Shown here piece after piece: positions 1-64,000 of a stretch of DNA of 64,000 nt (within the stretch, counting starts at the first letter, position 1; every line of letters begins with the position of its first letter). The notes beneath the pieces were generated by a model. It did not search any database. It worked only from the letters and a program-made list of their open reading frames with translations, and had not been told where the DNA came from. Position numbers and translations under genes: made by a program. The DNA lies in sequence record KJ019152.1, one strand, 5' to 3'.

Positions 1-267
1 GCCAATTGCTGGAATGCTATTCGAAATAATGATAAGGAATACTTTAAGATAGGAGTTGGTGTTTATAAAACTATCAACGCTGATAGGGAATACTATATCA
101 ATAGTCGTATTGAAACTGATAAGAATAGTGATATATCAGAGATGGATCAAGTGAAAGAAGCCCACTCCAAACACTTAAGTTATTTTATTGGATACAAATC
201 AGAAGTAACAGTTGAAGCTATCAGTAGTGATTGGAAATCTACCCTATACCGGGTTACTACCTGCTAG
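1..267 (+). CDS. 3' part of a hypothetical protein (truncated by window start)
   Basis: Frame 1 is open from base 1 to TAG at 265-267 (...[12 protein letters not shown]). Confidence 0.5.
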
Positions 268-299
268 GGTGTGTTATAATAGATGAAATGCATGTTGTG

Positions 300-1298
300 A
301 TGAAAGCTTTAATCTCTGGTATAACTGGGCAGGATGGATCCTATCTTGCTGAACTTCTACTGAAGAAGGGGTATGAAGTCCATGGTATTATTCGTAGAAC
401 CTCCTCGTTTAATACAGGAAGAATCGATCATATCTTCGATCAGTTACACCTCCACTACGGGGATTTGACTGACTCCCTGAACATAGTCTCTATCATTAAG
501 GAAGTAGAACCTGATGAGATCTACAACCTAGGGGCACAGAGTCATGTGAAAGTATCTTTCGAGGAACCTGAATATACAGCACAGACTGATGCTCTGGGAA
601 CCCTAAGAGTATTGGAGGCAGTTCGTCTCCTAGGTATGACAGATAGGGTCCGTATCTACCAGGCATCCACCAGTGAGTTGTATGGGTTAGTACAAGAAAC
701 ACCACAGAAAGAAACAACACCTTTCTACCCACGATCTCCATATGGCGTAGCTAAACTCTATGGATATTGGATTATAAAGAACTATCGTGAGAGTTATGGG
801 ATGCACGCCAGTAGTGGTATTCTATTCAACCATGAGTCACCACGACGGGGTGAGACTTTCGTAACCCGTAAGATTACTAGGGGACTATCCCGTATTAGTA
901 CAGGACTACAGGATTGTCTATACCTAGGTAATCTAAACTCAAGACGAGATTGGGGTCATGCTGAAGACTATGTGGAGGCTATGTGGTTGATGTTACAACA
1001 GGAAACTCCTGATGACTATGTGATTGCCACAGGTAAAGAGTATTCAGTGAAGGACTTTGTAGAGGCATCTGCTGAATACTTTGGTATGAAGATTGAGTGG
1101 CAGGGTGAAGGATTGGATGAAGTGGGTATAGATAGATTTACAAAGAAGGTTGTCGTTCGTGTGAGTGACAAATACTTCAGACCAGCAGAGGTTGAAACTC
1201 TCTGGGGTGATCCCACTAAGGCTAAAGAGGTATTGGGTTGGAAACCTAATCATACCTTTGCTTCCCTAGTAGAAGATATGTGTATCTACGGTCAGTAA
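300..1298 (+). CDS. gmd: GDP-mannose 4,6-dehydratase
   Basis: [53 protein letters not shown] at 300 (MKAL) preferred over the track start at 231. Confidence 0.95.
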
Positions 1299-1300
1299 TT

Positions 1301-2227
1301 ATGGAAAAAGGTGCAACGGTAGCAGTATTTGGTTCGGGTGGATTGGCTGGAAGTGCCATCACCAGGGCACTCAGGTGTTCTTTTGGGGGGTATAAGATTC
1401 TTACTCCTAGGAGTAAAGAACTAGACCTAAGAGAACAAGCAGATGTTCGTAGTTGGTTTAAGCATAACAAAGTTGATTATGTATTCTTAGCTGCTGCCTT
1501 AGTTGGTGGTATCATGGCTAACAAGACTAGAAAGGCAGAGTTCTTACATGACAATCTAATGATGCAGTGTAATGTAATTGACTCTGCATACTATAGTGGA
1601 GTAAAGAAACTCCTATTCTTAGGTACCTCTTGTATCTATCCAGCAGGAAGACACCATCCACTAGTGGAACATGAACTACTCACAGGACTATTAGAACCAA
1701 CCAATGACGCATACGCAATCGCAAAGATCGCAGGGATCAAACAATGTGACTTCTACCGAGAACAATATGGATTTGATGCTATCTCTATCATGCCTCCTAA
1801 TCTATATGGTCCTGGAGATAATTTCAATGAGGGATCAGGACATGTCCTCGCCTCATTGATGAATAGGTTTCACCTAGCGAAGGAAGCAGGTGCATCTAGA
1901 GTTGAATGTTGGGGTGATGGATCACCTATGAGAGAGTTTCTATATGTGGATGACTTAGCAGATGCTTCCTTATACTTTATGAATAGTTATAGTGAGTCTG
2001 GGCACATTAATACTGGGACTGGTAGGGATGTAACTATCAAACAACTAGCGGAGACTATTGCTGATGTAGTTGGATACAAAGGTGAGATAGGTTGGGATAC
2101 AACTAAACCCAACGGAAACCCAAGGAAACTACTTGACAGCAGTAGGGCAAACCTGTTAGGATGGGAACCCAAGGTTAAATTTGAAGACGGAATCAAACTC
2201 ACATACAACTGGTATCTAGCACAATGA
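1301..2227 (+). CDS. fcl: GDP-L-fucose synthase / ColC-like epimerase-reductase
   Basis: GSGGLAGSA, AAALVGGIMAN, FLGTSCIYP, YAIAKIAG, PPNLYGPGDNF, WGDGSPMREFLYVDDLADA. Confidence 0.9.
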   Translation: MEKGATVAVFGSGGLAGSAITRALRCSFGGYKILTPRSKELDLREQADVRSWFKHNKVDYVFLAAALVGGIMANKTRKAEFLHDNLMMQCNVIDSAYYSGVKKLLFLGTSCIYPAGRHHPLVEHELLTGLLEPTNDAYAIAKIAGIKQCDFYREQYGFDAISIMPPNLYGPGDNFNEGSGHVLASLMNRFHLAKEAGASRVECWGDGSPMREFLYVDDLADASLYFMNSYSESGHINTGTGRDVTIKQLAETIADVVGYKGEIGWDTTKPNGNPRKLLDSSRANLLGWEPKVKFEDGIKLTYNWYLAQ

Positions 2228-3417
2228 CAAAGATTACAAATGGATATACGTGGCCTCTTATGAAGGACACTGTGACCAAGAGAGATAGGTTGAGGATGGC
2301 AAAGTTTATCCTCACCAGTGATAGACTAACACAAGGTAAAGAAGTTCGTAAGTTTGAGGAGCAGTGGAGTGAGTGGCTTGGAGTTAAACATTCTCTTTTT
2401 GTTAGCAGTGGCAGTACCGCTAACCTACTTCTTGTGTCTGCTTGGAAGGAATTATACGAGATCCCAGACCAGTCGAAAGTAATTGTACCTGCTTGTACTT
2501 GGGTAACTAATGTTGCTCCTATCATCCAGTGTGGTTTGACTCCAATCTTTTGTGACATCAACTTAGAAGACTACTCCTTTGATCTGGATAAACTACAGGA
2601 TATTCGTGATGAATATCACGATGACATTAGAGGTATCTTTGTTACTCACCTCCTAGGATTTCCTGCTAATGTGGAAAAGTTTCGTGATGTTTTCCCCGAC
2701 GCTCATATTCTAGAAGATGTATGTGAGAGTCACGGAGCAGTCCTCCCTAGTGGTGATAAGGCGGGAACCTTTGATGTTGGTGGCACATTTAGTTTCTACT
2801 TTGGGCACCACATGACTACCATTGAAGGTGGTATGGTGAGTACTAATGATCCAGAACTCTATGATCTAATGAGAATGAAGCGTTCTCATGGGTTAGCGAG
2901 AGAATCACTATACTTTGAAACATACAAAGAGAAGTATCCTGATGTAAATCCACAGTTTCTCTTCGTTACTGAGGGATATAACTTCCGTAATACTGATCTA
3001 GCTGCTGTATTAGGACAGTCTCAACTGAAGAGACTAGACAGTATGATTGGGATTCGTAACAGGAACTATGAGTTATACCAACAATTACTAAAGAAACACG
3101 AACATGACCTTACACATGAGTATGGTGGTTCTTTCTATATCCCCTCCACACAGGGGGATGTAAGTAGTTTCTGTTTTCCATTTGTAGTTGATAATATGCA
3201 CTGCTATCTTAAGTTAAAAGAACTTCTAGAAGAATACTATGTTGAGTATCGACCTATTGTGAGTGGTAACCTCCTACGACAACCATTCTTGAGAGAATAT
3301 TCTGCTGAGTGTCCCAAGGCAGATATAGCCCATGAAAAGGGACTATATATTGGGAATAATCACTTTGTAGATGAGTCTAACTTTCACATGCTAGATGAGA
3401 TTTTGAGCCAACTTTGA
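2224..3417 (+). CDS. colD: DegT/DnrJ-family PLP/PMP enzyme, ColD-type GDP-4-keto-6-deoxymannose 3-dehydratase
   Basis: SSGSTANLL, LEDVCESHG, GTFSFYFGHHMTTIEGG with His at the usual Schiff-base Lys position; no Fe-S Cys cluster as in E1/RfbH. Confidence 0.72.
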   Translation: MTKITNGYTWPLMKDTVTKRDRLRMAKFILTSDRLTQGKEVRKFEEQWSEWLGVKHSLFVSSGSTANLLLVSAWKELYEIPDQSKVIVPACTWVTNVAPIIQCGLTPIFCDINLEDYSFDLDKLQDIRDEYHDDIRGIFVTHLLGFPANVEKFRDVFPDAHILEDVCESHGAVLPSGDKAGTFDVGGTFSFYFGHHMTTIEGGMVSTNDPELYDLMRMKRSHGLARESLYFETYKEKYPDVNPQFLFVTEGYNFRNTDLAAVLGQSQLKRLDSMIGIRNRNYELYQQLLKKHEHDLTHEYGGSFYIPSTQGDVSSFCFPFVVDNMHCYLKLKELLEEYYVEYRPIVSGNLLRQPFLREYSAECPKADIAHEKGLYIGNNHFVDESNFHMLDEILSQL

Positions 3418-3418
3418 T

Positions 3419-4213
3419 ATGACATTTTCATTTAATCATATGGGCAACTTGGGGCATCTGGGAAACCAGATGTTTCAGTATGCCGCACTCATTGGTATGG
3501 GGGCTAAGCATGGGAGGAGTATTTGTATCCCCCATAAACAAAGTTTTGGGCAATCATACTACCAGGATCTTCGTAGTAATATCTACGATGCTTTCAACCT
3601 CTCACCCAATGGTGTAGGTATCAGTAGGTTCCCCACAGTTCAGGAAGGTAGTTTCCACTTTGATGAAAACTTATTTGAGAACCCACCAGATGAGAACTGT
3701 AACCTCTATGGATTCTTCCAGAGTGAAAAGTGGTTCTCACATATCAAAGAAGGTATTAGGAAAGAGTTCACTCTAAAGGATGAGTACCGGGAAGTGGCAC
3801 AACTGATGAGAGAACAACTCTCTGGTCAGGTTGTTGCTATTCATGTTCGTAGAACTGACTACCTATCCAATCCAAACCACGGAGCATTGGGTTTAGATTA
3901 CTATGAGAAGGCACTGGAGTTGGTTCCTAATAACCTTACAGTAGTTGTATTCACTGATGATCCAGAGTGGGCTAAAGAACAACCACTCTTTCCAGATGAT
4001 AGGTTCTTTGTATCAGAGACAGACTGTCCCTATACAGACCTTGCTCTTATGAGTATGTGTGATTATCATATTATTGCCAACAGTTCATACTCTTGGTGGG
4101 GTGCATACTTATCTGATAGTAAGAAAGTAATTGCTCCTAAACAGTGGTTTGGGGAACCACTTAAAACAAATAACCTGAAAGATCTTTATTGTGATGGGTG
4201 GGTGAAACTATGA
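3419..4213 (+). CDS. GT11 alpha-1,2-fucosyl(colitosyl)transferase
   Basis: GHLGNQMFQYA, AIHVRRTDY, VFTDDPEW, IANSSYSWWGAYL. Confidence 0.9.
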   Translation: MTFSFNHMGNLGHLGNQMFQYAALIGMGAKHGRSICIPHKQSFGQSYYQDLRSNIYDAFNLSPNGVGISRFPTVQEGSFHFDENLFENPPDENCNLYGFFQSEKWFSHIKEGIRKEFTLKDEYREVAQLMREQLSGQVVAIHVRRTDYLSNPNHGALGLDYYEKALELVPNNLTVVVFTDDPEWAKEQPLFPDDRFFVSETDCPYTDLALMSMCDYHIIANSSYSWWGAYLSDSKKVIAPKQWFGEPLKTNNLKDLYCDGWVKL

Positions 4214-4833
4214 GTAACTTTGCAAGTGCTAAACAGTTTATCAAGAATGGTATTGATACACAACAGGAGTCTATCTCTGGTGGTGGCAGCACTATGGCTT
4301 CCACAGTTGCCTTCAGATACTTCCTACCAAAGTATATCAAACAGTATGGTATTGAGAGTATCTTAGACATTGGGTGTGGTGACTGGCATTGGATGTCTAC
4401 TATCAGAGAAGAGTTTCCTGATGTAGACTATGAGGGATGGGATGCCTCTGAGGATATGATTAATCCCATGACTGAGAAGTATGGAACAGAGAATACCAGG
4501 TTTGAGGTAAAGGATATCATTGATAACAAGTATCCCAAAGTGGATTTGGTTATCGCTCGTGATGTCCTATTCCACCTCAAAGAAGATTACCTAAAGAAGG
4601 TTCTCAAGAATATCAGTAAGGCAGGTGTGAAGTATCTACTAGCAACCACCTTTCCAGGTTTACCTAAGAACGAAGAACTCACTCCTAAGAAATATGACGG
4701 TTGGGGATTCAGACCAATCAATCTGGATATCGAGCCTTATAATATGAAAGATTATTGTATCAATGATTTCAAGGAAACGACAGCCCCTAACAGAGGATAC
4801 TATCGTCATGTCTATTTGTATGAGGTAAAATGA
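4210..4833 (+). CDS. class I SAM-dependent methyltransferase
   Basis: ILDIGCGD motif I; DLVIARDVLFHL. Confidence 0.8.
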   Translation: MSNFASAKQFIKNGIDTQQESISGGGSTMASTVAFRYFLPKYIKQYGIESILDIGCGDWHWMSTIREEFPDVDYEGWDASEDMINPMTEKYGTENTRFEVKDIIDNKYPKVDLVIARDVLFHLKEDYLKKVLKNISKAGVKYLLATTFPGLPKNEELTPKKYDGWGFRPINLDIEPYNMKDYCINDFKETTAPNRGYYRHVYLYEVK

Positions 4834-4982
4834 AGATCGAAATTGAACTCTCTAAAGATGTAGAATACAAAGGAGAGAAACTAGGTGAGTATATCTGGAA
4901 CCTAGAAGAGGGAATTAATCATGTTACTGGTTTTGGTGATTCACTTGAGGAATGTTTTAAGGAAATTGTGAGGTTTAGATGA
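4830..4982 (+). CDS. small hypothetical protein (50 aa)
   Basis: ATGA overlaps with both neighbours; MKIEIELSKDVEYKGEKLGEYIW... Confidence 0.55.
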   Translation: MKIEIELSKDVEYKGEKLGEYIWNLEEGINHVTGFGDSLEECFKEIVRFR

Positions 4983-5710
4983 AGAAAGTAGCTATTATCT
5001 TTATTGGAACAGGTAGATACCTAGAGTTTCTACCAAAGTATTATGAACAGGCAGAAGCAAACCTCTTCCCCGACAGACCCAAACACTACTATGTGTTTAC
5101 TGATGGTGACTTAGGTAATGAACTACCTGATAATGTAACTGTATACGAACAGGAACATCTCCAATGGCCATATATCACCCTCTATCGTTTCGGTATTATC
5201 CAGAAACACCTAGAGGAGATTGAGAAGGAGTGTGGTTTCCTACTCTTTATGGATGCTGATACACAGGTAGTATCCCCTGTATCGTTCGATGAAGTATTCA
5301 GGAAGGGAAAACCCTATACAGGTGTTCATCACCCCTGCCACGCCCTGAATATGCCACCACACAATGAGTTTCCTGGTAGTCTAGAAACTAATACAGCATC
5401 CAAGGCAGCATGTAAACCTGGTGATGACTTCTCTGTATATTGGCAAGGTTGTGTATGGGGTGGAAACATCAAGGGTGCTCGTAAGATTATTGATACTCTC
5501 CACCACAGAACTAAACAAGATGAGGAGAATGGAATCATTGCCAAGTGGCATGATGAAAGTCATATCAATAGATACTTCCTTGATAACAAAGATAAGGTGA
5601 ATACCCTATCACCTAGTTTCGCATACCCAGAGTCCTTCACTGAGTATATGGAAGACTATGAACCTAAGATTGTACACCTAGCAAAAGAGAATTCTAAGTA
5701 TCAGGTATGA
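4979..5710 (+). CDS. GT6 glycosyltransferase (ABO/alpha-Gal family)
   Basis: IFIGTGRY, FMDADTQV (DXD), YWQGCVWGG, AKWHDESHINRYF. Confidence 0.88.
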   Translation: MKKVAIIFIGTGRYLEFLPKYYEQAEANLFPDRPKHYYVFTDGDLGNELPDNVTVYEQEHLQWPYITLYRFGIIQKHLEEIEKECGFLLFMDADTQVVSPVSFDEVFRKGKPYTGVHHPCHALNMPPHNEFPGSLETNTASKAACKPGDDFSVYWQGCVWGGNIKGARKIIDTLHHRTKQDEENGIIAKWHDESHINRYFLDNKDKVNTLSPSFAYPESFTEYMEDYEPKIVHLAKENSKYQV

Positions 5711-6330
5711 GTTACTTCACAGATTATGACAACGAATTCACAGTATTCGAGGCACCAAAGAACGGGGGAACTACTCTCCGTCTTTGGATATACTACGCAG
5801 GAACAGGGGAGTTAGTAAAGTCAGCGGAGTCTGAATACTACGCTGGCACTGGAGAAACATACAAACAACTCCAAGAGTGGGGTTATGTGAATGGGGAATA
5901 CGAGAACCCCAAGACCCAGATGGTATGTATCAAGAGAGACCCTGTAGATAGGTTTGTAAGTGCCTTCTATGATAAGGTAATCAAAGAGGGAAGAATCAAA
6001 GTAACCATCGATGAGTTTCTCTCAAACTATGAAGAGATACTTGATAAGTCTACCCTCAAGATGAATGATGGTAAGACTAACTTCATGAAGTTTCACTTTG
6101 AGTCACAGACATATCACTTCGGTAAAGATAAAGATCTATATCATAAGGTCTTTGATATCTCAGAGGTTGGTACTGGTCTGAAGAAGTATCTGGAGAGTAA
6201 GTGGAATATAGAACTACCTGATGTCCATGCTAGAAATAGTGGTGGTGGTAGAAAGTTTGATCTCTCCAGGGGACAACTGAATAGGGTGAAGGAAATCTAC
6301 ACACAGGACTATTATAATGGGTGGTACTGA
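5707..6330 (+). CDS. sulfotransferase family 2 protein
   Basis: APKNGGTT (5'-PSB-like) and RDPVDRFVSAFYDK (3'-PB-like). Confidence 0.78.
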   Translation: MSYFTDYDNEFTVFEAPKNGGTTLRLWIYYAGTGELVKSAESEYYAGTGETYKQLQEWGYVNGEYENPKTQMVCIKRDPVDRFVSAFYDKVIKEGRIKVTIDEFLSNYEEILDKSTLKMNDGKTNFMKFHFESQTYHFGKDKDLYHKVFDISEVGTGLKKYLESKWNIELPDVHARNSGGGRKFDLSRGQLNRVKEIYTQDYYNGWY

Positions 6331-7102
6331 AGGATATATCCTGATAGGTATTGGTGATAGGTATCTACAGATGACAGAGAACCTCACTAAAACTCTAAAG
6401 AAACATGGAGATAATAGAGGATCCCTAACTATCACAAGATCGGATAATAGGGAACTCTATAGTGAGTGTAACACTGAGTTTGAGAGGAATGGAACTCTAC
6501 CTAAGATTACCTTAGATAGATACCTACCTTTTGATCACAATATATTCCTAGATGCTGATATGTTATGTGTAGGTGATACACAACATGTATGGGATCTATT
6601 CAGGAGTAGTGATCAGTTTGTTCAACAGGTAGGATGTTTGGGAAGAGATCCTAACTTCCACGCTCACCAGTATGAGAGTGAGTTGGGTTTTGAGATTCCT
6701 AGAGTCCATGGTGGTTGTATCTACATCAATAGAGAGAAACTAGACCCAGAGTTCTTTCCCTATATGAGAGAGTGTTTCCTAAACTATAAACAAATATTTC
6801 ATAATAGTGGTCTAACCTATAAGAATAGTAGACCAGACCAACCACTATACGCTCTAGCAAATGGTATGTGGGGATTCAAACCTGTGGATCTATACACTAA
6901 CCCTATCATGACTATTGTGAATGATAGCACCCCACCCCCACTAGATAGTGTGTTCTTCAATAAGAAGAGAGGTCCTAAGTTAGATACTCCTGTTCCTTTT
7001 GTTCATGTATTCCGTGGAGAAGAGGGTATGTCTAAGGGTTATACTAGAGGTGACCAGAAGATGTTGTTGTCCCATTATGATTACTACCTGAACTATGAAT
7101 AA
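6317..7102 (+). CDS. GT8-like glycosyltransferase
   Basis: NIFLDADML, HGGCIYIN, DQPLYAL; operon context. Confidence 0.6.
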   Translation: MGGTEGYILIGIGDRYLQMTENLTKTLKKHGDNRGSLTITRSDNRELYSECNTEFERNGTLPKITLDRYLPFDHNIFLDADMLCVGDTQHVWDLFRSSDQFVQQVGCLGRDPNFHAHQYESELGFEIPRVHGGCIYINREKLDPEFFPYMRECFLNYKQIFHNSGLTYKNSRPDQPLYALANGMWGFKPVDLYTNPIMTIVNDSTPPPLDSVFFNKKRGPKLDTPVPFVHVFRGEEGMSKGYTRGDQKMLLSHYDYYLNYE

Positions 7103-7883
7103 AACTATATGGATGTGTTGGTTCCAGGGTTGGGATAAGGCACCAGAGATTACAGAGAAGTGTTTAGAGTCCTGGAAACACTACAATAGTGATTGGGATA
7201 TTGTTCTACTAGATGAATCCAACTACAAGGATTACATCTCCATTGATAAAGAACTACCAGGACTGAAGACAAACTATATCTCACTGGGTGATATCCTCCG
7301 TCTCTTTCTACTAAAAGAGCATGGTGGAGTATGGGCAGATGCAACTATCTTCTGTAACAAACCAGTGGATTGGGTTTTGGATTATGAGGATTCTTTCATC
7401 TTCACCAGGAAGGATAAGATGATTGCCTCTTGGTTTGTTGCTGCTCAGAAAGATTCCCATGTTGTAGATGTATGGTATAATAAGATGTTAGAGTTCTGGA
7501 AGTATCGTATGGAAAATACAGATACTTTCGAGCAACAATATGGTTGGATACACGCTTTGTTCCGTCAGTCCTACGCTCAGGATAAGGGGTTCAGGGATAT
7601 TGTAGATAGTATGGATAAGATTGATTGCATGAGTGATGGTCAATCTAGAGGTAAGGGTCCGCACTTCTTTGCACCCTACAGTAAATACTTCTACAACCCT
7701 ATCAGTGACACGATAAAGAATCGTATAGACTCTAAAGTTGATCCACTATATAAGTTGTCTTACAAGGCAAACACAGACTGGAGAAGTCCAGAGAACAGGG
7801 GTATCCACCCAGCAGACCAAAAGATTATGTTGGAATATCCAACTAATAGTGAACTACATTATCTACTCAACACATTAAAATGA
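7095..7883 (+). CDS. capsular polysaccharide synthesis / GT32-like glycosyltransferase
   Basis: IWMCWFQGWDKAP, GDILRLFLLKEHGGVWADAT. Confidence 0.8.
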   Translation: MNKTIWMCWFQGWDKAPEITEKCLESWKHYNSDWDIVLLDESNYKDYISIDKELPGLKTNYISLGDILRLFLLKEHGGVWADATIFCNKPVDWVLDYEDSFIFTRKDKMIASWFVAAQKDSHVVDVWYNKMLEFWKYRMENTDTFEQQYGWIHALFRQSYAQDKGFRDIVDSMDKIDCMSDGQSRGKGPHFFAPYSKYFYNPISDTIKNRIDSKVDPLYKLSYKANTDWRSPENRGIHPADQKIMLEYPTNSELHYLLNTLK

Positions 7884-8785
7884 CAAATAAATCATTGGTT
7901 ACCGGTGGCGCGGGTTTCATCGGGTCACATATTGTGGACCGACTTATTACACTAGGACATCAAGTCGTAGTGATTGACAATGAATCCTCTGATGGTCATG
8001 ATGAATACCATTGGAACAGAAGCGGACAAGTACAAAACCATAAGGCAGACATTCGTGACTACGATGCAATCAAACACTTGTTTGGTGGAGTCAATAATGT
8101 TTTTCACCTTGCCGCTAAAGCATCAGTACAGGCGTCAGTAGATAACCCCCTACCAACTATTGCCACACAGGTAATGGGAACCGCCAATGTATTGGAGGCA
8201 GCACGACAATCTGGTGTGAGTAAGTTTGTATATTCCTCTACTAGTGCTTGTTATGGTAACAACAACCCCATTCCTAATGTAGAAACGATGAGAGAAGATC
8301 CTCTCAACGCCTATGCTATTGGTAAGTTATCTGGGGAACAACTAGTTCGTGCCTATCACTACCTCTATGGTATGAAGACGGTGGCATTCCGTTATACCAA
8401 TGTGTATGGGGAGAGGGCAAGACACGTAGGACACTACGCTCCTGCTGTTAGTAAGTTCCTAAAGATGAGAGCACAGGGAGAACCCCTAACTATCTTTGGT
8501 GATGGTGCCCAACGCCGGGACTTTATTCATGTATCTGATGTAGTCAACGCTAACTGCTGTATTACCTATGAGGAACTAGAGCAGTGGGGTGAGACCTATA
8601 ACATTGGTTATGGTAAGAACTGGAGTATCCAAGAGATCGCAGACTCTATCAGTCAGGAACAGATTCACCTATCTGCTCGTACTGGTGAGATGCGTGAGAC
8701 GCTTGCTGATATTGGGAAGGCAAAGGCAGAGTTGATGTGGAAACCAAAGACTGACATCATGGATTGGATTAGGGCACAACTCTGA
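7880..8785 (+). CDS. NAD-dependent nucleotide-sugar epimerase/dehydratase
   Basis: VTGGAGFIGSH, FHLAA, YAIGK (YxxxK), RYTNVYG, QRRDFIHVSDV. Confidence 0.9.
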   Translation: MTNKSLVTGGAGFIGSHIVDRLITLGHQVVVIDNESSDGHDEYHWNRSGQVQNHKADIRDYDAIKHLFGGVNNVFHLAAKASVQASVDNPLPTIATQVMGTANVLEAARQSGVSKFVYSSTSACYGNNNPIPNVETMREDPLNAYAIGKLSGEQLVRAYHYLYGMKTVAFRYTNVYGERARHVGHYAPAVSKFLKMRAQGEPLTIFGDGAQRRDFIHVSDVVNANCCITYEELEQWGETYNIGYGKNWSIQEIADSISQEQIHLSARTGEMRETLADIGKAKAELMWKPKTDIMDWIRAQL

Positions 8786-9402
8786 TGCCAGTATTTCAGA
8801 AGGACAACAAGAAAGTTCTATTCATCCATGTTCCCAAGACTGCAGGGAGTTCTGTGAATAAACTCTTTGTGAATAATGGATATGAAATGTCCTACTATTC
8901 TGAGAGTTCTAAAGATCTATACAATGGATTATGTGGACCACAACATCTGGACTCACTTCTATTGGAAGATGAGTTCCAAGATTTCTCTCAGTTTGATTAT
9001 ATCTTCTCTATCTTCAGAGACCCAGTAGACAGACATCTATCTGAGTTCACCTGGGCACCCTGGGGACTAATGGGTAGAAACATCTACACACCAGAAAGAT
9101 TTGATGAGTGGTGTCCTAAGATATTCAGGGCGTATCAGGACTCACCATATAGGATGGATAACCACATTAGACCTCAACATGAGTTCTATGTCAATGGATG
9201 TGATGTGTATGACTATGAAAATATCAATACACTCACAGAGAAACTATGTGATAAAATAGGTCTAGATAATAAAGAGATGCCATATGAAAGGTCTTCACGA
9301 TATGATAGTGAGGATTATGTCATCTATGAAGATACTTACAATTGTATTACTGAATTTTACAAAGGAGACTATCAATGGCAAAAGGATTCAGTCCTGTTGT
9401 GA
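8785..9402 (+). CDS. sulfotransferase family 2 protein
   Basis: FIHVPKTAGSS and FRDPVDRHLSEF. Confidence 0.8.
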   Translation: MPVFQKDNKKVLFIHVPKTAGSSVNKLFVNNGYEMSYYSESSKDLYNGLCGPQHLDSLLLEDEFQDFSQFDYIFSIFRDPVDRHLSEFTWAPWGLMGRNIYTPERFDEWCPKIFRAYQDSPYRMDNHIRPQHEFYVNGCDVYDYENINTLTEKLCDKIGLDNKEMPYERSSRYDSEDYVIYEDTYNCITEFYKGDYQWQKDSVLL

Positions 9403-10253
9403 CTAAGGATAAGAACAAGTCCCAGTTCAAACTACAGGGTGTTCCTAGGATTTACTACATCAGTTTAGATGATCATGCTCATCGTCAAGACTATATGGAG
9501 TCCCAGTTTGAAGACTGGGGCATCACTAACTTCGAAAGAATCTCTGCTCATGATGGTAGAGGTGATAATGATCTGAGTGATATTCTCAAAGGGTCTTATC
9601 CAAAGATGATGAGTTCTGGTGAGGTTGGTTGTGTAACCTCTCACCTAAAGGCACTAAAACACTGGTTAGATACTACAGAGGGTGAAGAGTTTCTCCTTAT
9701 GATGGAGGATGATTGTGATATCTCCACTGCTTCCCACTGGGGGTTCTCCTGGAGAGAGTTTGTTGGGAATATTCCATCCCATGTAGATTGTGTTCAGTTA
9801 GCAGTTATCAACCCATCAGAACTACATATCAAACTCCATATCAGGTTTGTGAATGATTTCTCCACTGCCTCATACCTAATCCGTAGATCACACGCAGAGA
9901 AGTTAGTTAGACTCTATTGTAGGGGTGATAAGTATAAACTTGATAGTGATATCAAACCCAGAGCAGTTGCTGATGATCTTATCTACAACTCTGGTGTGAC
10001 TCTTGCTATGCCTCTATTTGCCTTCAAGATTGCACTAGGTTCCAGTATCCATGATGTCCATATCAATACCTTCCACAAGAGTAGTCATGATGGTATCTGG
10101 GAGTTTTGGAAGAAAACAGCACCAACTATTGAGAACTGGAAACCATTCTTCAACTATGATGCCTATCTGGGAACCCTACCACCCAATGTTGTGGTTCAAC
10201 AATGGCAGCAAAAACAGGAATCCAAAGCAAAAGATTCAGGGGCTTCGCAATAG
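9375..10253 (+). CDS. GT25-family glycosyltransferase
   Basis: IYYISLDDHAHRQDYM, GEVGCVTSHLKAL, MEDDC. Confidence 0.8.
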   Translation: MAKGFSPVVTKDKNKSQFKLQGVPRIYYISLDDHAHRQDYMESQFEDWGITNFERISAHDGRGDNDLSDILKGSYPKMMSSGEVGCVTSHLKALKHWLDTTEGEEFLLMMEDDCDISTASHWGFSWREFVGNIPSHVDCVQLAVINPSELHIKLHIRFVNDFSTASYLIRRSHAEKLVRLYCRGDKYKLDSDIKPRAVADDLIYNSGVTLAMPLFAFKIALGSSIHDVHINTFHKSSHDGIWEFWKKTAPTIENWKPFFNYDAYLGTLPPNVVVQQWQQKQESKAKDSGASQ

Positions 10254-10297
10254 AACATATATATGTTATAATATTTACATTCACCCATGAGGTTATT

Positions 10298-10417
10298 ATG
10301 AAATTTGGTTTTACCCCCGAAGCAGAAATCCTAAACGCTCGTTTGGCAATGTTGGGATTCGTTATCGCCGTAGGCACTTACTTGACCACAGGTCAGATTA
10401 TTCCAGGAGTTCTTTGA
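10298..10417 (+). CDS. hli: high-light inducible protein
   Basis: [21 protein letters not shown], ExxNxRxAMxG motif. Confidence 0.92.
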
Positions 10418-10710
10418 TGGCGTTTTCTGTAACACTTAGATCACCTACTGGTGAAGATAAAGTTGTAACAGTGGAGGGAGATCAATACATCCTAGATGCC
10501 GCAGAGGAAGCGGGTGTAGATCTCCCATATTCATGTAGAGCTGGTGCTTGTTCATCCTGTGCAGGTAAGATTGTATCTGGAAAGGTGAATCAAGAAGACC
10601 AGTCATTCTTAGATGATGATCAGATCGAAGCAGGTTTCGCACTCTTATGTGTATCTTATGCCGAATCTGATTGTGTGATTGAGACGGAAAAAGAGGAAAC
10701 CCTTTACTGA
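10417..10710 (+). CDS. petF: plant-type [2Fe-2S] ferredoxin
   Basis: [29 protein letters not shown]. Confidence 0.95.
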
Positions 10711-10715
10711 GACTG

Positions 10716-10865
10716 ATGTCTAATCCAAACGCTCTATATGAAGATATGGAGAAACTGAATGCCCTCTACGAAGAACTTTGTTGGGGGCATAACGATGAAC
10801 TACAATTTTCCCATGACGGGGAGAGCATTATTATTACCAATAAAACCCAGGAGAAACAAAAATGA
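10716..10865 (+). CDS. small cyanophage hypothetical protein (49 aa)
   Basis: MSNPNALYEDMEKLNALYEELCW...; ATGA overlap with the next gene. Confidence 0.6.
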   Translation: MSNPNALYEDMEKLNALYEELCWGHNDELQFSHDGESIIITNKTQEKQK

Positions 10866-11071
10866 CAGTAACAACTGAAGACGGCGGACGCACAAACATG
10901 TACGCCACTGAACCCACTATGTTTATTGATCCTTCTTACACTGAGAAGTATGGTTTAGAAACACACGCTGAACGAGCTGAAACAGCAAACGGGCGTTGGG
11001 CAATGATTGGATTTGTTTCTGGTATTGTATCCTATGTTATTACTGGTAACTTCTTCTTTGGTGTTATCTAA
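10862..11071 (+). CDS. hli: high-light inducible protein (extended N-terminus)
   Basis: MTVTTEDGGRTNMYATEP...AETANGRWAMIGF. Confidence 0.9.
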   Translation: MTVTTEDGGRTNMYATEPTMFIDPSYTEKYGLETHAERAETANGRWAMIGFVSGIVSYVITGNFFFGVI

Positions 11072-11077
11072 TATTAG

Positions 11078-11105
11078 AAGGAGGGTTTGATACCCTCCTT
11101 TTTTT
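11078..11105 (+). terminator. intrinsic terminator
   Basis: AAGGAGGGT-ttgat-ACCCTCCTT followed by a T-run. Confidence 0.85.
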
Positions 11106-11112
11106 GTGCTCC

Positions 11113-11120
11113 TATAAATA
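11113..11120 (+). promoter_or_regulatory. T4-type late promoter
   Basis: TATAAATA upstream of the fibre gene. Further copies at 21636, 22401, 23620, 25740, 43720, 58075 and 63524. Confidence 0.75.
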
Positions 11121-11152
11121 CCTTCTAGGCACCCACACACCTTCGTATCAAA

Positions 11153-13444
11153 ATGGCATTTAAGATTAATGGCGTAGTACGCATTGATAATAGTGGCAAC
11201 GGTTTTCTGGGAATTGTAACCGCTACCGACGCTAATATCACAGGAGTTCTCACTGCCACTGAGGTGGATGCGAAAGTATCATCTAAGGCAATAACTGAAC
11301 AAACAGATGGAACCGTAGATGATGTAACTGGTGCAGATGAACTATTACTATTAGATGCCGAGACTGGTGGATTACTAAGAGTATCAATAGATGAGTTCGT
11401 GCAGGGTTCAGGCATTGGAACTCTAGTAACGGACTTTGATAACTTAACTGTTACTGGTATCACAACCGTTGCCACCCTCAAAGGTATTGGATCTAATAAC
11501 ATCAGTGTAGGGAGCACACTTTCCTTTGCTGATGGTACAGAGATCATCATGGGTGACTCTGGTGACTTCAGTATTCATCATGATGGTGACCATACTTACC
11601 TAGATGAGACGGGGCAGGGTAATCTAAAACTCCGTACAAATAACTTTAGAGTAACAAATATAGCAGAAACAAAACCAGCTATTACAGCACAGGTTACTTC
11701 TGGTGTTGAGTTGTATTTTGATGGTAATAAGAAGATAGAAACTACAAATACTGGTGTTCTTGTGAGTGGTATGCTCACTGCTGATAGATTAAGATCAGGT
11801 GATATTGCTGCTAGAAATGTAATCACACTGGGTATTACCACTATCCAAGATCATTTGGAAGTGAATGATAGTACTGGTTCTGGTACGGAATATAATCTTA
11901 ATGTTAAGACTAATGGTAGTTCTACCTTTGGTGTCTTAGGTAATGGAAATATTCTACTTGGAAACAGTTCCGGTGCTCCATTCATGGCGACGAATGATCA
12001 CCACGCAACTTCCAAGAAATATGTAGATGACGCCATCGCTGATGATCCTAGCGGTGCTGCGGCTTGGGGTACTGTTGCCGCAAACAACAGTGGTGGTGCT
12101 AGTAGTATTACTTTACTGGGTGGGATGAATGTAGCAAGTGTCACAGCTGGCACATCAAATGCAAAAGGAAATTTCGTGGTTACATTTGCCACTCCAATGC
12201 CTGATGCAAACTATTCAGTAACCGCTAGTTATAATAACGCTAATGTTAACACATATGGGGATATTAGTGTAGGTTCTAAAACAGCAAGTAGTTTTGAGGT
12301 TCAAACTTTTGAATCATCAAATCTGCCTGACTGGCAGGGGTTTGGATTTGTCGTCTTCGCAACCAATGCCCTCCCACCAACAGGCGGCACGGGAACAGAT
12401 GCCTGGGGTGATATTGCAGCAGATGTAACGATTAACGCTAGCTTTAACATCGCTTCAGTAACTAGAACTGCCACGGGCTTCTCTGCTGTGGTGTTTAATA
12501 CGCCGATGCCAAACGCTAATTACTCCGTTGTTGGTACTGTTGAGGGTAATAATGCAAGTCATAACTTAACAGTCAAAGATAAGACCGCTAACGGTTTTAC
12601 TGTAGTAACTGAGTCTGGGTATGACTATGCCAAGAATAATGACGCATACAGTTTCACCGTCAACGCCACCAACGCAACGCTACCTGAAACTATTACAACG
12701 GATCAGTTTACCTCTGCGTTTAATGCTCCTACCTTCAAAAACATTCTCATCAATGGAAATCTGACAATTAATCAACGTAATGTTAATATTACATCTGTTT
12801 CTGGCGGTGAATATGGTGAAGATCGTTGGAAAAAGACATTAGGTGGGATGACGCAGATTGTTGAAGATGGTAATTATCTACCAAGTTCTTCTTACACTTT
12901 ATCTGGAACAGGTATTACTACAACTACAGCAAACTCACCTGCTTCTGGTGACTGGGACATCTCAACAACCTTTGGTGATATTCCTGTTACTGCTCGTTCT
13001 ATCCAACTTGAATATGGCAACGTAGCCTCAGCGTTTGACTTGAGACCGGTTGGGGTGGAGCTGAGTTTGTGTCATCGTTATTTTTATAGAATAATAAGGT
13101 CCGTCAACAGCACTCCTTTTACTATTAAATCTAACAGTAACTCAAACGACATTCCCGCTGTAGGCTCGATCGAGTGTTCTTACAATGTAGTTTTTCCAGC
13201 CACAATGAGAACCCAACCTACTGGCTCAAATTACAGTAACAACGGAGCAAATAACTATTTGGCAATTCCAGGATATAGGGCTATTACTAACTCTTTTCTG
13301 GCAAGCGATGTAAGTTTTTCATACGCATCCTCTGAAGACGCAGTAATTTTAGTGGATACGACCTTAGGGAGCATCGGAGTAGTTCAAGGAGCTGCGTTCC
13401 CGCTAGAGGCGGCTTTTAGTTATGACATCGACGCCGAACTTTAA
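11153..13444 (+). CDS. tail/accessory fibre-like protein (763 aa)
   Basis: G/T/S-rich; two AWG...TPMP.ANYSV repeats; KNILINGNLTINQR domain; late promoter; chaperone-like ORF follows. Confidence 0.65.
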   Translation: MAFKINGVVRIDNSGNGFLGIVTATDANITGVLTATEVDAKVSSKAITEQTDGTVDDVTGADELLLLDAETGGLLRVSIDEFVQGSGIGTLVTDFDNLTVTGITTVATLKGIGSNNISVGSTLSFADGTEIIMGDSGDFSIHHDGDHTYLDETGQGNLKLRTNNFRVTNIAETKPAITAQVTSGVELYFDGNKKIETTNTGVLVSGMLTADRLRSGDIAARNVITLGITTIQDHLEVNDSTGSGTEYNLNVKTNGSSTFGVLGNGNILLGNSSGAPFMATNDHHATSKKYVDDAIADDPSGAAAWGTVAANNSGGASSITLLGGMNVASVTAGTSNAKGNFVVTFATPMPDANYSVTASYNNANVNTYGDISVGSKTASSFEVQTFESSNLPDWQGFGFVVFATNALPPTGGTGTDAWGDIAADVTINASFNIASVTRTATGFSAVVFNTPMPNANYSVVGTVEGNNASHNLTVKDKTANGFTVVTESGYDYAKNNDAYSFTVNATNATLPETITTDQFTSAFNAPTFKNILINGNLTINQRNVNITSVSGGEYGEDRWKKTLGGMTQIVEDGNYLPSSSYTLSGTGITTTTANSPASGDWDISTTFGDIPVTARSIQLEYGNVASAFDLRPVGVELSLCHRYFYRIIRSVNSTPFTIKSNSNSNDIPAVGSIECSYNVVFPATMRTQPTGSNYSNNGANNYLAIPGYRAITNSFLASDVSFSYASSEDAVILVDTTLGSIGVVQGAAFPLEAAFSYDIDAEL

Positions 13445-13486
13445 ACTCCTTAATTCCTTACAATAGAACTATCACACTTTAAAACT

Positions 13487-13729
13487 ATGGCTTATACTTA
13501 CGCATTTACTGATGCTGATAACAACAGCATCAAACGCACTGATGAAGACGGTAACGTTGCATTCGTTCCAGTCGCAGAAGGCAATCGTGACTACGCAGAA
13601 TATCTATCCTCTGGTATCACTGCCGATGCATACGTAGCACCACCGGAACCAGAACCCCTTACTCCAGAAGAGAAACTAGCCAACTCTGGACTGACAGTTG
13701 ATGAGCTAAAGAGTTTGTTAGATCTATAG
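13487..13729 (+). CDS. putative fibre assembly chaperone
   Basis: AFVPVAEGNRDYAEYL...PEPEPLTPEEKLANSGLTVDELK, typical of fibre-adjacent small proteins. Confidence 0.55.
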   Translation: MAYTYAFTDADNNSIKRTDEDGNVAFVPVAEGNRDYAEYLSSGITADAYVAPPEPEPLTPEEKLANSGLTVDELKSLLDL

Positions 13730-13759
13730 GTGTGACAGCCAGCAAACTGGCACAGGGGG

Positions 13760-13801
13760 TTGGCACCCTGGGGAATCTGTGTTATAATAAACACATAAAT
13801 A
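13760..13801 (+). promoter_or_regulatory. psbA promoters: sigma70-type plus late
   Basis: TTGGCA(13760)-17-TATAAT(13783); CATAAATA at 13794. Confidence 0.75.
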
Positions 13802-13824
13802 AGAAATGTAAAGTTCTTATTACA

Positions 13825-13900
13825 ACACTTCCATCTAACCGAGACCTACGGGGAAGTAAAATACGTCTCTAATACCTACACCGGAGGGTGGTGTAGGAAT
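13825..13900 (+). ncRNA. PhotoRC-II-like cis-regulatory RNA in the psbA 5' UTR
   Basis: CTTCC/GGAAG, GAGAC/GTCTC, CCTACACC/GGTGTAGG pairings; position matches the cyanophage PhotoRC-II motif as I recall it. Confidence 0.65.
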
Positions 13901-13946
13901 AATACTATCGTCAGCTCCCCCTGGCACTACTTACCCTTTTTACACA

Positions 13947-15026
13947 ATGGCTTCAACACTTACACGCCGTCAAGGCGCATCTATCTGGGATCAGTTTTGT
14001 TCCTGGGTCACATCAACCAACAATCGTCTTTACGTCGGTTGGTTCGGTGTTCTAATGATTCCTACATTGTTAGCCGCAACTGTATGTTTCATTATCGCTT
14101 TCGTGGGTGCTCCCCCAGTGGACATCGACGGAATCCGTGAACCAGTAGCTGGTTCACTCATGTATGGAAACAACATCATCTCTGGTGCAGTTGTTCCTAG
14201 TTCAAACGCAATCGGTCTACACTTCTACCCAATCTGGGAAGCAGCCACACTCGACGAATGGCTCTACAACGGTGGTCCTTTCCAACTAGTTGTCTTCCAC
14301 TTCCTTATTGGTATCTACGCCTATATGGGACGTGAGTGGGAACTCTCTTATCGTTTAGGTATGAGACCTTGGATCTGTGTAGCATACTCTGCACCAGTTG
14401 CAGCAGCTTCAGCAGTATTCCTAGTCTATCCTTTCGGTCAAGGTTCATTCTCAGACGCGATGCCCTTGGGTATCTCTGGAACATTCAACTACATGTTGGT
14501 CTTCCAAGCAGAACATAACATCTTGATGCACCCCTTCCACATGTTGGGAGTCGCAGGTGTCTTCGGTGGTTCATTGTTCTCAGCGATGCATGGTTCACTT
14601 GTTACCTCTTCACTTGTCCGTGAGACAACTGAAACTGAGTCACAGAACTATGGTTACAAGTTCGGCCAAGAAGAAGAGACCTATAACATCGTGGCAGCCC
14701 ATGGCTACTTCGGTCGTTTGATCTTTCAATACGCTTCATTCAACAACTCACGCTCACTCCACTTCTTCTTAGCCGCATGGCCAGTTGTGGGTATCTGGTT
14801 CACCGCACTTGGTGTTTCCACAATGGCATTCAACCTCAATGGTTTCAACTTCAACCAGTCTGTTATCGACGGACAAGGTAGAGTATTGAACACCTGGGCG
14901 GATGTTCTTAACAGAGCTGGTCTTGGGATGGAAGTAATGCATGAGAGAAATGCACACAACTTCCCACTAGATTTGGCAGCAGCTGAGTCCACACCAGTGG
15001 CTCTAATTGCACCATCTGTTGGTTGA
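13947..15026 (+). CDS. psbA: photosystem II D1 protein, uninterrupted
   Basis: [14 protein letters not shown]...[13 protein letters not shown]; 359 aa. Confidence 0.99.
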
Positions 15027-15047
15027 TCACTCAACCTGTGGTATGAT

Positions 15048-15078
15048 AAAGGGGGACTTCGGTCCCCTTTCTTTTTCT
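15048..15078 (+). terminator. intrinsic terminator after psbA
   Basis: GGGGAC-TTCG-GTCCCC followed by a T-rich tail. Confidence 0.85.
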
Positions 15079-15096
15079 TTTGTAATGTAAAGTTTT

Positions 15097-15327
15097 ATGT
15101 CTCACGATCTAATCGAATTGCTCACTTACTATGTGATCGGTGGTGCCCTTATCATAGGACCACCCGCTATCTTTCTCATCATTGCTATGATGGCAGCACT
15201 CCAAAATACGAAAGGTCGCATGGTTGGATACAAAGATCACAAAACTTATGGTGATTCATCTATCTACGATCCGGCACCAAAATTGCCAGTAGATCAAACG
15301 AAATTCTTCTTGGAACTAAACAATTAA
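15097..15327 (+). CDS. small membrane hypothetical protein
   Basis: 76 aa with a hydrophobic N-terminal segment. Confidence 0.65.
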   Translation: MSHDLIELLTYYVIGGALIIGPPAIFLIIAMMAALQNTKGRMVGYKDHKTYGDSSIYDPAPKLPVDQTKFFLELNN

Positions 15328-15338
15328 GGTAAACAAAA

Positions 15339-15386
15339 ATGACGACAAGTACACTTACAACACCACAAAGGGGGTGTATTCGTTAG
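15339..15386 (+). pseudogene. psbD: orphaned native psbD 5' end (MTTSTLTTPQRG then CIR*)
   Basis: Matches the cyanophage D2 start MTTSTLxxPQRGW; breaks within the Trp codon (GGG TG|) and stops after 15 codons. Confidence 0.75.
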
Positions 15387-15428
15387 TCTGGAAGCAACTG
15401 ACACAAAACACAAAATATCATAGGGGTA

Positions 15429-15457
15429 TTGGCAAACCCAAAAATATGTGTTATACT
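15429..15457 (+). promoter_or_regulatory. sigma70-type promoter 1 of the cassette
   Basis: TTGGCA-17-TATACT. Confidence 0.7.
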
Positions 15458-15702
15458 GGGTAGGGATAGGTAGAGTATTCAGGGGTGAAAAGACTACCTA
15501 TACCCCCCAATAATACACAGCAATAATACACAGAGAATACTTATAATAAAACCCCTACGGGGTTTGCCTACGGGCAACTGAAAGAGATATATGTATAGGG
15601 GGCAACTGATATAACTGCTATGCCCGCTACGCCAACCTGAAAAACCACAAAGGTAGTATAACACCAGAAGTAGTTATTGGCAACTATCTAGAAACTATCT
15701 AG

Positions 15703-15731
15703 TTGCCGCAGGGGTTTTTATGCGTTATAAT
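15703..15731 (+). promoter_or_regulatory. sigma70-type promoter 2 of the cassette
   Basis: TTGCCG-17-TATAAT upstream of the 54-aa ORF and HNH. Confidence 0.7.
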
Positions 15732-15754
15732 AATAATACCCTGAATACAAAACT

Positions 15755-15919
15755 ATGAGTATGGTGAAGCAACACCTGTGGCAAGAGCAACACGCCCCTA
15801 CCGCAGAAGATATAGAAGAGTATGAGTTATACTGCTACTACCTAGATATGGTAGAGCGGTATAATACTACCGCCCCTATGAAGTTTTTAGAAGAAGTGTT
15901 TGGTGAAGAGGTAGAGTGA
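15755..15919 (+). CDS. small acidic hypothetical protein (54 aa)
   Basis: MSMVKQHLWQEQHAPTAEDIEEYELYCYY...; GTGA overlap with the HNH ORF. Confidence 0.6.
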   Translation: MSMVKQHLWQEQHAPTAEDIEEYELYCYYLDMVERYNTTAPMKFLEEVFGEEVE

Positions 15920-16548
15920 AGCAACTAATACAAAACCCAAACAACTATACAATAACCCCAGAGGGGGTTGTATTATCTAACAAATACAAACGCCCCCTAT
16001 CACTACAATATGATAGAGGGGGCAACCCCTTCTACCAGATAAAACGCCTAGGGGGTGGTAGTAGGCAACAACTATACCAAAACAAACTACTACCCCAACA
16101 CTACCCCTTCTACTGGATAAACCAGTTAGAGGGGGGTGAAGAGTGTAGGAATATAACTTATATCTACCAACACCCTATACCCCCCTACAAATACTTTATA
16201 ACCAACAGAGGTAGGGTTTGGAGCAACCTATCTAATAGGTTTTTAGAAACCCAACACAACTATGGTAGGGGTGGATACTATGATAGAATAACCATAGATA
16301 CACACTCTGTGAATACACACTGGTTGGTAGGTAGATACTTTTTAGAGAACTGGTATGCTGGTTGCTTTGTTTGCCATAGGTGTGAAACTCTACCCTACCC
16401 AAACAGAAACTACCCTACTAACCTGTGGGTAGGCAACAACAGCAGCAACCAGTTAGATAGTGAGAGCAAGCAGAGAACACTACACAGAAGAAAGAGAGTG
16501 AGTGAGTGTATGAGAGGCAACCAAAACTGGCGGGGCAAACACAAATAA
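15916..16548 (+). CDS. HNH homing endonuclease with two NUMOD4-like N-terminal units
   Basis: YTITPEGVVLS and YFITNRGRVWS units; HWLVGRYFLEN...VCHRCE...NRNYPTNLWVG...NQLD (I-HmuI/HNH_3-like). Confidence 0.75.
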   Translation: MKQLIQNPNNYTITPEGVVLSNKYKRPLSLQYDRGGNPFYQIKRLGGGSRQQLYQNKLLPQHYPFYWINQLEGGEECRNITYIYQHPIPPYKYFITNRGRVWSNLSNRFLETQHNYGRGGYYDRITIDTHSVNTHWLVGRYFLENWYAGCFVCHRCETLPYPNRNYPTNLWVGNNSSNQLDSESKQRTLHRRKRVSECMRGNQNWRGKHK

Positions 16549-16605
16549 CACACAAACTCTGTATAACTGCTCTACTACGCTTTCTAACCTAGCACTTTGT
16601 TGCTC

Positions 16606-16647
16606 TGGACTAACAGGGAGTTATGTGTTATAATATAAACATAAATA
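16606..16647 (+). promoter_or_regulatory. replacement psbD promoters (sigma70-type plus late)
   Basis: TGGACT-17-TATAAT(16629); CATAAATA at 16640. Confidence 0.7.
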
Positions 16648-16667
16648 CATATAACTTCACAAAAACT

Positions 16668-17726
16668 ATGACTGCTTCACTTGCACCCCCAAAAAGCAAC
16701 GGGGGTTGGTATGATATTTTAGAAGACTGGTTGCAGAAAGATAGGTTTATCTTTATTGGCTGGTCTGGATTACTACTTCTTCCCACTGCTTATCTTGCCA
16801 TTGGCGGCTGGCTTACTGGCACAACTTTTGTCACGAGTTGGTACACCCATGGTCTTGCTTCTTCCTATCTTGAGGGTGCTAACTTTCTCACGGCGGCTGT
16901 CTCGACTCCTGCTGATGCTATGGGTCATTCTCTTCTTCTACTTTGGGGTCCTGAATCTCAGGGCGACTTCCAGCGGTGGCTCCAACTTGGAGGGCTTTGG
17001 TCCTTTGTTGCTCTCCACGGTGCCTTCGCTCTAATTGGATTCATGCTTCGTCAGTTCGAACTGTCACGACTCATTGGTATCCGTCCCTACAACGCTATTG
17101 CATTCAGTGGTCCTATCGCTGTATTCGTCAGTGTGTTTCTTCTATACCCACTAGGTCAATCTTCCTGGTTCTTTGCCCCCTCCTTTGGTGTGGCAGCAAT
17201 CTTTAGATTCCTATTGTTTCTTCAGGGTTTCCACAACTGGACACTGAACCCCTTCCATATGATGGGAGTTGCTGGTATACTAGGTGGAGCACTACTATCT
17301 GCAATCCATGGCGTTACTGTTGAAAATACCCTATATGAAGATGGAGAACAGAATAACACCTTCACTGCGTTCGATTCCACGCAGGAGGAAGAGACCTATT
17401 CGATGGTTACTGCGAACCGCTTCTGGTCGCAAATCTTCGGGGTTGCGTTTAGTAATAAGCGTTGGCTTCACTTCTTTATGTTGTTTGTCCCTGTCATGGG
17501 TCTTTGGGTCTCAAGTATTGGCATCATTGGGCTTGCTCTTAATCTTCGTGCTTATGATTTTGTGAGCCAAGAGATTAGAGCAGCAGAAGATCCTGAGTTT
17601 GAAACTTTCTACACAAAGAACATCCTTCTTAACGAAGGACTAAGAGCATGGATGGCACCTGTGGATCAACCACATGAGTCATTTGTATTCCCAGAAGAAG
17701 TTCTACCTAGAGGTAACGCATTGTGA
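16668..17726 (+). CDS. psbD: photosystem II D2 protein with a non-canonical N-terminus
   Basis: 352 aa from ATG 16668; [16 protein letters not shown]...[10 protein letters not shown]. Confidence 0.97.
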
Positions 17727-17968
17727 TTAACGCACTCTTCACTTTTATATTTGCTGCGGTGATGTGGGTGCAAGTCCCACAGTGGCAGGATGATTGGTCT
17801 AAGTGCGCAGTAGATGTACCTGATGTTCAATGTCATTGGTATATCACAGCACCCGATAGCACCATGGGTGAAGGATTTAGTTGGGCGAATGCCCCTTGGT
17901 TCAGTGCTGAAGGTCTCCTTGATATTGGAGAACTTCACAACACAGTTCAATCACTTCAGGAGGCATGA
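17723..17968 (+). CDS. hypothetical protein
   Basis: ORF track; GTGA overlap with the psbD stop. Confidence 0.6.
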
Positions 17969-18180
17969 TGAATATATTATTTTTAGTATTATACTTCGTC
18001 TGTTTCTGTCTCATTGCAGGTGGTGCCGCAGCTATGATGTATGCAAACATACAATCTATCTGGAACACACCACCCGCTCTACCTAAACCAATTCATCCTG
18101 AGGCACCTGTAGCAGGTGAAGAGGTTATGTATGTCGATCTAACAAGAGAAAAACTGGAAGATTTGTACCATGAACATTGA
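17965..18180 (+). CDS. small membrane hypothetical protein
   Basis: Hydrophobic helix then IHPEAPVAGEEVMYVDL. Confidence 0.6.
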   Translation: MMNILFLVLYFVCFCLIAGGAAAMMYANIQSIWNTPPALPKPIHPEAPVAGEEVMYVDLTREKLEDLYHEH

Positions 18181-18292
18181 ATACCTTTTAGGTTGGGTTG
18201 CTATTCTTGTTTTGTTTATAGCAACACAGAATACTGATGATGACGATGATCCAGAAGGTGGTATGATGGTTCCTTCCACTCAATCTACATAA
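18170..18292 (+). CDS. small membrane hypothetical protein (40 aa)
   Basis: MNIEYLLGWVAILVLFIATQNTDDDDDPEGGMMVP. Confidence 0.55.
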   Translation: MNIEYLLGWVAILVLFIATQNTDDDDDPEGGMMVPSTQST

Positions 18293-18301
18293 CAAAACTA
18301 C

Positions 18302-18330
18302 AAGGGGATTGCTAACAATCCTCTTTTTTT
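18302..18330 (+). terminator. intrinsic terminator
   Basis: AAGGGGATTG-ctaa-CAATCCTCTT followed by a T-run. Confidence 0.8.
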
Positions 18331-18414
18331 GTATCGTTATTTTGTTTGATTGTTATATATTGTGTGTATTCTCACACAAACCATATACATAGAGTGTAGA
18401 ACAAGAGGAGTATT

Positions 18415-18615
18415 ATGTTATCGCATAATCTTATTTCGCATAACCAACTAGAAGGTTGGCGTGAATCTTTTCAGAAGATAGATAAATCTACCAATAGAAC
18501 AACAGACGAACTAAACCTAATTAATGATTACTATGATTGCTTAATAGAGTGTGATGATAACCAATCAGCATGTAAGCGTATCTGTAAACATGTATTGACA
18601 TCTCCACCAATTTAA
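18415..18615 (+). CDS. hypothetical protein with C-terminal Cys cluster
   Basis: GAGGAG Shine-Dalgarno; YYDCLIECDDNQSACKRIC. Confidence 0.65.
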   Translation: MLSHNLISHNQLEGWRESFQKIDKSTNRTTDELNLINDYYDCLIECDDNQSACKRICKHVLTSPPI

Positions 18616-18627
18616 ATATGTTAGAAT

Positions 18628-18654
18628 GGAGGGTATAACAACCCTCCTTTTTTT
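18628..18654 (+). terminator. intrinsic terminator
   Basis: GGAGGGT-ataaca-ACCCTCC followed by a T-run. Confidence 0.8.
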
Positions 18655-18822
18655 ATGCGATTCGATTTAACCATGGATGATTATGCCATCATCCTCAACG
18701 CATTACACTATTATAAGAAAGTAGAGAAGCGTGGCAACTTCAAGCAGTATAACGAGGAGCGAGTTAACGATCTTAGGGACCGAATGGCCCACCAAATCGT
18801 CTGGGAACAGGGTGAAGAGTAG
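18655..18822 (+). CDS. hypothetical protein (55 aa)
   Basis: MRFDLTMDDYAIILNALHYYKK... Confidence 0.55.
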   Translation: MRFDLTMDDYAIILNALHYYKKVEKRGNFKQYNEERVNDLRDRMAHQIVWEQGEE

Positions 18823-18937
18823 CAAATACCACCATTTTCAGGAACCTCTCACCAAACCTTTGGGATACACTATGGAAAAACGGGTTGTTGATCGCCTATA
18901 ATAAGGGGGTAGAACACAACTGGAGAGAAAATCCACT

Positions 18938-19321
18938 ATGAAAATCCAACAATCAATGCTTCGTCGTCTCGCCGCTAAGAGGGGGAAGAAGCAGAACGGA
19001 TTCACACTAATTGAACTGATGGTGGTTGTTGCTATCGTTGGTGTATTGTCGGCTGTTGGTCTCCCTCAGCTATTGAAAGCACAAGACCGAGCAAAGATCT
19101 CAGTAGCACAACAGGAAGCAGTCAACTACGCTAAAGAGTGTTCTATCTCCATTCTTACAGGTGGTGATGGTCCTGTCGTTGCTAACTTTTCAACAGTTCC
19201 TTCCGACCAAACCTGTGCCGCTGGTACTGATGTAACCGCTTTATCTGATACTGAGACAGTAGTAACCTGGACAGTAGAAATGGAAGGCGGCATCCCTGGC
19301 GTTCCTTCTTCCGATGAGTGA
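18938..19321 (+). CDS. type IV pilin (prepilin cleavage/methylation motif)
   Basis: Basic leader ending QNG|FTLIELMVVVAIVGVLSAVGLP with G-1, F+1, E+5; two Cys in the head. Confidence 0.9.
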   Translation: MKIQQSMLRRLAAKRGKKQNGFTLIELMVVVAIVGVLSAVGLPQLLKAQDRAKISVAQQEAVNYAKECSISILTGGDGPVVANFSTVPSDQTCAAGTDVTALSDTETVVTWTVEMEGGIPGVPSSDE

Positions 19322-19327
19322 TCTATT

Positions 19328-19891
19328 ATGAACCTAATGTCCACCATGGTGGGACTTAGCATCATGGGGGCTTCTGCCCCCGCTATGATGAAAATGTCCA
19401 TGGCACCATATGAAGCACAACTAAGAGCACAAAACCTAGGTGTAGCCGAAACTGCTGCTGTAGTATTCGCCGCTACTTACGAAGGTAAGCTCGAACTCCC
19501 AGAAGATACAGACACCTGTGTATCAAAACTACGTGAAGGTACTGCAAACGCTTTTAGCGTTACCTGTACTGAAGGTGATGGTAGGTATGTTCAGTCTGTA
19601 ACTCGTGCATTCCGTCTAGCTGTTCCCGATGAAGGACTAGACGGTGGTAATGCAACTGATACAAGCAGAGAGTTTGCATTTGAAACTCCTACTCGTTTCT
19701 CAGGACACCAATGTCCTGGTTATGATTCCTGGGGAGTCAACGGTTACAATGACAAAAACTACTCTGCCTTAGGTGGAGCTTGTATTCCTAACGATGGATG
19801 GAATCAAACTAATTATCAGTTCTCTGATCCAGACGCTTGGCTTTATGACATCAACAACCGTAATGGTTGGGGAGCACATCCTGACTACTAA
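19328..19891 (+). CDS. leaderless pilin-like protein
   Basis: Hydrophobic N-helix MNLMSTMVGLSIMGASAP; Cys- and aromatic-rich C-terminal domain. Confidence 0.5.
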   Translation: MNLMSTMVGLSIMGASAPAMMKMSMAPYEAQLRAQNLGVAETAAVVFAATYEGKLELPEDTDTCVSKLREGTANAFSVTCTEGDGRYVQSVTRAFRLAVPDEGLDGGNATDTSREFAFETPTRFSGHQCPGYDSWGVNGYNDKNYSALGGACIPNDGWNQTNYQFSDPDAWLYDINNRNGWGAHPDY

Positions 19892-20073
19892 TGATTGAGT
19901 TACTCGCATCTAGCATTATCATTTACGGTAATGCCAACGGGGTGTGGTCTCCCTCACATCCCGATATTTATCCTTATTCAGAACCACCTACACGAGTAGA
20001 AAAACCTGAAACTCCAAAAACATCTACGACTAGCGGAAATGGAGATATCATTTTCCCTCAACTATTAGAATAA
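19891..20073 (+). CDS. small hypothetical protein, third gene of the pilin cassette
   Basis: TAATG coupling with the upstream gene. Confidence 0.55.
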   Translation: MIELLASSIIIYGNANGVWSPSHPDIYPYSEPPTRVEKPETPKTSTTSGNGDIIFPQLLE

Positions 20074-20095
20074 CTAAAACTAGGAAACACACACA

Positions 20096-20117
20096 GGAGG
20101 GCAACCCTCCTTTTTTT
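20096..20117 (+). terminator. intrinsic terminator closing the pilin cassette
   Basis: GGAGGG-caa-CCCTCC followed by a T-run. Confidence 0.8.
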
Positions 20118-20150
20118 GTGCTATAATTATAAGTGAGTTGTGAGATTTCT

Positions 20151-20432
20151 ATGGACGAAAGAATAAGAACTTTATATGTCTTTCAGTCGGATGATCGTCT
20201 TATAACTCATGACGGGCATGTCCAACTAGGTTGTCATAACATGACCATGGAAAAGTTTATGTCTTTCGATAGGGAGAATATCCGATACATCGAAACCTAC
20301 TGGTTGCCTGATGTATTTGGAAATAGGTATAAGCGTTCTAACTTCCAAGCACACCAGAGGGTATCTGGGGAGAAGGGTGTATTAGAACTATCTAATAACC
20401 AACCAGGAAACAGACTTGATAGGTCTGTATAA
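20151..20432 (+). CDS. hypothetical protein
   Basis: ORF track; ATG 20151 preferred. Confidence 0.55.
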   Translation: MDERIRTLYVFQSDDRLITHDGHVQLGCHNMTMEKFMSFDRENIRYIETYWLPDVFGNRYKRSNFQAHQRVSGEKGVLELSNNQPGNRLDRSV

Positions 20433-20460
20433 GGCACCTATATACACAAAAAGGATTCCT

Positions 20461-20670
20461 ATGGGACCTATAATTGTATTTGCTTGTTTTCTACCTATAG
20501 TTGCTATATTCATTGTAATAAAACTAGCTGTTTGGGTAGAAGCTGTTAACTCCGAAACAAACTATGTCAGAGAAGAATCTTCAAGACAACGAGGACCTTG
20601 GGTGGAAAACCCATATGAGGATATTGATGTTGAGGAAGAGGAGTATGGAGATCGCACAGACTATCGATGA
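20461..20670 (+). CDS. small membrane hypothetical protein
   Basis: MGPIIVFACFLPIVAIFIVIKLAVW... Confidence 0.55.
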   Translation: MGPIIVFACFLPIVAIFIVIKLAVWVEAVNSETNYVREESSRQRGPWVENPYEDIDVEEEEYGDRTDYR

Positions 20671-20797
20671 AGCGATTAACGACTATTATTCGCTTCATGG
20701 ACTCCCTGTTCCCGATTGGAAACTGAAAAAGAATCCAGACTGGTGGATTGAATACTTACTTTCTCTTGGATTAACTGATAACAATGAACCCCTTTAA
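20645..20797 (+). CDS. small hypothetical protein
   Basis: MEIAQTIDEAINDYYSLHGLPVPDWK... Confidence 0.55.
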   Translation: MEIAQTIDEAINDYYSLHGLPVPDWKLKKNPDWWIEYLLSLGLTDNNEPL

Positions 20798-20956
20798 GAT
20801 ACTCGGACCTTTCCTAAACCTATTGGTGGTGTATAGTCTATGGTATTCTGACTTATACAGTAGGAATCGATACTACGCATATGGTATTGTATTACTACAC
20901 ATTCTCGTACTGGCATCAATTCCAACCATACCCGCAATTCTATATTGGTATTAATT

Positions 20957-21607
20957 ATGAAGATCTTTTTAGACACTGCTGACTTGAATGAGATCAGAGA
21001 AGCATCATCCACTGGTTTGATTGATGGGGTGACTACCAACCCAACACTCATTCTAAAGAGTGGTAATGACCTATACTCCACTGCAAAACTATTACAACTA
21101 GAATACCCCACATTTGAGAGTATCTCCACTGAGGTGGTTGCAGACACCGCAGAGGAGATGGTAGAGCAGGCACGTCAGTATCTTAATATTGGATCTGCAA
21201 TCACTGTTAAGGTTCCTTGTACTGTAGAGGGTCTTAAGGCGTGTAGAACACTCTCAGAGGAGGGTGTGAAGACCAATGTGACCCTTGTGTTCTCTGTATC
21301 CCAGGCTATCCTGGCAGCTAAGTCAGGAGCCACCTACGTGTCTCCCTTTGTTGGTAGGGTAAATGATAACTCCTTCAGTGGAGTTGCACTTATCCAAGCT
21401 ATCTCAGAGACCTTCTCCCTACACAGGGTGAAGACAGAGGTATTGGCAGCTTCAGTTCGTGAAGCAAACCAAGTAGGACGTTGTTTTGCAGCTGGTGCTG
21501 ACATTTGCACCATCCCAACCAAAGTATTCTGGAAGATGTACGAGCACATTCTCACAGAGAAAGGTTTAGAACTCTTCCAAAAGGACTGGGAGAACTCAGT
21601 ACGATAA
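20957..21607 (+). CDS. talC: transaldolase (TalC/FSA family)
   Basis: KIFLDTAD, GVTTNPTLI, VKVPCT, NVTLVFS, YVSPFVGR, LAASVR. Confidence 0.95.
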   Translation: MKIFLDTADLNEIREASSTGLIDGVTTNPTLILKSGNDLYSTAKLLQLEYPTFESISTEVVADTAEEMVEQARQYLNIGSAITVKVPCTVEGLKACRTLSEEGVKTNVTLVFSVSQAILAAKSGATYVSPFVGRVNDNSFSGVALIQAISETFSLHRVKTEVLAASVREANQVGRCFAAGADICTIPTKVFWKMYEHILTEKGLELFQKDWENSVR

Positions 21608-21628
21608 AGTGTGAATATTCACACTTTA
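21605..21628. repeat. perfect 24-bp palindrome
   Basis: TAAAGTGTGAATATTCACACTTTA equals its own reverse complement. Confidence 0.9.
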
Positions 21629-21670
21629 AGTATTATATAAATATTAAAGAATACATATTTCTTTGCATAA

Positions 21671-21877
21671 ATGAAACGTCCAGCCTTTTATTTGGTTGCG
21701 AGTGTTGTTATTGTTCAGATGTTAATGGCGGCGGGGGTATTATTTGGTTGTTTTGCACGACCGGATCCCCGTTGTACCGGAGATAAGGCATCTGATTTAC
21801 TGAATAATATTATTGTACAAACTTTCGCACTCTATGCGGCTGAGAAAGTTTCCCATAAAGATGATAAACAAGTATAG
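21671..21877 (+). CDS. small hypothetical protein
   Basis: ORF track; late promoter at 21636. Confidence 0.55.
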   Translation: MKRPAFYLVASVVIVQMLMAAGVLFGCFARPDPRCTGDKASDLLNNIIVQTFALYAAEKVSHKDDKQV

Positions 21878-21916
21878 TGTGGTAGAATAGGGGAGAACAC
21901 CTCCACCTATTTTTTT

Positions 21917-22405
21917 ATGCCTATCAATAAAGAGTATTATGATAAATGGTATGGGATATGGAGTTCCCAATCAGAAGATGTATTGGAAGTTACTGCCTTA
22001 GTTAGAGCTATTGAATGTACTAATGGGTGTATTCAGTGGGCGTTTAGGGACGATGATGACAGGTCACTACCCATTGAGAAGACCAGAGAGGCTATGAAAC
22101 TCTCCATGGGTGTGATGAAGAATAAGGTTTTACCATTCCCTGATGGTGGGAAGTTTGTTATCCCAGAGGATGTAGTTCCCCTCATGGATAAGTCCAGAGA
22201 TATTTACATTAGAGGATTCAAACAAGGTGATGAGGATGCCTACCAAGAGTTTATGGCACTATCCAAGTCACACTTTGTTGTAATGGGTAGAGAGAGGATG
22301 GATAGAAACTTCCAGAAGGTGAAGGATCATTTCATAGATGTGTTTAGTGACTACTGGATTGAGATGGGTAGGGGATATGTTTATGCCCTTGGGGAGTATG
22401 TATAA
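21917..22405 (+). CDS. hypothetical protein
   Basis: ORF track, 162 aa. Confidence 0.65.
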   Translation: MPINKEYYDKWYGIWSSQSEDVLEVTALVRAIECTNGCIQWAFRDDDDRSLPIEKTREAMKLSMGVMKNKVLPFPDGGKFVIPEDVVPLMDKSRDIYIRGFKQGDEDAYQEFMALSKSHFVVMGRERMDRNFQKVKDHFIDVFSDYWIEMGRGYVYALGEYV

Positions 22406-22429
22406 ATATCTGGTATCGCTTCTCCTCCA

Positions 22430-22621
22430 ATGGACGAAAATAGTGCATCACGTATTTTAGATTCAGCAGGAAAAGGTGGGCATGTTAATCCTACCGCCCT
22501 GGCTGTTACCATACGTGCCGCAGTGAAGGAATGTCTAGACCATAATGGTATGGTTAGTATGTCATCCCTCTACGAACTCAGTTGTCAGTTGGAAAAGAAG
22601 GGAAAAGAGTGGTATGATTAG
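22430..22621 (+). CDS. hypothetical protein
   Basis: ORF track. Confidence 0.5.
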   Translation: MDENSASRILDSAGKGGHVNPTALAVTIRAAVKECLDHNGMVSMSSLYELSCQLEKKGKEWYD

Positions 22622-22641
22622 TAAACTTATTTGGTGATGTC

Positions 22642-22842
22642 ATGAGTGAAAAACTTTGGGTGAAGATGGCGGAAGTATTCTACAATAAGGATGCCGAGAC
22701 CGCAGAGCGAATGGGAGTTGAGAACTTCTTCAATAAAGCAGCATCTAGAATGATTACAGTTGTTGCTGAGAGTATTGATGGGGAGGAGAGACTATACCTA
22801 GAAGAGCAATCCAAAATAGCAGAGGCTGAACAACGAGTATGA
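22642..22842 (+). CDS. hypothetical protein
   Basis: ORF track; ATGA overlap with the next gene. Confidence 0.5.
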   Translation: MSEKLWVKMAEVFYNKDAETAERMGVENFFNKAASRMITVVAESIDGEERLYLEEQSKIAEAEQRV

Positions 22843-23066
22843 ACACTTACTATGTGATAGTATACACACTAGTATTCTTTGTTGGTGTATGTATTATTGA
22901 ACCCAACCTACTCAAGTGGATAGAACTCCAGTTTAAGTGGGCAGGTATAAACGTTAGAAGAGCTATACTTATAGTTCAATTTCATCCACGTAACTTTGTT
23001 ACCAACTGGATAATTCGTAGGAAGTTTCAGAAGATTATCAGAGAACATAGTCAACCTAAAGAGTAG
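22839..23066 (+). CDS. small membrane hypothetical protein
   Basis: ORF track; hydrophobic N-terminus. Confidence 0.55.
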   Translation: MNTYYVIVYTLVFFVGVCIIEPNLLKWIELQFKWAGINVRRAILIVQFHPRNFVTNWIIRRKFQKIIREHSQPKE

Positions 23067-23075
23067 GAGTTAGTT

Positions 23076-23252
23076 GTGATTGAGACTTTGGCATTTGTTT
23101 TCCTTTCATGCCAAGATGCACGTCAGGTTGCAGATCGTGCAATGAATACTGAGAGTATTACCAAAGAAGTAGCCATAGAAGTTATTATTGAACTTGATAT
23201 AGCTTCTGGCGGCAAATGTAACTTACCTGGAATAACTGATGGGCATGTTTGA
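23076..23252 (+). CDS. hypothetical protein (58 aa)
   Basis: AGGAG Shine-Dalgarno, GTG start, VIETLAFVFLSCQDA... Confidence 0.45.
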   Translation: MIETLAFVFLSCQDARQVADRAMNTESITKEVAIEVIIELDIASGGKCNLPGITDGHV

Positions 23253-23628
23253 TACTATAAGATGCTCCTATGATATTGGAGAACTAACTGATGTAGAATG
23301 TCAGTCTAAGAATATAGATGATTGGGGAGGCACTATGTCTTTCTATTGGGTAGATCCTAATGGGAGGTTGTGGTCTCCCAGTTATGCTGGAACCTATGAC
23401 TTTGTTCCTGAAGAGGGACCCTTCCCTGAGCTCGGAAAGGGGAAGCTTAGTCATGTACAATATTTGGGTACTACACCTAATGGAACTCATGGGAAGTATC
23501 AGTTCGTATCTATGACAAGATGTATAGAGATATATGATACAAAAACACATGCAGATGGGTATGTAGAGTTTGTGACATGTTATTTGTCATTCTACCAAGG
23601 ACTACTGAGAGATTACTTTTATAAATAA
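23239..23628 (+). CDS. hypothetical protein
   Basis: MGMFDTIRC start; ORF track. Confidence 0.6.
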   Translation: MGMFDTIRCSYDIGELTDVECQSKNIDDWGGTMSFYWVDPNGRLWSPSYAGTYDFVPEEGPFPELGKGKLSHVQYLGTTPNGTHGKYQFVSMTRCIEIYDTKTHADGYVEFVTCYLSFYQGLLRDYFYK

Positions 23629-23653
23629 GTCCATATAGAGTTGTTTTTAACCA

Positions 23654-25132
23654 ATGGATCTCCAATCATATATCCAACTTAAAGAGGCGTACACCAACGT
23701 CCACTCCCCAAAGGTAGAAGTCACTAGAGAAGAAGTTGATGCTTTCATTGATGCTCTACTGGAAGAAGGATACGATCTAAGTGAGTTCACTTGGGAGGAA
23801 GTCCGTGATGCTTACCTAGAAGAGGGTGTTGCTAATAATCCTCGTTGGGGAGTTATTGGTCAAGGTGCAAGACTTCTTCAGAAAGGTTTTGGTAACAAAC
23901 AACAGGGAGATGCTGCTAGGGATTATGAGACATCTGTAAATAATATTAATAGTCGTAGAAATCAAAATTCTAGTACATCAACCGCAACTGCTAACGAGAT
24001 TGCAGCAGAAACCAAAGGTAGGAAAGCTCAGACAGGTGGTGGATCTAGTTCTAGTGGATCTAGTTCTAGTGGATCTGGTGGATCAAGTCTCTCTGATTCT
24101 GTTGCTAGAAAACAGAAAGAGGCTGATGCCAAACGCGCAAGACAAAGGGAGACTGGTGGAACTGGAGCCACCGACAATAAGCCCGCTGGTGGTTCCGGTG
24201 GATCCGGTGGTTCTGGTGGATCCGGTGGTTCTGGTGGATCCGGTGGCGGCAGTAATAGACCAGTAGCAAAGGCTAAGCCAGTACAGACAGCACAACAGAA
24301 GGCAGACTCTTCTACTAACGCACAGTATGACAAGTTGAGGAAGTCTGATCCAGCTGCCGCTAAGAAGTTTGGTATGGCTGCATCACAGAAGAAGTTTGGT
24401 AATCAACTAAAGCCAAAGACTCCAAATCCATTGATGAGGGGTATGAATACTGCTTCTACTAAGCCAGCAACTACTCCTAAGCCAGCAACTACTCCTAAGC
24501 CAACAACTCCAGTATCAGACTCATCTCCTGTTAGGGCAATGAGTAAGACTACCCCCACACCAGCTGCCTCCAAGCCAAAGGCAACACCTATCAAGTCAAG
24601 TCGCCTAAACAAGGCACTATCCAGTGTTGGTGAAGCAGTGGAATTTGATTCCTTTGATATCATCCTAGAATACCTAGTTGATTCTGGTTTCCCACAACAG
24701 GAAGCTCTCGTCATCATGGCGGAAATGCCTGAAGAGAAACGCGAAGAGATTCTCGAAGCTATGAAGCATCGTGACGCCAAGACTGGTGAAGTCACAGACA
24801 AGCCTGAAATTGGCAAGACATACTACCCCCATGGTGAGCGTCAGAAGTCTTCTGTAGCTCTTCGCAAAGAGAAGGAGAGGGCAGATGCTAAAAAGAAATC
24901 AGTGAAGGAGGATAGAGCTTCTCTCGCAGATGCCTATCGGGCAGTTTATTCTGAGGAAGCTTCCGATACTAAAAAGGATAAGCACCTAGAGCGTGGTGGT
25001 CACTCTGCTAAGACTGACTATAGTAAGCCACCTTCTACTGGTAACACCTTCGGTAAGAAGCCATCTATGAGTGAGGAAGATCGTAGTGAGGCTATGGCTA
25101 AGATTGTGGCTAGAATGAAAGGTAAGAAATAA
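23654..25132 (+). CDS. late low-complexity protein (492 aa), possibly virion-associated
   Basis: TATAAATA at 23620; GGS repeats, KPATTP repeats, recurrent EAY/DAY acidic modules. Confidence 0.7.
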   Translation: MDLQSYIQLKEAYTNVHSPKVEVTREEVDAFIDALLEEGYDLSEFTWEEVRDAYLEEGVANNPRWGVIGQGARLLQKGFGNKQQGDAARDYETSVNNINSRRNQNSSTSTATANEIAAETKGRKAQTGGGSSSSGSSSSGSGGSSLSDSVARKQKEADAKRARQRETGGTGATDNKPAGGSGGSGGSGGSGGSGGSGGGSNRPVAKAKPVQTAQQKADSSTNAQYDKLRKSDPAAAKKFGMAASQKKFGNQLKPKTPNPLMRGMNTASTKPATTPKPATTPKPTTPVSDSSPVRAMSKTTPTPAASKPKATPIKSSRLNKALSSVGEAVEFDSFDIILEYLVDSGFPQQEALVIMAEMPEEKREEILEAMKHRDAKTGEVTDKPEIGKTYYPHGERQKSSVALRKEKERADAKKKSVKEDRASLADAYRAVYSEEASDTKKDKHLERGGHSAKTDYSKPPSTGNTFGKKPSMSEEDRSEAMAKIVARMKGKK

Positions 25133-25144
25133 TAGTGTTATAAT

Positions 25145-25176
25145 AACCCCATAGGTCCATTCCCATGGGGTTTTTT
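25145..25176 (+). terminator. intrinsic terminator
   Basis: AACCCCAT...ATGGGGTT followed by a T-run. Confidence 0.75.
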
Positions 25177-25210
25177 GTTATGAATACATAAAACTAGATG
25201 GACTTACTCC

Positions 25211-25585
25211 ATGAATACATATGGTTCTCCCGAAGGTTATCTCTTTAACCTTCATACCTGCTCAGCATCAGAAGCGAAGCGAATGTGGAAAGAATCTATA
25301 AAGAATGATTGGAAACATAAATGTGCTTATTGTGGATCGGAACATGAAATTACTTTAGATCATATAGTACCCAAAGCGAAAGGGGGTACTAGTCATACAA
25401 CCAATGTCGTAGCTTGTTGTCGTTCTTGTAACGGGAGTAAGGCATATGAGGATTGGATTATCTGGTATATTCAACAGCCATTCTTCACTGAAGAGAGGAG
25501 GGAGGCTATTGAAAAGTGGATGGAGAAGGGCCTCCTCAACAATAACTTAGTTGCATATCCACCCAGAAGAAATGTCGTTTATTGA
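25211..25585 (+). CDS. HNH endonuclease (CxxC...DH...CxxCN)
   Basis: CAYCG...TLDHIVPKAKGG...NVVACCRSCNGSK. Confidence 0.85.
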   Translation: MNTYGSPEGYLFNLHTCSASEAKRMWKESIKNDWKHKCAYCGSEHEITLDHIVPKAKGGTSHTTNVVACCRSCNGSKAYEDWIIWYIQQPFFTEERREAIEKWMEKGLLNNNLVAYPPRRNVVY

Positions 25586-25591
25586 GTCTTT

Positions 25592-25720
25592 ATGGATTCC
25601 TATCACCCGTCTAGGGCAGATCAAGAACTAGAACTAGAACAGCAAGAACTAAAAACAATCATAGGAGGATCTATACTATCCTTCTTCACTGTACTTATAC
25701 CTTTTATTATACTTCTCTAA
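25592..25720 (+). CDS. small membrane protein (42 aa)
   Basis: MDSYHPSRADQELELEQQELKTIIGGSILSFFTVLIPFIILL. Confidence 0.45.
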   Translation: MDSYHPSRADQELELEQQELKTIIGGSILSFFTVLIPFIILL

Positions 25721-25801
25721 AACCTTTCAGTTCAGGCGATATAAATAAACCTAAGAAGAGTATATGCGTTCTTCGTCGGATAGCCTGAATCGACAAAAGA
25801 G

Positions 25802-28800
25802 ATGATCTCAACAGCGACTAAGATTAAATTTAAAAGGTCTGGTGTAGCCGGACGTAGACCCTCCTTAGCTGATCTTCAGTTAGGTGAATTGGGGATCAAT
25901 TATAACGATGGTAAACTATTTTTCCGACAGGAAAATGAAGTAGTTGGCTCTCGTATCATTGAACCTGGACAGGGTGATGTAATCGGTAAGACTATTTTCG
26001 TATCCACAAAGGGTAACGATAACAATAGTGGTCTTAACGAAAGAGATGCCAAGAGAACTGTTAAAGCGGCCGCCGCAGTAGCAGAACCTGGTGACTCCAT
26101 CAAACTGTATCCAGGTCAGTACATCGAAGATAACCCTATCGTATTTAAGGATAGGGTATCTGTAGAGGGTATGGAGCTTCGTAACGTTCTCGTTACTCCA
26201 GCCAACCCCAGTAAAGACTTGTATCAAGTTGGTGAGGCGTTCCACGCTACCAACCATTCCTTTGTGTCCAATAGGGATTCAACAGATGGTGCCTCTATTA
26301 TCACCTATCGTCCTCTAGAGGGAACTGCGTCTGACAGGTATTTTGACGCGGCTAGACTCATCAGGGACAATCTTAGCTTCATTGCTAACGAGACAGTAGG
26401 TTTCCTAACCAGTGGATATTCAGGCTTTGCCGCTGGTCAGAGATCACAGGACGCTGCTCGTGCTCTAGAACTAAACAAGAACTTCATAGTAGAAGAAGCA
26501 TTTCAATATATCAACTCTCCTGATTATACAGGAGCCACATACTTCAACCCAGACCCAGCACAGTGTAAGAGAGACCTAGGAAATATCATTGATGGTTGGA
26601 GATATGATCTCATCTCTGATGGTAACACCAGATCTACTGGTCTTGGTCTAACCTACTACGCACCTATTCCCTTTGTGAATAGTGCTAATGTTGCTGACCT
26701 TGTATACAACAGAAATAACGGTGATGTTCTAATTGAAACCGACGTAGATACACAGGTTTCAGTTGGTGAGAAGATCAAACTACAGGATATCAGACTAGAG
26801 TGTGGTTCCTACAATAACGACTTCTTTATCACTGGTTTCAAGTATGATAACACCAGTGGTATTGGAACAGTTAATCTACCCTTTATCCATAACGTCAAGG
26901 TTGGAGACCTTGTTAAGTTTGATGGTTTAGAGTTTGATTGTCCTGCCTATGGTGCCATTGAATATGGTATCCAAGACTTCAAGTATAATGAAACTACTGG
27001 TGGAAGTGTTGTCACACTCACCGAAGATCACGATCTAAAGATTGGTGACACCATTGAACTAAGAGACCTTCAGTTCGATTGTCCCGCCTATGGTGGTGAC
27101 TTCACTAACATCATCAACCTAGAATACAATAAGACCAGTGGTCAGGGTGTTATCACATATGACAAACCCGCCGATCTCAAGTCTGGTGACGTTGTTATCC
27201 TCTATGACCTCACACTAACTTGTGATGCTTATGGTAACGCTATCTCAGTTACTGATTTCTCTTATGATAACTTCACTGGTATCACTGAAGTAGAAGTAAA
27301 TAGACCCCACAACCTCCGTCCCGGAGACCTAATCAAACTAGAGAACCTTAAGTTCTCTTGTGATTCCTACCTTAATGAAACATACAAGGTCTCTAACTTT
27401 GTATATAATGAGAGCACTGGTGATAGTGTCCTCACCCTAACTGAACCACATAGTTTAGTTGCTGGTAAGAACGTCAGACTTGCTGACCTAGTTTTCTCCT
27501 GTAACTCCTATGTTCCAACCGCTAAAGCAATCTCTGATTTCCAGTATGATGAAGTAGTTGGTATCTCTACTATTACTCTAGCATCTCCACACAACTTATC
27601 AGTTGGTGAGCAGTTCAGACTAGAGGACCTAGTATTCTCCTGTAACTCATACTCCTTCACTGATATTCCTATCATTGATGCACCATATGATAATGTAACT
27701 GGTTATGTAACCCTATCGTTCTCTGGTGACCACGGACAACAGGTTGGTGAGAGAGTAAGACTCAGAGATATTGAGTACTCCTGCCCTGGTGGTTCAGGTA
27801 TCACTACAACCTTGTTCCCCGATGGAACCTTTGGTTATGAGTTTGAAATCCTAAGTGTTCCAAACACTAAGAAGATGATTCTTAATGTTGGCACCTCCAC
27901 TATTGAACACTCCTATGTGAGTGGTGGTACTGCTACCGTTGGTATTACAACTACTATCTTCCCTGATGGAACACAAGGTTTCGACTTCAATGTATCCAGT
28001 GTTAATAGTTCCACTGTTATCGAAGCAAGTGTTGGTATTTCTACCATCGCTCACAACTATGTTTCTGGTGGATCATTATTCGTTGGTTTCACTACCACAG
28101 TATTCCCCGATGGAACACAAGGTGATACCTTCAGAGTTAATTCTATTCCTTCTAGCACTCAAATCAGTGTTAATGTTGGTGTATCTTCTATCGCCCATAC
28201 TTTCGTATCCGGTGGTACAGCAACTGACCTAGACTCTTTCATCCCTGTATCTGGTTTCACCTACAATGAAGGTGACGGAACTGGACTAGTATCCCTAGAC
28301 AAGGCACACAACCTAGTGGTTGGTGACTCTTTTGTTCTAGAGGATCTTAAGTTCAACTGTAACTCCTACAGAACAGGTGGTACTTCTACTATTGATATCA
28401 CTAACTTTGAGTATGATAAGGTAACCGGACTATCTACAGTCACACTATCTTCTTCACACAACCTACATGTTAATGATACCGTAGCACTATATGATATCAA
28501 GTTCTCTTGTCCTGGTGGTTCAGGTATTACAACTAATATCTTCCCCGATGGAACCAGAGACAACTTCTATGATGTAGTTGCTGACCTAAACCCCAACCAG
28601 ATTATTGTTCGTGTTGGTAAGTCTGACATTACTCACACATACGCTAGTGGTGGTAGTCTATCCGTTGGTATCACTACTAACATCTTCCCTGATGGAACCA
28701 GACCTTCTGGTGACTTCTTCCAGGTCATCTCTGTCCCCTCTACCAAGTCTGTTCTAACTCAGGTTGGTCTATCCTCTATCGCCCACTCATACGCAAGTGG

Positions 28801-31800
28801 TGGTAAGTTCTACACTGGTATCACTACCAATGTATTCCCACAGGTATTCACTGACCCCAACATCAAGGTAACCAACGCTGTATATGACGAAGTATCTGGT
28901 GTTATCACCATTACTACTAACAAGGCACACGGACTTACCGCTACCGCACCTGTTCTACTACAGGACCTAAACTTCTCTTGCCTCTCTGGTGGTGTAGGAA
29001 ACACCCCAGGCAACCTTGTATTCCCCAGGAACCAGGAAGTTTATGATGTTGTGTCCGTTCTATCTACTACACAATATACGATCAATGTAGGTCCTTCTGA
29101 CTTCGCTCACGCATATGTTGATGGTGGTACTTCTACCACACAGAACATCACTAAGGCATCCTACAACAAAGGAACTGGTGATCTAACAGTAACCCTAGAC
29201 AAGCAACACGGTTATTCAGTTGGTGATCGTGCTAGTGTGGTTGATCTCCTCTTCTCCTGTCAGTCTGGTGGTCCTAACAACCAACCTGGAACACTTCTAT
29301 TCCCTCGTCCTACTGATGAGTATGAAGTTCTATCCGCAAGTGGTAAGACACTCACAGTTAATGTTGGAGCGTTCCCATCACTAGTTCATACCTATAAGAA
29401 TGGTGGATCACTAACCTATAGTTCTACTGTACTTCCTGTAAGTAACGCAGTTTATGATCAATCAACTGGAGTTCTAACACTTACCACATCAATTGCACTA
29501 GGGGCACCTGTTGGTTCTACCATTAAGATGCAGGGTCTAAACTTCTCCTGTGCCTCTGGTGGTCCTGGTAATGACGCTGGTGCTATTGTATTCCCAAGAC
29601 TAGACACCCCTACCTTCAAGGTTAAGGAAGTCAAGAGTGGTGTATCCTATGTTATCAATGTAGGAACCTCTACACTCTCACACACATATACATCTGGTGG
29701 TTTCTCCTCACTCAAGAAGTTGAAGAACGACCCCAATATTTTCAAAGTTATCGACACCCCAACACCTAGTAAGGTTATTACTAATGTAGGTGTCTCATCT
29801 ATCGTTCATGACTATGTGAGTGGTGGTAATATGTTCGTGGGTATCACCACTAATGTATTCCCTGATGGAACTCGCCCTGATGGAAGTAGGTTCGAAGTTA
29901 TCTCCGCCCTATCACCCAACCAGGCACTCATCAACATCGGTGTTTCTACTATCACCCACAACTACGATAGTGGTGGTAGGATGCAGTATGGTACTACCAA
30001 TGAGAGACCTGTTCTAGACTTCCTATACGATGGTCAGACTGGTATCTCCACTGTAACTATTAGAGGAACTCATGGTTTGAACCAGGGTGACCTAGTGAAA
30101 CTCAGAGGTCTTGAGTTCGCTTGTACTAACTCACCTGGTATTACAACTACTATCTTCCCAGATGGAACTGCCGCTGGTCTCAATATCTACAAGGTTACTG
30201 AGATTATTAGTAACAGTACCTTCAAGACAAATGTAGGTAGAGTTGGATTCGATCATACTTACATCCAAGGTGGTTCCGCTTTCGTTGGTATCACTACTAA
30301 CATCTTCCCAGATGGAACACAAGGTTACAACTATACAGTTGCCGCCATTCCTAATAAGAATCAGGTAACAGTTGATGTGGGTATCTCCAGTATCCAACAT
30401 GATTATATTCGTGGTGGATCACTATTCTCTGGTAAGACTAACGAGAGAGATATCGCAGACTTCAAGTATGATCACATCTCTGGTGATGCGGTTCTTACCT
30501 TCAGAAAGGCACAGAACTTATTCACACAAGATCTAGTAAAACTTAAGAACCTTCAGTTTGATTGTCCAAACTCTACTGGTATCACTACTACTCTCTTCCC
30601 AGACGGAACCAGAAGTAACCTCTTCCTAATCAAGGAGAGACTAAACCCAACACAGTTCAAACTCAATGTTGGCACTTCACCATTCGGTCATGACTATGTG
30701 AGAGGAACAGGTCAGGCATTCGTTGGTATCACTACTAACATCTTCCCTGATACCAAGACACAACCAAGTAAGTTATTCAAGGTTGTTGATGTCCCAACTC
30801 CTACTACTATCTCCGCCAAGATTGGTGTATCCACTATCTCCCACTCATATGTTAAGGGTGGTAAGGTATTCGTTGGTATTAACACTGATATCTTCCCTGG
30901 AGATGAGCAAGTATCACCACTAGGTGACACATATACAGTTCAGAGTATCACTAAAGATGGTGAGTTGGTTATCAATGTTGGACTATCTTCTATCAGTCAC
31001 TCCTATGGTGGCGGTGGTAAGGTTCTATATGGACAGAGTTCTGGTAACAACCTACAACATATCACTGGTCCTGGTGTCCTAGATGCAACCATCGCCGCTG
31101 TGGACTTCGAGAAACAGGTAGCAATCAACGCACTAAACAACAGACCTTGGGGTTCATTCGTTCCTGAAGAGACTGCTGTTGTGGAGGCGTTCGCCTATGA
31201 TAACCAGACTGGTTTCGGAACAGTAACCGCTAGGGGAATCAACGTCAACACTGGTGACACCATCAGGATGAGTGACATTCAGTTTGTTTGTTCTGAGGAG
31301 TACGCAGGTGTAACCACTACCTTCTTCCCTGATAATACTAGACCAGAGGGTCAGTACTTTAGAGTAGAAAGAAGAATCAACATCGATGAGTTTGAAGTTA
31401 ATATTGGTGTTTCTACTATCAAACACGTATTCAACTACGAAACAGGTGGTAACGTATATCGTTACAGACAGTCTATTCTAGATGTTAACTACGATAGATC
31501 CAGTGGTATCACTAGTATCCGAGCAACCAAGCATGGTTACAAGGCAAAAGATATTGTGGAACTAGGTGATATCGAGTTCGATTGTCCCGTATTCAAACCT
31601 CAATATGACATTGAGAACTTTGTTTATGATAACACAACTGGTCTATCCACAGTTACTACTACTGTAGATAACACTATCAAGGTAGGTGACAATGTAAAAC
31701 TAGCAGACATCAAACTAGAGTGTCCTCCATATGGTAACCAGAGAGTTATTGATAACTTTGTTTATGATAACAAGAGTGGTCTTTCCACCATATCACTAAC

Positions 31801-34800
31801 AGCAGCACACGGACTCAACCTAAGACCTAGACCTTCTGTTTCTATCTCTACCGCCCTCTATGATAACCAGACTGGTATCCTAACCGTTACCACCAATGCT
31901 GACATCAACTTCACCGATAGAAGTGGTCAGGGTGTTCAACTCAGTGGTCTAAGGTTCTCCTGTGACTCCGCTGGTTTCCCTGGAACTCTCACCTACCCTG
32001 AAGAGAATCTAGTTTATGATATCCTAGAGATTCAGTCTCCTAGTAAGTTTAAGATTAATGTTGGTCTCTCCACTATCGCTCACGAGTATGTGAATGGTGG
32101 TGCCGCTACTAAGGTTGATAGATTCGATGTGAAACTACAGGGTATCAAGTTTGATTGTCCCGCCTATGGAAACACAATCGATGTTACTAACTTCCTATAC
32201 GATCAGAGAAGTGGTAACTCACTAGTTACCGTAGATAAGGCACACAAACTATCTGTTGGTGATAACATCAAACTAGCGGATCTCAAGTTCCAATGTGCTC
32301 CATATGGTAACGATTACAATGTTCTAAACGCAGATTACGACAACACAACTGGTATTATTACAGTAACCACTAACCAAAACATCAACGGTGTTGGTGTTGG
32401 TGATACTATTCGCCTCTCCAGACTACAGTTTGATTGTGTAGGTAGTGGTCCTGAGTATAATATCACTAACGTATTCTTCAATACTGGTAACAGATCAGTT
32501 ATTCTCACAGTTCCTGAAAGACCAATTGGTCTAAACCCAGGTGATGACATTAAACTAACCAATATGTCATACCTAGAAGGTGGTAGTGGTAATGTAGTTG
32601 CGTATCCAGACGGAAGAGATTCGAGTCTAAACATCTTCCGTATCAATGATGTTCAACCTAACTCCATTCTCCCTGGATACTTCGATGTAACCACAGCGTT
32701 CCCCAATGTTAAGGATCCTTTCGCGATCTTCAACAATACTGGTAGACTAACCACTGGTATTACTACTAACATCTACCCTGAGAATGTAGGTGCTGAAGGT
32801 GGTTTCTATGAAGTTATCCGCCTAAGACAAGATAACCAGTTTGAGATTCAGGTAGGAACCTCTACTATCACTCACAACTATGTGAGACAAGGACAGATGT
32901 TTACTGGTGTAACCACCAACTTCTTCCCTGGTAACCTACAGAACTCACCTAGAGGAAACATCTTTGAGATTGTGGAAGTTCCCACAGCAACACAGGTGAG
33001 AATCAATGTAGGTGTATCTTCTATCTCTCATAGTTATGATAGTGGTGGTCAGATGTTTGTTGGTATTACTACTAACATCTTCCCTGATGGAACCAGAGGT
33101 AACCTATTCCCAGTTGTTGGAGTGGCAAATACTCTCACCCTAAGAATCGACGCTGGTGTATCCAGTATTCCTCACAACTATGTTTCTGGTGGAGAACTAT
33201 TCGTAGGTATTACAACTAATATCTTCCCTGGTAACTCACAGAACTCACCAAGAGGTAGTATCTTCAAGGTTCTATCTAAGGATAACGAGTGTGGTGCTGA
33301 TAGATTCACTATCAATGTTGGTGTATCTTCCATCACTCACGGTTATGTTGAGGGTGGAACAGTCACCACTGGTGTTACAACTAACAAGTTCCCTGATGGA
33401 ACACACGGATTCAAGTTCCCTGTTATCGATGTTCTAGATGACAACTACTTCACCGTGAATGTTGGTACTTCTACTATCACTCACAACTATATCTCTGGTG
33501 GTTTCACTAGAAGACTTGAAGTTCCTATCAATAGTTTCGTATATGATAGAGTTTCTGGTCTATCCACAGTGGGTATCCAAAGTCACAGAATGAATATCGG
33601 TGACCTTGTGAAACTTCGTGATGTGAAGTTCAACTGTGATCCATATGGTGGAGAAAAGACTATCTCTGGTGTTGTTTATGATAATACCTCTGGTAGAATG
33701 ACCGTTAACACCACTGGTTCTCATAGTCTAAACATCAATGATGTTGTGAAACTCTCCAATATTCAGTTGGATTGTTCCCCATATGGTAACGAGAGAACTA
33801 TTACCGCCGCCACCTACAACAGAAACAATGGAAACCTAAGTGTTCAGGTATCTGAACCTCACAACCTCAAGATTAGTGAGAATGTGAAACTTAAAGGTTT
33901 AGAGTTCTCCTGTTCCTCAGAACACGCAGGTGTGACAACAACAATCTTCCCAGATTCAACCGCACCTTCTCTAAACATCTACGCCATCCAGAGTATCACC
34001 AACTCCACAACCTTCATGGTTAATGTTGGAACCTCTACTATCAGTCACAACTATGTTTCTGGTGGTTCCGCTTTCGTAGGTATCACAACTAACATCTTCC
34101 CAGGTGATAGCCAGAACTCCCCCAGAGGTTCTTTCCTCAGTGTGGTAGATATCCCAGCATCAGACGCCTTCGTGGTGAATGTAGGGGTTTCTACTATCTC
34201 TCACGGGTATGTTAGAGGTGGATTGGTTCAGACAGGTATTACAACTGATGTATTCCCTGATGGAACACAGAGTGATTTCTTCAAGATTGAAGATGTCCCT
34301 AGTAATAATACAGTTGTAATCAACGCAGGTATCTCTTCTATCATCCATAGATACAACTCTGGTGGTTTCGCCGCCAAGTATGTTACCTATCAGTCCAATA
34401 ACTCACAACTACTTGATAGTTCTGTTATTAGAGTGAGTGGTGATTGTATGGCAGTTGGTGAGAGAGTTGAAGAACTCGCAGGTATTGTTACCTCCATCAT
34501 CAAGAATGGTCCTTCAATCGCACCTGGTGGTATTCCAGTAGATGTGGTAAGTGCATCCTACGACCAGTCTGGTGGAGCACTATCAGTCACAGTCAAAGAC
34601 GCAATTGACCTCACACCAACTAACATAGTTAGAATCGAAGGTCTTATCTTCGAGTGTGAGTCCTCTGGTGTAACAAACACTCGTGTATATCCTGACAATA
34701 AGGTATTCAACTATGAGGTTCTATCAGTTCAGTCTCCAACAACCTTCACTATCAATGTAGGTTCTCAGGCAGATATCCCACACACATATGTGAATGGTGG

Positions 34801-37705
34801 AACTGTAAGACCAGGTAACAAGTTTGATGTGGCAACCGCAACCTACAATACTGAAAATGGTATTGTGAGAGTTACTACCACTGAAGATAACTACTTGGTT
34901 CTTGGTAGAGGAGTTAACCTACAGGGTCTAAACTTCTCCTGTACCTCTGGTGGTCCTAACAACAAACCTGGAACACTAACCTTCCCCGACAAAACACCAA
35001 CCAATGTAACCGCCGCCACATATGATAGTGTGACTGGTGTATTACGTATCACAACCAACAGACCTCACCAAGCATACAAGGACGCGTTTGTATCCCTAAA
35101 CGGACTAACCTTCACTTGTGATCCAGGTGGTCCTCTAGTATTCCCTAGAAACCCTGATACTAAGTCCTTCAGAGTTACTAAGAGAGTTGATGACTACACA
35201 TATGAGTGTCAGTTGGCACCGACCAATAAGGTTCATACTTATCTAAGTGGTGGTACTTCCTCCACAGGAAACGGAAACTTCAGAGTTTCTCGTCTCATTG
35301 ATACAAAGACCTTCGAAGTCACAATGGTTCCTCTAGATCTACCACATACCTATGTAAATGGTGGTTCCGCCGCTAGTGTATTCACTAGACAGATCATTGA
35401 TGGAATCAACATCAACACTAGGAAGTGTGCTAGAGACGTTAGACGTATCTACCTCGCAGTGGCACACGATATCACTCGTGGTGGTAACTGGAAGTGTGTT
35501 GAAGGAGCGAAACTCTACTACGATAACGTGGGTCAAACCAAGTTTATCTCTGGTGGTGAAGTAAATCAAACCGTTGAGGCACTTGACTTCTCCCTAAACA
35601 TTGTTAGATGTTTAATCAACAACGTAACATGGGGTGGAGTTCCAAGAGGATATCTCACTAAGGGTGAGAGAAGTGAACTAAGAATTCCATCTTCAGCTAA
35701 GACTTCAGTGGTTGGTTTCAGACAACAACTACTTTCCAACCAATACACTACTCAGAAGAAGAGTATTTCTGGTATGGTATACGATAACCTTACGGGTATC
35801 GCAACCGTCACCACTAAACTCTCACATGAACTCATCAAGTATGATGGTATTCAACTCTCAGATATTGAGATGAGATGTACTGGTAGTCCAAGGATTACCA
35901 CCAATGTATTCCCTGATGGAACACAAGGTGAGATCTTTGAGGTTATGGAAACTCTAGATGATAGAGTATCATACATCGTAACTGACGCGTCATACACCAA
36001 CACCACTGGTAAGTTGGTAGTAACAACAACAGGAAACAATGATATTCCTGTTGGATCAAGAGCAAAACTAGATGGTTTACTCTGGACTTGTTCATACGAT
36101 CCTTCAAAACAACTTAAGTTCCCAGAGAACAGGAAGTTCCGTTATGAGGTTATCGCAAAACCAGATGGTACAACACTAGAGTTCAATGTTGGTATCTCTA
36201 CGATTCCACACACATTTGTTCCAGCTCCTATAGATGTTGAATACACAGTCAAGGAGGATCCAGTTAAGTTTAAGGTTCATGTTGGTACAGTTTCCTTCCC
36301 ACACACCTACTTCGGTGGTGGAACAGTATGGCACAAACTACCATTCACTCCACCTTTCACCCAAACACAGATCAAGGACGTATCACAACAGAAAGATCCA
36401 GTCCAGTTCTCTAACAATACTCCTAACGGATGTGCTAATGTATTCTCCGCTATCAGTAATTGTATTGGTGTTGTTACTAGTATCGTAGCAAATGGATTAG
36501 AAGGATCAGGTATCTCCACAACTTATCCAGGTAATGATGGTAAAGGTGTTCCAACTATGGATGAGATGCCTTCACAGGGTGTTGGTAACATTATCAAAGG
36601 TCCATACATCAGAAACTGTACGAACTTCGTTCCCAAGTCTATTGGTATGAGAATGGATGGTTTCGACGCGGAACCTGGTGATGAAATCTCCAATGGTGTT
36701 CAAGGTTCATCTAACGTTGACTCCTTCACCCAGTTCAACCCTGGTGGTGTTGGTTGTTCCATCTCTAACGGAACCTACCAACAGTTGGTTTCTATCTTCA
36801 CTATCTGTTGTGATGAAGCAATCGTATGTGACTCTGGAGCACAACTCGACCTCACTAACTCCAACTCTTCCTTCGGTAGATTGGGTCTAGTCGCAAGAGG
36901 TATTGGTGATAAACTCTCCAAGTGTATCGACAGATATACTGGTATCGTCGCCAAAGAGGCATCAATCGAAGATGACCTAGTTGTTGTGAAGGGTATTGGT
37001 GATAAGAGACCCTACGATGGTCAGGGTATTTTCTTCGGAGAACTCTTCAGGGATGTGGTTAGTATCGAAGTTCTGGACGGTGGTTCAGGTTACAACGATG
37101 ATATTCCACCTAACGCGTTTGTCGCAGAACCTACTGGTCCCGCTGGTATTAAGGCGGAAGTTTCACCAACAGTCAGAGATGGTGTTGTTGTTTCTATCGA
37201 GGTTATCGCAAATGGTAACCAATACAGAGAGAAATTCCCTGAGGTTGTAATATCACCTCCTAAGAGTCCTCTTGGTAGAACCGCAAAAGCAAGGGCAATT
37301 ACCGAACCTCTCTACTATAATGTAGAAAGTTCTTCCCCACCTGAAGAGGGTACAACTAGTATCATTTTCAAACAGCGTCTAAATAATACCGTATCGGTAG
37401 GCACAACTGTATTCTTCTCTAGATTGAGTCTACAGATTGCCTCCTCTCACTCCTTCGAATACATTGGTGCTGGTAACAGCATTAACGGAGCAAGACCTTC
37501 TGAAGGTGGAGTTCCAATTAAGGAAAATGAGATCGTGAAGGAAGACGGTGGTTCAATTGTCTATACCTCCACTGACCAGGCAGGTAACTTTAACATTGGT
37601 GACGATTTCGTTATCAACCAGTTCACTGGTACTATCACTGGTAGATCGTTCGATCAATCAGTCCTAAATAAAGTTACTCCACTCATCATCGCCCTAGACA
37701 GTTAA
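25802..37705 (+). CDS. giant virion structural protein (3967 aa) with nested repeat domains
   Basis: Late promoter; fibre-type N-terminus KRSGVAG...LQLGELGINYNDGKLF; split beta-helix; helical bundles; 31 split repeats. Confidence 0.85.
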   Translation: MISTATKIKFKRSGVAGRRPSLADLQLGELGINYNDGKLFFRQENEVVGSRIIEPGQGDVIGKTIFVSTKGNDNNSGLNERDAKRTVKAAAAVAEPGDSIKLYPGQYIEDNPIVFKDRVSVEGMELRNVLVTPANPSKDLYQVGEAFHATNHSFVSNRDSTDGASIITYRPLEGTASDRYFDAARLIRDNLSFIANETVGFLTSGYSGFAAGQRSQDAARALELNKNFIVEEAFQYINSPDYTGATYFNPDPAQCKRDLGNIIDGWRYDLISDGNTRSTGLGLTYYAPIPFVNSANVADLVYNRNNGDVLIETDVDTQVSVGEKIKLQDIRLECGSYNNDFFITGFKYDNTSGIGTVNLPFIHNVKVGDLVKFDGLEFDCPAYGAIEYGIQDFKYNETTGGSVVTLTEDHDLKIGDTIELRDLQFDCPAYGGDFTNIINLEYNKTSGQGVITYDKPADLKSGDVVILYDLTLTCDAYGNAISVTDFSYDNFTGITEVEVNRPHNLRPGDLIKLENLKFSCDSYLNETYKVSNFVYNESTGDSVLTLTEPHSLVAGKNVRLADLVFSCNSYVPTAKAISDFQYDEVVGISTITLASPHNLSVGEQFRLEDLVFSCNSYSFTDIPIIDAPYDNVTGYVTLSFSGDHGQQVGERVRLRDIEYSCPGGSGITTTLFPDGTFGYEFEILSVPNTKKMILNVGTSTIEHSYVSGGTATVGITTTIFPDGTQGFDFNVSSVNSSTVIEASVGISTIAHNYVSGGSLFVGFTTTVFPDGTQGDTFRVNSIPSSTQISVNVGVSSIAHTFVSGGTATDLDSFIPVSGFTYNEGDGTGLVSLDKAHNLVVGDSFVLEDLKFNCNSYRTGGTSTIDITNFEYDKVTGLSTVTLSSSHNLHVNDTVALYDIKFSCPGGSGITTNIFPDGTRDNFYDVVADLNPNQIIVRVGKSDITHTYASGGSLSVGITTNIFPDGTRPSGDFFQVISVPSTKSVLTQVGLSSIAHSYASGGKFYTGITTNVFPQVFTDPNIKVTNAVYDEVSGVITITTNKAHGLTATAPVLLQDLNFSCLSGGVGNTPGNLVFPRNQEVYDVVSVLSTTQYTINVGPSDFAHAYVDGGTSTTQNITKASYNKGTGDLTVTLDKQHGYSVGDRASVVDLLFSCQSGGPNNQPGTLLFPRPTDEYEVLSASGKTLTVNVGAFPSLVHTYKNGGSLTYSSTVLPVSNAVYDQSTGVLTLTTSIALGAPVGSTIKMQGLNFSCASGGPGNDAGAIVFPRLDTPTFKVKEVKSGVSYVINVGTSTLSHTYTSGGFSSLKKLKNDPNIFKVIDTPTPSKVITNVGVSSIVHDYVSGGNMFVGITTNVFPDGTRPDGSRFEVISALSPNQALINIGVSTITHNYDSGGRMQYGTTNERPVLDFLYDGQTGISTVTIRGTHGLNQGDLVKLRGLEFACTNSPGITTTIFPDGTAAGLNIYKVTEIISNSTFKTNVGRVGFDHTYIQGGSAFVGITTNIFPDGTQGYNYTVAAIPNKNQVTVDVGISSIQHDYIRGGSLFSGKTNERDIADFKYDHISGDAVLTFRKAQNLFTQDLVKLKNLQFDCPNSTGITTTLFPDGTRSNLFLIKERLNPTQFKLNVGTSPFGHDYVRGTGQAFVGITTNIFPDTKTQPSKLFKVVDVPTPTTISAKIGVSTISHSYVKGGKVFVGINTDIFPGDEQVSPLGDTYTVQSITKDGELVINVGLSSISHSYGGGGKVLYGQSSGNNLQHITGPGVLDATIAAVDFEKQVAINALNNRPWGSFVPEETAVVEAFAYDNQTGFGTVTARGINVNTGDTIRMSDIQFVCSEEYAGVTTTFFPDNTRPEGQYFRVERRINIDEFEVNIGVSTIKHVFNYETGGNVYRYRQSILDVNYDRSSGITSIRATKHGYKAKDIVELGDIEFDCPVFKPQYDIENFVYDNTTGLSTVTTTVDNTIKVGDNVKLADIKLECPPYGNQRVIDNFVYDNKSGLSTISLTAAHGLNLRPRPSVSISTALYDNQTGILTVTTNADINFTDRSGQGVQLSGLRFSCDSAGFPGTLTYPEENLVYDILEIQSPSKFKINVGLSTIAHEYVNGGAATKVDRFDVKLQGIKFDCPAYGNTIDVTNFLYDQRSGNSLVTVDKAHKLSVGDNIKLADLKFQCAPYGNDYNVLNADYDNTTGIITVTTNQNINGVGVGDTIRLSRLQFDCVGSGPEYNITNVFFNTGNRSVILTVPERPIGLNPGDDIKLTNMSYLEGGSGNVVAYPDGRDSSLNIFRINDVQPNSILPGYFDVTTAFPNVKDPFAIFNNTGRLTTGITTNIYPENVGAEGGFYEVIRLRQDNQFEIQVGTSTITHNYVRQGQMFTGVTTNFFPGNLQNSPRGNIFEIVEVPTATQVRINVGVSSISHSYDSGGQMFVGITTNIFPDGTRGNLFPVVGVANTLTLRIDAGVSSIPHNYVSGGELFVGITTNIFPGNSQNSPRGSIFKVLSKDNECGADRFTINVGVSSITHGYVEGGTVTTGVTTNKFPDGTHGFKFPVIDVLDDNYFTVNVGTSTITHNYISGGFTRRLEVPINSFVYDRVSGLSTVGIQSHRMNIGDLVKLRDVKFNCDPYGGEKTISGVVYDNTSGRMTVNTTGSHSLNINDVVKLSNIQLDCSPYGNERTITAATYNRNNGNLSVQVSEPHNLKISENVKLKGLEFSCSSEHAGVTTTIFPDSTAPSLNIYAIQSITNSTTFMVNVGTSTISHNYVSGGSAFVGITTNIFPGDSQNSPRGSFLSVVDIPASDAFVVNVGVSTISHGYVRGGLVQTGITTDVFPDGTQSDFFKIEDVPSNNTVVINAGISSIIHRYNSGGFAAKYVTYQSNNSQLLDSSVIRVSGDCMAVGERVEELAGIVTSIIKNGPSIAPGGIPVDVVSASYDQSGGALSVTVKDAIDLTPTNIVRIEGLIFECESSGVTNTRVYPDNKVFNYEVLSVQSPTTFTINVGSQADIPHTYVNGGTVRPGNKFDVATATYNTENGIVRVTTTEDNYLVLGRGVNLQGLNFSCTSGGPNNKPGTLTFPDKTPTNVTAATYDSVTGVLRITTNRPHQAYKDAFVSLNGLTFTCDPGGPLVFPRNPDTKSFRVTKRVDDYTYECQLAPTNKVHTYLSGGTSSTGNGNFRVSRLIDTKTFEVTMVPLDLPHTYVNGGSAASVFTRQIIDGININTRKCARDVRRIYLAVAHDITRGGNWKCVEGAKLYYDNVGQTKFISGGEVNQTVEALDFSLNIVRCLINNVTWGGVPRGYLTKGERSELRIPSSAKTSVVGFRQQLLSNQYTTQKKSISGMVYDNLTGIATVTTKLSHELIKYDGIQLSDIEMRCTGSPRITTNVFPDGTQGEIFEVMETLDDRVSYIVTDASYTNTTGKLVVTTTGNNDIPVGSRAKLDGLLWTCSYDPSKQLKFPENRKFRYEVIAKPDGTTLEFNVGISTIPHTFVPAPIDVEYTVKEDPVKFKVHVGTVSFPHTYFGGGTVWHKLPFTPPFTQTQIKDVSQQKDPVQFSNNTPNGCANVFSAISNCIGVVTSIVANGLEGSGISTTYPGNDGKGVPTMDEMPSQGVGNIIKGPYIRNCTNFVPKSIGMRMDGFDAEPGDEISNGVQGSSNVDSFTQFNPGGVGCSISNGTYQQLVSIFTICCDEAIVCDSGAQLDLTNSNSSFGRLGLVARGIGDKLSKCIDRYTGIVAKEASIEDDLVVVKGIGDKRPYDGQGIFFGELFRDVVSIEVLDGGSGYNDDIPPNAFVAEPTGPAGIKAEVSPTVRDGVVVSIEVIANGNQYREKFPEVVISPPKSPLGRTAKARAITEPLYYNVESSSPPEEGTTSIIFKQRLNNTVSVGTTVFFSRLSLQIASSHSFEYIGAGNSINGARPSEGGVPIKENEIVKEDGGSIVYTSTDQAGNFNIGDDFVINQFTGTITGRSFDQSVLNKVTPLIIALDS
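26680..36340 (+). repeat. 31 A-halves (YDxxTG...HxLxxGDxVxLxDLxFxC) and 31 B-halves (GITTxxFPDG...VNVGxSxIxHxYxxGG) in four blocks
   Basis: Hand parse: 15, 11, 3 and 2 pairs at about 26680-31030, 31170-34380, 34530-35380 and 35750-36340. Confidence 0.85.
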
Positions 37706-37709
37706 GATC

Positions 37710-38060
37710 ATGGCAGCAGTTGCTTTAAATACGTTCAAAACGGTCAGGCATTTAGTTTCTGATTCCAATGTGGGGATTTATACATCCCCCATTGGTGTTG
37801 CCTCTATTGTCCTATACGCTCAGGCGACACACGTTGCGAACGATGAAAGTGTATATTTCATTAACTTTTCACATGCTCGTCCCGACGAGGATCCTGTGCA
37901 GTTTGAAATCATTAAGGATGGTCCAGTTATCCCTAATGACGCACTAAACCTATTAACAGGTAGATTAGTTCTCGAAACTGGAGACGAACTTAGAGTATCA
38001 GGAAATACGACCGGAGATGTGAAGGTTGTTGTTTCTATTCTAGAGACTGCAAAGTCTTAA
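37710..38060 (+). CDS. small structural protein coupled to the giant gene
   Basis: 116 aa, predicted beta-rich; 4 bp after the giant gene stop. Confidence 0.65.
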   Translation: MAAVALNTFKTVRHLVSDSNVGIYTSPIGVASIVLYAQATHVANDESVYFINFSHARPDEDPVQFEIIKDGPVIPNDALNLLTGRLVLETGDELRVSGNTTGDVKVVVSILETAKS

Positions 38061-38092
38061 TAGCATAACACACACACCCAAAGCGTAGACCA

Positions 38093-41000
38093 ATGCCTCT
38101 AAATTATCTTACCGGAAGAGTAAGTAGATTACAAGTTGGATTTCCAGGGTTTTCAACAGCAAAGGACCTTACAGTTGATGTAGCAGGTGCCATTGGTATT
38201 GATACCCAAAACCCAAGAGCAGCTGCCGACTTCCCAGATGTCAGTATCCGTGGTGATATTGTTGACTCTGTTGGATTTACCGGTGGTATTGGGTATTTTC
38301 TAGCGCAAGATGTTCAGGGTGTTCGGTGGGTAGAGGCTCCACCAATCAACTCTAACGCCATCTTAGTGTTAGACAATGGAGTTATCGTTGGTGCTGGATC
38401 ATTCATTGGTTTAAACTTTGACTCTGGTAAGGATGAGGACTTCCTCTCGGTTGTTCCTGACCCACTAAACCCACAGATTGCAAAGATTGCATATGATGTT
38501 CGTTGGGTAAGATATAATTACGGTAATAATAAAGGTATCTCCACAGGTTTTGGAGATAATGGTGACTACTCCTCTATCCCTGGTTATGGAACCACAGAGG
38601 CAGTTGGTGTTACCTCAGTTGGTATTGGTACTAACCAACCACTAGATGACTTCCAAGTTGGTATTGGATCTACTGGTGTTACTATCAACGGACCTCTAGG
38701 TCTAGTTGATGCAGAAATTATTAAAGCAAAATCAATCTCGGTTGAAGGAAACCTAGAGGTTGAATCACTTATTGTTAGACCTGGTGTTGCCACTCTAACC
38801 ACTCTAGATGTATTGAACGAGGCGTTCATACCAGTAGAGTATGTTGGTTTCTCCAGCATTCAAGATGCAAATATTGATGCTCTCTTTGCTAATCAGTTAC
38901 TAGCAGGTATTACTACCCTAGGTTTCGGTGGTGAAGATGTATTCATCCTCAACGACTTATATGTTCAGGGTGGTTTAGGTACCTTCGATGGCGACGTATT
39001 CGTTGGTGGAGACCTAACTGTTAAGGGTGAGACGTTCTTCAACCAGATTAACGCAGTCAACTTATCAGTATCTGGTATTGCCACTATCGTCCAAGCGGAG
39101 ATAGCTGTTGGTTTAGTTACCGATCTAAAAGTATCTGGTTTCTCTACACTATCAGATTTCTCATTCAACATTGGTGTTGGTACATACCTAGAACTAGAAG
39201 ATCTAGATGTATCTGGTGTTGGTAGTTTTGGTGTTGTCAACTCTGGTGATATTAATGTTAGTGGTGGTTTAACCGCTAGTGAGATTGATGCAGATAAGGG
39301 ATACATTGGTATTCTCACAGCAGACTCTATTGTATCTGGTGCAGGTACTATTGGTTCTATCGAGTCTGATGGGAACCTAACAACACTTAATGATATTATT
39401 GTTGGTGGTGCTTCAACCTTCGTTGGTTTGGGTACTTTCCAAGACGATCTCTTTGTTGGTGGTGACCTCTTTGTTAGAGGTGATGTTACCTTTAAGAATA
39501 TTAATGGTGAACAACTACTAATCAGTGGTATTGGTACCATCAAGGAACTAGTCTTTGATAGTGGTATTGGAACCTCACTAGAAGTGAGAGATCAGATTAC
39601 GACTGGTATATCTACGATCAATGAAGCAGATATTCAAGATGCCGCTGTTGAGAGACTCACTGTTGGTGATGCAGAGATCATCGGTATCGCAACTATTACC
39701 GAGATTGATGTAGATAGGGGTAGAGTTGGTATCCTAACTGGTACAGACCTCTCCTATGCTGGTATCGGTACTATCACGGAGATTGATGTTGACCAGGGTA
39801 GAGTTGGTCTAGTCACTGGTGACACACTACTATACTACGAACAGTCTAGGATCAATAGAGTTACCTTCTTTGATAACTACCTATCAGTTAATCAGAGTCT
39901 AAGAGTTTCTGGTCTCTCCACCTTTGTTGGAACAGGTACATTCTTTAATGACTTGTATGTTGGTGGTGACCTATATGTTGCTGGTGAACTAAACTTCAAA
40001 CAACTCAATGGTGAGAACCTATACCTAACTGGTGTTGGTACCATCTATGATTTACGTAACACTGTTGGTTTCATTACTAACCTCTACGTAGAAGAGTCTG
40101 TAACTGGTTTAGCAACCATCAGTAGTCTAGTTGGTTCTTCCGCTACCATCACAGACTTCACTGGACAGTCACTACTCATCCAGAATCCATTCAACCCAAT
40201 GCCTTTGGATCCAACTGGGATCCCAGGACAGGGTGTTATTGATAGTCTCCTAGTTAGAAACCTAACTTCTTCTAACAACATTCTAGCCAATGACATTGAT
40301 GCCAACTTCGTTGACACCGATGATCTAAAGGCTGGTGTTGGTACTATCACTGACCTAGAGTGGACTACCGCTGTTGGTGATGACACTACTACCAATACTC
40401 TACAGGTTACTGATACAGCAACCATTAACATCATCGATGCCAATCAGATCGATGCCGAAGATGCTAATATTGGAGTTGCCACCCTCTCTAGTCTCCTAGT
40501 AACTGGTGTCACTACCTTCAAGGGTCAGGTTGATATTGAGGATATTGAGTTCGTTGACCAGAGTGTCACCGGTATTTCCTCTATCAACATCCTCAAGTTC
40601 AATGTTGGTTATGGAACTTACCTAGAGGTCACTGACTCAGTAACTGGTGTTGGAACTATTGGTCTTGCCAGTATCACAACCGCTCAGGTATCCTTCCTAG
40701 ATGTAAGAGATGAGGTAGTTGGAGCATCCACTATTGGTGTTCTATCAGTAACTGAAGGATTTGCAGTATCTGGTTTCTCCACCTTTGTTGGTTTCACTAC
40801 CTATAAAGGAGATGTATTTGTTGATGGTAACTTAACTGTTACTGGTTTCGTTAGTTTCACACAACTAAACGCTGATCAATCACAGATTGGTATCCTAACT
40901 GTATTCGATGCGTTAGACGCTAGAACGGGTGTTGGTACATTCAAACACCTAGAGACAGTAGATAGTGCAGTTCTATCAGGTGTATCTACCATTGGACTCA

Positions 41001-43699
41001 CAACCTTCAAGAATGGTGATGTTAATATCAACCGCAACTTAACAGTTGGTGGTATCACTACCTTCATTGGTAATGTTTTCATTGAGGATACTGAGTTTGT
41101 AGAACTAAGTGTTACCAATCAGGCTAACATTAACAAACTATTTGTAAACTCTGGTGTTGCAACTCAGTTTAGTATTGGTGTTGCTACTATCACCCAGTCA
41201 CTAACAGGTATCGCCACTATTGGTGACCTCAATGTAACTGGTCTTTCTACCTTCGTTGGTCTCGCTACCTTCCAGGGTGATGTTTATGTTGATAGTTACC
41301 TAGAAGTATCTAAGGATGTTGTAGTTGGTTCAGCACTAACAGTTCCTAACCTTACATTCACTGATGGTGATGGACAGTTCCTCAATATTCAGGAAGAGGT
41401 TGTTGGTGTATCCACTATTGGTTTTGCTAGTATTACAGATGAGATAGTAGGAACTTCCACTATCTTTAGATCCAATATTCGTGACCTAGCAGTATCCGGT
41501 CTCTCCACCTTTATTGGTGATGTGTTGATGGGTTCCAACCTAGATGTGGTTGGTGATATATCTGGAACTAATATATCAATTGCACAATCAGTAACCTCCG
41601 ACACCCTATTCACTAGGTTTGCTGATATTGAGGGATCCAATACTGGTGTTGCTACTATTGGTTTCGCCACTATAACCGAACTCTTCACTGAGGATCTAAC
41701 GGTTGTAGGAACCTCCACCTTCGTTGGTTTCACAACGATGACGGGAGACCTAAACATTGAGGGTAACCTTAATGTAACTGGTGTTGTTACCTTCCAACAG
41801 TTAGACGCAACTCAGTCACAGATTGGTATCCTAACGGTATTCAACTACCTAGACAACCAAGGAGACCTAAGAGTAGTTGGTTTCTCCACACTCGGTGACT
41901 TCTCAGCCAACTCCGGTATCCTTACCAGTATTGAATCTGGTGAGATTGATGTAACCGGTGATGTTTCTATCGGTGGAACACTAGGTGTTGCCGGTGAAGT
42001 TGGTTTCTCCAGTAACTTCTATACCGTTGGTATTACTACCCTCGCTTCTGGAACTGGTATTGTTACTACTGGTGGTGACCTCTATGTTGGTGGTAACCTA
42101 TTCGTATATAACGATATTGTATATGATGAAATCATTGGTCGTAACCTAGACATCAGTGGTATTGGTACTATCGCAGACCTCAGAGTGGGTCTTGGTAGTA
42201 TCGCAGACCTTAGAGGTACAACACTCAGGTATCAGACTGGTATTATTACTTCACTCAGAGCAGAAGATTCTGAAGTTGGAAGACACATTGGTACTTCAGT
42301 TGTTGTAGAGAACATAACTGCAACAGGTCCTTCTACTTTCGTTGGTGTTGTTACTACTACTAACGAACTCTTTGTTGGAACTAACCTATTCGTAGGTAAC
42401 AACGCAGATATCCAAGGTGATATCTTCGGTAGAAACCTAACACTCGAACTAAACGCCTCTGGTACTACACTAGACTTTGATTCAGGTCAGATCGATGACC
42501 TTATCTCACAGTATATACTCTCTGATGACTTGTTTGTCACTGGTATTACTACTTCAGTTGCGGCACAAATCAACTTCCTGAATGTATCTGGTGTAACTAC
42601 TTCACCTATCATTAACTCCACACTACTAACCAACTCTGGTTTAGTTACAACTGGTAGTCTATATGTTCAGGGTCTAGCACAGGTAGAAACAACTCTACTT
42701 GTAGATGGTAACTCCATCTTCAATGGTCCAGCACTCTTCAATGATACAGTTACAGTCAATGACGACATTAATGTAACAGGTGATATCACCTTCAACGATA
42801 TCAGTGGTATTAATGGTAACTTCGCTGGTATTGTTACCGCAACGAAACTCAAGTCCAACTTCCTAGAGGTTAATGGTCAAACAGCCATTACTGGTTTGGC
42901 TACCTTCTTCAGTGGATTGAATGTAAGAGGTGGTCCTCTAGTAGTAGATAATCAGATCTTCGCTAACTCTGGTTTCGTTACTACCATTCAGGGTACTGAC
43001 TTAACATATACTGATGGTATTTTCTTAGGTGATCTACAGGTCAATAAGGATACAACCATCAACCAGAACCTAAGAGTTGTTGGTATCACTACCTCAACCA
43101 ACTTAGATGTATCAGCACAAACTGAAACCTCACTACTAAGTGTAACGGGTGTAGGTACCATTCCAATCTTATACTCCACCAATGGTGAGTTTAAGACTTC
43201 ACTCAAGACGGATCAACTCTTCTTTAATACTGGTTTAGGTACATACCTCAGTGTTACTGATCTAAATGTTGTTGGTGTTGCTACTATCCCAACACTAGAC
43301 ATTGAATTCCTAGAAGCTGACAGAGCTGAAATTGGTATTCTAACCGTCACAAATAGAACTGATATCAGTGATACTTCCAGTATCTTTAGTTACAGACTAA
43401 CTACATCTGGATCAGCCACCAACGTAACTCTCTACGACTCCTCAGTTTATAGAAGTTTCGAGGCAAATATCCAAGTATCCACTGGTAGTAGTTTCCAATC
43501 TAGTAAGATGCATGGTTTGAGTGATGATAACTCTACACCAAATGTACTCTTCAATGAAACTTCTTACCTCTCTAATGGTGGTGAGTTGGCTGAGTTTGAT
43601 GTATCAGGTTCCGCTGGTAACAATGTTATCCTAACAGTTACTCCATATACAGTTGGAATTACAACCTATATACTTTCAGTAACCGCGGTAAGGGTCTAA
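38093..43699 (+). CDS. long fibre protein (1868 aa)
   Basis: Recurrent GxxTFVGxxTF..DL.VGGDL and VSGIAT motifs; compact C-terminal domain; no S74 chaperone. Confidence 0.75.
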   Translation: MPLNYLTGRVSRLQVGFPGFSTAKDLTVDVAGAIGIDTQNPRAAADFPDVSIRGDIVDSVGFTGGIGYFLAQDVQGVRWVEAPPINSNAILVLDNGVIVGAGSFIGLNFDSGKDEDFLSVVPDPLNPQIAKIAYDVRWVRYNYGNNKGISTGFGDNGDYSSIPGYGTTEAVGVTSVGIGTNQPLDDFQVGIGSTGVTINGPLGLVDAEIIKAKSISVEGNLEVESLIVRPGVATLTTLDVLNEAFIPVEYVGFSSIQDANIDALFANQLLAGITTLGFGGEDVFILNDLYVQGGLGTFDGDVFVGGDLTVKGETFFNQINAVNLSVSGIATIVQAEIAVGLVTDLKVSGFSTLSDFSFNIGVGTYLELEDLDVSGVGSFGVVNSGDINVSGGLTASEIDADKGYIGILTADSIVSGAGTIGSIESDGNLTTLNDIIVGGASTFVGLGTFQDDLFVGGDLFVRGDVTFKNINGEQLLISGIGTIKELVFDSGIGTSLEVRDQITTGISTINEADIQDAAVERLTVGDAEIIGIATITEIDVDRGRVGILTGTDLSYAGIGTITEIDVDQGRVGLVTGDTLLYYEQSRINRVTFFDNYLSVNQSLRVSGLSTFVGTGTFFNDLYVGGDLYVAGELNFKQLNGENLYLTGVGTIYDLRNTVGFITNLYVEESVTGLATISSLVGSSATITDFTGQSLLIQNPFNPMPLDPTGIPGQGVIDSLLVRNLTSSNNILANDIDANFVDTDDLKAGVGTITDLEWTTAVGDDTTTNTLQVTDTATINIIDANQIDAEDANIGVATLSSLLVTGVTTFKGQVDIEDIEFVDQSVTGISSINILKFNVGYGTYLEVTDSVTGVGTIGLASITTAQVSFLDVRDEVVGASTIGVLSVTEGFAVSGFSTFVGFTTYKGDVFVDGNLTVTGFVSFTQLNADQSQIGILTVFDALDARTGVGTFKHLETVDSAVLSGVSTIGLTTFKNGDVNINRNLTVGGITTFIGNVFIEDTEFVELSVTNQANINKLFVNSGVATQFSIGVATITQSLTGIATIGDLNVTGLSTFVGLATFQGDVYVDSYLEVSKDVVVGSALTVPNLTFTDGDGQFLNIQEEVVGVSTIGFASITDEIVGTSTIFRSNIRDLAVSGLSTFIGDVLMGSNLDVVGDISGTNISIAQSVTSDTLFTRFADIEGSNTGVATIGFATITELFTEDLTVVGTSTFVGFTTMTGDLNIEGNLNVTGVVTFQQLDATQSQIGILTVFNYLDNQGDLRVVGFSTLGDFSANSGILTSIESGEIDVTGDVSIGGTLGVAGEVGFSSNFYTVGITTLASGTGIVTTGGDLYVGGNLFVYNDIVYDEIIGRNLDISGIGTIADLRVGLGSIADLRGTTLRYQTGIITSLRAEDSEVGRHIGTSVVVENITATGPSTFVGVVTTTNELFVGTNLFVGNNADIQGDIFGRNLTLELNASGTTLDFDSGQIDDLISQYILSDDLFVTGITTSVAAQINFLNVSGVTTSPIINSTLLTNSGLVTTGSLYVQGLAQVETTLLVDGNSIFNGPALFNDTVTVNDDINVTGDITFNDISGINGNFAGIVTATKLKSNFLEVNGQTAITGLATFFSGLNVRGGPLVVDNQIFANSGFVTTIQGTDLTYTDGIFLGDLQVNKDTTINQNLRVVGITTSTNLDVSAQTETSLLSVTGVGTIPILYSTNGEFKTSLKTDQLFFNTGLGTYLSVTDLNVVGVATIPTLDIEFLEADRAEIGILTVTNRTDISDTSSIFSYRLTTSGSATNVTLYDSSVYRSFEANIQVSTGSSFQSSKMHGLSDDNSTPNVLFNETSYLSNGGELAEFDVSGSAGNNVILTVTPYTVGITTYILSVTAVRV

Positions 43700-43770
43700 A
43701 ACACCTCTCCCACTCCCTCTATAAATATCTGTATATCTAACACTGCAGATTATAGGGGGAATGTGAACCC

Positions 43771-46203
43771 GTGGCGAATCAGAATTTTCGTGTCAAAAAA
43801 GGTATAGAAGTTGGCTTAGGTGCCACTTTTCTATACGCAGACGACAGTGGAGTTGGCATTAATAGTGCTAGCCCACGATCAAACCTAGACGTTCGAGGTA
43901 GATCCCAAACAGAGGAACTACTGGTAGACAACTATGCAGAGGTGCAAGGACCCTCTACATTCGTTGGACTAGGTACCTTTGGGGGTGACCTCTTTGTATT
44001 CAATGATATCAAGTATGATGAGATTAATGGTAGAAACCTAAACATCTCTGGTATCTCCACACTTGGTTTCACTTCTATCTCCGACATCAGAGTATCTGGT
44101 GGTTCTACCTTCTTAGGTAATGTAGAGATTGATGGAAACCTAGATGTAACTGGTGACCTAACCTTTGATGAGTTTGATGCCACTAACGCTAACATCACTG
44201 GTATTGCCACTATTGGTAACCTACTAGCGGGTGTGGGAACTATCACCACACTATCATCTACTGATGGTGAGATTACAACACTAACCTCTACTGATACTGT
44301 TGTTGGTACTCTAACCGCCACTGATGCCACTATCACTACACTAGGTGTTACTGATAGTATAGTTGGAACCTCTACCATTACAACACTCAGTGTTACTGAT
44401 AGTGTAGTTGGAACTTCTACTATCACAACACTCAACTTCACTGATGGTGTTGGAGTAGCACTCACACTCACTGACCTCAATGTTCTAGGTGAAGCTAACC
44501 TCAATGGTTCTGGTATCGCAACCGCTGGTTCTGATATAGAGTTTAGGAACCTCAGTATTACTGGTCTCTCCACCTTTGTTGGTGTAGCAACCTTCCAAGA
44601 TGACTTGTATGTGGCAGGTAACCTGAATGTATTGGGTGACCTAACCTATGATGAAGTGAATGGTAGAAACCTTAACATCTCTGGTATCGCTACCATTGGT
44701 TTCGCCTCTATCACAGACCTAAGAGTATCTGGTGTAACTACCTTCCTCGGTCCTGTTAATATCGATGGTGGTCAGCAAACCGACTTCATTCAAACCACAG
44801 ACTTGATTGTCACTGGTGTTGCCACTATTGGTTACGCAACTGTCACTAAGTTGATCGCTGATCACAGTGATATGAGGAACCTGAATGTATCAGGTATCGC
44901 CACTATTGGTAGTCTCGTATCAGATGGTAATGGTGGAATCATTGTAGATGGTGCTGTATCTATCAGTGGTATTGTTACTATTGGTGAAAACTCTATCATT
45001 CTCGATGGTAGAAAGGATGTAGAAGCAATCTACTTGGGTGATACAGGAAGAGCAATCGTCTCTGGTATTACTACTGATGGTAAGAGAACTTATGTCAAAT
45101 TTGATGATGGTAGATTTGATAGACTAAATGTATCTGGTATCTCTACCTTCAATGATGTAGTATCCACATCATCTACTATCACTAACCTAGATGTAACCAC
45201 AGCAACTGTTGGTTTCCTAACCGCAACTCAGGGTTATGTTGGAGTTCTAACCGTTGGAAACCTCAGTAATGGTGGTGGCGGTTCTGTTATCGGTGAGGAC
45301 ATTACTACCAGAAACCTCAGTGTAACTGGTGTATCTACCTTCGCAGGTATTGTTACTACTACTGGTGACCTCTATGTAGGTGGTGACCTCTTTGTATTCA
45401 ATGATATCTTCTATGATGAAATCAATGGTAGAAACCTGAATATCACTGGTGTCGCCACCATCGGTTACTCCTCTATCACTGATGTAAGAGTTGCCGGTGT
45501 GGCAACATTCCTAGGTGATGTGAATATCTCTGGTGTTACTTCTGTAACCACACTGGAGGCAACTGGCATTGATGCCTATCGGGTTACTACTCAGAGATTG
45601 ATCGTACCTGATGATGGTTTCGTACAACTACCTGGTATCCCAGTTAGTGGTGGTTCCGCTGAGTTCTCAGAACTATTAATAACTGGTATATCTAGTTTCG
45701 TTGGAGTCGCCACCTTCAAGGATGATGTGTATATCGATGGTGACTTTATTGTTGGTGGATCTCAGGTTATTGATAATGTTGCTACTGAGAACATTATCAT
45801 CAGTGGTATTGCTACAATAAGAACAGGTGAGATCACTGAACTAAATGTAGGAATTGCTACAGTTGGATTCCTCACAGCCACTGATGGATACATTGGAGTT
45901 CTAACAGCTCAGAACTACACTTCACTCTCTGATGAGAGACTCAAGTCTAACATTGAAACTATTGATGATGCTCTAGCGGGTGTTCTCAGACTCGATGGTG
46001 TAATGTTCCAGTGGAATAATACTGGCAAAACTGATATGGGTGTTATCGCCCAACAGGTGGAGGCGGTATTCCCCGAGATCGTACATGGGGATGATACAAA
46101 GGGAGTCAATTATAACGGTCTTATTGGTGTACTGATCGAAGCAGTCAAGGAACTCAAAGTAGAAAACGATAGTCTCAGAGAGAGACTAGACAGACTGGAG
46201 TGA
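43771..46203 (+). CDS. fibre protein with C-terminal peptidase S74 intramolecular chaperone
   Basis: GTG start after a late promoter; SDERLKSNIETI...GVIAQQVE...LIEAVKELK. Confidence 0.85.
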   Translation: MANQNFRVKKGIEVGLGATFLYADDSGVGINSASPRSNLDVRGRSQTEELLVDNYAEVQGPSTFVGLGTFGGDLFVFNDIKYDEINGRNLNISGISTLGFTSISDIRVSGGSTFLGNVEIDGNLDVTGDLTFDEFDATNANITGIATIGNLLAGVGTITTLSSTDGEITTLTSTDTVVGTLTATDATITTLGVTDSIVGTSTITTLSVTDSVVGTSTITTLNFTDGVGVALTLTDLNVLGEANLNGSGIATAGSDIEFRNLSITGLSTFVGVATFQDDLYVAGNLNVLGDLTYDEVNGRNLNISGIATIGFASITDLRVSGVTTFLGPVNIDGGQQTDFIQTTDLIVTGVATIGYATVTKLIADHSDMRNLNVSGIATIGSLVSDGNGGIIVDGAVSISGIVTIGENSIILDGRKDVEAIYLGDTGRAIVSGITTDGKRTYVKFDDGRFDRLNVSGISTFNDVVSTSSTITNLDVTTATVGFLTATQGYVGVLTVGNLSNGGGGSVIGEDITTRNLSVTGVSTFAGIVTTTGDLYVGGDLFVFNDIFYDEINGRNLNITGVATIGYSSITDVRVAGVATFLGDVNISGVTSVTTLEATGIDAYRVTTQRLIVPDDGFVQLPGIPVSGGSAEFSELLITGISSFVGVATFKDDVYIDGDFIVGGSQVIDNVATENIIISGIATIRTGEITELNVGIATVGFLTATDGYIGVLTAQNYTSLSDERLKSNIETIDDALAGVLRLDGVMFQWNNTGKTDMGVIAQQVEAVFPEIVHGDDTKGVNYNGLIGVLIEAVKELKVENDSLRERLDRLE

Positions 46204-46261
46204 TAAATACAAATACGGCTCAATGAGCCCTTTTGTACGTACACAAAGGAGAAAAACCTAA

Positions 46262-49200
46262 ATGGCATATTTACTTTCTAATGGGGGCGTTATTATTAAC
46301 GACTCCAGAGAAATCGTAAATGCTGGGGTTGTAACTGCTACTGCGTTCTTTGGGGACGGTTCTGGTTTATCTGGAATCGCAACCATTTCTGATGGGGGAA
46401 TCTCCATCGGCGACGCAAACATCACTGGAAACTTAAATGTTTCTGGTATTTCTACCGTAGAATTCTTAAACGCTTCTGACATTAATGTCGGCGGTGCTTT
46501 AACAGTCACAGGTGATCTATCTGTCGGTGGTGATTTATCTTTTGATGAGGTTTCTGGTAGAAACCTAAACATCACTGGTATTTCCACACTCGGAACAGTT
46601 AAGATTTCAAATGGCATTGTAACCGCCACTAGTGGCGTTGTTACATATTACGGTGATGGTAGCAATCTAACCGGCATTGACATCACAGATAGTGATGTAA
46701 GACTCAGAAACCTTTCGGTTACTGGTGTCTCTACATTCACAGGTGATGTATCTTTTGGAGCAAACGCTTCTCTAGTAGGCGACCTAACTTCTGGTCGTAA
46801 CGCAAACCTTTCAGGTATTGCGACAGTAAATGATATCTATATTGATAACTTACTTTATGATTCCAACAATAATGTTGGAGCAGCTGGTTCAATTCTTGTA
46901 ACCGCAGGTGGAAAGTTACAGTGGCTACCGCCCGATCAAGCGGGTATTGCTACAGTATTCCAACCAGGAAATACATTCTTTGTTTCTAAGAATGGTGATG
47001 ATAGTAGTGATGGTCTCTCCATGGAGAAATCATTTGCTACCATTTCCTACGCTCTGTCTCAGATTTCATCAGGGACAAACAACGTTCTCTTAATCACCGC
47101 TGGTGATTATGAAGAAGTATTCCCACTATCAGTTCCCGATGGACTGACTGTTAAGGGTGTTGGACAACGTGCGGTTCTAGTTAGACCCACTTCAGCTACA
47201 GAAACCAACGATGGTTTCCAACTTGGTAACGCATCCACAGTTGAAGATTTGACCATTGGTCAGATGTTTAAACCTCAAGGTGCTTCCAATAATAACTACG
47301 CTTTCACATATAGAAGTGGTGCTACCATTTCATCTCGTGGACCTTATGTTTCTAGAGTTACGGTTCTAAACAAAGGTAGCGTAACTTCTACCTCTGACCC
47401 ATTTGGATATGGTTCAGCTGATGCTTATCCAACGACTGCCCCTGGTGGTGCTGGTGTATTGGCTGATGGTAGTGTTCTTAACTCCGCCTCACTAGAAGCC
47501 TCATTCCTACTTAACGAAGTCACCACCTTCACTGCCGGTAACATCGGTATTGATATGGTCAACGGTGCTCGTGTTGAGTGGTTGAATGGTTTCTCCTACT
47601 TCGCATCCGAGGGTGTTAAAGGTAGAGCTGACCAGTCAACTGGTTTGTATGGTGCAGGTAAGACGAGACTAAGAGTTGAGAACGCCTCTGGTGGTCTAGT
47701 CAATGGTAATACCATTGAACTCTATGATATTGATGGCACGACTAGCCTTGCTAGTGGTACTATTGACGGCACCAGTGGTGCATACACGACCCTGACTACT
47801 GGTGGTACTGGTACCTTCGCTATTGCAGGAAGTCGTAAGGCGAAAGCTGCCTCATTCGTTGATACAGCCTCTCTATCTACAACACAAGCCAAATTCGGGA
47901 ATGCTTCACTAGATGTAACTGGTCAGTCTACTGATTGTATCAATGTTGATCCAAGCAGTGACTTCGGTTTCGGTACTGGTGACTTTACAGCTGAATTCTG
48001 GTTGTATAGAACATCAGCTACTGCTGGTGCTACTATTCTCGATATGAGAGATGCAGCTGATACTGATTCAGCTCTATCTATTAGAGAGAACACTAGTGAT
48101 GTTATTGAAGTTCTTGTCGGCAACTCTGTTGTTCTAACTTCATCCACAAGTGCTATTGGTAATGCCGCTTGGTATCACATTGCTGTTGCCCGTTTGGGTA
48201 GCACAATGGAACTATTCATTAATGGTGCCCAGGAAGCTTCAGCATCCAATTCATCTGACTTAGGTCTAAGCCAGTCACTCACCTTTGGTGCTGACTATGC
48301 TAACGCCAATGGTACTATTGCGTTCTTAGATGAACTCCGTATCGAGAAGGGTGCTGCTAAGTACACGAATCCGTTTACTCCTTCCACTGTACCCCTTGAG
48401 GGTGACCGTGGTACAGCTATCCTACTCCACTTTGATGGATCAAATGGAGCAACTGAAGCTCCTGATGATATTCAGATATTCCAGGATATCCGTATCAGTG
48501 GTGGTAACACAGCTGATAGACTATCACTTGCTGACTACAGTCAGTTTGGTGCTGAGTTGCGTTCCTCTGGTTGTGCTGTTGAGTATGGTAACAAAGGTGT
48601 CGTCGGAGACGGTGCTGGTGTTGCTCTAAGACTCATCGGTATTAACTTCAGTTTCGTAGGTGCCCTAGGTGATCTAACTAACGATCCAAACCTAGCCGTT
48701 CAGGCTAATGAAGTTACAGAAACCAACAATGCTGAGGTATCTTTCACCAGTATTGATCAAGGTGGTGACTTCCGTGTTGGTGAATCCTTCTATGTTAACC
48801 AGGAAACTGGTGATGTATCATTCAACAACACAACAACTGATCTAACCTCACTATCTAGTCTAACCATCACTGATGGTACTAACAACTCACTTATCACTCC
48901 TACCTCTGGTAGATTTGGTAATGTTCAGATCTCTGGACAGCAAGTTGCTTCTGTATCTGGTGACCTAGACCTAGTAACCGCTGGTGGTGGTGAAGTTAAC
49001 ATCTACGGTAATACTAACGTTGTTGGTATTCTAACCGCACAGGTTGTTGAGATCAACGCTATCCAGAAGGGTGATACTTCTATCGCTCTAGATGATACCG
49101 GTACTGATGGTACTATCCGGTTTAACACCGATGGTTCTGAGGCAGGTAGATTCACTAAGGATAACGACCTTGCAGTAACACACAACTTCCGCGTTGGTGG

Positions 49201-52132
49201 AATTGGTACTATTCCAAACTTGGTAAGTACTACTGCGACCATCACAACTCTAAATGTTGAGAACCTTGTCAGTAGTGGTAGCACTAGTGGCGGTGGCGGA
49301 ACTGGTATCGGTTCTACCGCTATCAATTCACCTAACCTTAATATTTCTGGTCAGGCAAACTTCAACAACGTCAACGTTTCTGGTGTTGCCACGGTTCCTG
49401 ATCTAACTGTAACCAACTCCTTTACTAATACTGGTTATTCAACCATCACTGGTGACGCCGAAGTTGGTGGAAATCTATGGTTGAAGGGTGACCTCAATGT
49501 TATCGGTTCCCAGAATGTTAGCGAGTTCTTCGCTACCAATATGGAGATCTCTGGTATCGCTACCTTCGGTACCGTAAAGGTCAACAGTAATGTCCATTGT
49601 GACGATACTGTATTTGTTGGCGGTGCTGTAACAATCACTGGTCCAATCACAGCAGTGGATATCCTTGCCACTGGTATTGGAACCATTCCTGTAGCAGATG
49701 TTGGACATGCCGATGTTGATTCTATCAATGTCACTGGTATCTCTACTATCTCTCAGGTTGATATCGGTAAGATTACCGTAGGTGACTTCACTGTAACTGG
49801 ATTTGCAACTGTCACTGACGGACTTGAAGTTATCGGTCCTGTCTCATTTGGTGGTTCTATCACACAACTACCTCTACCAACTGGTCAAGGTGGTGTTTGG
49901 TTTGACAACTCTGTTGTGGGTGTCGGCACACTACTCGCCACTAATGCATCAATTAGCGGACTCCTCGGAGTTGGTAATTCATTGGGTGTTGCTGGTGATG
50001 CCTACATCGATGGAAACATCATTGGTTCTGGTGGTACTATCTCTAATTACAACGAGATTATTACACCTCTCCTAACCGCAACTGATATCGATGCAGCTAC
50101 ACTCGATGTTAGTGGTAACGTAACCATTGATGGAAACGTAGACCTTGGTGACACATCTGCCGACTTCGTTAGAATCAACGGTAGAGTAAGTACTTCCTTT
50201 ATTCCTTCTACTGATAGTGCAACTGACTTAGGTAGCAATGGTCTCAGGTGGAAAGAACTCTTCGTTGATAAACTCACCCTCACAGATGATGCTGCTATTG
50301 GTGGTGATCTATCTGTTGGTGGTAGTGTATCTGCCGATTATGTAGATACTACTGAACTCAATGTCAGTGGTGTTGCAACCTTCGCTCAGATTTCAATTGG
50401 TGGTGGCGGCGGTGGTATTAGTACCAACGGCGTTATTATTAACAATGTTACTGTTACTGACCAGAGTACTCTTAACAACCTCATTGTTTCTGGTGTATCA
50501 ACCTTCGTTGGTGTTTCTACCTTCAAGGGTGATGTCTATATCGATGGTAACCTAATCATTGATGGTGATAACAGTCAGGATCTAATCAGTGGTACTAACC
50601 TACTCGTCAGTGGTATTGCTACCATCGGCACACTAGGTGTAACTACAAACTTAACTGTTGGTGGTGATGTACTTGTCAGTGGTGCTATGACCGCTGGTTC
50701 ATACAATGGTGATGGTTCTCAGTTAGATAATCTACCTGCAGCATCAATCACAACCTCCATAACACCTACAACTAGGGTGAATGGTGATACACTACAGACT
50801 GGTGATCTATGGTATGACTCTTCTGAGTTACGCCAGTATACTTACTATGATGATGGTGGATCCGTTCAGTGGGTACCTTCAGCCCCAGAACCTACTATTC
50901 CTGATTTTACCTACGCAGGTAACACAGGTATTGGTACTCTATCCTTAGGGGATGATACTTTCTCTGTTGTTGGTGATGGTACAAACGTAGTCACTACTGC
51001 AAGTGGTGTAACTACTACCGTAACCATTTCACTATCCGATAGTGTGGCAATCGCCGGTTCTATGACCGCTGGTAGCTTCCTTGGTGAGAACCTCAATGTT
51101 TCTGGTGTATCAACCTTCGTTGGCGTTACAACCTTCAGAGGTGATGTCTTCATCGAAGGTAACCTAATCATTGATGGTGATGAGAGTCAGGATCTAGTCA
51201 GTGGTACTAACCTAATTATTACTGGTATTGCTACCATTGGTACATTAGGAGTAACTACTACTACTACCAATACTCTCACCGTACTCGATACCTTCACTCT
51301 AGATAACCCAGTCAATTCTATCGGAATTAGTTCTGATCTAGGTGGTGCCGGTGCTGCTCACACAGCTCTTGCTTCCCAGTTAGCAATCAAACAATACATT
51401 GATGCTAATAACTCAGATCAAAACCTAAACTTCACTGGTGATACTGGTTCTGGCTCGATTGGTCTTGGTACTGAATTCCTAGAGGTTCGTGGTACAGCAC
51501 AACAGGTTACAACCATTGGTGTTGGTAACAGTGTTGTTATTGGACTACCTAACACAGTAAGAGTACCACAGAGACTATATGTTGGTGGTGGTGCCTTTAC
51601 TCAGGTTATGGATGCCAACTCCGCTTCTGGTGTGGTATTTGCCAATAAGATTGTTACGATCAACAAAGGTCTAACCCTCAGTAGTAGTGACCTAACCGGA
51701 GTTCGTAACCTAGTTCAGACTGGTATTGCAACTCTTGGTACAGTTAACTTCTCTGGTGTAACAACCACTGTAGGTAACGCATTCGTTGGTAATGACTTAA
51801 GTGTCTTAGGCACAGTCAACGCTAATGACTTTAACTCTACTTCTGACGCTACTAGAAAAGAAGACGTAGTTGAGATTGAAGATGCACTCGCTAAGGTCCT
51901 AGACCTACGTGGTGTAACATTCAACTGGAAGAATGGTGAAGGATCATCTGCTGGTGTTCTTGCACAAGAAGTTCAGATGGTTCTACCTGAGATTGTTAAG
52001 GGTGATGTAGGCAATATGTCCGTTCAGTATAACGGTATTATAGCACTTCTCGTCCAAGCAGTCAAGGAACTCTCTTCTGAAGTTGAAGAACTCAAGAGAA
52101 CCAAGAGTGACAAGAGAAGGAAGAAATCCTGA
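46262..52132 (+). CDS. fibre protein with beta-helix, LamG/ConA-like domain and S74 chaperone (1956 aa)
   Basis: FFVSKNGDDSSDG; FGFGTGDFTAEFW...WYHIAV...DELRI; SDATRKEDV...LAQEV...LVQAVKEL. Confidence 0.82.
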   Translation: MAYLLSNGGVIINDSREIVNAGVVTATAFFGDGSGLSGIATISDGGISIGDANITGNLNVSGISTVEFLNASDINVGGALTVTGDLSVGGDLSFDEVSGRNLNITGISTLGTVKISNGIVTATSGVVTYYGDGSNLTGIDITDSDVRLRNLSVTGVSTFTGDVSFGANASLVGDLTSGRNANLSGIATVNDIYIDNLLYDSNNNVGAAGSILVTAGGKLQWLPPDQAGIATVFQPGNTFFVSKNGDDSSDGLSMEKSFATISYALSQISSGTNNVLLITAGDYEEVFPLSVPDGLTVKGVGQRAVLVRPTSATETNDGFQLGNASTVEDLTIGQMFKPQGASNNNYAFTYRSGATISSRGPYVSRVTVLNKGSVTSTSDPFGYGSADAYPTTAPGGAGVLADGSVLNSASLEASFLLNEVTTFTAGNIGIDMVNGARVEWLNGFSYFASEGVKGRADQSTGLYGAGKTRLRVENASGGLVNGNTIELYDIDGTTSLASGTIDGTSGAYTTLTTGGTGTFAIAGSRKAKAASFVDTASLSTTQAKFGNASLDVTGQSTDCINVDPSSDFGFGTGDFTAEFWLYRTSATAGATILDMRDAADTDSALSIRENTSDVIEVLVGNSVVLTSSTSAIGNAAWYHIAVARLGSTMELFINGAQEASASNSSDLGLSQSLTFGADYANANGTIAFLDELRIEKGAAKYTNPFTPSTVPLEGDRGTAILLHFDGSNGATEAPDDIQIFQDIRISGGNTADRLSLADYSQFGAELRSSGCAVEYGNKGVVGDGAGVALRLIGINFSFVGALGDLTNDPNLAVQANEVTETNNAEVSFTSIDQGGDFRVGESFYVNQETGDVSFNNTTTDLTSLSSLTITDGTNNSLITPTSGRFGNVQISGQQVASVSGDLDLVTAGGGEVNIYGNTNVVGILTAQVVEINAIQKGDTSIALDDTGTDGTIRFNTDGSEAGRFTKDNDLAVTHNFRVGGIGTIPNLVSTTATITTLNVENLVSSGSTSGGGGTGIGSTAINSPNLNISGQANFNNVNVSGVATVPDLTVTNSFTNTGYSTITGDAEVGGNLWLKGDLNVIGSQNVSEFFATNMEISGIATFGTVKVNSNVHCDDTVFVGGAVTITGPITAVDILATGIGTIPVADVGHADVDSINVTGISTISQVDIGKITVGDFTVTGFATVTDGLEVIGPVSFGGSITQLPLPTGQGGVWFDNSVVGVGTLLATNASISGLLGVGNSLGVAGDAYIDGNIIGSGGTISNYNEIITPLLTATDIDAATLDVSGNVTIDGNVDLGDTSADFVRINGRVSTSFIPSTDSATDLGSNGLRWKELFVDKLTLTDDAAIGGDLSVGGSVSADYVDTTELNVSGVATFAQISIGGGGGGISTNGVIINNVTVTDQSTLNNLIVSGVSTFVGVSTFKGDVYIDGNLIIDGDNSQDLISGTNLLVSGIATIGTLGVTTNLTVGGDVLVSGAMTAGSYNGDGSQLDNLPAASITTSITPTTRVNGDTLQTGDLWYDSSELRQYTYYDDGGSVQWVPSAPEPTIPDFTYAGNTGIGTLSLGDDTFSVVGDGTNVVTTASGVTTTVTISLSDSVAIAGSMTAGSFLGENLNVSGVSTFVGVTTFRGDVFIEGNLIIDGDESQDLVSGTNLIITGIATIGTLGVTTTTTNTLTVLDTFTLDNPVNSIGISSDLGGAGAAHTALASQLAIKQYIDANNSDQNLNFTGDTGSGSIGLGTEFLEVRGTAQQVTTIGVGNSVVIGLPNTVRVPQRLYVGGGAFTQVMDANSASGVVFANKIVTINKGLTLSSSDLTGVRNLVQTGIATLGTVNFSGVTTTVGNAFVGNDLSVLGTVNANDFNSTSDATRKEDVVEIEDALAKVLDLRGVTFNWKNGEGSSAGVLAQEVQMVLPEIVKGDVGNMSVQYNGIIALLVQAVKELSSEVEELKRTKSDKRRKKS

Positions 52133-52136
52133 TAAC

Positions 52137-52186
52137 TTGCCATACTCCTTCTGATCCTGTATAATACCTTTGTGGAGGATCAGAAG
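52137..52186 (+). promoter_or_regulatory. sigma70-type promoter embedded in an 11-bp inverted repeat
   Basis: TTGCCA-17-TATAAT; CTTCTGATCCT(52148) and AGGATCAGAAG(52176) are reverse complements. Confidence 0.7.
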
Positions 52187-52200
52187 TTGGCTCTAAGCTT

Positions 52201-52224
52201 AGACCCCTTATGGGGTCTTTTTTT
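52201..52224 (+). terminator. intrinsic terminator
   Basis: AGACCCC-ttat-GGGGTCT followed by a T-run. Confidence 0.85.
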
Positions 52225-52263
52225 ATGCCATAATAAATAGAAGTGATAACTCCATGAAGACAC

Positions 52264-52632
52264 ATGTCTCTTTCAATTACTACTGCCACTACTACACATG
52301 ATGGTGTAGTTACTGATGTACAATGGGCTTATACTACATCTGAAGGTATTATCTCAGGTGGTCACACAATGCAAGGAACACCTGGTAGTGTTACATTAGA
52401 AAATGTTAATGAATCTGTTATATCTGGTTGGTTAGAAGAACAGATGGATACCTCACACTTTGATAGACTTTGTTCTGAAAGAGGTTTTCCAACAGAAGAG
52501 GAAGAAGAAGACAGAACCTTCAACTTCTCAGAAACAGGTACAATGGAAGAAGTAGTTGCACCTGAGCCTGAGCCTGAACCTGAAGATAATGTTGGTATTG
52601 CAACCGATGGTTCATCTGGTATTTCAACTTAG
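52264..52632 (+). CDS. acidic small protein, possibly a fibre assembly factor
   Basis: ATAAATA upstream; VTDVQWAY...VISGWLEEQ. Confidence 0.55.
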   Translation: MSLSITTATTTHDGVVTDVQWAYTTSEGIISGGHTMQGTPGSVTLENVNESVISGWLEEQMDTSHFDRLCSERGFPTEEEEEDRTFNFSETGTMEEVVAPEPEPEPEDNVGIATDGSSGIST

Positions 52633-52668
52633 AAACTTTTAATCTTCCAAAAGAACAAAATTATTCTA

Positions 52669-53343
52669 ATGTCTCAAATCAATTTCCCAAATATCCCATC
52701 AGATGGTGATGAGTTTTTGGCACCCAATGGTACAACTTACCAATATGATTCCGACACAGGTCAGTGGAAGATTCTATTAGGTCCTGGTGCCGATGGTCCC
52801 AAGGGTCCTATAGGTCCTGAAGGTGCTACTGGATCCACAGGTCCCGATGGTCCTACTGGTGCTACTGGAACGGATGCTACAAGAATAACTGGTGAGATTA
52901 TTGCATTTGGTGGAACTACTGTTCCATCTGGTTGGCTTGAATGTAATGGTCAAGCTGCTCCTAGTGCTCTTGCTGCTGTATTAGGTATATCTAATGTACC
53001 AGACTTACGTGGTGAGTTTATAAGAGGATTTGATAACGGTAGAGGTGTTGATAGTGGCCGTGCCATTCTCACCGCTCAGGGTGATGAATTTGAGAGTCAC
53101 ACACACATTCAAAATTCCCATAACCATACACAAAATCCACACACTCACCAAGCAAATTACACACCCTTAACCTATGTGGCGGGGCAACCACAAGCAAATG
53201 GATTGGTTACCGCGGTAACAGCTCTAACAAACATTTCCACAAACACAGCAACTAATATTGCAAACACAGCAACCAACCAAAGCACAGGTGGTACTGAAAC
53301 CCGTCCACGCAACATATCTCTGATGTACATCATTAAAACCTAA
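52669..53343 (+). CDS. collagen-like plus tail collar domain protein
   Basis: GXY run; GEIIAFGG...GWLECNG...PDLRGEFIRGFDNGRGVD...ETRPRNISLMYIIK. Confidence 0.85.
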   Translation: MSQINFPNIPSDGDEFLAPNGTTYQYDSDTGQWKILLGPGADGPKGPIGPEGATGSTGPDGPTGATGTDATRITGEIIAFGGTTVPSGWLECNGQAAPSALAAVLGISNVPDLRGEFIRGFDNGRGVDSGRAILTAQGDEFESHTHIQNSHNHTQNPHTHQANYTPLTYVAGQPQANGLVTAVTALTNISTNTATNIANTATNQSTGGTETRPRNISLMYIIKT

Positions 53344-53347
53344 ACCC

Positions 53348-53995
53348 ATGTCTCAAATTAATTTCCCAAATAGCCCATCCGATGGTGAAGAGTTTCTAGC
53401 ATCTAATGGAACTACGTATCGATACGATAGTTCTACGGGTCAGTGGAAGATTCTATCAGGTCCTGGTGTTCAGGGACCCGCTGGTAATACAGGTCCTACT
53501 GGATCTATTATTATGTGGGGAACTTCAACACTACCAGAGGGATATATCGAATGTAATGGTCAATCTACTTCTGGATATACAGCTTTAGCTGCGTTATATG
53601 GTTCCAATGTCCCAGATCTTCGTGGTGAGTTTGTAAGGGGTTGGGATAACGGTAAGGGTACTGATAGTGGTCGGGCTCTATTGGGTAGTCAAGGCGAATC
53701 GTTTAAAAGCCACACACACACTCAGAATTCACACAATCACAGTCAGAATTCACACAATCACACACAGAATCCCCACAAACACACGCAACAACTGGGTGGA
53801 ACTATTTCATCTGACCTTTTGCAATCCGGGAGCTATCGGATTGGTAACGCAAATTCTGCATCAGTTAGTAATACCACAGCAACCAATAAATCTACTACAG
53901 CAACCAATAATGCAGCCACAGCAACCAACCAAAGCACAGGTGATACTGAAACCCGTCCACGCAACATATCTTTGATGTATATTATTAAGACCTAG
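53348..53995 (+). CDS. tail collar domain protein (paralogue)
   Basis: Same MSQINFP N-module; PDLRGEFVRGWDNG; ETRPRNISLMYIIK. Confidence 0.85.
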   Translation: MSQINFPNSPSDGEEFLASNGTTYRYDSSTGQWKILSGPGVQGPAGNTGPTGSIIMWGTSTLPEGYIECNGQSTSGYTALAALYGSNVPDLRGEFVRGWDNGKGTDSGRALLGSQGESFKSHTHTQNSHNHSQNSHNHTQNPHKHTQQLGGTISSDLLQSGSYRIGNANSASVSNTTATNKSTTATNNAATATNQSTGDTETRPRNISLMYIIKT

Positions 53996-54031
53996 TGTGA
54001 TATAATAAATACACTGTAAGAATACTATATT

Positions 54032-54265
54032 ATGTACACCCTATACTCCAAACTAAACTGTTCTCATTGTAAAGCAATTGAGAATGTATTTGATCTAAAG
54101 AACATCCCATACACCAAGAAAACACTAGGTCTAGACTTCACTAAGGTGGAGTTTATGGAACAATTTGGTAGAACTACTTTCCCCAGAGTAGTCAGTAATG
54201 AAGGAGTGGTATTGGGTGGTGCTAGTGAAACTGTTAAAATCCTAAAAGAACAAGGTATCCTTTAA
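54032..54265 (+). CDS. glutaredoxin
   Basis: LYSKLNCSHC (CxxC); RTTFPRV cis-Pro motif; GG. Confidence 0.85.
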   Translation: MYTLYSKLNCSHCKAIENVFDLKNIPYTKKTLGLDFTKVEFMEQFGRTTFPRVVSNEGVVLGGASETVKILKEQGIL

Positions 54266-54477
54266 TGTCTCAAATTAATTTTCCAAGTTCACCAGATAAT
54301 GGTGATGAGTTTTTAGCCGGTAATGGCACAACATATCAATATGACAGTGCAACAGGTCAGTGGAAGATTCTATCAGGTCCTGGATCTCAAGGTCCTATAG
54401 GTCCTGCAGGTCCTCTTGGATCTACAGGTGCTACTGGACCTACCATTGATATTGGTGCCCTACCAGAACTTAGTTGA
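54265..54477 (+). CDS. short collagen protein with the MSQINFP module, no collar domain
   Basis: 70 aa; third copy of the N-module followed by a GXY run. Confidence 0.7.
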   Translation: MSQINFPSSPDNGDEFLAGNGTTYQYDSATGQWKILSGPGSQGPIGPAGPLGSTGATGPTIDIGALPELS

Positions 54478-54511
54478 TATGTTATAATGTATCATAGTAA
54501 CTCTATGATAT

Positions 54512-55270
54512 ATGGCTGCCCCTGTTGTTAAGATTTTGACTCCTGCATATATGGGTCAAGTGACCACACAATATATGCATAGTCTTATTGAATTTATACC
54601 ATATGCTATGAGTAATGGTATAAATGTAACCTTTGAGACAATGCCCAACTGTTCTCTCATCAGTTTGGGTAGGAATGTGATGCAGTCTAGAGCACTCAGA
54701 GATCCCACATGGACTCATCTAATGTGGATTGATTCTGATATTAGATTTCCAAAGGAAGCTATTATCAGTATGTTATTTGATGATAAACCTATTATGGGTG
54801 GTTTCTATCCAAAGAAGTCACTACCCATTGACATGGCAAGTTCTCCCATGCCTGGTGGTGAAGAAACTGAGCAACTATTTGAAACTGATTATGTTGCCAC
54901 TGGTTTCATGTTAATTAAACGTGAAGTCATTGAGAAGATGCAAGATTCATACCCCGAACGTAAGTTTTTCTATCAGGGTAGTGACGAATATTATGATTTA
55001 TATGCACCTTACATCGATGAAGATTCACCTAATAGATTATTTCTCACTGAAGACTACGCCTTCTGTCGTCTAGCACGTAAGATAGGTTATAAGTCATACA
55101 TGTCCAAGAGATTTACTCTAGGTCATATTGGTGTCTATGAGTTTAATTGGAATACAGAAAAGAATCTATCACAAGCATATATTCAGAAGTATGCACAACC
55201 AAAACAAAAACTAGAAAAGGTTGAAGGTGATAGTGAAGATTACAATAAACTAGATGATCTTCCACAATAA
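54512..55270 (+). CDS. GT-A fold glycosyltransferase-like protein
   Basis: ILTPAY, RNVM, THLMWIDSDI, ATGFMLIKREV, TEDYAFC. Confidence 0.7.
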   Translation: MAAPVVKILTPAYMGQVTTQYMHSLIEFIPYAMSNGINVTFETMPNCSLISLGRNVMQSRALRDPTWTHLMWIDSDIRFPKEAIISMLFDDKPIMGGFYPKKSLPIDMASSPMPGGEETEQLFETDYVATGFMLIKREVIEKMQDSYPERKFFYQGSDEYYDLYAPYIDEDSPNRLFLTEDYAFCRLARKIGYKSYMSKRFTLGHIGVYEFNWNTEKNLSQAYIQKYAQPKQKLEKVEGDSEDYNKLDDLPQ

Positions 55271-55298
55271 ATACTAACACTAGAACTACCACAAACAA

Positions 55299-56453
55299 AT
55301 GTCTATAAGAACTGCTTATTACTTAATGCAAAGAAGTGGCGTTAATTATAAGGTTTCGGGATTAGATCTTATAAACAGAGACACTTCTATACTTAATGCT
55401 GGTGATGTATTTTTGGTTGAAAGGAGTGGAACTGCATACAAATTTACAGTATCACTTGATGCAGGAGGGGATGTAGATACATCTAGCATTCAAGATGATG
55501 ATCTGTTTGTTTGTTTTATTGATGGATCTGAAAAGAAAATTAATGGATTAGAGTTTAGTGCTCTAGTTAGTCCGAACGTATGGGAAACCAAAGACAGTTG
55601 GACTCATATTATTACAGATATAGAATACGAATGGCAAAGCGTATATGGTTATGATCATGATGGTGTCTATCGATTAGATGGAACATTAATAGCTGCTGCT
55701 GCTTCCAGCACCGAGCTCACGACTGAATCAGAATTTGTGATCACTGGTAATAGTTCTACTGTGAGTGCAGGCGGCATTGATGTTAGAGTAGCGTGGCTTA
55801 GTAACATAGGCACAAGAACAGACTTAAGTCGTGCGTTCGAAGATCTACCCGATCTGACTTTATTTGATGGGTATTGGGATACGACCAACGTTACAAACAT
55901 GGCACAGATGTTCTACAACGTTGGACCTTTTACAGCTGACGTTAGTAGTTGGAATACATCTAATGTGACTAATATGTCGGATATGTTCTATCGCTCGGGT
56001 TGGGGTGATTACACCTTCAATGTTACAGGGCTTTCTTCCTGGGATACAACGAATGTCACATGTATGTCGTTTATGTTTGAAGGCATTGATCTAACTGAAG
56101 ATATTACTGGTTGGGATGTTTCTAATGTAACTAATATGGCGGGTATGTTCGAGTTCGGTATCTTCAACCAAAACATTGGTGGTTGGGATGTTTCTAATGT
56201 AACTAATATGAGTTATATGTTCCACGAGAGTAACACCTTCAATCAAAACATTGGTGGTTGGGATGTTGCTAATGTAACTAATATGGATGCTATGTTCTAT
56301 TACTATAGTGGTGGACAATTTGCTGGACAATTCAACCAAAACCTAAGTGGATGGTGTGTAACTAACATTGGATCTAAACCTAATGACTTCGATACTAATT
56401 CTGGTTTCGCAGGTCAGACCGCCCTACAACCACAGTGGGGTACTTGCCCATAA
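55299..56453 (+). CDS. DUF285/BspA-like repeat protein
   Basis: About six WDxSNVTNMxxMF repeats and FNQNIGGW; 72-75-nt DNA periodicity at 56109-56297. Confidence 0.85.
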   Translation: MSIRTAYYLMQRSGVNYKVSGLDLINRDTSILNAGDVFLVERSGTAYKFTVSLDAGGDVDTSSIQDDDLFVCFIDGSEKKINGLEFSALVSPNVWETKDSWTHIITDIEYEWQSVYGYDHDGVYRLDGTLIAAAASSTELTTESEFVITGNSSTVSAGGIDVRVAWLSNIGTRTDLSRAFEDLPDLTLFDGYWDTTNVTNMAQMFYNVGPFTADVSSWNTSNVTNMSDMFYRSGWGDYTFNVTGLSSWDTTNVTCMSFMFEGIDLTEDITGWDVSNVTNMAGMFEFGIFNQNIGGWDVSNVTNMSYMFHESNTFNQNIGGWDVANVTNMDAMFYYYSGGQFAGQFNQNLSGWCVTNIGSKPNDFDTNSGFAGQTALQPQWGTCP

Positions 56454-57070
56454 TGAGTAAGGTTGATATTGTTATTCCTTGTCATGAGTTATATGAAATT
56501 CTTGGAGAATGTATTGAATCAGTTTTAGAAACCAAATCTCACAATCCAAATACCTTCGGTCAAGTTATTCTAGTTGATGATGACTCTTCATCAGAGGGAA
56601 CACTAGAAGAATACTTCAGTGACAAATATCCTGATGTTAAATACGTCAGGAATCCAAAGAGGATGTATTTTAGTGGAACTGTTAATCATGGTTCTGACTA
56701 TGTTACATCCAAATACTTTATGATGCTAAATTCTGATACTCTAATTGAAACTCCAAATTGGTTGGAGGTTATGGTAGAGGAATATAACTCTGATGATAAG
56801 ATTAAGATTATTAGTGCAAACTTTAATGATCGCAAACCATACTTTTCTGGAGGACCATTTGTGTGTGGTGTTTGCCTTATGATGGAGATTGATTTGTTCA
56901 GACAAATAGGAAAGTTAAAATCTGATGGTAAATTCATTCACTGGCATAGTGATAAGAAATTACAGAATGATGTACGTCGTATGGGATATTTGAATGCTTT
57001 ATCCACTGCTAAGATAAAACATTTGGGAGGCAGATCCCGCGGATATATTCCTACTGAATTGGAAAGATGA
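56453..57070 (+). CDS. GT2-family glycosyltransferase
   Basis: DIVIPCH, ILVDDDS, MMLNSDT. Confidence 0.8.
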   Translation: MSKVDIVIPCHELYEILGECIESVLETKSHNPNTFGQVILVDDDSSSEGTLEEYFSDKYPDVKYVRNPKRMYFSGTVNHGSDYVTSKYFMMLNSDTLIETPNWLEVMVEEYNSDDKIKIISANFNDRKPYFSGGPFVCGVCLMMEIDLFRQIGKLKSDGKFIHWHSDKKLQNDVRRMGYLNALSTAKIKHLGGRSRGYIPTELER

Positions 57071-58059
57071 AAAGAGTTCTTGTGACAGGTGGTGCTGGTT
57101 TCATCGCTCACCATCTAATCTTAATGATATTAGAAACTACAGACTGGGAGATTATTAGTTTAGATAGATTAGACTTCAGTGGTAATTTGAATAGGTTATA
57201 TGATATTCTATTAGAATCTCCTCATAAGTCTAGAGTTAAGATAGTATATCATGACCTAAAGGCACCTATCAATCCATTGGTGGCATCAGATATTGGAAAG
57301 GTAGATTATATTCTACACCTTGCTGCTGGATCACATGTTGATCGTAGTATTGAGTATCCTTTAGAGTTTGTTATGGATAATGTTGTGGGAACCTGCAACA
57401 TATTAGACTTTGCTAGAACACAGGATCTGATTCGGTTTATCTACTTTGGAACTGATGAAGTGTTCGGTCCCGCTCCTACCGGTGTAAGTTATAAGGAGAA
57501 TGATAGATACAACTCAACCAATCCATATAGTGCCAGTAAGGCAGGTGGTGAGGAACTAGCAGTATCATTTCAAAATACCTATGGTGTTCCAGTGTATATC
57601 ACACACACTATGAATGTATTTGGACAGAGACAACACCCAGAGAAGTTCATACCTATGTGTATTAAACGCATCAGGGACGGTCAAGTTGTAACTATTCATA
57701 GTGATGAGACTAAAACCATACCAGGATCTAGACACTACATTCATGCGGAGGATGTATCTGATGCTATTATGTTCCTCCTATCCTATGAGAGTGATGAGAA
57801 GTGTCCCAAGTTTAATATTGTAGGAACAGAAGAGTTGAATAACTTACAACTAGCACAGATCATTGCTGAAATTCAAGGAAAGGAATTAAACTATGAGATG
57901 GTTGATTTCCACACATCAAGACCGGGACATGATCTTCGATACTCATTGTGTGGGGAGAAAATGAAGTCATTGGGTTGGGAACCAAAGAATATAAGAGATA
58001 GGATTGAAGAAGTTGTTGATTGGACACTTGATAATGAACGTTGGATTAGTGTGTTATAA
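57067..58059 (+). CDS. dTDP-glucose 4,6-dehydratase-like SDR
   Basis: VTGGAGFIAHH, AAGSHVDRSI, GTDEVFG, PYSASK, QHPEKFIP, RPGHDLRYSL. Confidence 0.88.
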   Translation: MKRVLVTGGAGFIAHHLILMILETTDWEIISLDRLDFSGNLNRLYDILLESPHKSRVKIVYHDLKAPINPLVASDIGKVDYILHLAAGSHVDRSIEYPLEFVMDNVVGTCNILDFARTQDLIRFIYFGTDEVFGPAPTGVSYKENDRYNSTNPYSASKAGGEELAVSFQNTYGVPVYITHTMNVFGQRQHPEKFIPMCIKRIRDGQVVTIHSDETKTIPGSRHYIHAEDVSDAIMFLLSYESDEKCPKFNIVGTEELNNLQLAQIIAEIQGKELNYEMVDFHTSRPGHDLRYSLCGEKMKSLGWEPKNIRDRIEEVVDWTLDNERWISVL

Positions 58060-58105
58060 TAATGAGGTTAGGGGTATAAATAACTAAAAATAGGAGGCTA
58101 TTAAG

Positions 58106-58336
58106 ATGCTTACCGTATCAATTGTGTTTGGGGTTATCCTACTCCAAATGTTCCTCCTCCTAGGTGGTGTTATCGGGTACCTAGCTTATGGGTACCTATC
58201 AATACAAGCCTCCCAGCTACCCAATCATCCTGAATTCTACGATGAAGAAGGAAACGTACTACCAGATGAAATTCTTGCTATTCGTTTTGAGCATAGCTAT
58301 GGTCAGGATGGAGAGTGGATTGGTGAAGAGGATTAA
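58106..58336 (+). CDS. DUF2973-like small membrane protein
   Basis: TM helix then HPEFYDEEGNVLPDEILAIRF. Confidence 0.65.
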   Translation: MLTVSIVFGVILLQMFLLLGGVIGYLAYGYLSIQASQLPNHPEFYDEEGNVLPDEILAIRFEHSYGQDGEWIGEED

Positions 58337-58347
58337 ACTATTACTTT

Positions 58348-58965
58348 TTGGAAAACATTATGACAGAAGCGACAGAAACCAAGAAACCGCGTAGCGCACG
58401 AAAGGCACGCAAACCAGCGGCACCCAAAGTCCCTACCTCCCTACCAAACAATCCTTTGATGTTTGAGATTCTTGACATGGCATCCCGTACTAGGGGTACT
58501 GAAAAGAAGGTAGATGTTCTCAAGAGATACGGGTGTGGTGCTCTAAAGGCACTATTCATCTGGAACTTTGATGAAACTGTAGAGTCTGCTCTACCACCAG
58601 GTGAGGTTCCCTACTCTGGATATGAAGAACAGCATGTATACAGCGGAACACTAACTGATAAGATTGAAGAGTCTTCACGTCAGATGTATGAGAATGGAAG
58701 TTTCTCATTGGGTTCTACTGATGCCAACGCTAAGACTACACTAAGAGCACAATGGAAGAACCTCTATCACTTTGTTGAGGGTGGTAATGGTGGTCTATCT
58801 AAAACACGTCGTGAGATGATGTTTATCAACCTCCTAGAATCTGTTCATCCCCTGGAAGCAGAGATCCTCATCCTAGTCAAGGATAAGGAACTTGACACCA
58901 AGTATAAGGTTCCCTTTGAGGTTGTAGAAGAAGCATTCCCCGAGATCCAATGGGGAGGACGTTGA
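58348..58965 (+). CDS. conserved cyanomyovirus hypothetical protein
   Basis: LFIWNFDETVESALPPGEVPY; RREMMFINLLESVHP. Start uncertain. Confidence 0.7.
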   Translation: MENIMTEATETKKPRSARKARKPAAPKVPTSLPNNPLMFEILDMASRTRGTEKKVDVLKRYGCGALKALFIWNFDETVESALPPGEVPYSGYEEQHVYSGTLTDKIEESSRQMYENGSFSLGSTDANAKTTLRAQWKNLYHFVEGGNGGLSKTRREMMFINLLESVHPLEAEILILVKDKELDTKYKVPFEVVEEAFPEIQWGGR

Positions 58966-58991
58966 CATAAATACAAAGGATATGTTATAAT
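58962..58991 (+). promoter_or_regulatory. sigma70-type promoter with an embedded late box
   Basis: TTGACA-18-TGnTATAAT; CATAAATA inside the spacer. Confidence 0.75.
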
Positions 58992-58998
58992 ATCCACA

Positions 58999-59086
58999 CG
59001 TTCAACCCACTTCGGTGGGTCGCAAGTAAGTCGCGGAACGGATTCGTTCATCCAGGAAACTGGACGCAAACGACTGAAGGAACGGG
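58999..59086 (+). ncRNA. tandem glutamine-riboswitch-like aptamers (glnA / Downstream-peptide class)
   Basis: Two CGTTCA-hairpin-CGCAA...GGAACG units directly upstream of a DUF4278 ORF. Confidence 0.72.
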
Positions 59087-59118
59087 TTTTAACTAACCTC
59101 AACTTCAGGAGTACTACT

Positions 59119-59286
59119 ATGAACACTCTCGCACTCATCAAAAAGCAGATCAACAAAGCTGCCGCACTTCACAACGCTCAGATTTCTCACACCGCCTATC
59201 GTGGTGTTGAGTATGATACTCATTGTGTAGAGTCTTCCGAGACACACGGCACTTTCTGCTACCGCGGACGCACTTATAACAAGTGA
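59119..59286 (+). CDS. DUF4278-family small protein (55 aa)
   Basis: AGGAG Shine-Dalgarno; two YRG motifs (YRGVEY, YRGRTY). Confidence 0.8.
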   Translation: MNTLALIKKQINKAAALHNAQISHTAYRGVEYDTHCVESSETHGTFCYRGRTYNK

Positions 59287-59307
59287 GTCCTAACTGAATA
59301 GTGTAGG

Positions 59308-59338
59308 AAAGGGAAGGACTTGTTTCTTCCCTTTTTTT
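59308..59338 (+). terminator. intrinsic terminator
   Basis: AAAGGGAAG...CTTCCC followed by a T-run. Confidence 0.8.
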
Positions 59339-59369
59339 GTGCTATAATATAAACAAGTATTCTATCATC

Positions 59370-59549
59370 ATGGACACAGACAAAGTAAAGTTTCTCATTC
59401 AATCCATAGAGGTTCTCATTGATGAACTAAAATCAGAAGTATATGCTGAGGGTGAAACTTTTAAAGTAAGTGAAACCCAGTACTCAGAGGAATCAGAAAT
59501 TCCAACGACTATAACAAACTTTTATCCTGAAGTGACGGACGATCTATGA
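59370..59549 (+). CDS. small hypothetical protein
   Basis: MDTDKVKFLIQSIEVLIDELKSEVY. Confidence 0.6.
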   Translation: MDTDKVKFLIQSIEVLIDELKSEVYAEGETFKVSETQYSEESEIPTTITNFYPEVTDDL

Positions 59550-60298
59550 AACCAGTCAAGGCAGATACACTCCTCAAACTAGATCCTCACCAGAAGGTTG
59601 AGATGATCCGTTGTACTCCCAACCCACAGCAACTTGTGTTTATGGGTGGTAAGAATGACTATAGTGAGTTGCCCATTGAAGACACCGACATTCCCCAAGA
59701 GAAGGAGTGTGGTGAGTGGGTTATTGAGCAACTCTTAGCGAACGAGAGAGGACACTGGGGACCCCTAGAACACCCCTCTATCACCTTCTCCTGTAGTGGG
59801 TTCGTTCATAATGTTATCGTTCAGGCAAGAACCCATAGAGTAGGTATTAGTTTTGATGTACAATCACAACGATATACCTGCAAGAGAATCATAAAAGTAG
59901 CAGAGGGGAAACTATCACCCCAGTCAGTATTCTATGTGAGACCTCCTGGTTTCTATACTAATAGGAAGGGGAAGAAGTACGAATGGATAGACGCAGACTA
60001 TCAAACTCAGTTAGGTCTCTGTCAGGCTGCAGCTGAACGATTTGCTCGTCAGTTTGAGAATGGTGTATCTGAAGAACACGCTCGTGATTATCTACCACAG
60101 AATATTCGTCAGAACTTTGTAGTCACCTTTAGTCTTCGTTCTCTCCTACACTTCCTAGATCTTCGAGCTAAACTAGATGCTCAGTTGGAAATCCAAGCTC
60201 TATGTGAGGCTATGATTGAACCTACTAAGACCTGGATTCCTGAAATCTTTGAATACTACTCAGAGAAAAGACTACACAGGGCAAGACTTGCCCCCTAA
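59546..60298 (+). CDS. thyX: FAD-dependent thymidylate synthase
   Basis: HWGPLEH, RTHRVGISFDVQSQRY, ARDYLP, FSLRSLLHFLDLR. Confidence 0.93.
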   Translation: MKPVKADTLLKLDPHQKVEMIRCTPNPQQLVFMGGKNDYSELPIEDTDIPQEKECGEWVIEQLLANERGHWGPLEHPSITFSCSGFVHNVIVQARTHRVGISFDVQSQRYTCKRIIKVAEGKLSPQSVFYVRPPGFYTNRKGKKYEWIDADYQTQLGLCQAAAERFARQFENGVSEEHARDYLPQNIRQNFVVTFSLRSLLHFLDLRAKLDAQLEIQALCEAMIEPTKTWIPEIFEYYSEKRLHRARLAP

Positions 60299-60326
60299 AT
60301 ATTTTTATGTCTAATGGAGGACTATT

Positions 60327-60569
60327 TTGGCGAAATTTGATGTGATCAATAAAGACACTGGGGAGACTAAAATCATTGATGTTAGTGTCCATGAAATCAC
60401 CCAGTGGTATGAAGATAATAAACCTTGGGTTCGTGACTGGTCACAGGGATGTGCTGGTGGAGGTGAGATTGGTGACTGGAGAGACACTCTAAGAAAGAAA
60501 GCACCAGGTTGGAATGATGTATTGGGTGTAGCCGCCTCACAGAGAGGCTCCCGAGTCAAGAAGCTCTGA
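60327..60569 (+). CDS. conserved hypothetical protein
   Basis: TTG start; PGWNDVL motif; lies between thyX and phoH. Confidence 0.6.
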   Translation: MAKFDVINKDTGETKIIDVSVHEITQWYEDNKPWVRDWSQGCAGGGEIGDWRDTLRKKAPGWNDVLGVAASQRGSRVKKL

Positions 60570-60594
60570 TTTTTAGTATTATTGTATAGTTATT

Positions 60595-61362
60595 ATGGCC
60601 GCTAGAAAGAAAAGAACATCTGCGAACTCCAACATTGGGGTAGGACTTACTACCAAGCAGATGAAGAGGAAGAAACCAATCAATAGTGACTTCCTCACCA
60701 GAATTGAACCCATGACGGATAACCAGAAGTTGTTATTCGATGAGTATGATAAGGGACAACACATTGTTGCCTATGGTTCTGCTGGTACTGGTAAGACCTT
60801 TGTAACCCTCTACAAGGCGTTGAAAGAAGTATTAGATGAAAGGACACCTTATGAGAAAGTATATCTCGTCAGGTCTCTTGTAGCAACCAGAGAGATTGGT
60901 TTCCTTCCTGGTGACCATGATGATAAGGTAGCTATCTATCAGATTCCATATAAGAATATGGTGAAGTATATGTTTGCAATGCAGACAGACTCTGACTTTG
61001 AAATGTTATATGGAAACCTAAAGTCACAAGAGACTCTAAGTTTCTGGAGTACCTCATTCCTTCGTGGTACTACACTAGACAAGGCAGTTATCATCGTAGA
61101 TGAGTTCCAGAACCTCAACGCACACGAACTTGATTCCATCATGACTCGTGTTGGTGAGGATACTAAGATTCATTTCTGTGGTGATGCAACTCAGTCTGAC
61201 CTTACCAAGGCGTCAGAAAGAACAGGTATCATGGACTTCATGGCTATTCTAGAAAGAATGCCCTCTATCAGTAAGATTGAGTTTGGTCTAGATGATATTG
61301 TTAGATCTGGTTTGGTTAAAGAATACCTAACTGCTAAGGCAGAGTCTGGTATTGAGATCTGA
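60595..61362 (+). CDS. phoH: PhoH-family ATPase
   Basis: GSAGTGKT, GFLPG, FLRGTT, IVDEFQN, GDATQSD, DIVRSGLVK. Confidence 0.95.
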   Translation: MAARKKRTSANSNIGVGLTTKQMKRKKPINSDFLTRIEPMTDNQKLLFDEYDKGQHIVAYGSAGTGKTFVTLYKALKEVLDERTPYEKVYLVRSLVATREIGFLPGDHDDKVAIYQIPYKNMVKYMFAMQTDSDFEMLYGNLKSQETLSFWSTSFLRGTTLDKAVIIVDEFQNLNAHELDSIMTRVGEDTKIHFCGDATQSDLTKASERTGIMDFMAILERMPSISKIEFGLDDIVRSGLVKEYLTAKAESGIEI

Positions 61363-61392
61363 TGTGGTATAATAGTATTGTCTTTACTATAG

Positions 61393-62073
61393 ATGATGCC
61401 ATTTATTCACAGCCCTATTGATCTACCAAACCTTGAGAGGTACCCTATCAACGGGGTTCGGTATTATAAAGTACCAGATGGAGATACACTACACACTCTA
61501 GTGTCAGTAACCTCTGTAACTTCACACTGGAAGGCAGACTTCTTCCGTAAGTGGAGAGCAAAGGTTGGTGAAGAGGAAGCTAATCGTATAACAAATAGAG
61601 CAACAACTAGGGGTACAGACATGCACCTACTAACTGAACACTATTTGAGGAACGAGACTCTACCAAAGGCAAAGGTTCCTATTGCCGATCTCCTATTCAA
61701 AATAGCCAAACCAGAGTTAGATAGGATCAATAACATCATTGTTCAAGAACAGGCAATGTATAGTTTGAAACTCGGTATTGCTGGTACTCCTGATTGTATT
61801 GCCGACTACAACGGAGAGTTATCTATTATTGACTTTAAGACATCTGCTAAACCCAAACCCAGAGCGTGGATTGAAGGTTACTTTGTTCAGGCATCAGCAT
61901 ACGCTTGTATGTTGTATGAACTCACAGGACTAAAGGCTAAGAACCTAGTTATTATTATGGCGTGTGAAGATGGTGAGTGTGTGGTATATGAAGAGCGTGA
62001 TATAATGAAGTACGCAAGACTACTTCACCAATACATTACCAAATTTGTAAACGACAAACTAGAGGAACTATGA
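61393..62073 (+). CDS. PD-(D/E)XK exonuclease
   Basis: SVTSVT, RGTDMH, AGTPDCI, IIDFKTS, QASAYA. Confidence 0.85.
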   Translation: MMPFIHSPIDLPNLERYPINGVRYYKVPDGDTLHTLVSVTSVTSHWKADFFRKWRAKVGEEEANRITNRATTRGTDMHLLTEHYLRNETLPKAKVPIADLLFKIAKPELDRINNIIVQEQAMYSLKLGIAGTPDCIADYNGELSIIDFKTSAKPKPRAWIEGYFVQASAYACMLYELTGLKAKNLVIIMACEDGECVVYEERDIMKYARLLHQYITKFVNDKLEEL

Positions 62074-62333
62074 GCAAAGAAGAGTTTAATAAAGTATTGG
62101 AGGAGAAGTTTATCACCCCCATTCATTTCTCCTATGAGGTGGAGAAGATTGTATTGAAGGAAAAGGTTAACTATATTGATGGTATCCTCCTCTATTGTGA
62201 GAGGGAAAGTATTGAGGTAGAAGCTATTCCCAAACTGATGACTAAACCCCTCAAGGAGAAGCTGAAAATTGATGCCAATCGCTTGAACTTTATGAAGTCC
62301 AGAAACTTCTCTATGGCAAAGTTACCACTCTGA
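62070..62333 (+). CDS. gp33: late-promoter transcription accessory protein
   Basis: NYIDGIL...LMTKPLKEKLKIDANRLNF; core T4 order gp33-gp59. Confidence 0.85.
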   Translation: MSKEEFNKVLEEKFITPIHFSYEVEKIVLKEKVNYIDGILLYCERESIEVEAIPKLMTKPLKEKLKIDANRLNFMKSRNFSMAKLPL

Positions 62334-62346
62334 TCTTTATTATTAT

Positions 62347-62961
62347 ATGATGTACATTCGAGGAACAGGTACAGTGAAACCATTTGAAGTTTATACAACA
62401 TACCTGGCTCTGAAACGCCATTTTAGTAGTTCCTACGATTATTTTAAGTATAGGGGAAAAACAAGGTGTTCTGAATCTTCCTTCTACTCCCGCAAAGACC
62501 GATACTTCTTCGAGCGCATGAGTAGGAAGCTTAGCGACGAAGAAGTAAAACTCTACTTCCTCTCTTGTTTCTTAGCAACTGATAACCCCTCTTCTATTTG
62601 GGTTGGTGAGATCATGAGAACCGGGGAGAATAACTTTAGAGAACTAGTCAAGAGGCATCAAAGTATGTCTTACATATTCACACAGGAGTGTGAGTCAATT
62701 TTTTCGGAACATAAGCTCCCAGAGGCATTCGACGCCACAATGGGTCACCCCCCAATTTTGAAGGGATATCTACGGGGAGAGGTGAGTATTGAGACTTTAG
62801 TGATACTCGAAATGATCTTTGGGTTCTCCAAGAACTTAGATCGTAAACTAAAAGATCCTGTATGGGACATAGTGTGTATGAAAATGAAGAAATACCGCCC
62901 GTTCCTGAATATAGCGTTAGATAAGTATAAGAAGATTCTAAGAAACATAGTGTATGTCTGA
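62347..62961 (+). CDS. gp59: helicase loader
   Basis: YLALKRHF..YDYFKY, RKDRYFF, EVSIETLVIL, KYRPFL. Start uncertain (GTG near 62376 possible). Confidence 0.9.
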   Translation: MMYIRGTGTVKPFEVYTTYLALKRHFSSSYDYFKYRGKTRCSESSFYSRKDRYFFERMSRKLSDEEVKLYFLSCFLATDNPSSIWVGEIMRTGENNFRELVKRHQSMSYIFTQECESIFSEHKLPEAFDATMGHPPILKGYLRGEVSIETLVILEMIFGFSKNLDRKLKDPVWDIVCMKMKKYRPFLNIALDKYKKILRNIVYV

Positions 62962-63561
62962 GAACAACAGAGCTATACTAAGTGATATAGATATGTTATA
63001 ATAGAAATAACTACACTCTTACTATGTGGTATGTGTATCTATATCTAAGAGAAGATAGAACCCCTTACTATGTGGGTAAGGGGACTAGAAATAGGTGCCA
63101 TGCCAAAAATAGAACCTGTGAGGTTCCCCCCGCCGATAGGATTACTATCGTAAAGTATTTCCAAGATGAAGATGATAGTTACGCGTATGAAGAATGGCTG
63201 ATAAGATTATACGGAATAAAAAGAACTGGTGGAATATTAGAAAATAAAACAATAGGTAGGAGTGGTAGTAAAACTCTACATAGAACCGAAACCGAGTTCA
63301 GAGAAAGAAGAAAGGAGGTTATGAAGAAATACAACCAAAGTGATAGGGGGAAGGAAACAAGACAAAATAATATGGAAAATATCAGAGCGAGGAAGAAAAG
63401 ATATGCGGAAAATAACAAAGAAAAGGTGAGAGAATACCAGAGAGAGTGGAGAAAGAAAAACAAAGAGAAGTATAACGAATACCAAAAGAATCTAATGAGA
63501 AAGAGGAAAGGTGTGGTATAATATATAAATACCAGGTAAAGCAATATAGTGTATGTCTGAG
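62947..63561 (+). mobile_element. GIY-YIG insertion bounded by a 16-bp direct repeat
   Basis: ATAGTGTATGTCTGAG at 62947-62962 and 63546-63561. Confidence 0.75.
63024..63521 (+). CDS. GIY-YIG (Seg-like) homing endonuclease
   Basis: YVYLYLREDRTPYYVGKG..R...EEWLI...ILEN; basic helical C-terminal repeats. Confidence 0.8.
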   Translation: MWYVYLYLREDRTPYYVGKGTRNRCHAKNRTCEVPPADRITIVKYFQDEDDSYAYEEWLIRLYGIKRTGGILENKTIGRSGSKTLHRTETEFRERRKEVMKKYNQSDRGKETRQNNMENIRARKKRYAENNKEKVREYQREWRKKNKEKYNEYQKNLMRKRKGVV

Positions 63562-63921
63562 TTTTTCGATTCCGAACAAGTACAGAAAGCTCTAAGTGAA
63601 ATAGCTTTCCTACAGAATAAGGTGATGGCATTCACAGTTGTTGCTGCCTTCGCTGATGAAGAAGAACAGAGAGAGAATATCATGACACTCAGATTACTTC
63701 TGAGCAAACAGGAAAACATGTATAACAGATGTGCTCTGAGCGATAGTGAAGAAGCTAAAGAGTTAATGATAGAAGTGATGAAACACTTCTCTGAGCATGA
63801 TATTCCTACAAATCAACCAATGGGTGAAGTATTCAAAGCAATCCGTGAAAGGGTTGATGATATTGAAAACGATCTCAACCGGTTCATAGAAGAAGGGGAA
63901 ACAGATCCCTGGTTCTTCTAA
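63553..63921 (+). CDS. DUF1825-like conserved protein
   Basis: MSEFFDSEQVQ...LLSKQENMYNRCALSD; usual position before gp32. Confidence 0.7.
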   Translation: MSEFFDSEQVQKALSEIAFLQNKVMAFTVVAAFADEEEQRENIMTLRLLLSKQENMYNRCALSDSEEAKELMIEVMKHFSEHDIPTNQPMGEVFKAIRERVDDIENDLNRFIEEGETDPWFF

Positions 63922-63931
63922 CACCAGTGGC

Positions 63932-63960
63932 TTGGCATCCAACCTATTATCCTGTATAAT
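63932..63960 (+). promoter_or_regulatory. sigma70-type promoter for a gene beyond the window
   Basis: TTGGCA-17-TATAAT. Confidence 0.7.
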
Positions 63961-64000
63961 AAACAAGTTCAGCCGTTATCCAACGAATCCAAACAATCCT

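What the first reader, a model, noticed from the sequence alone, without database searches (positions are those of the whole stretch)
32450..32760. Conserved Cys (A half) and His (B half) are lost together in one bracket-matched pair
Seen: 30 of 31 A halves end in Cys and 30 of 31 B halves carry His in xHxY/F. The only A without Cys (TNMSYLEGG) is closed by the only B without His (FPNVKDPFAIFNNTG). Inference: Cys and His interact across the halves, either as a metal site that locks the outgoing and returning strands or as a Cys-His dyad repeated 30 times. Some A halves carry another His (HxL) that could be a third ligand.
Basis: partly seen in the sequence, partly recalled or inferred. Interest (0 to 1): 0.72.

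Follow-up and report, generated by a model that had tools for sequence, protein, structure and literature searches.

The report
Cys–His staple in nested phage barrels
A 3,967-residue tail-fibre-like protein of a marine cyanophage is built from 31 small beta-barrels, each made of an outgoing and a returning piece of the chain, and one cysteine in the first piece and one histidine in the second are kept or lost strictly together, which indicates (from covariation and models, not a solved structure) that the two residues touch and that the pieces pair like nested brackets.

Summary
The ORF at 25802..37705 (+) belongs to a Synechococcus phage ACG-2014f-type myovirus. It has 31 A halves and 31 B halves, whose order forms a balanced bracket word. 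Thirty A halves end in Cys and 30 B halves carry HxY/F. The single exception of each kind forms one adjacent unit (aa 2216-2316, nt 32447-32749).

In the window alone the chance of this is 1/31. Across 30 orthologues the test is decisive. Of 877 unit-pairs, 821 are Cys+His, 55 have neither, 1 has Cys only and 0 have His only. There are at least 10 joint changes, three in pairs 146-633 residues apart.

Direct-coupling analysis ranks Cys-His as the top inter-half coupling (4.47, against 0.36-1.46 for wrong pairings). AlphaFold2 gives a confident ~95-residue beta-barrel in which Cys ends strand 3 and His begins strand 7.

A metal ion is not shown. Only two residues are invariant, the proposed third ligand (HxL) is uncoupled, and in remote relatives His is replaced by Gln/Thr/Ser, or Lys takes the place of the alternative His, while Cys stays. 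I favour a metal-free polar staple, with a metal site as the main rival. The module has no Pfam family and no solved structure.

The parts
25802..37705 (+). Giant ORF of 3,967 aa, a tail-fibre-like virion protein. GenBank relatives annotate it as 'hypothetical protein'.
   Evidence: (phrog_3442; phrog_17885 and phrog_5342 'tail fiber protein')
26678..36325 (+). Repeat region, aa 293-3508. It holds 31 A halves and 31 B halves in a balanced bracket order, in seven depth-0 blocks separated by non-repeat linkers.
32447..32590 (+). Odd A half, aa 2216-2263. Glu2259 (nt 32576-32578) occupies the Cys column.
32591..32749 (+). Odd B half, aa 2264-2316. Asp2305 (nt 32714-32716) occupies the His column. 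This column is Asp or Glu in 28 of 31 orthologues.
32306..32449 (+). A half ending in Cys2212 (nt 32435-32437). This is the next bracket outwards, enclosing the odd unit.
32741..32896 (+). B half carrying His2358 (nt 32873-32875), partner of Cys2212. The two are lost together in P0027-P0030.
31466..33505 (+). Six-deep hairpin block, aa 1889-2568. The odd unit sits at its innermost position. The block contains the long-range pairs Cys1928/His2561 and Cys2119/His2458, and an A half that is split by an inserted AB unit.
33512..34369 (+). AAABBB block, aa 2571-2856, modelled with AlphaFold2 (pLDDT 85.5).
33785..34075 (+). Single canonical AB unit, aa 2662-2758 (Cys2704/His2749), modelled with AlphaFold2 (pLDDT 87.4, pTM 0.79). 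Cys is the last residue of strand 3 and His is the first residue of strand 7.

Best explanation
Each bracket-matched A half and B half fold into one beta-barrel of about 95 residues. A supplies strands 1-3 and B supplies strands 4-7. Further barrels are inserted between the two halves, up to eight deep, so the chain runs out through the A halves and back through the B halves.

The Cys is the last residue of strand 3, at the point where the chain leaves for the next inner barrel. The His is the first residue of strand 7. The two strands lie side by side and antiparallel, so the two side chains face each other at the distal mouth of the barrel. There they act as an obligate pair that pins the outgoing half to the returning half.

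I think the contact is most likely a direct polar one, a thiol or thiolate to imidazole hydrogen bond or ion pair, set in a small conserved cluster with Tyr A11, Ser B41, Ile B43 and Tyr B47. It does not require a metal.

Shown here: the pairing of halves, the coupling of Cys and His, and the strand layout of the model. Inferred: the side-chain contact and its chemistry.
For: 1. Joint loss. In an alignment of the window protein with 30 orthologues, Cys and His are lost in exactly the same sequences for seven different units. These include pairs 146, 339 and 633 residues apart (2212/2358, 2119/2458, 1928/2561), while units lying between them keep both residues.
2. Counts. Of 877 unit-pairs, 821 are C+H, 55 have neither, 1 has Cys only and 0 have His only.
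3. Independent events. On the tree there are at least 10 joint changes against 1 single change.
4. Within single genomes, the probability that the losses coincide by chance is 2e-6 to 5e-5 for P0027-P0030.
5. Mean-field DCA gives C43-H45 = 4.47. That is the top inter-half coupling and the second highest long-range coupling overall. Twelve fixed wrong pairings give 0.36-1.46.
6. Using only the 17 non-adjacent pairs, the coupling is 3.01, against 1.54 or less for shifted or shuffled pairings. Using only adjacent pairs, it is 3.61 and again the top coupling.
7. Neighbouring couplings A40-B49, A42-B48 and A44-B46 fit an antiparallel strand 3 / strand 7 ladder.
8. AlphaFold2 models are confident: pLDDT 87.4 for one unit and 85.5 for AAABBB. 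Cys ends strand 33-43 and His begins strand 88-96.
9. Split halves that enclose complete AB units show real domain insertion.
10. For a metal-free polar contact: where Cys is kept but His is replaced, the replacement is Gln (7), Thr (5) or Ser (3, plus 1 in P0022). Where Cys is also gone, the replacement is Tyr, Arg, Leu, Phe, Ala or Val. In the related tandem 'C..D...H.YPR' units the alternative His alternates with Lys, 143 against 44.
Against: No coordinates were available, so the Cys-His distance was never measured. The DCA signal rests on 31 orthologous sets and is not free of phylogenetic structure, although the fixed wrong pairings control for this. An invariant free Cys and an invariant His in an extracellular protein are classic metal ligands, and Cys at this position is far more conserved than simple packing would need. 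Replacement pairs such as Thr/Arg or Glu/Val suggest partial solvent exposure rather than a buried hydrogen bond. The Gln/Thr/Ser replacements may come from only a few lineages.
Confidence: 0.5

Rival explanations
1. Metal clamp. Cys and His are two ligands of a metal ion (Zn, Fe or Cu), one per barrel. Water, a backbone group or a nearby Tyr completes the site, and the ion locks strand 3 to strand 7.
For: Cys and His are near-invariant and co-vary tightly. His is almost never found without Cys: 0 of 877 and 1 of 216. The related 'C..D...H.YPR' units offer Cys, Asp and His close together. Phage fibres are known to hold metal ions on conserved His, for example the T4 gp37 HxH iron sites as described in PMC11705849.
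Against: Only two residues per unit are invariant. The candidate third ligand A26 His is uncoupled and missing from 12 of 30 Cys/His units. Cys persists with Gln, Thr or Ser in place of His, and His alternates with Lys in type-2 units. Neither pattern is typical of metal ligands. There is no sequence match to any metal-binding family.
Confidence: 0.3
2. No direct interaction. Cys and His disappear together only because whole units, especially fast-evolving tip units, degenerate or are replaced as a block.
For: The odd unit is the most variable unit across orthologues (mean identity 0.37, against 0.41-0.68 for the others). Several units that lose Cys/His are among the next most variable innermost units. 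Other motif positions (Ser B41, Ile B43, Gly A16) also decay when Cys/His go.
Against: Three joint losses are in halves 146-633 residues apart, in units of average conservation (0.52-0.56), and the intervening units keep Cys/His. In unit 1928/2561 of P0028 and P0029 the rest of both halves stays well conserved: the NVG motif is kept, while the FPDGT loop and Ile B43 also change. The replacement residues differ between units, so a single donor copy is excluded. Cys-His is the strongest inter-half DCA coupling in two disjoint subsets.
Confidence: 0.1
3. Covalent cross-link. Cys and His form an intramolecular bond in each barrel, playing the role that isopeptide or ester bonds play in bacterial pilin and adhesin repeats.
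For: The arrangement is the same: one conserved residue pair per repeat, joining an early and a late strand of each module of a long thin extracellular fibre. Both residues are strictly co-dependent in the giant-protein clade.
Against: To my knowledge, no self-generated Cys-His cross-link is known outside copper enzymes. No conserved catalytic acid accompanies the pair. Cys is kept with Gln, Thr or Ser partners.
Confidence: 0.05
4. Catalytic Cys-His dyad repeated 30 times.
For: Only the identity of the two residues and their proximity.
Against: No peptidase or hydrolase family matches the protein or 148 single units. The fold is a small all-beta barrel of the E1-FCCH / endosialidase-barrel class. 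The protein lies among tail-fibre and baseplate genes. Thirty tandem active sites in a structural rod have no precedent that I know of.
Confidence: 0.03

Closest known systems
T4 gp37 long-tail-fibre tip with HxH iron sites (described in PMC11705849, which cites Bartual et al. 2010)
   Same: It is a phage fibre in which the chain runs out and back, and in which conserved His on the outgoing and returning strands are held together along the axis.
   Different: gp37 is a trimeric interdigitated needle. It uses HxH motifs, with six His per Fe. Here the modules model confidently as monomeric barrels, the motif is a single Cys plus a single His (xHxY/F), and no metal has been shown.
Cyanobacterial RNA polymerase Si3 insertion, built of sandwich-barrel hybrid motifs (PMC10895346)
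   Same: It is an elongated array of repeated small beta motifs in which the chain folds back on itself, and several motifs are assembled from distant parts of the sequence.
   Different: The fold family and the context are different. It has eight motifs with about four discontinuous ones, against 31 barrels nested up to eight deep here. No conserved Cys-His pair is reported for it.
E1 ubiquitin-activating enzyme FCCH domain (PF16190; PDB 2v31) and the phage endosialidase beta-barrel (PF12195; PDB 4hiz, 3ju4)
   Same: These are small beta-barrels that occur as insertions inside other domains. They are the best Foldseek matches (TM 0.56-0.57), and 23 of 148 units give sub-threshold Pfam hits to PF16190.
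   Different: The matches are weak: Foldseek E is 0.04 or worse and the Pfam hits are below the gathering score. Homology is therefore unproven. I know of no reported equivalent Cys-His pair in them; I did not check this.
Intramolecular isopeptide and ester cross-links in Gram-positive pilin and adhesin repeats (from general knowledge, not checked here)
   Same: They use one conserved residue pair per repeat to tie an early strand to a late strand in long, thin, mechanically loaded extracellular fibres.
   Different: Those pairs are Lys-Asn/Asp or Thr-Gln with a catalytic acid, and they are covalent. Here the pair is Cys-His and a covalent bond is unproven.

Membership tests
PHROG tail-fibre families (phrog_3442, phrog_17885, phrog_5342) | Significant HMM match | tested here: met
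   phrog_3442 matches the full length with E = 0. phrog_17885 'tail fiber protein' matches with E = 0 in 16 stretches. phrog_5342 matches with E = 1.8e-66.
T4 gp37-type HxH iron site | Paired His in HxH motifs on the outgoing and returning strands | tested here: not met
   each B half has one His, in xHxY/F. The partner residue is a Cys in the A half.
T4 gp37-type HxH iron site | Trimeric interdigitated needle with the metal on the three-fold axis | not testable with these tools
   No multimer modelling or coordinates were available. The monomer models are confident barrels, which argues against an obligate intertwined trimer.
Classical structural Zn site | Three or four conserved Cys/His/Asp ligands within one module | tested here: not met
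   only C43 and H45 are invariant. A26 His is present in 62% of units and is uncoupled (DCA -0.03 and -0.04).
Cys-His dyad hydrolases (papain-like, NlpC/P60, sortase and similar) | Match to a peptidase or hydrolase family or fold | tested here: not met
   no such Pfam match; the fold is an all-beta barrel whose best structural matches are non-catalytic insertion barrels.
E1_FCCH / endosialidase beta-barrel fold class | Pfam match above the gathering score | tested here: not met
   PF16190 is hit by 23 of 148 units, with a best E of 3.3e-4, all below the cut-off.
E1_FCCH / endosialidase beta-barrel fold class | Structural superposition with TM above 0.5 and a significant Foldseek E-value | tested here: inconclusive
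   2v31 gives TM 0.56, rmsd 5.0 Å, E = 0.042. 4hiz gives TM 0.57, E = 0.053.
Self-cross-linked adhesin or pilin repeats | Lys-Asn/Asp or Thr-Gln pair with a catalytic Glu/Asp, and a covalent bond | tested here: not met
   the conserved pair is Cys-His and no conserved acid accompanies it. Covalency itself cannot be tested with these tools.
Nested repeat arrays such as RNAP Si3 SBHMs | Modules assembled from sequence-distant segments | tested here: met
   halves up to about 1,400 residues apart co-evolve as one unit; split halves enclose whole units. This resemblance is architectural only.
Nested repeat arrays such as RNAP Si3 SBHMs | Homology to the SBHM fold | tested here: not met
   RNAP beta-prime chains appear only with Foldseek probability 0.04-0.06; no Pfam match.

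The most novel reading that the evidence does not exclude
Every barrel of this recursively nested fibre holds a metal ion on its Cys-His pair. That would be 30 ions per chain, multiplied by the copies per virion. The giant cyanophage fibre proteins would then be a previously unrecognised metal-loaded structure in the surface ocean, relevant to the 'Ferrojan horse' idea of phage-bound trace metals. They would also be a new way of stapling a fold-back fibre.
Probability: 0.3. Interest if true: 0.85.

Novelty: new variant of a known kind. Interest (0 to 1): 0.74.

Why it matters
The Cys-His coupling is the cleanest available evidence that halves of the chain up to about 1,400 residues apart belong to the same small domain. 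That means a 3,967-residue virion protein is built by recursive domain-in-domain insertion up to eight levels deep. This is far deeper than the known precedent, the RNA polymerase Si3 insertion.

The coupling also defines an undescribed module: no Pfam family, no solved structure, and 683 sequence clusters in 1.84 billion proteins. The module recurs in fibre and baseplate proteins of marine cyanomyoviruses, which are abundant viruses of major primary producers.

The pair gives a simple handle for experiments on how such fibres fold and resist stress. If a metal is bound, it also bears on the trace-metal content of marine viruses.

Tried and rejected
- Measuring the Cys-His distance. The prediction tool returns no coordinates and /data holds none, so covariation and the DSSP strand layout had to stand in.
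- PDB sequence searches. The whole protein, the C-terminal part, the AB-unit profile and the type-2 unit profile gave nothing meaningful. The iota-carbonic-anhydrase hit has no significant stretch.
- Foldseek of the three-barrel model against the PDB gave only noise, with E of 0.005 or worse and TM of 0.24 or less.
- The HxL His as a third ligand was rejected.
- Complementarity of an alternative His before YPR with a strand-7 His in type-2 units was not found (Fisher p = 0.86).
- A/B units in other ORFs of the window: none found.
- An apparent 1.35-kb length difference in KJ019152 was an alignment artefact. That CDS is also 11,904 nt.
- Transfer of the adjacent-pair DCA contacts to the non-adjacent pairs was only partial. 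The sum was 5.1 against -2.2 to 1.5 for wrong pairings, and it was driven mainly by the Cys-His coupling.
- Literature searches found no description of this module or of its nesting.
Full report
**Context**

The window is 99.9% identical to Synechococcus phage ACG-2014f (Kyanoviridae, Atlauavirus), a T4-like cyanomyovirus. The finding lies inside one intact ORF, 25802..37705 on the + strand, 3,967 aa with no breaks. GenBank relatives annotate it as 'hypothetical protein'. It has no Pfam family and no sequence relative in the PDB. It matches PHROG families called 'tail fiber protein'. It sits among genes that PHROGs call baseplate wedge and tail fibre; an HNH endonuclease gene lies just upstream and psbA further upstream.

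**Checking the observation**

I listed every Cys and His of the protein.
- Thirty Cys sit at the end of the A-half motif GD.V.L.DL.F.C.
- Thirty His sit in the B-half motif NVG.S.I.H.Y/F..GG.
- TNMSYLEGG (aa 2253-2261) and FPNVKDPFAIFNNTG (aa 2300-2314) are the only A end without Cys and the only B end without His.
- Alignment puts Glu2259 in the Cys column and Asp2305 in the His column.

Read as brackets, the 31 A and 31 B halves form a perfectly balanced word. The depth reaches 8 and returns to 0 at aa 1733, 1875, 2561, 2849, 2994, 3182 and 3501. Where non-repeat linkers occur (after aa 1733, 2849 and 3182), the depth is 0. The odd A and odd B are an adjacent innermost pair.

From the window alone the chance that the two exceptions fall in one unit is 1/31.

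**The architecture is real domain insertion**

HMMs built from the halves revealed three split halves:
- The A half ending at Cys2119 has its first 29 positions at aa 1978-2006. A complete AB unit (Cys2054/His2094) sits between that part and the rest.
- The B half with His1336 starts at aa 1001-1015 and resumes at aa 1311, with three AB units in between.
- The B half with His3501 is split by one AB unit.

Orthologues carry extra AB units inserted exactly between a Cys and the start of its B half. Bracket words are conserved across 89 homologues, for example AAAAAABBBBBB.

**The decisive test: covariation in a larger alignment**

The search for homologous proteins returned 30 collinear orthologues at 45-98% identity, plus more distant giants. 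In a MAFFT alignment of the 31 proteins I read the residue in each Cys and His column. Losses coincide unit by unit:

| Unit (Cys/His) | Lost together in | Note |
|---|---|---|
| 2054/2094 | P0008, P0019, P0027-30 | |
| 2212/2358 | P0027-30 | 146 residues apart |
| 2119/2458 | P0027-29 | both kept in P0030; 339 residues apart |
| 1928/2561 | P0028, P0029 only | 633 residues apart |
| 2704/2749 | P0027-30 | |
| 2952/2994 | P0027-30 | |
| 3106/3145 | P0029 | both kept in P0028 |
| 2259/2305 (odd unit) | all orthologues | His column is Asp or Glu in 28 of 31 |

The only single change is His to Ser at 2801 in P0022.

- Of 877 unit-pairs, 821 are C+H, 55 have neither, 1 has Cys only and 0 have His only.
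- On a FastTree phylogeny these are at least 10 joint changes on the same branches against 1 single change.
- Within single genomes, the probability that the A losses and B losses coincide by chance is 4e-6 (P0028), 2e-6 (P0029), 2e-5 (P0027) and 5e-5 (P0030).

Units lying between the long-range pairs (2165/2410, 1974/2513) keep both residues in every sequence. Regional decay therefore cannot explain the pattern. The replacement pairs differ from unit to unit (Ala/Tyr, Thr/Arg, Tyr/Tyr, Glu/Val, Asp/Leu and others), so copying from one donor is also excluded.

**Contact evidence**

Mean-field direct-coupling analysis on the 47+52 match columns of bracket-matched halves gave these results:
- Cys A43 - His B45 is the top inter-half coupling (4.47) and the second highest long-range coupling overall.
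- Twelve fixed wrong pairings gave 0.36-1.46 for that pair. They also gave about half the total inter-half signal, 17-21 against 36.
- With only the 17 non-adjacent pairs, the coupling is 3.01 and the top-20 sum is 43, against 21-26 for pairings shifted by one level or shuffled.
- With only adjacent pairs, the coupling is 3.61 and again top.
- Further couplings A40-B49, A42-B48 and A44-B46 fit an antiparallel ladder between the Cys strand and the His strand.

AlphaFold2 with alignments made from natural units gave confident all-beta models:
- AAABBB (aa 2571-2856): pLDDT 85.5.
- One AB unit (aa 2662-2758): pLDDT 87.4, pTM 0.79. Its strands are 4-12, 17-22, 33-43, 52-55, 65-73, 76-80 and 88-96.

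Cys43 is the last residue of strand 3 and His88 is the first residue of strand 7, as an antiparallel pairing of those strands requires.

**What the module is**

- Foldseek against the PDB found no significant match. The best hits are small insertion barrels: Uba1 FCCH 2v31 (TM 0.56), the phi92 and K1F endosialidase barrel (TM 0.57), the P22 coat I-domain and the F1-ATPase N-terminal barrel.
- Consistently, 23 of 148 units give sub-threshold Pfam hits to E1_FCCH and one gives a hit to the endosialidase barrel.
- Against predicted viral structures, the unit recurs (TM 0.75-0.9) in cyanophage proteins named endosialidase, long tail fiber, fiber, tail protein and baseplate wedge initiator.
- A profile of the unit finds 683 clusters at 50% identity among 1.84 billion proteins.

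**Chemistry**

Only Cys and His are invariant. When they are lost, Ser B41, Ile B43, Tyr B47 and Gly A16 also relax.

The His of HxL (A26) is present in 18-19 of 31 A halves, has no coupling to Cys or His (-0.03 and -0.04), and survives the loss of Cys/His in units 1928, 2704 and 3106.

In 144 remote cluster representatives the rule becomes asymmetric. Among adjacent units, 169 are C+H, 40 have Cys only, 6 have neither and 1 has His only.
- Where Cys stays, the His column becomes Gln (7), Thr (5) or Ser (3).
- Where Cys is gone, it becomes Tyr, Arg, Leu, Phe, Ala or Val.

Many Cys-only units belong to a second, tandem type with the motif SL.F.C..D.....H.YPR..DP. There a His two residues before Tyr (143 of 203) alternates with Lys (44), and shows no complementarity with a strand-7 His.

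His/Lys and His/Gln/Thr/Ser exchanges are what a polar partner of a thiol would tolerate, and are atypical of metal ligands. This is why I place a metal-free polar staple (0.5) above a metal site (0.3). On the other side, invariant Cys and His in an extracellular fibre, and the known HxH iron sites of T4 gp37, keep the metal reading alive. A covalent link (0.05), block degeneration without contact (0.1) and a catalytic dyad (0.03) are less likely.

**The odd unit**

It is the most variable of the 31 units across orthologues (mean identity 0.37, against 0.41-0.68 for the others). It sits at the innermost turn of a six-deep hairpin. It keeps its own conserved features: YPDGRD, Tyr instead of Phe two residues before the Cys column, and an acid in the His column. 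It looks like an old, specialised tip barrel rather than a decaying copy. A receptor-facing role is possible but untested.

**Comparison with what is known, and novelty**

- The fold-back-and-clamp logic resembles the T4 gp37 tip, but the defining features of that site (HxH motifs, trimeric needle) are not met.
- The nesting resembles the RNA polymerase Si3 array of sandwich-barrel motifs, where several motifs are built from distant segments (PMC10895346). The fold differs, and the depth here is roughly twice as great.
- One residue pair per repeat recalls the cross-linked repeats of pilins, but with different residues.
- I found no paper describing this module, its nesting or its Cys-His pair.
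- I rate it a new variant of a known kind.

**Verdict**

The inference that Cys and His interact across the halves is strongly supported. A metal is unproven, the third-ligand idea is rejected, and a catalytic dyad is unlikely.

Noticed in passing
window 26678-36325 (aa 293-3508): The 62 halves form a balanced bracket word up to 8 deep. Three halves are split by whole AB units: the A half of Cys2119, split at aa 2006/2106; the B half of His1336, split at aa 1015/1311; and the B half of His3501, split at aa 3387/3480. The protein appears to be built by recursive domain-in-domain insertion, possibly with side branches.
   Followed up: yes
window 32447-32749 (aa 2216-2316): The Cys/His-less unit is the fastest-evolving of the 31 units (mean identity 0.37 across orthologues). 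It still keeps YPDGRD and an Asp or Glu in the His column in 28 of 31 orthologues. It may be a specialised tip barrel at the innermost turn of a six-deep hairpin.
   Followed up: partly
window 26009-26179 (aa 70-126): The N-terminal region gives a sub-threshold match to DUF1565 (E = 0.003, below the cut-off), a family I recall as a right-handed beta-helix. From reading the sequence, the C-terminal ~450 aa may also be beta-helix-like. If so, the whole repeat array may itself be an insertion into another domain. The C-terminal part had no Pfam or PDB match.
   Followed up: partly
P0004 aa ~2055-2148 and ~3045-3133; P0022 aa ~3272-3360 (aligned to window aa 2054, 2952, 3106): Orthologues have gained extra complete AB units, inserted exactly between a unit's Cys and the start of its B half. 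The array therefore grows by balanced insertions at that loop.
   Followed up: partly
P0085 aa 900-1700, P0086 aa 900-2700 and many cluster representatives (P0095-P0225): Remote relatives carry a second, mostly tandem (not nested) unit type with the motif SL.F.C..D.....[H/K].YPR..DP. There are 203 non-redundant copies. Cys, Tyr-Pro and Asp-Pro are invariant, and there is no PDB or Pfam match beyond sub-threshold E1_FCCH.
   Followed up: partly
window 25211-25585: A small HNH endonuclease ORF (phrog_2214, E = 1.6e-37) lies immediately upstream of the giant gene. It is annotated 'putative endonuclease' in KJ019152.
   Followed up: no
window 37710-38060: The 116-aa ORF just downstream shares phrog_1276 with aa 851-926 of the giant protein, but has no A or B HMM hit.
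   Followed up: no
window 38093-52132: Three further large ORFs (1,868, 810 and 1,956 aa) match the PHROGs 'baseplate wedge subunit/initiator' and long-tail-fibre C-terminal families. None contains A/B units by HMM.
   Followed up: no
window 16623-17726: A photosystem II D1 (psbA) gene, the usual cyanophage auxiliary metabolic gene, lies 8 kb upstream of the giant gene.
   Followed up: no
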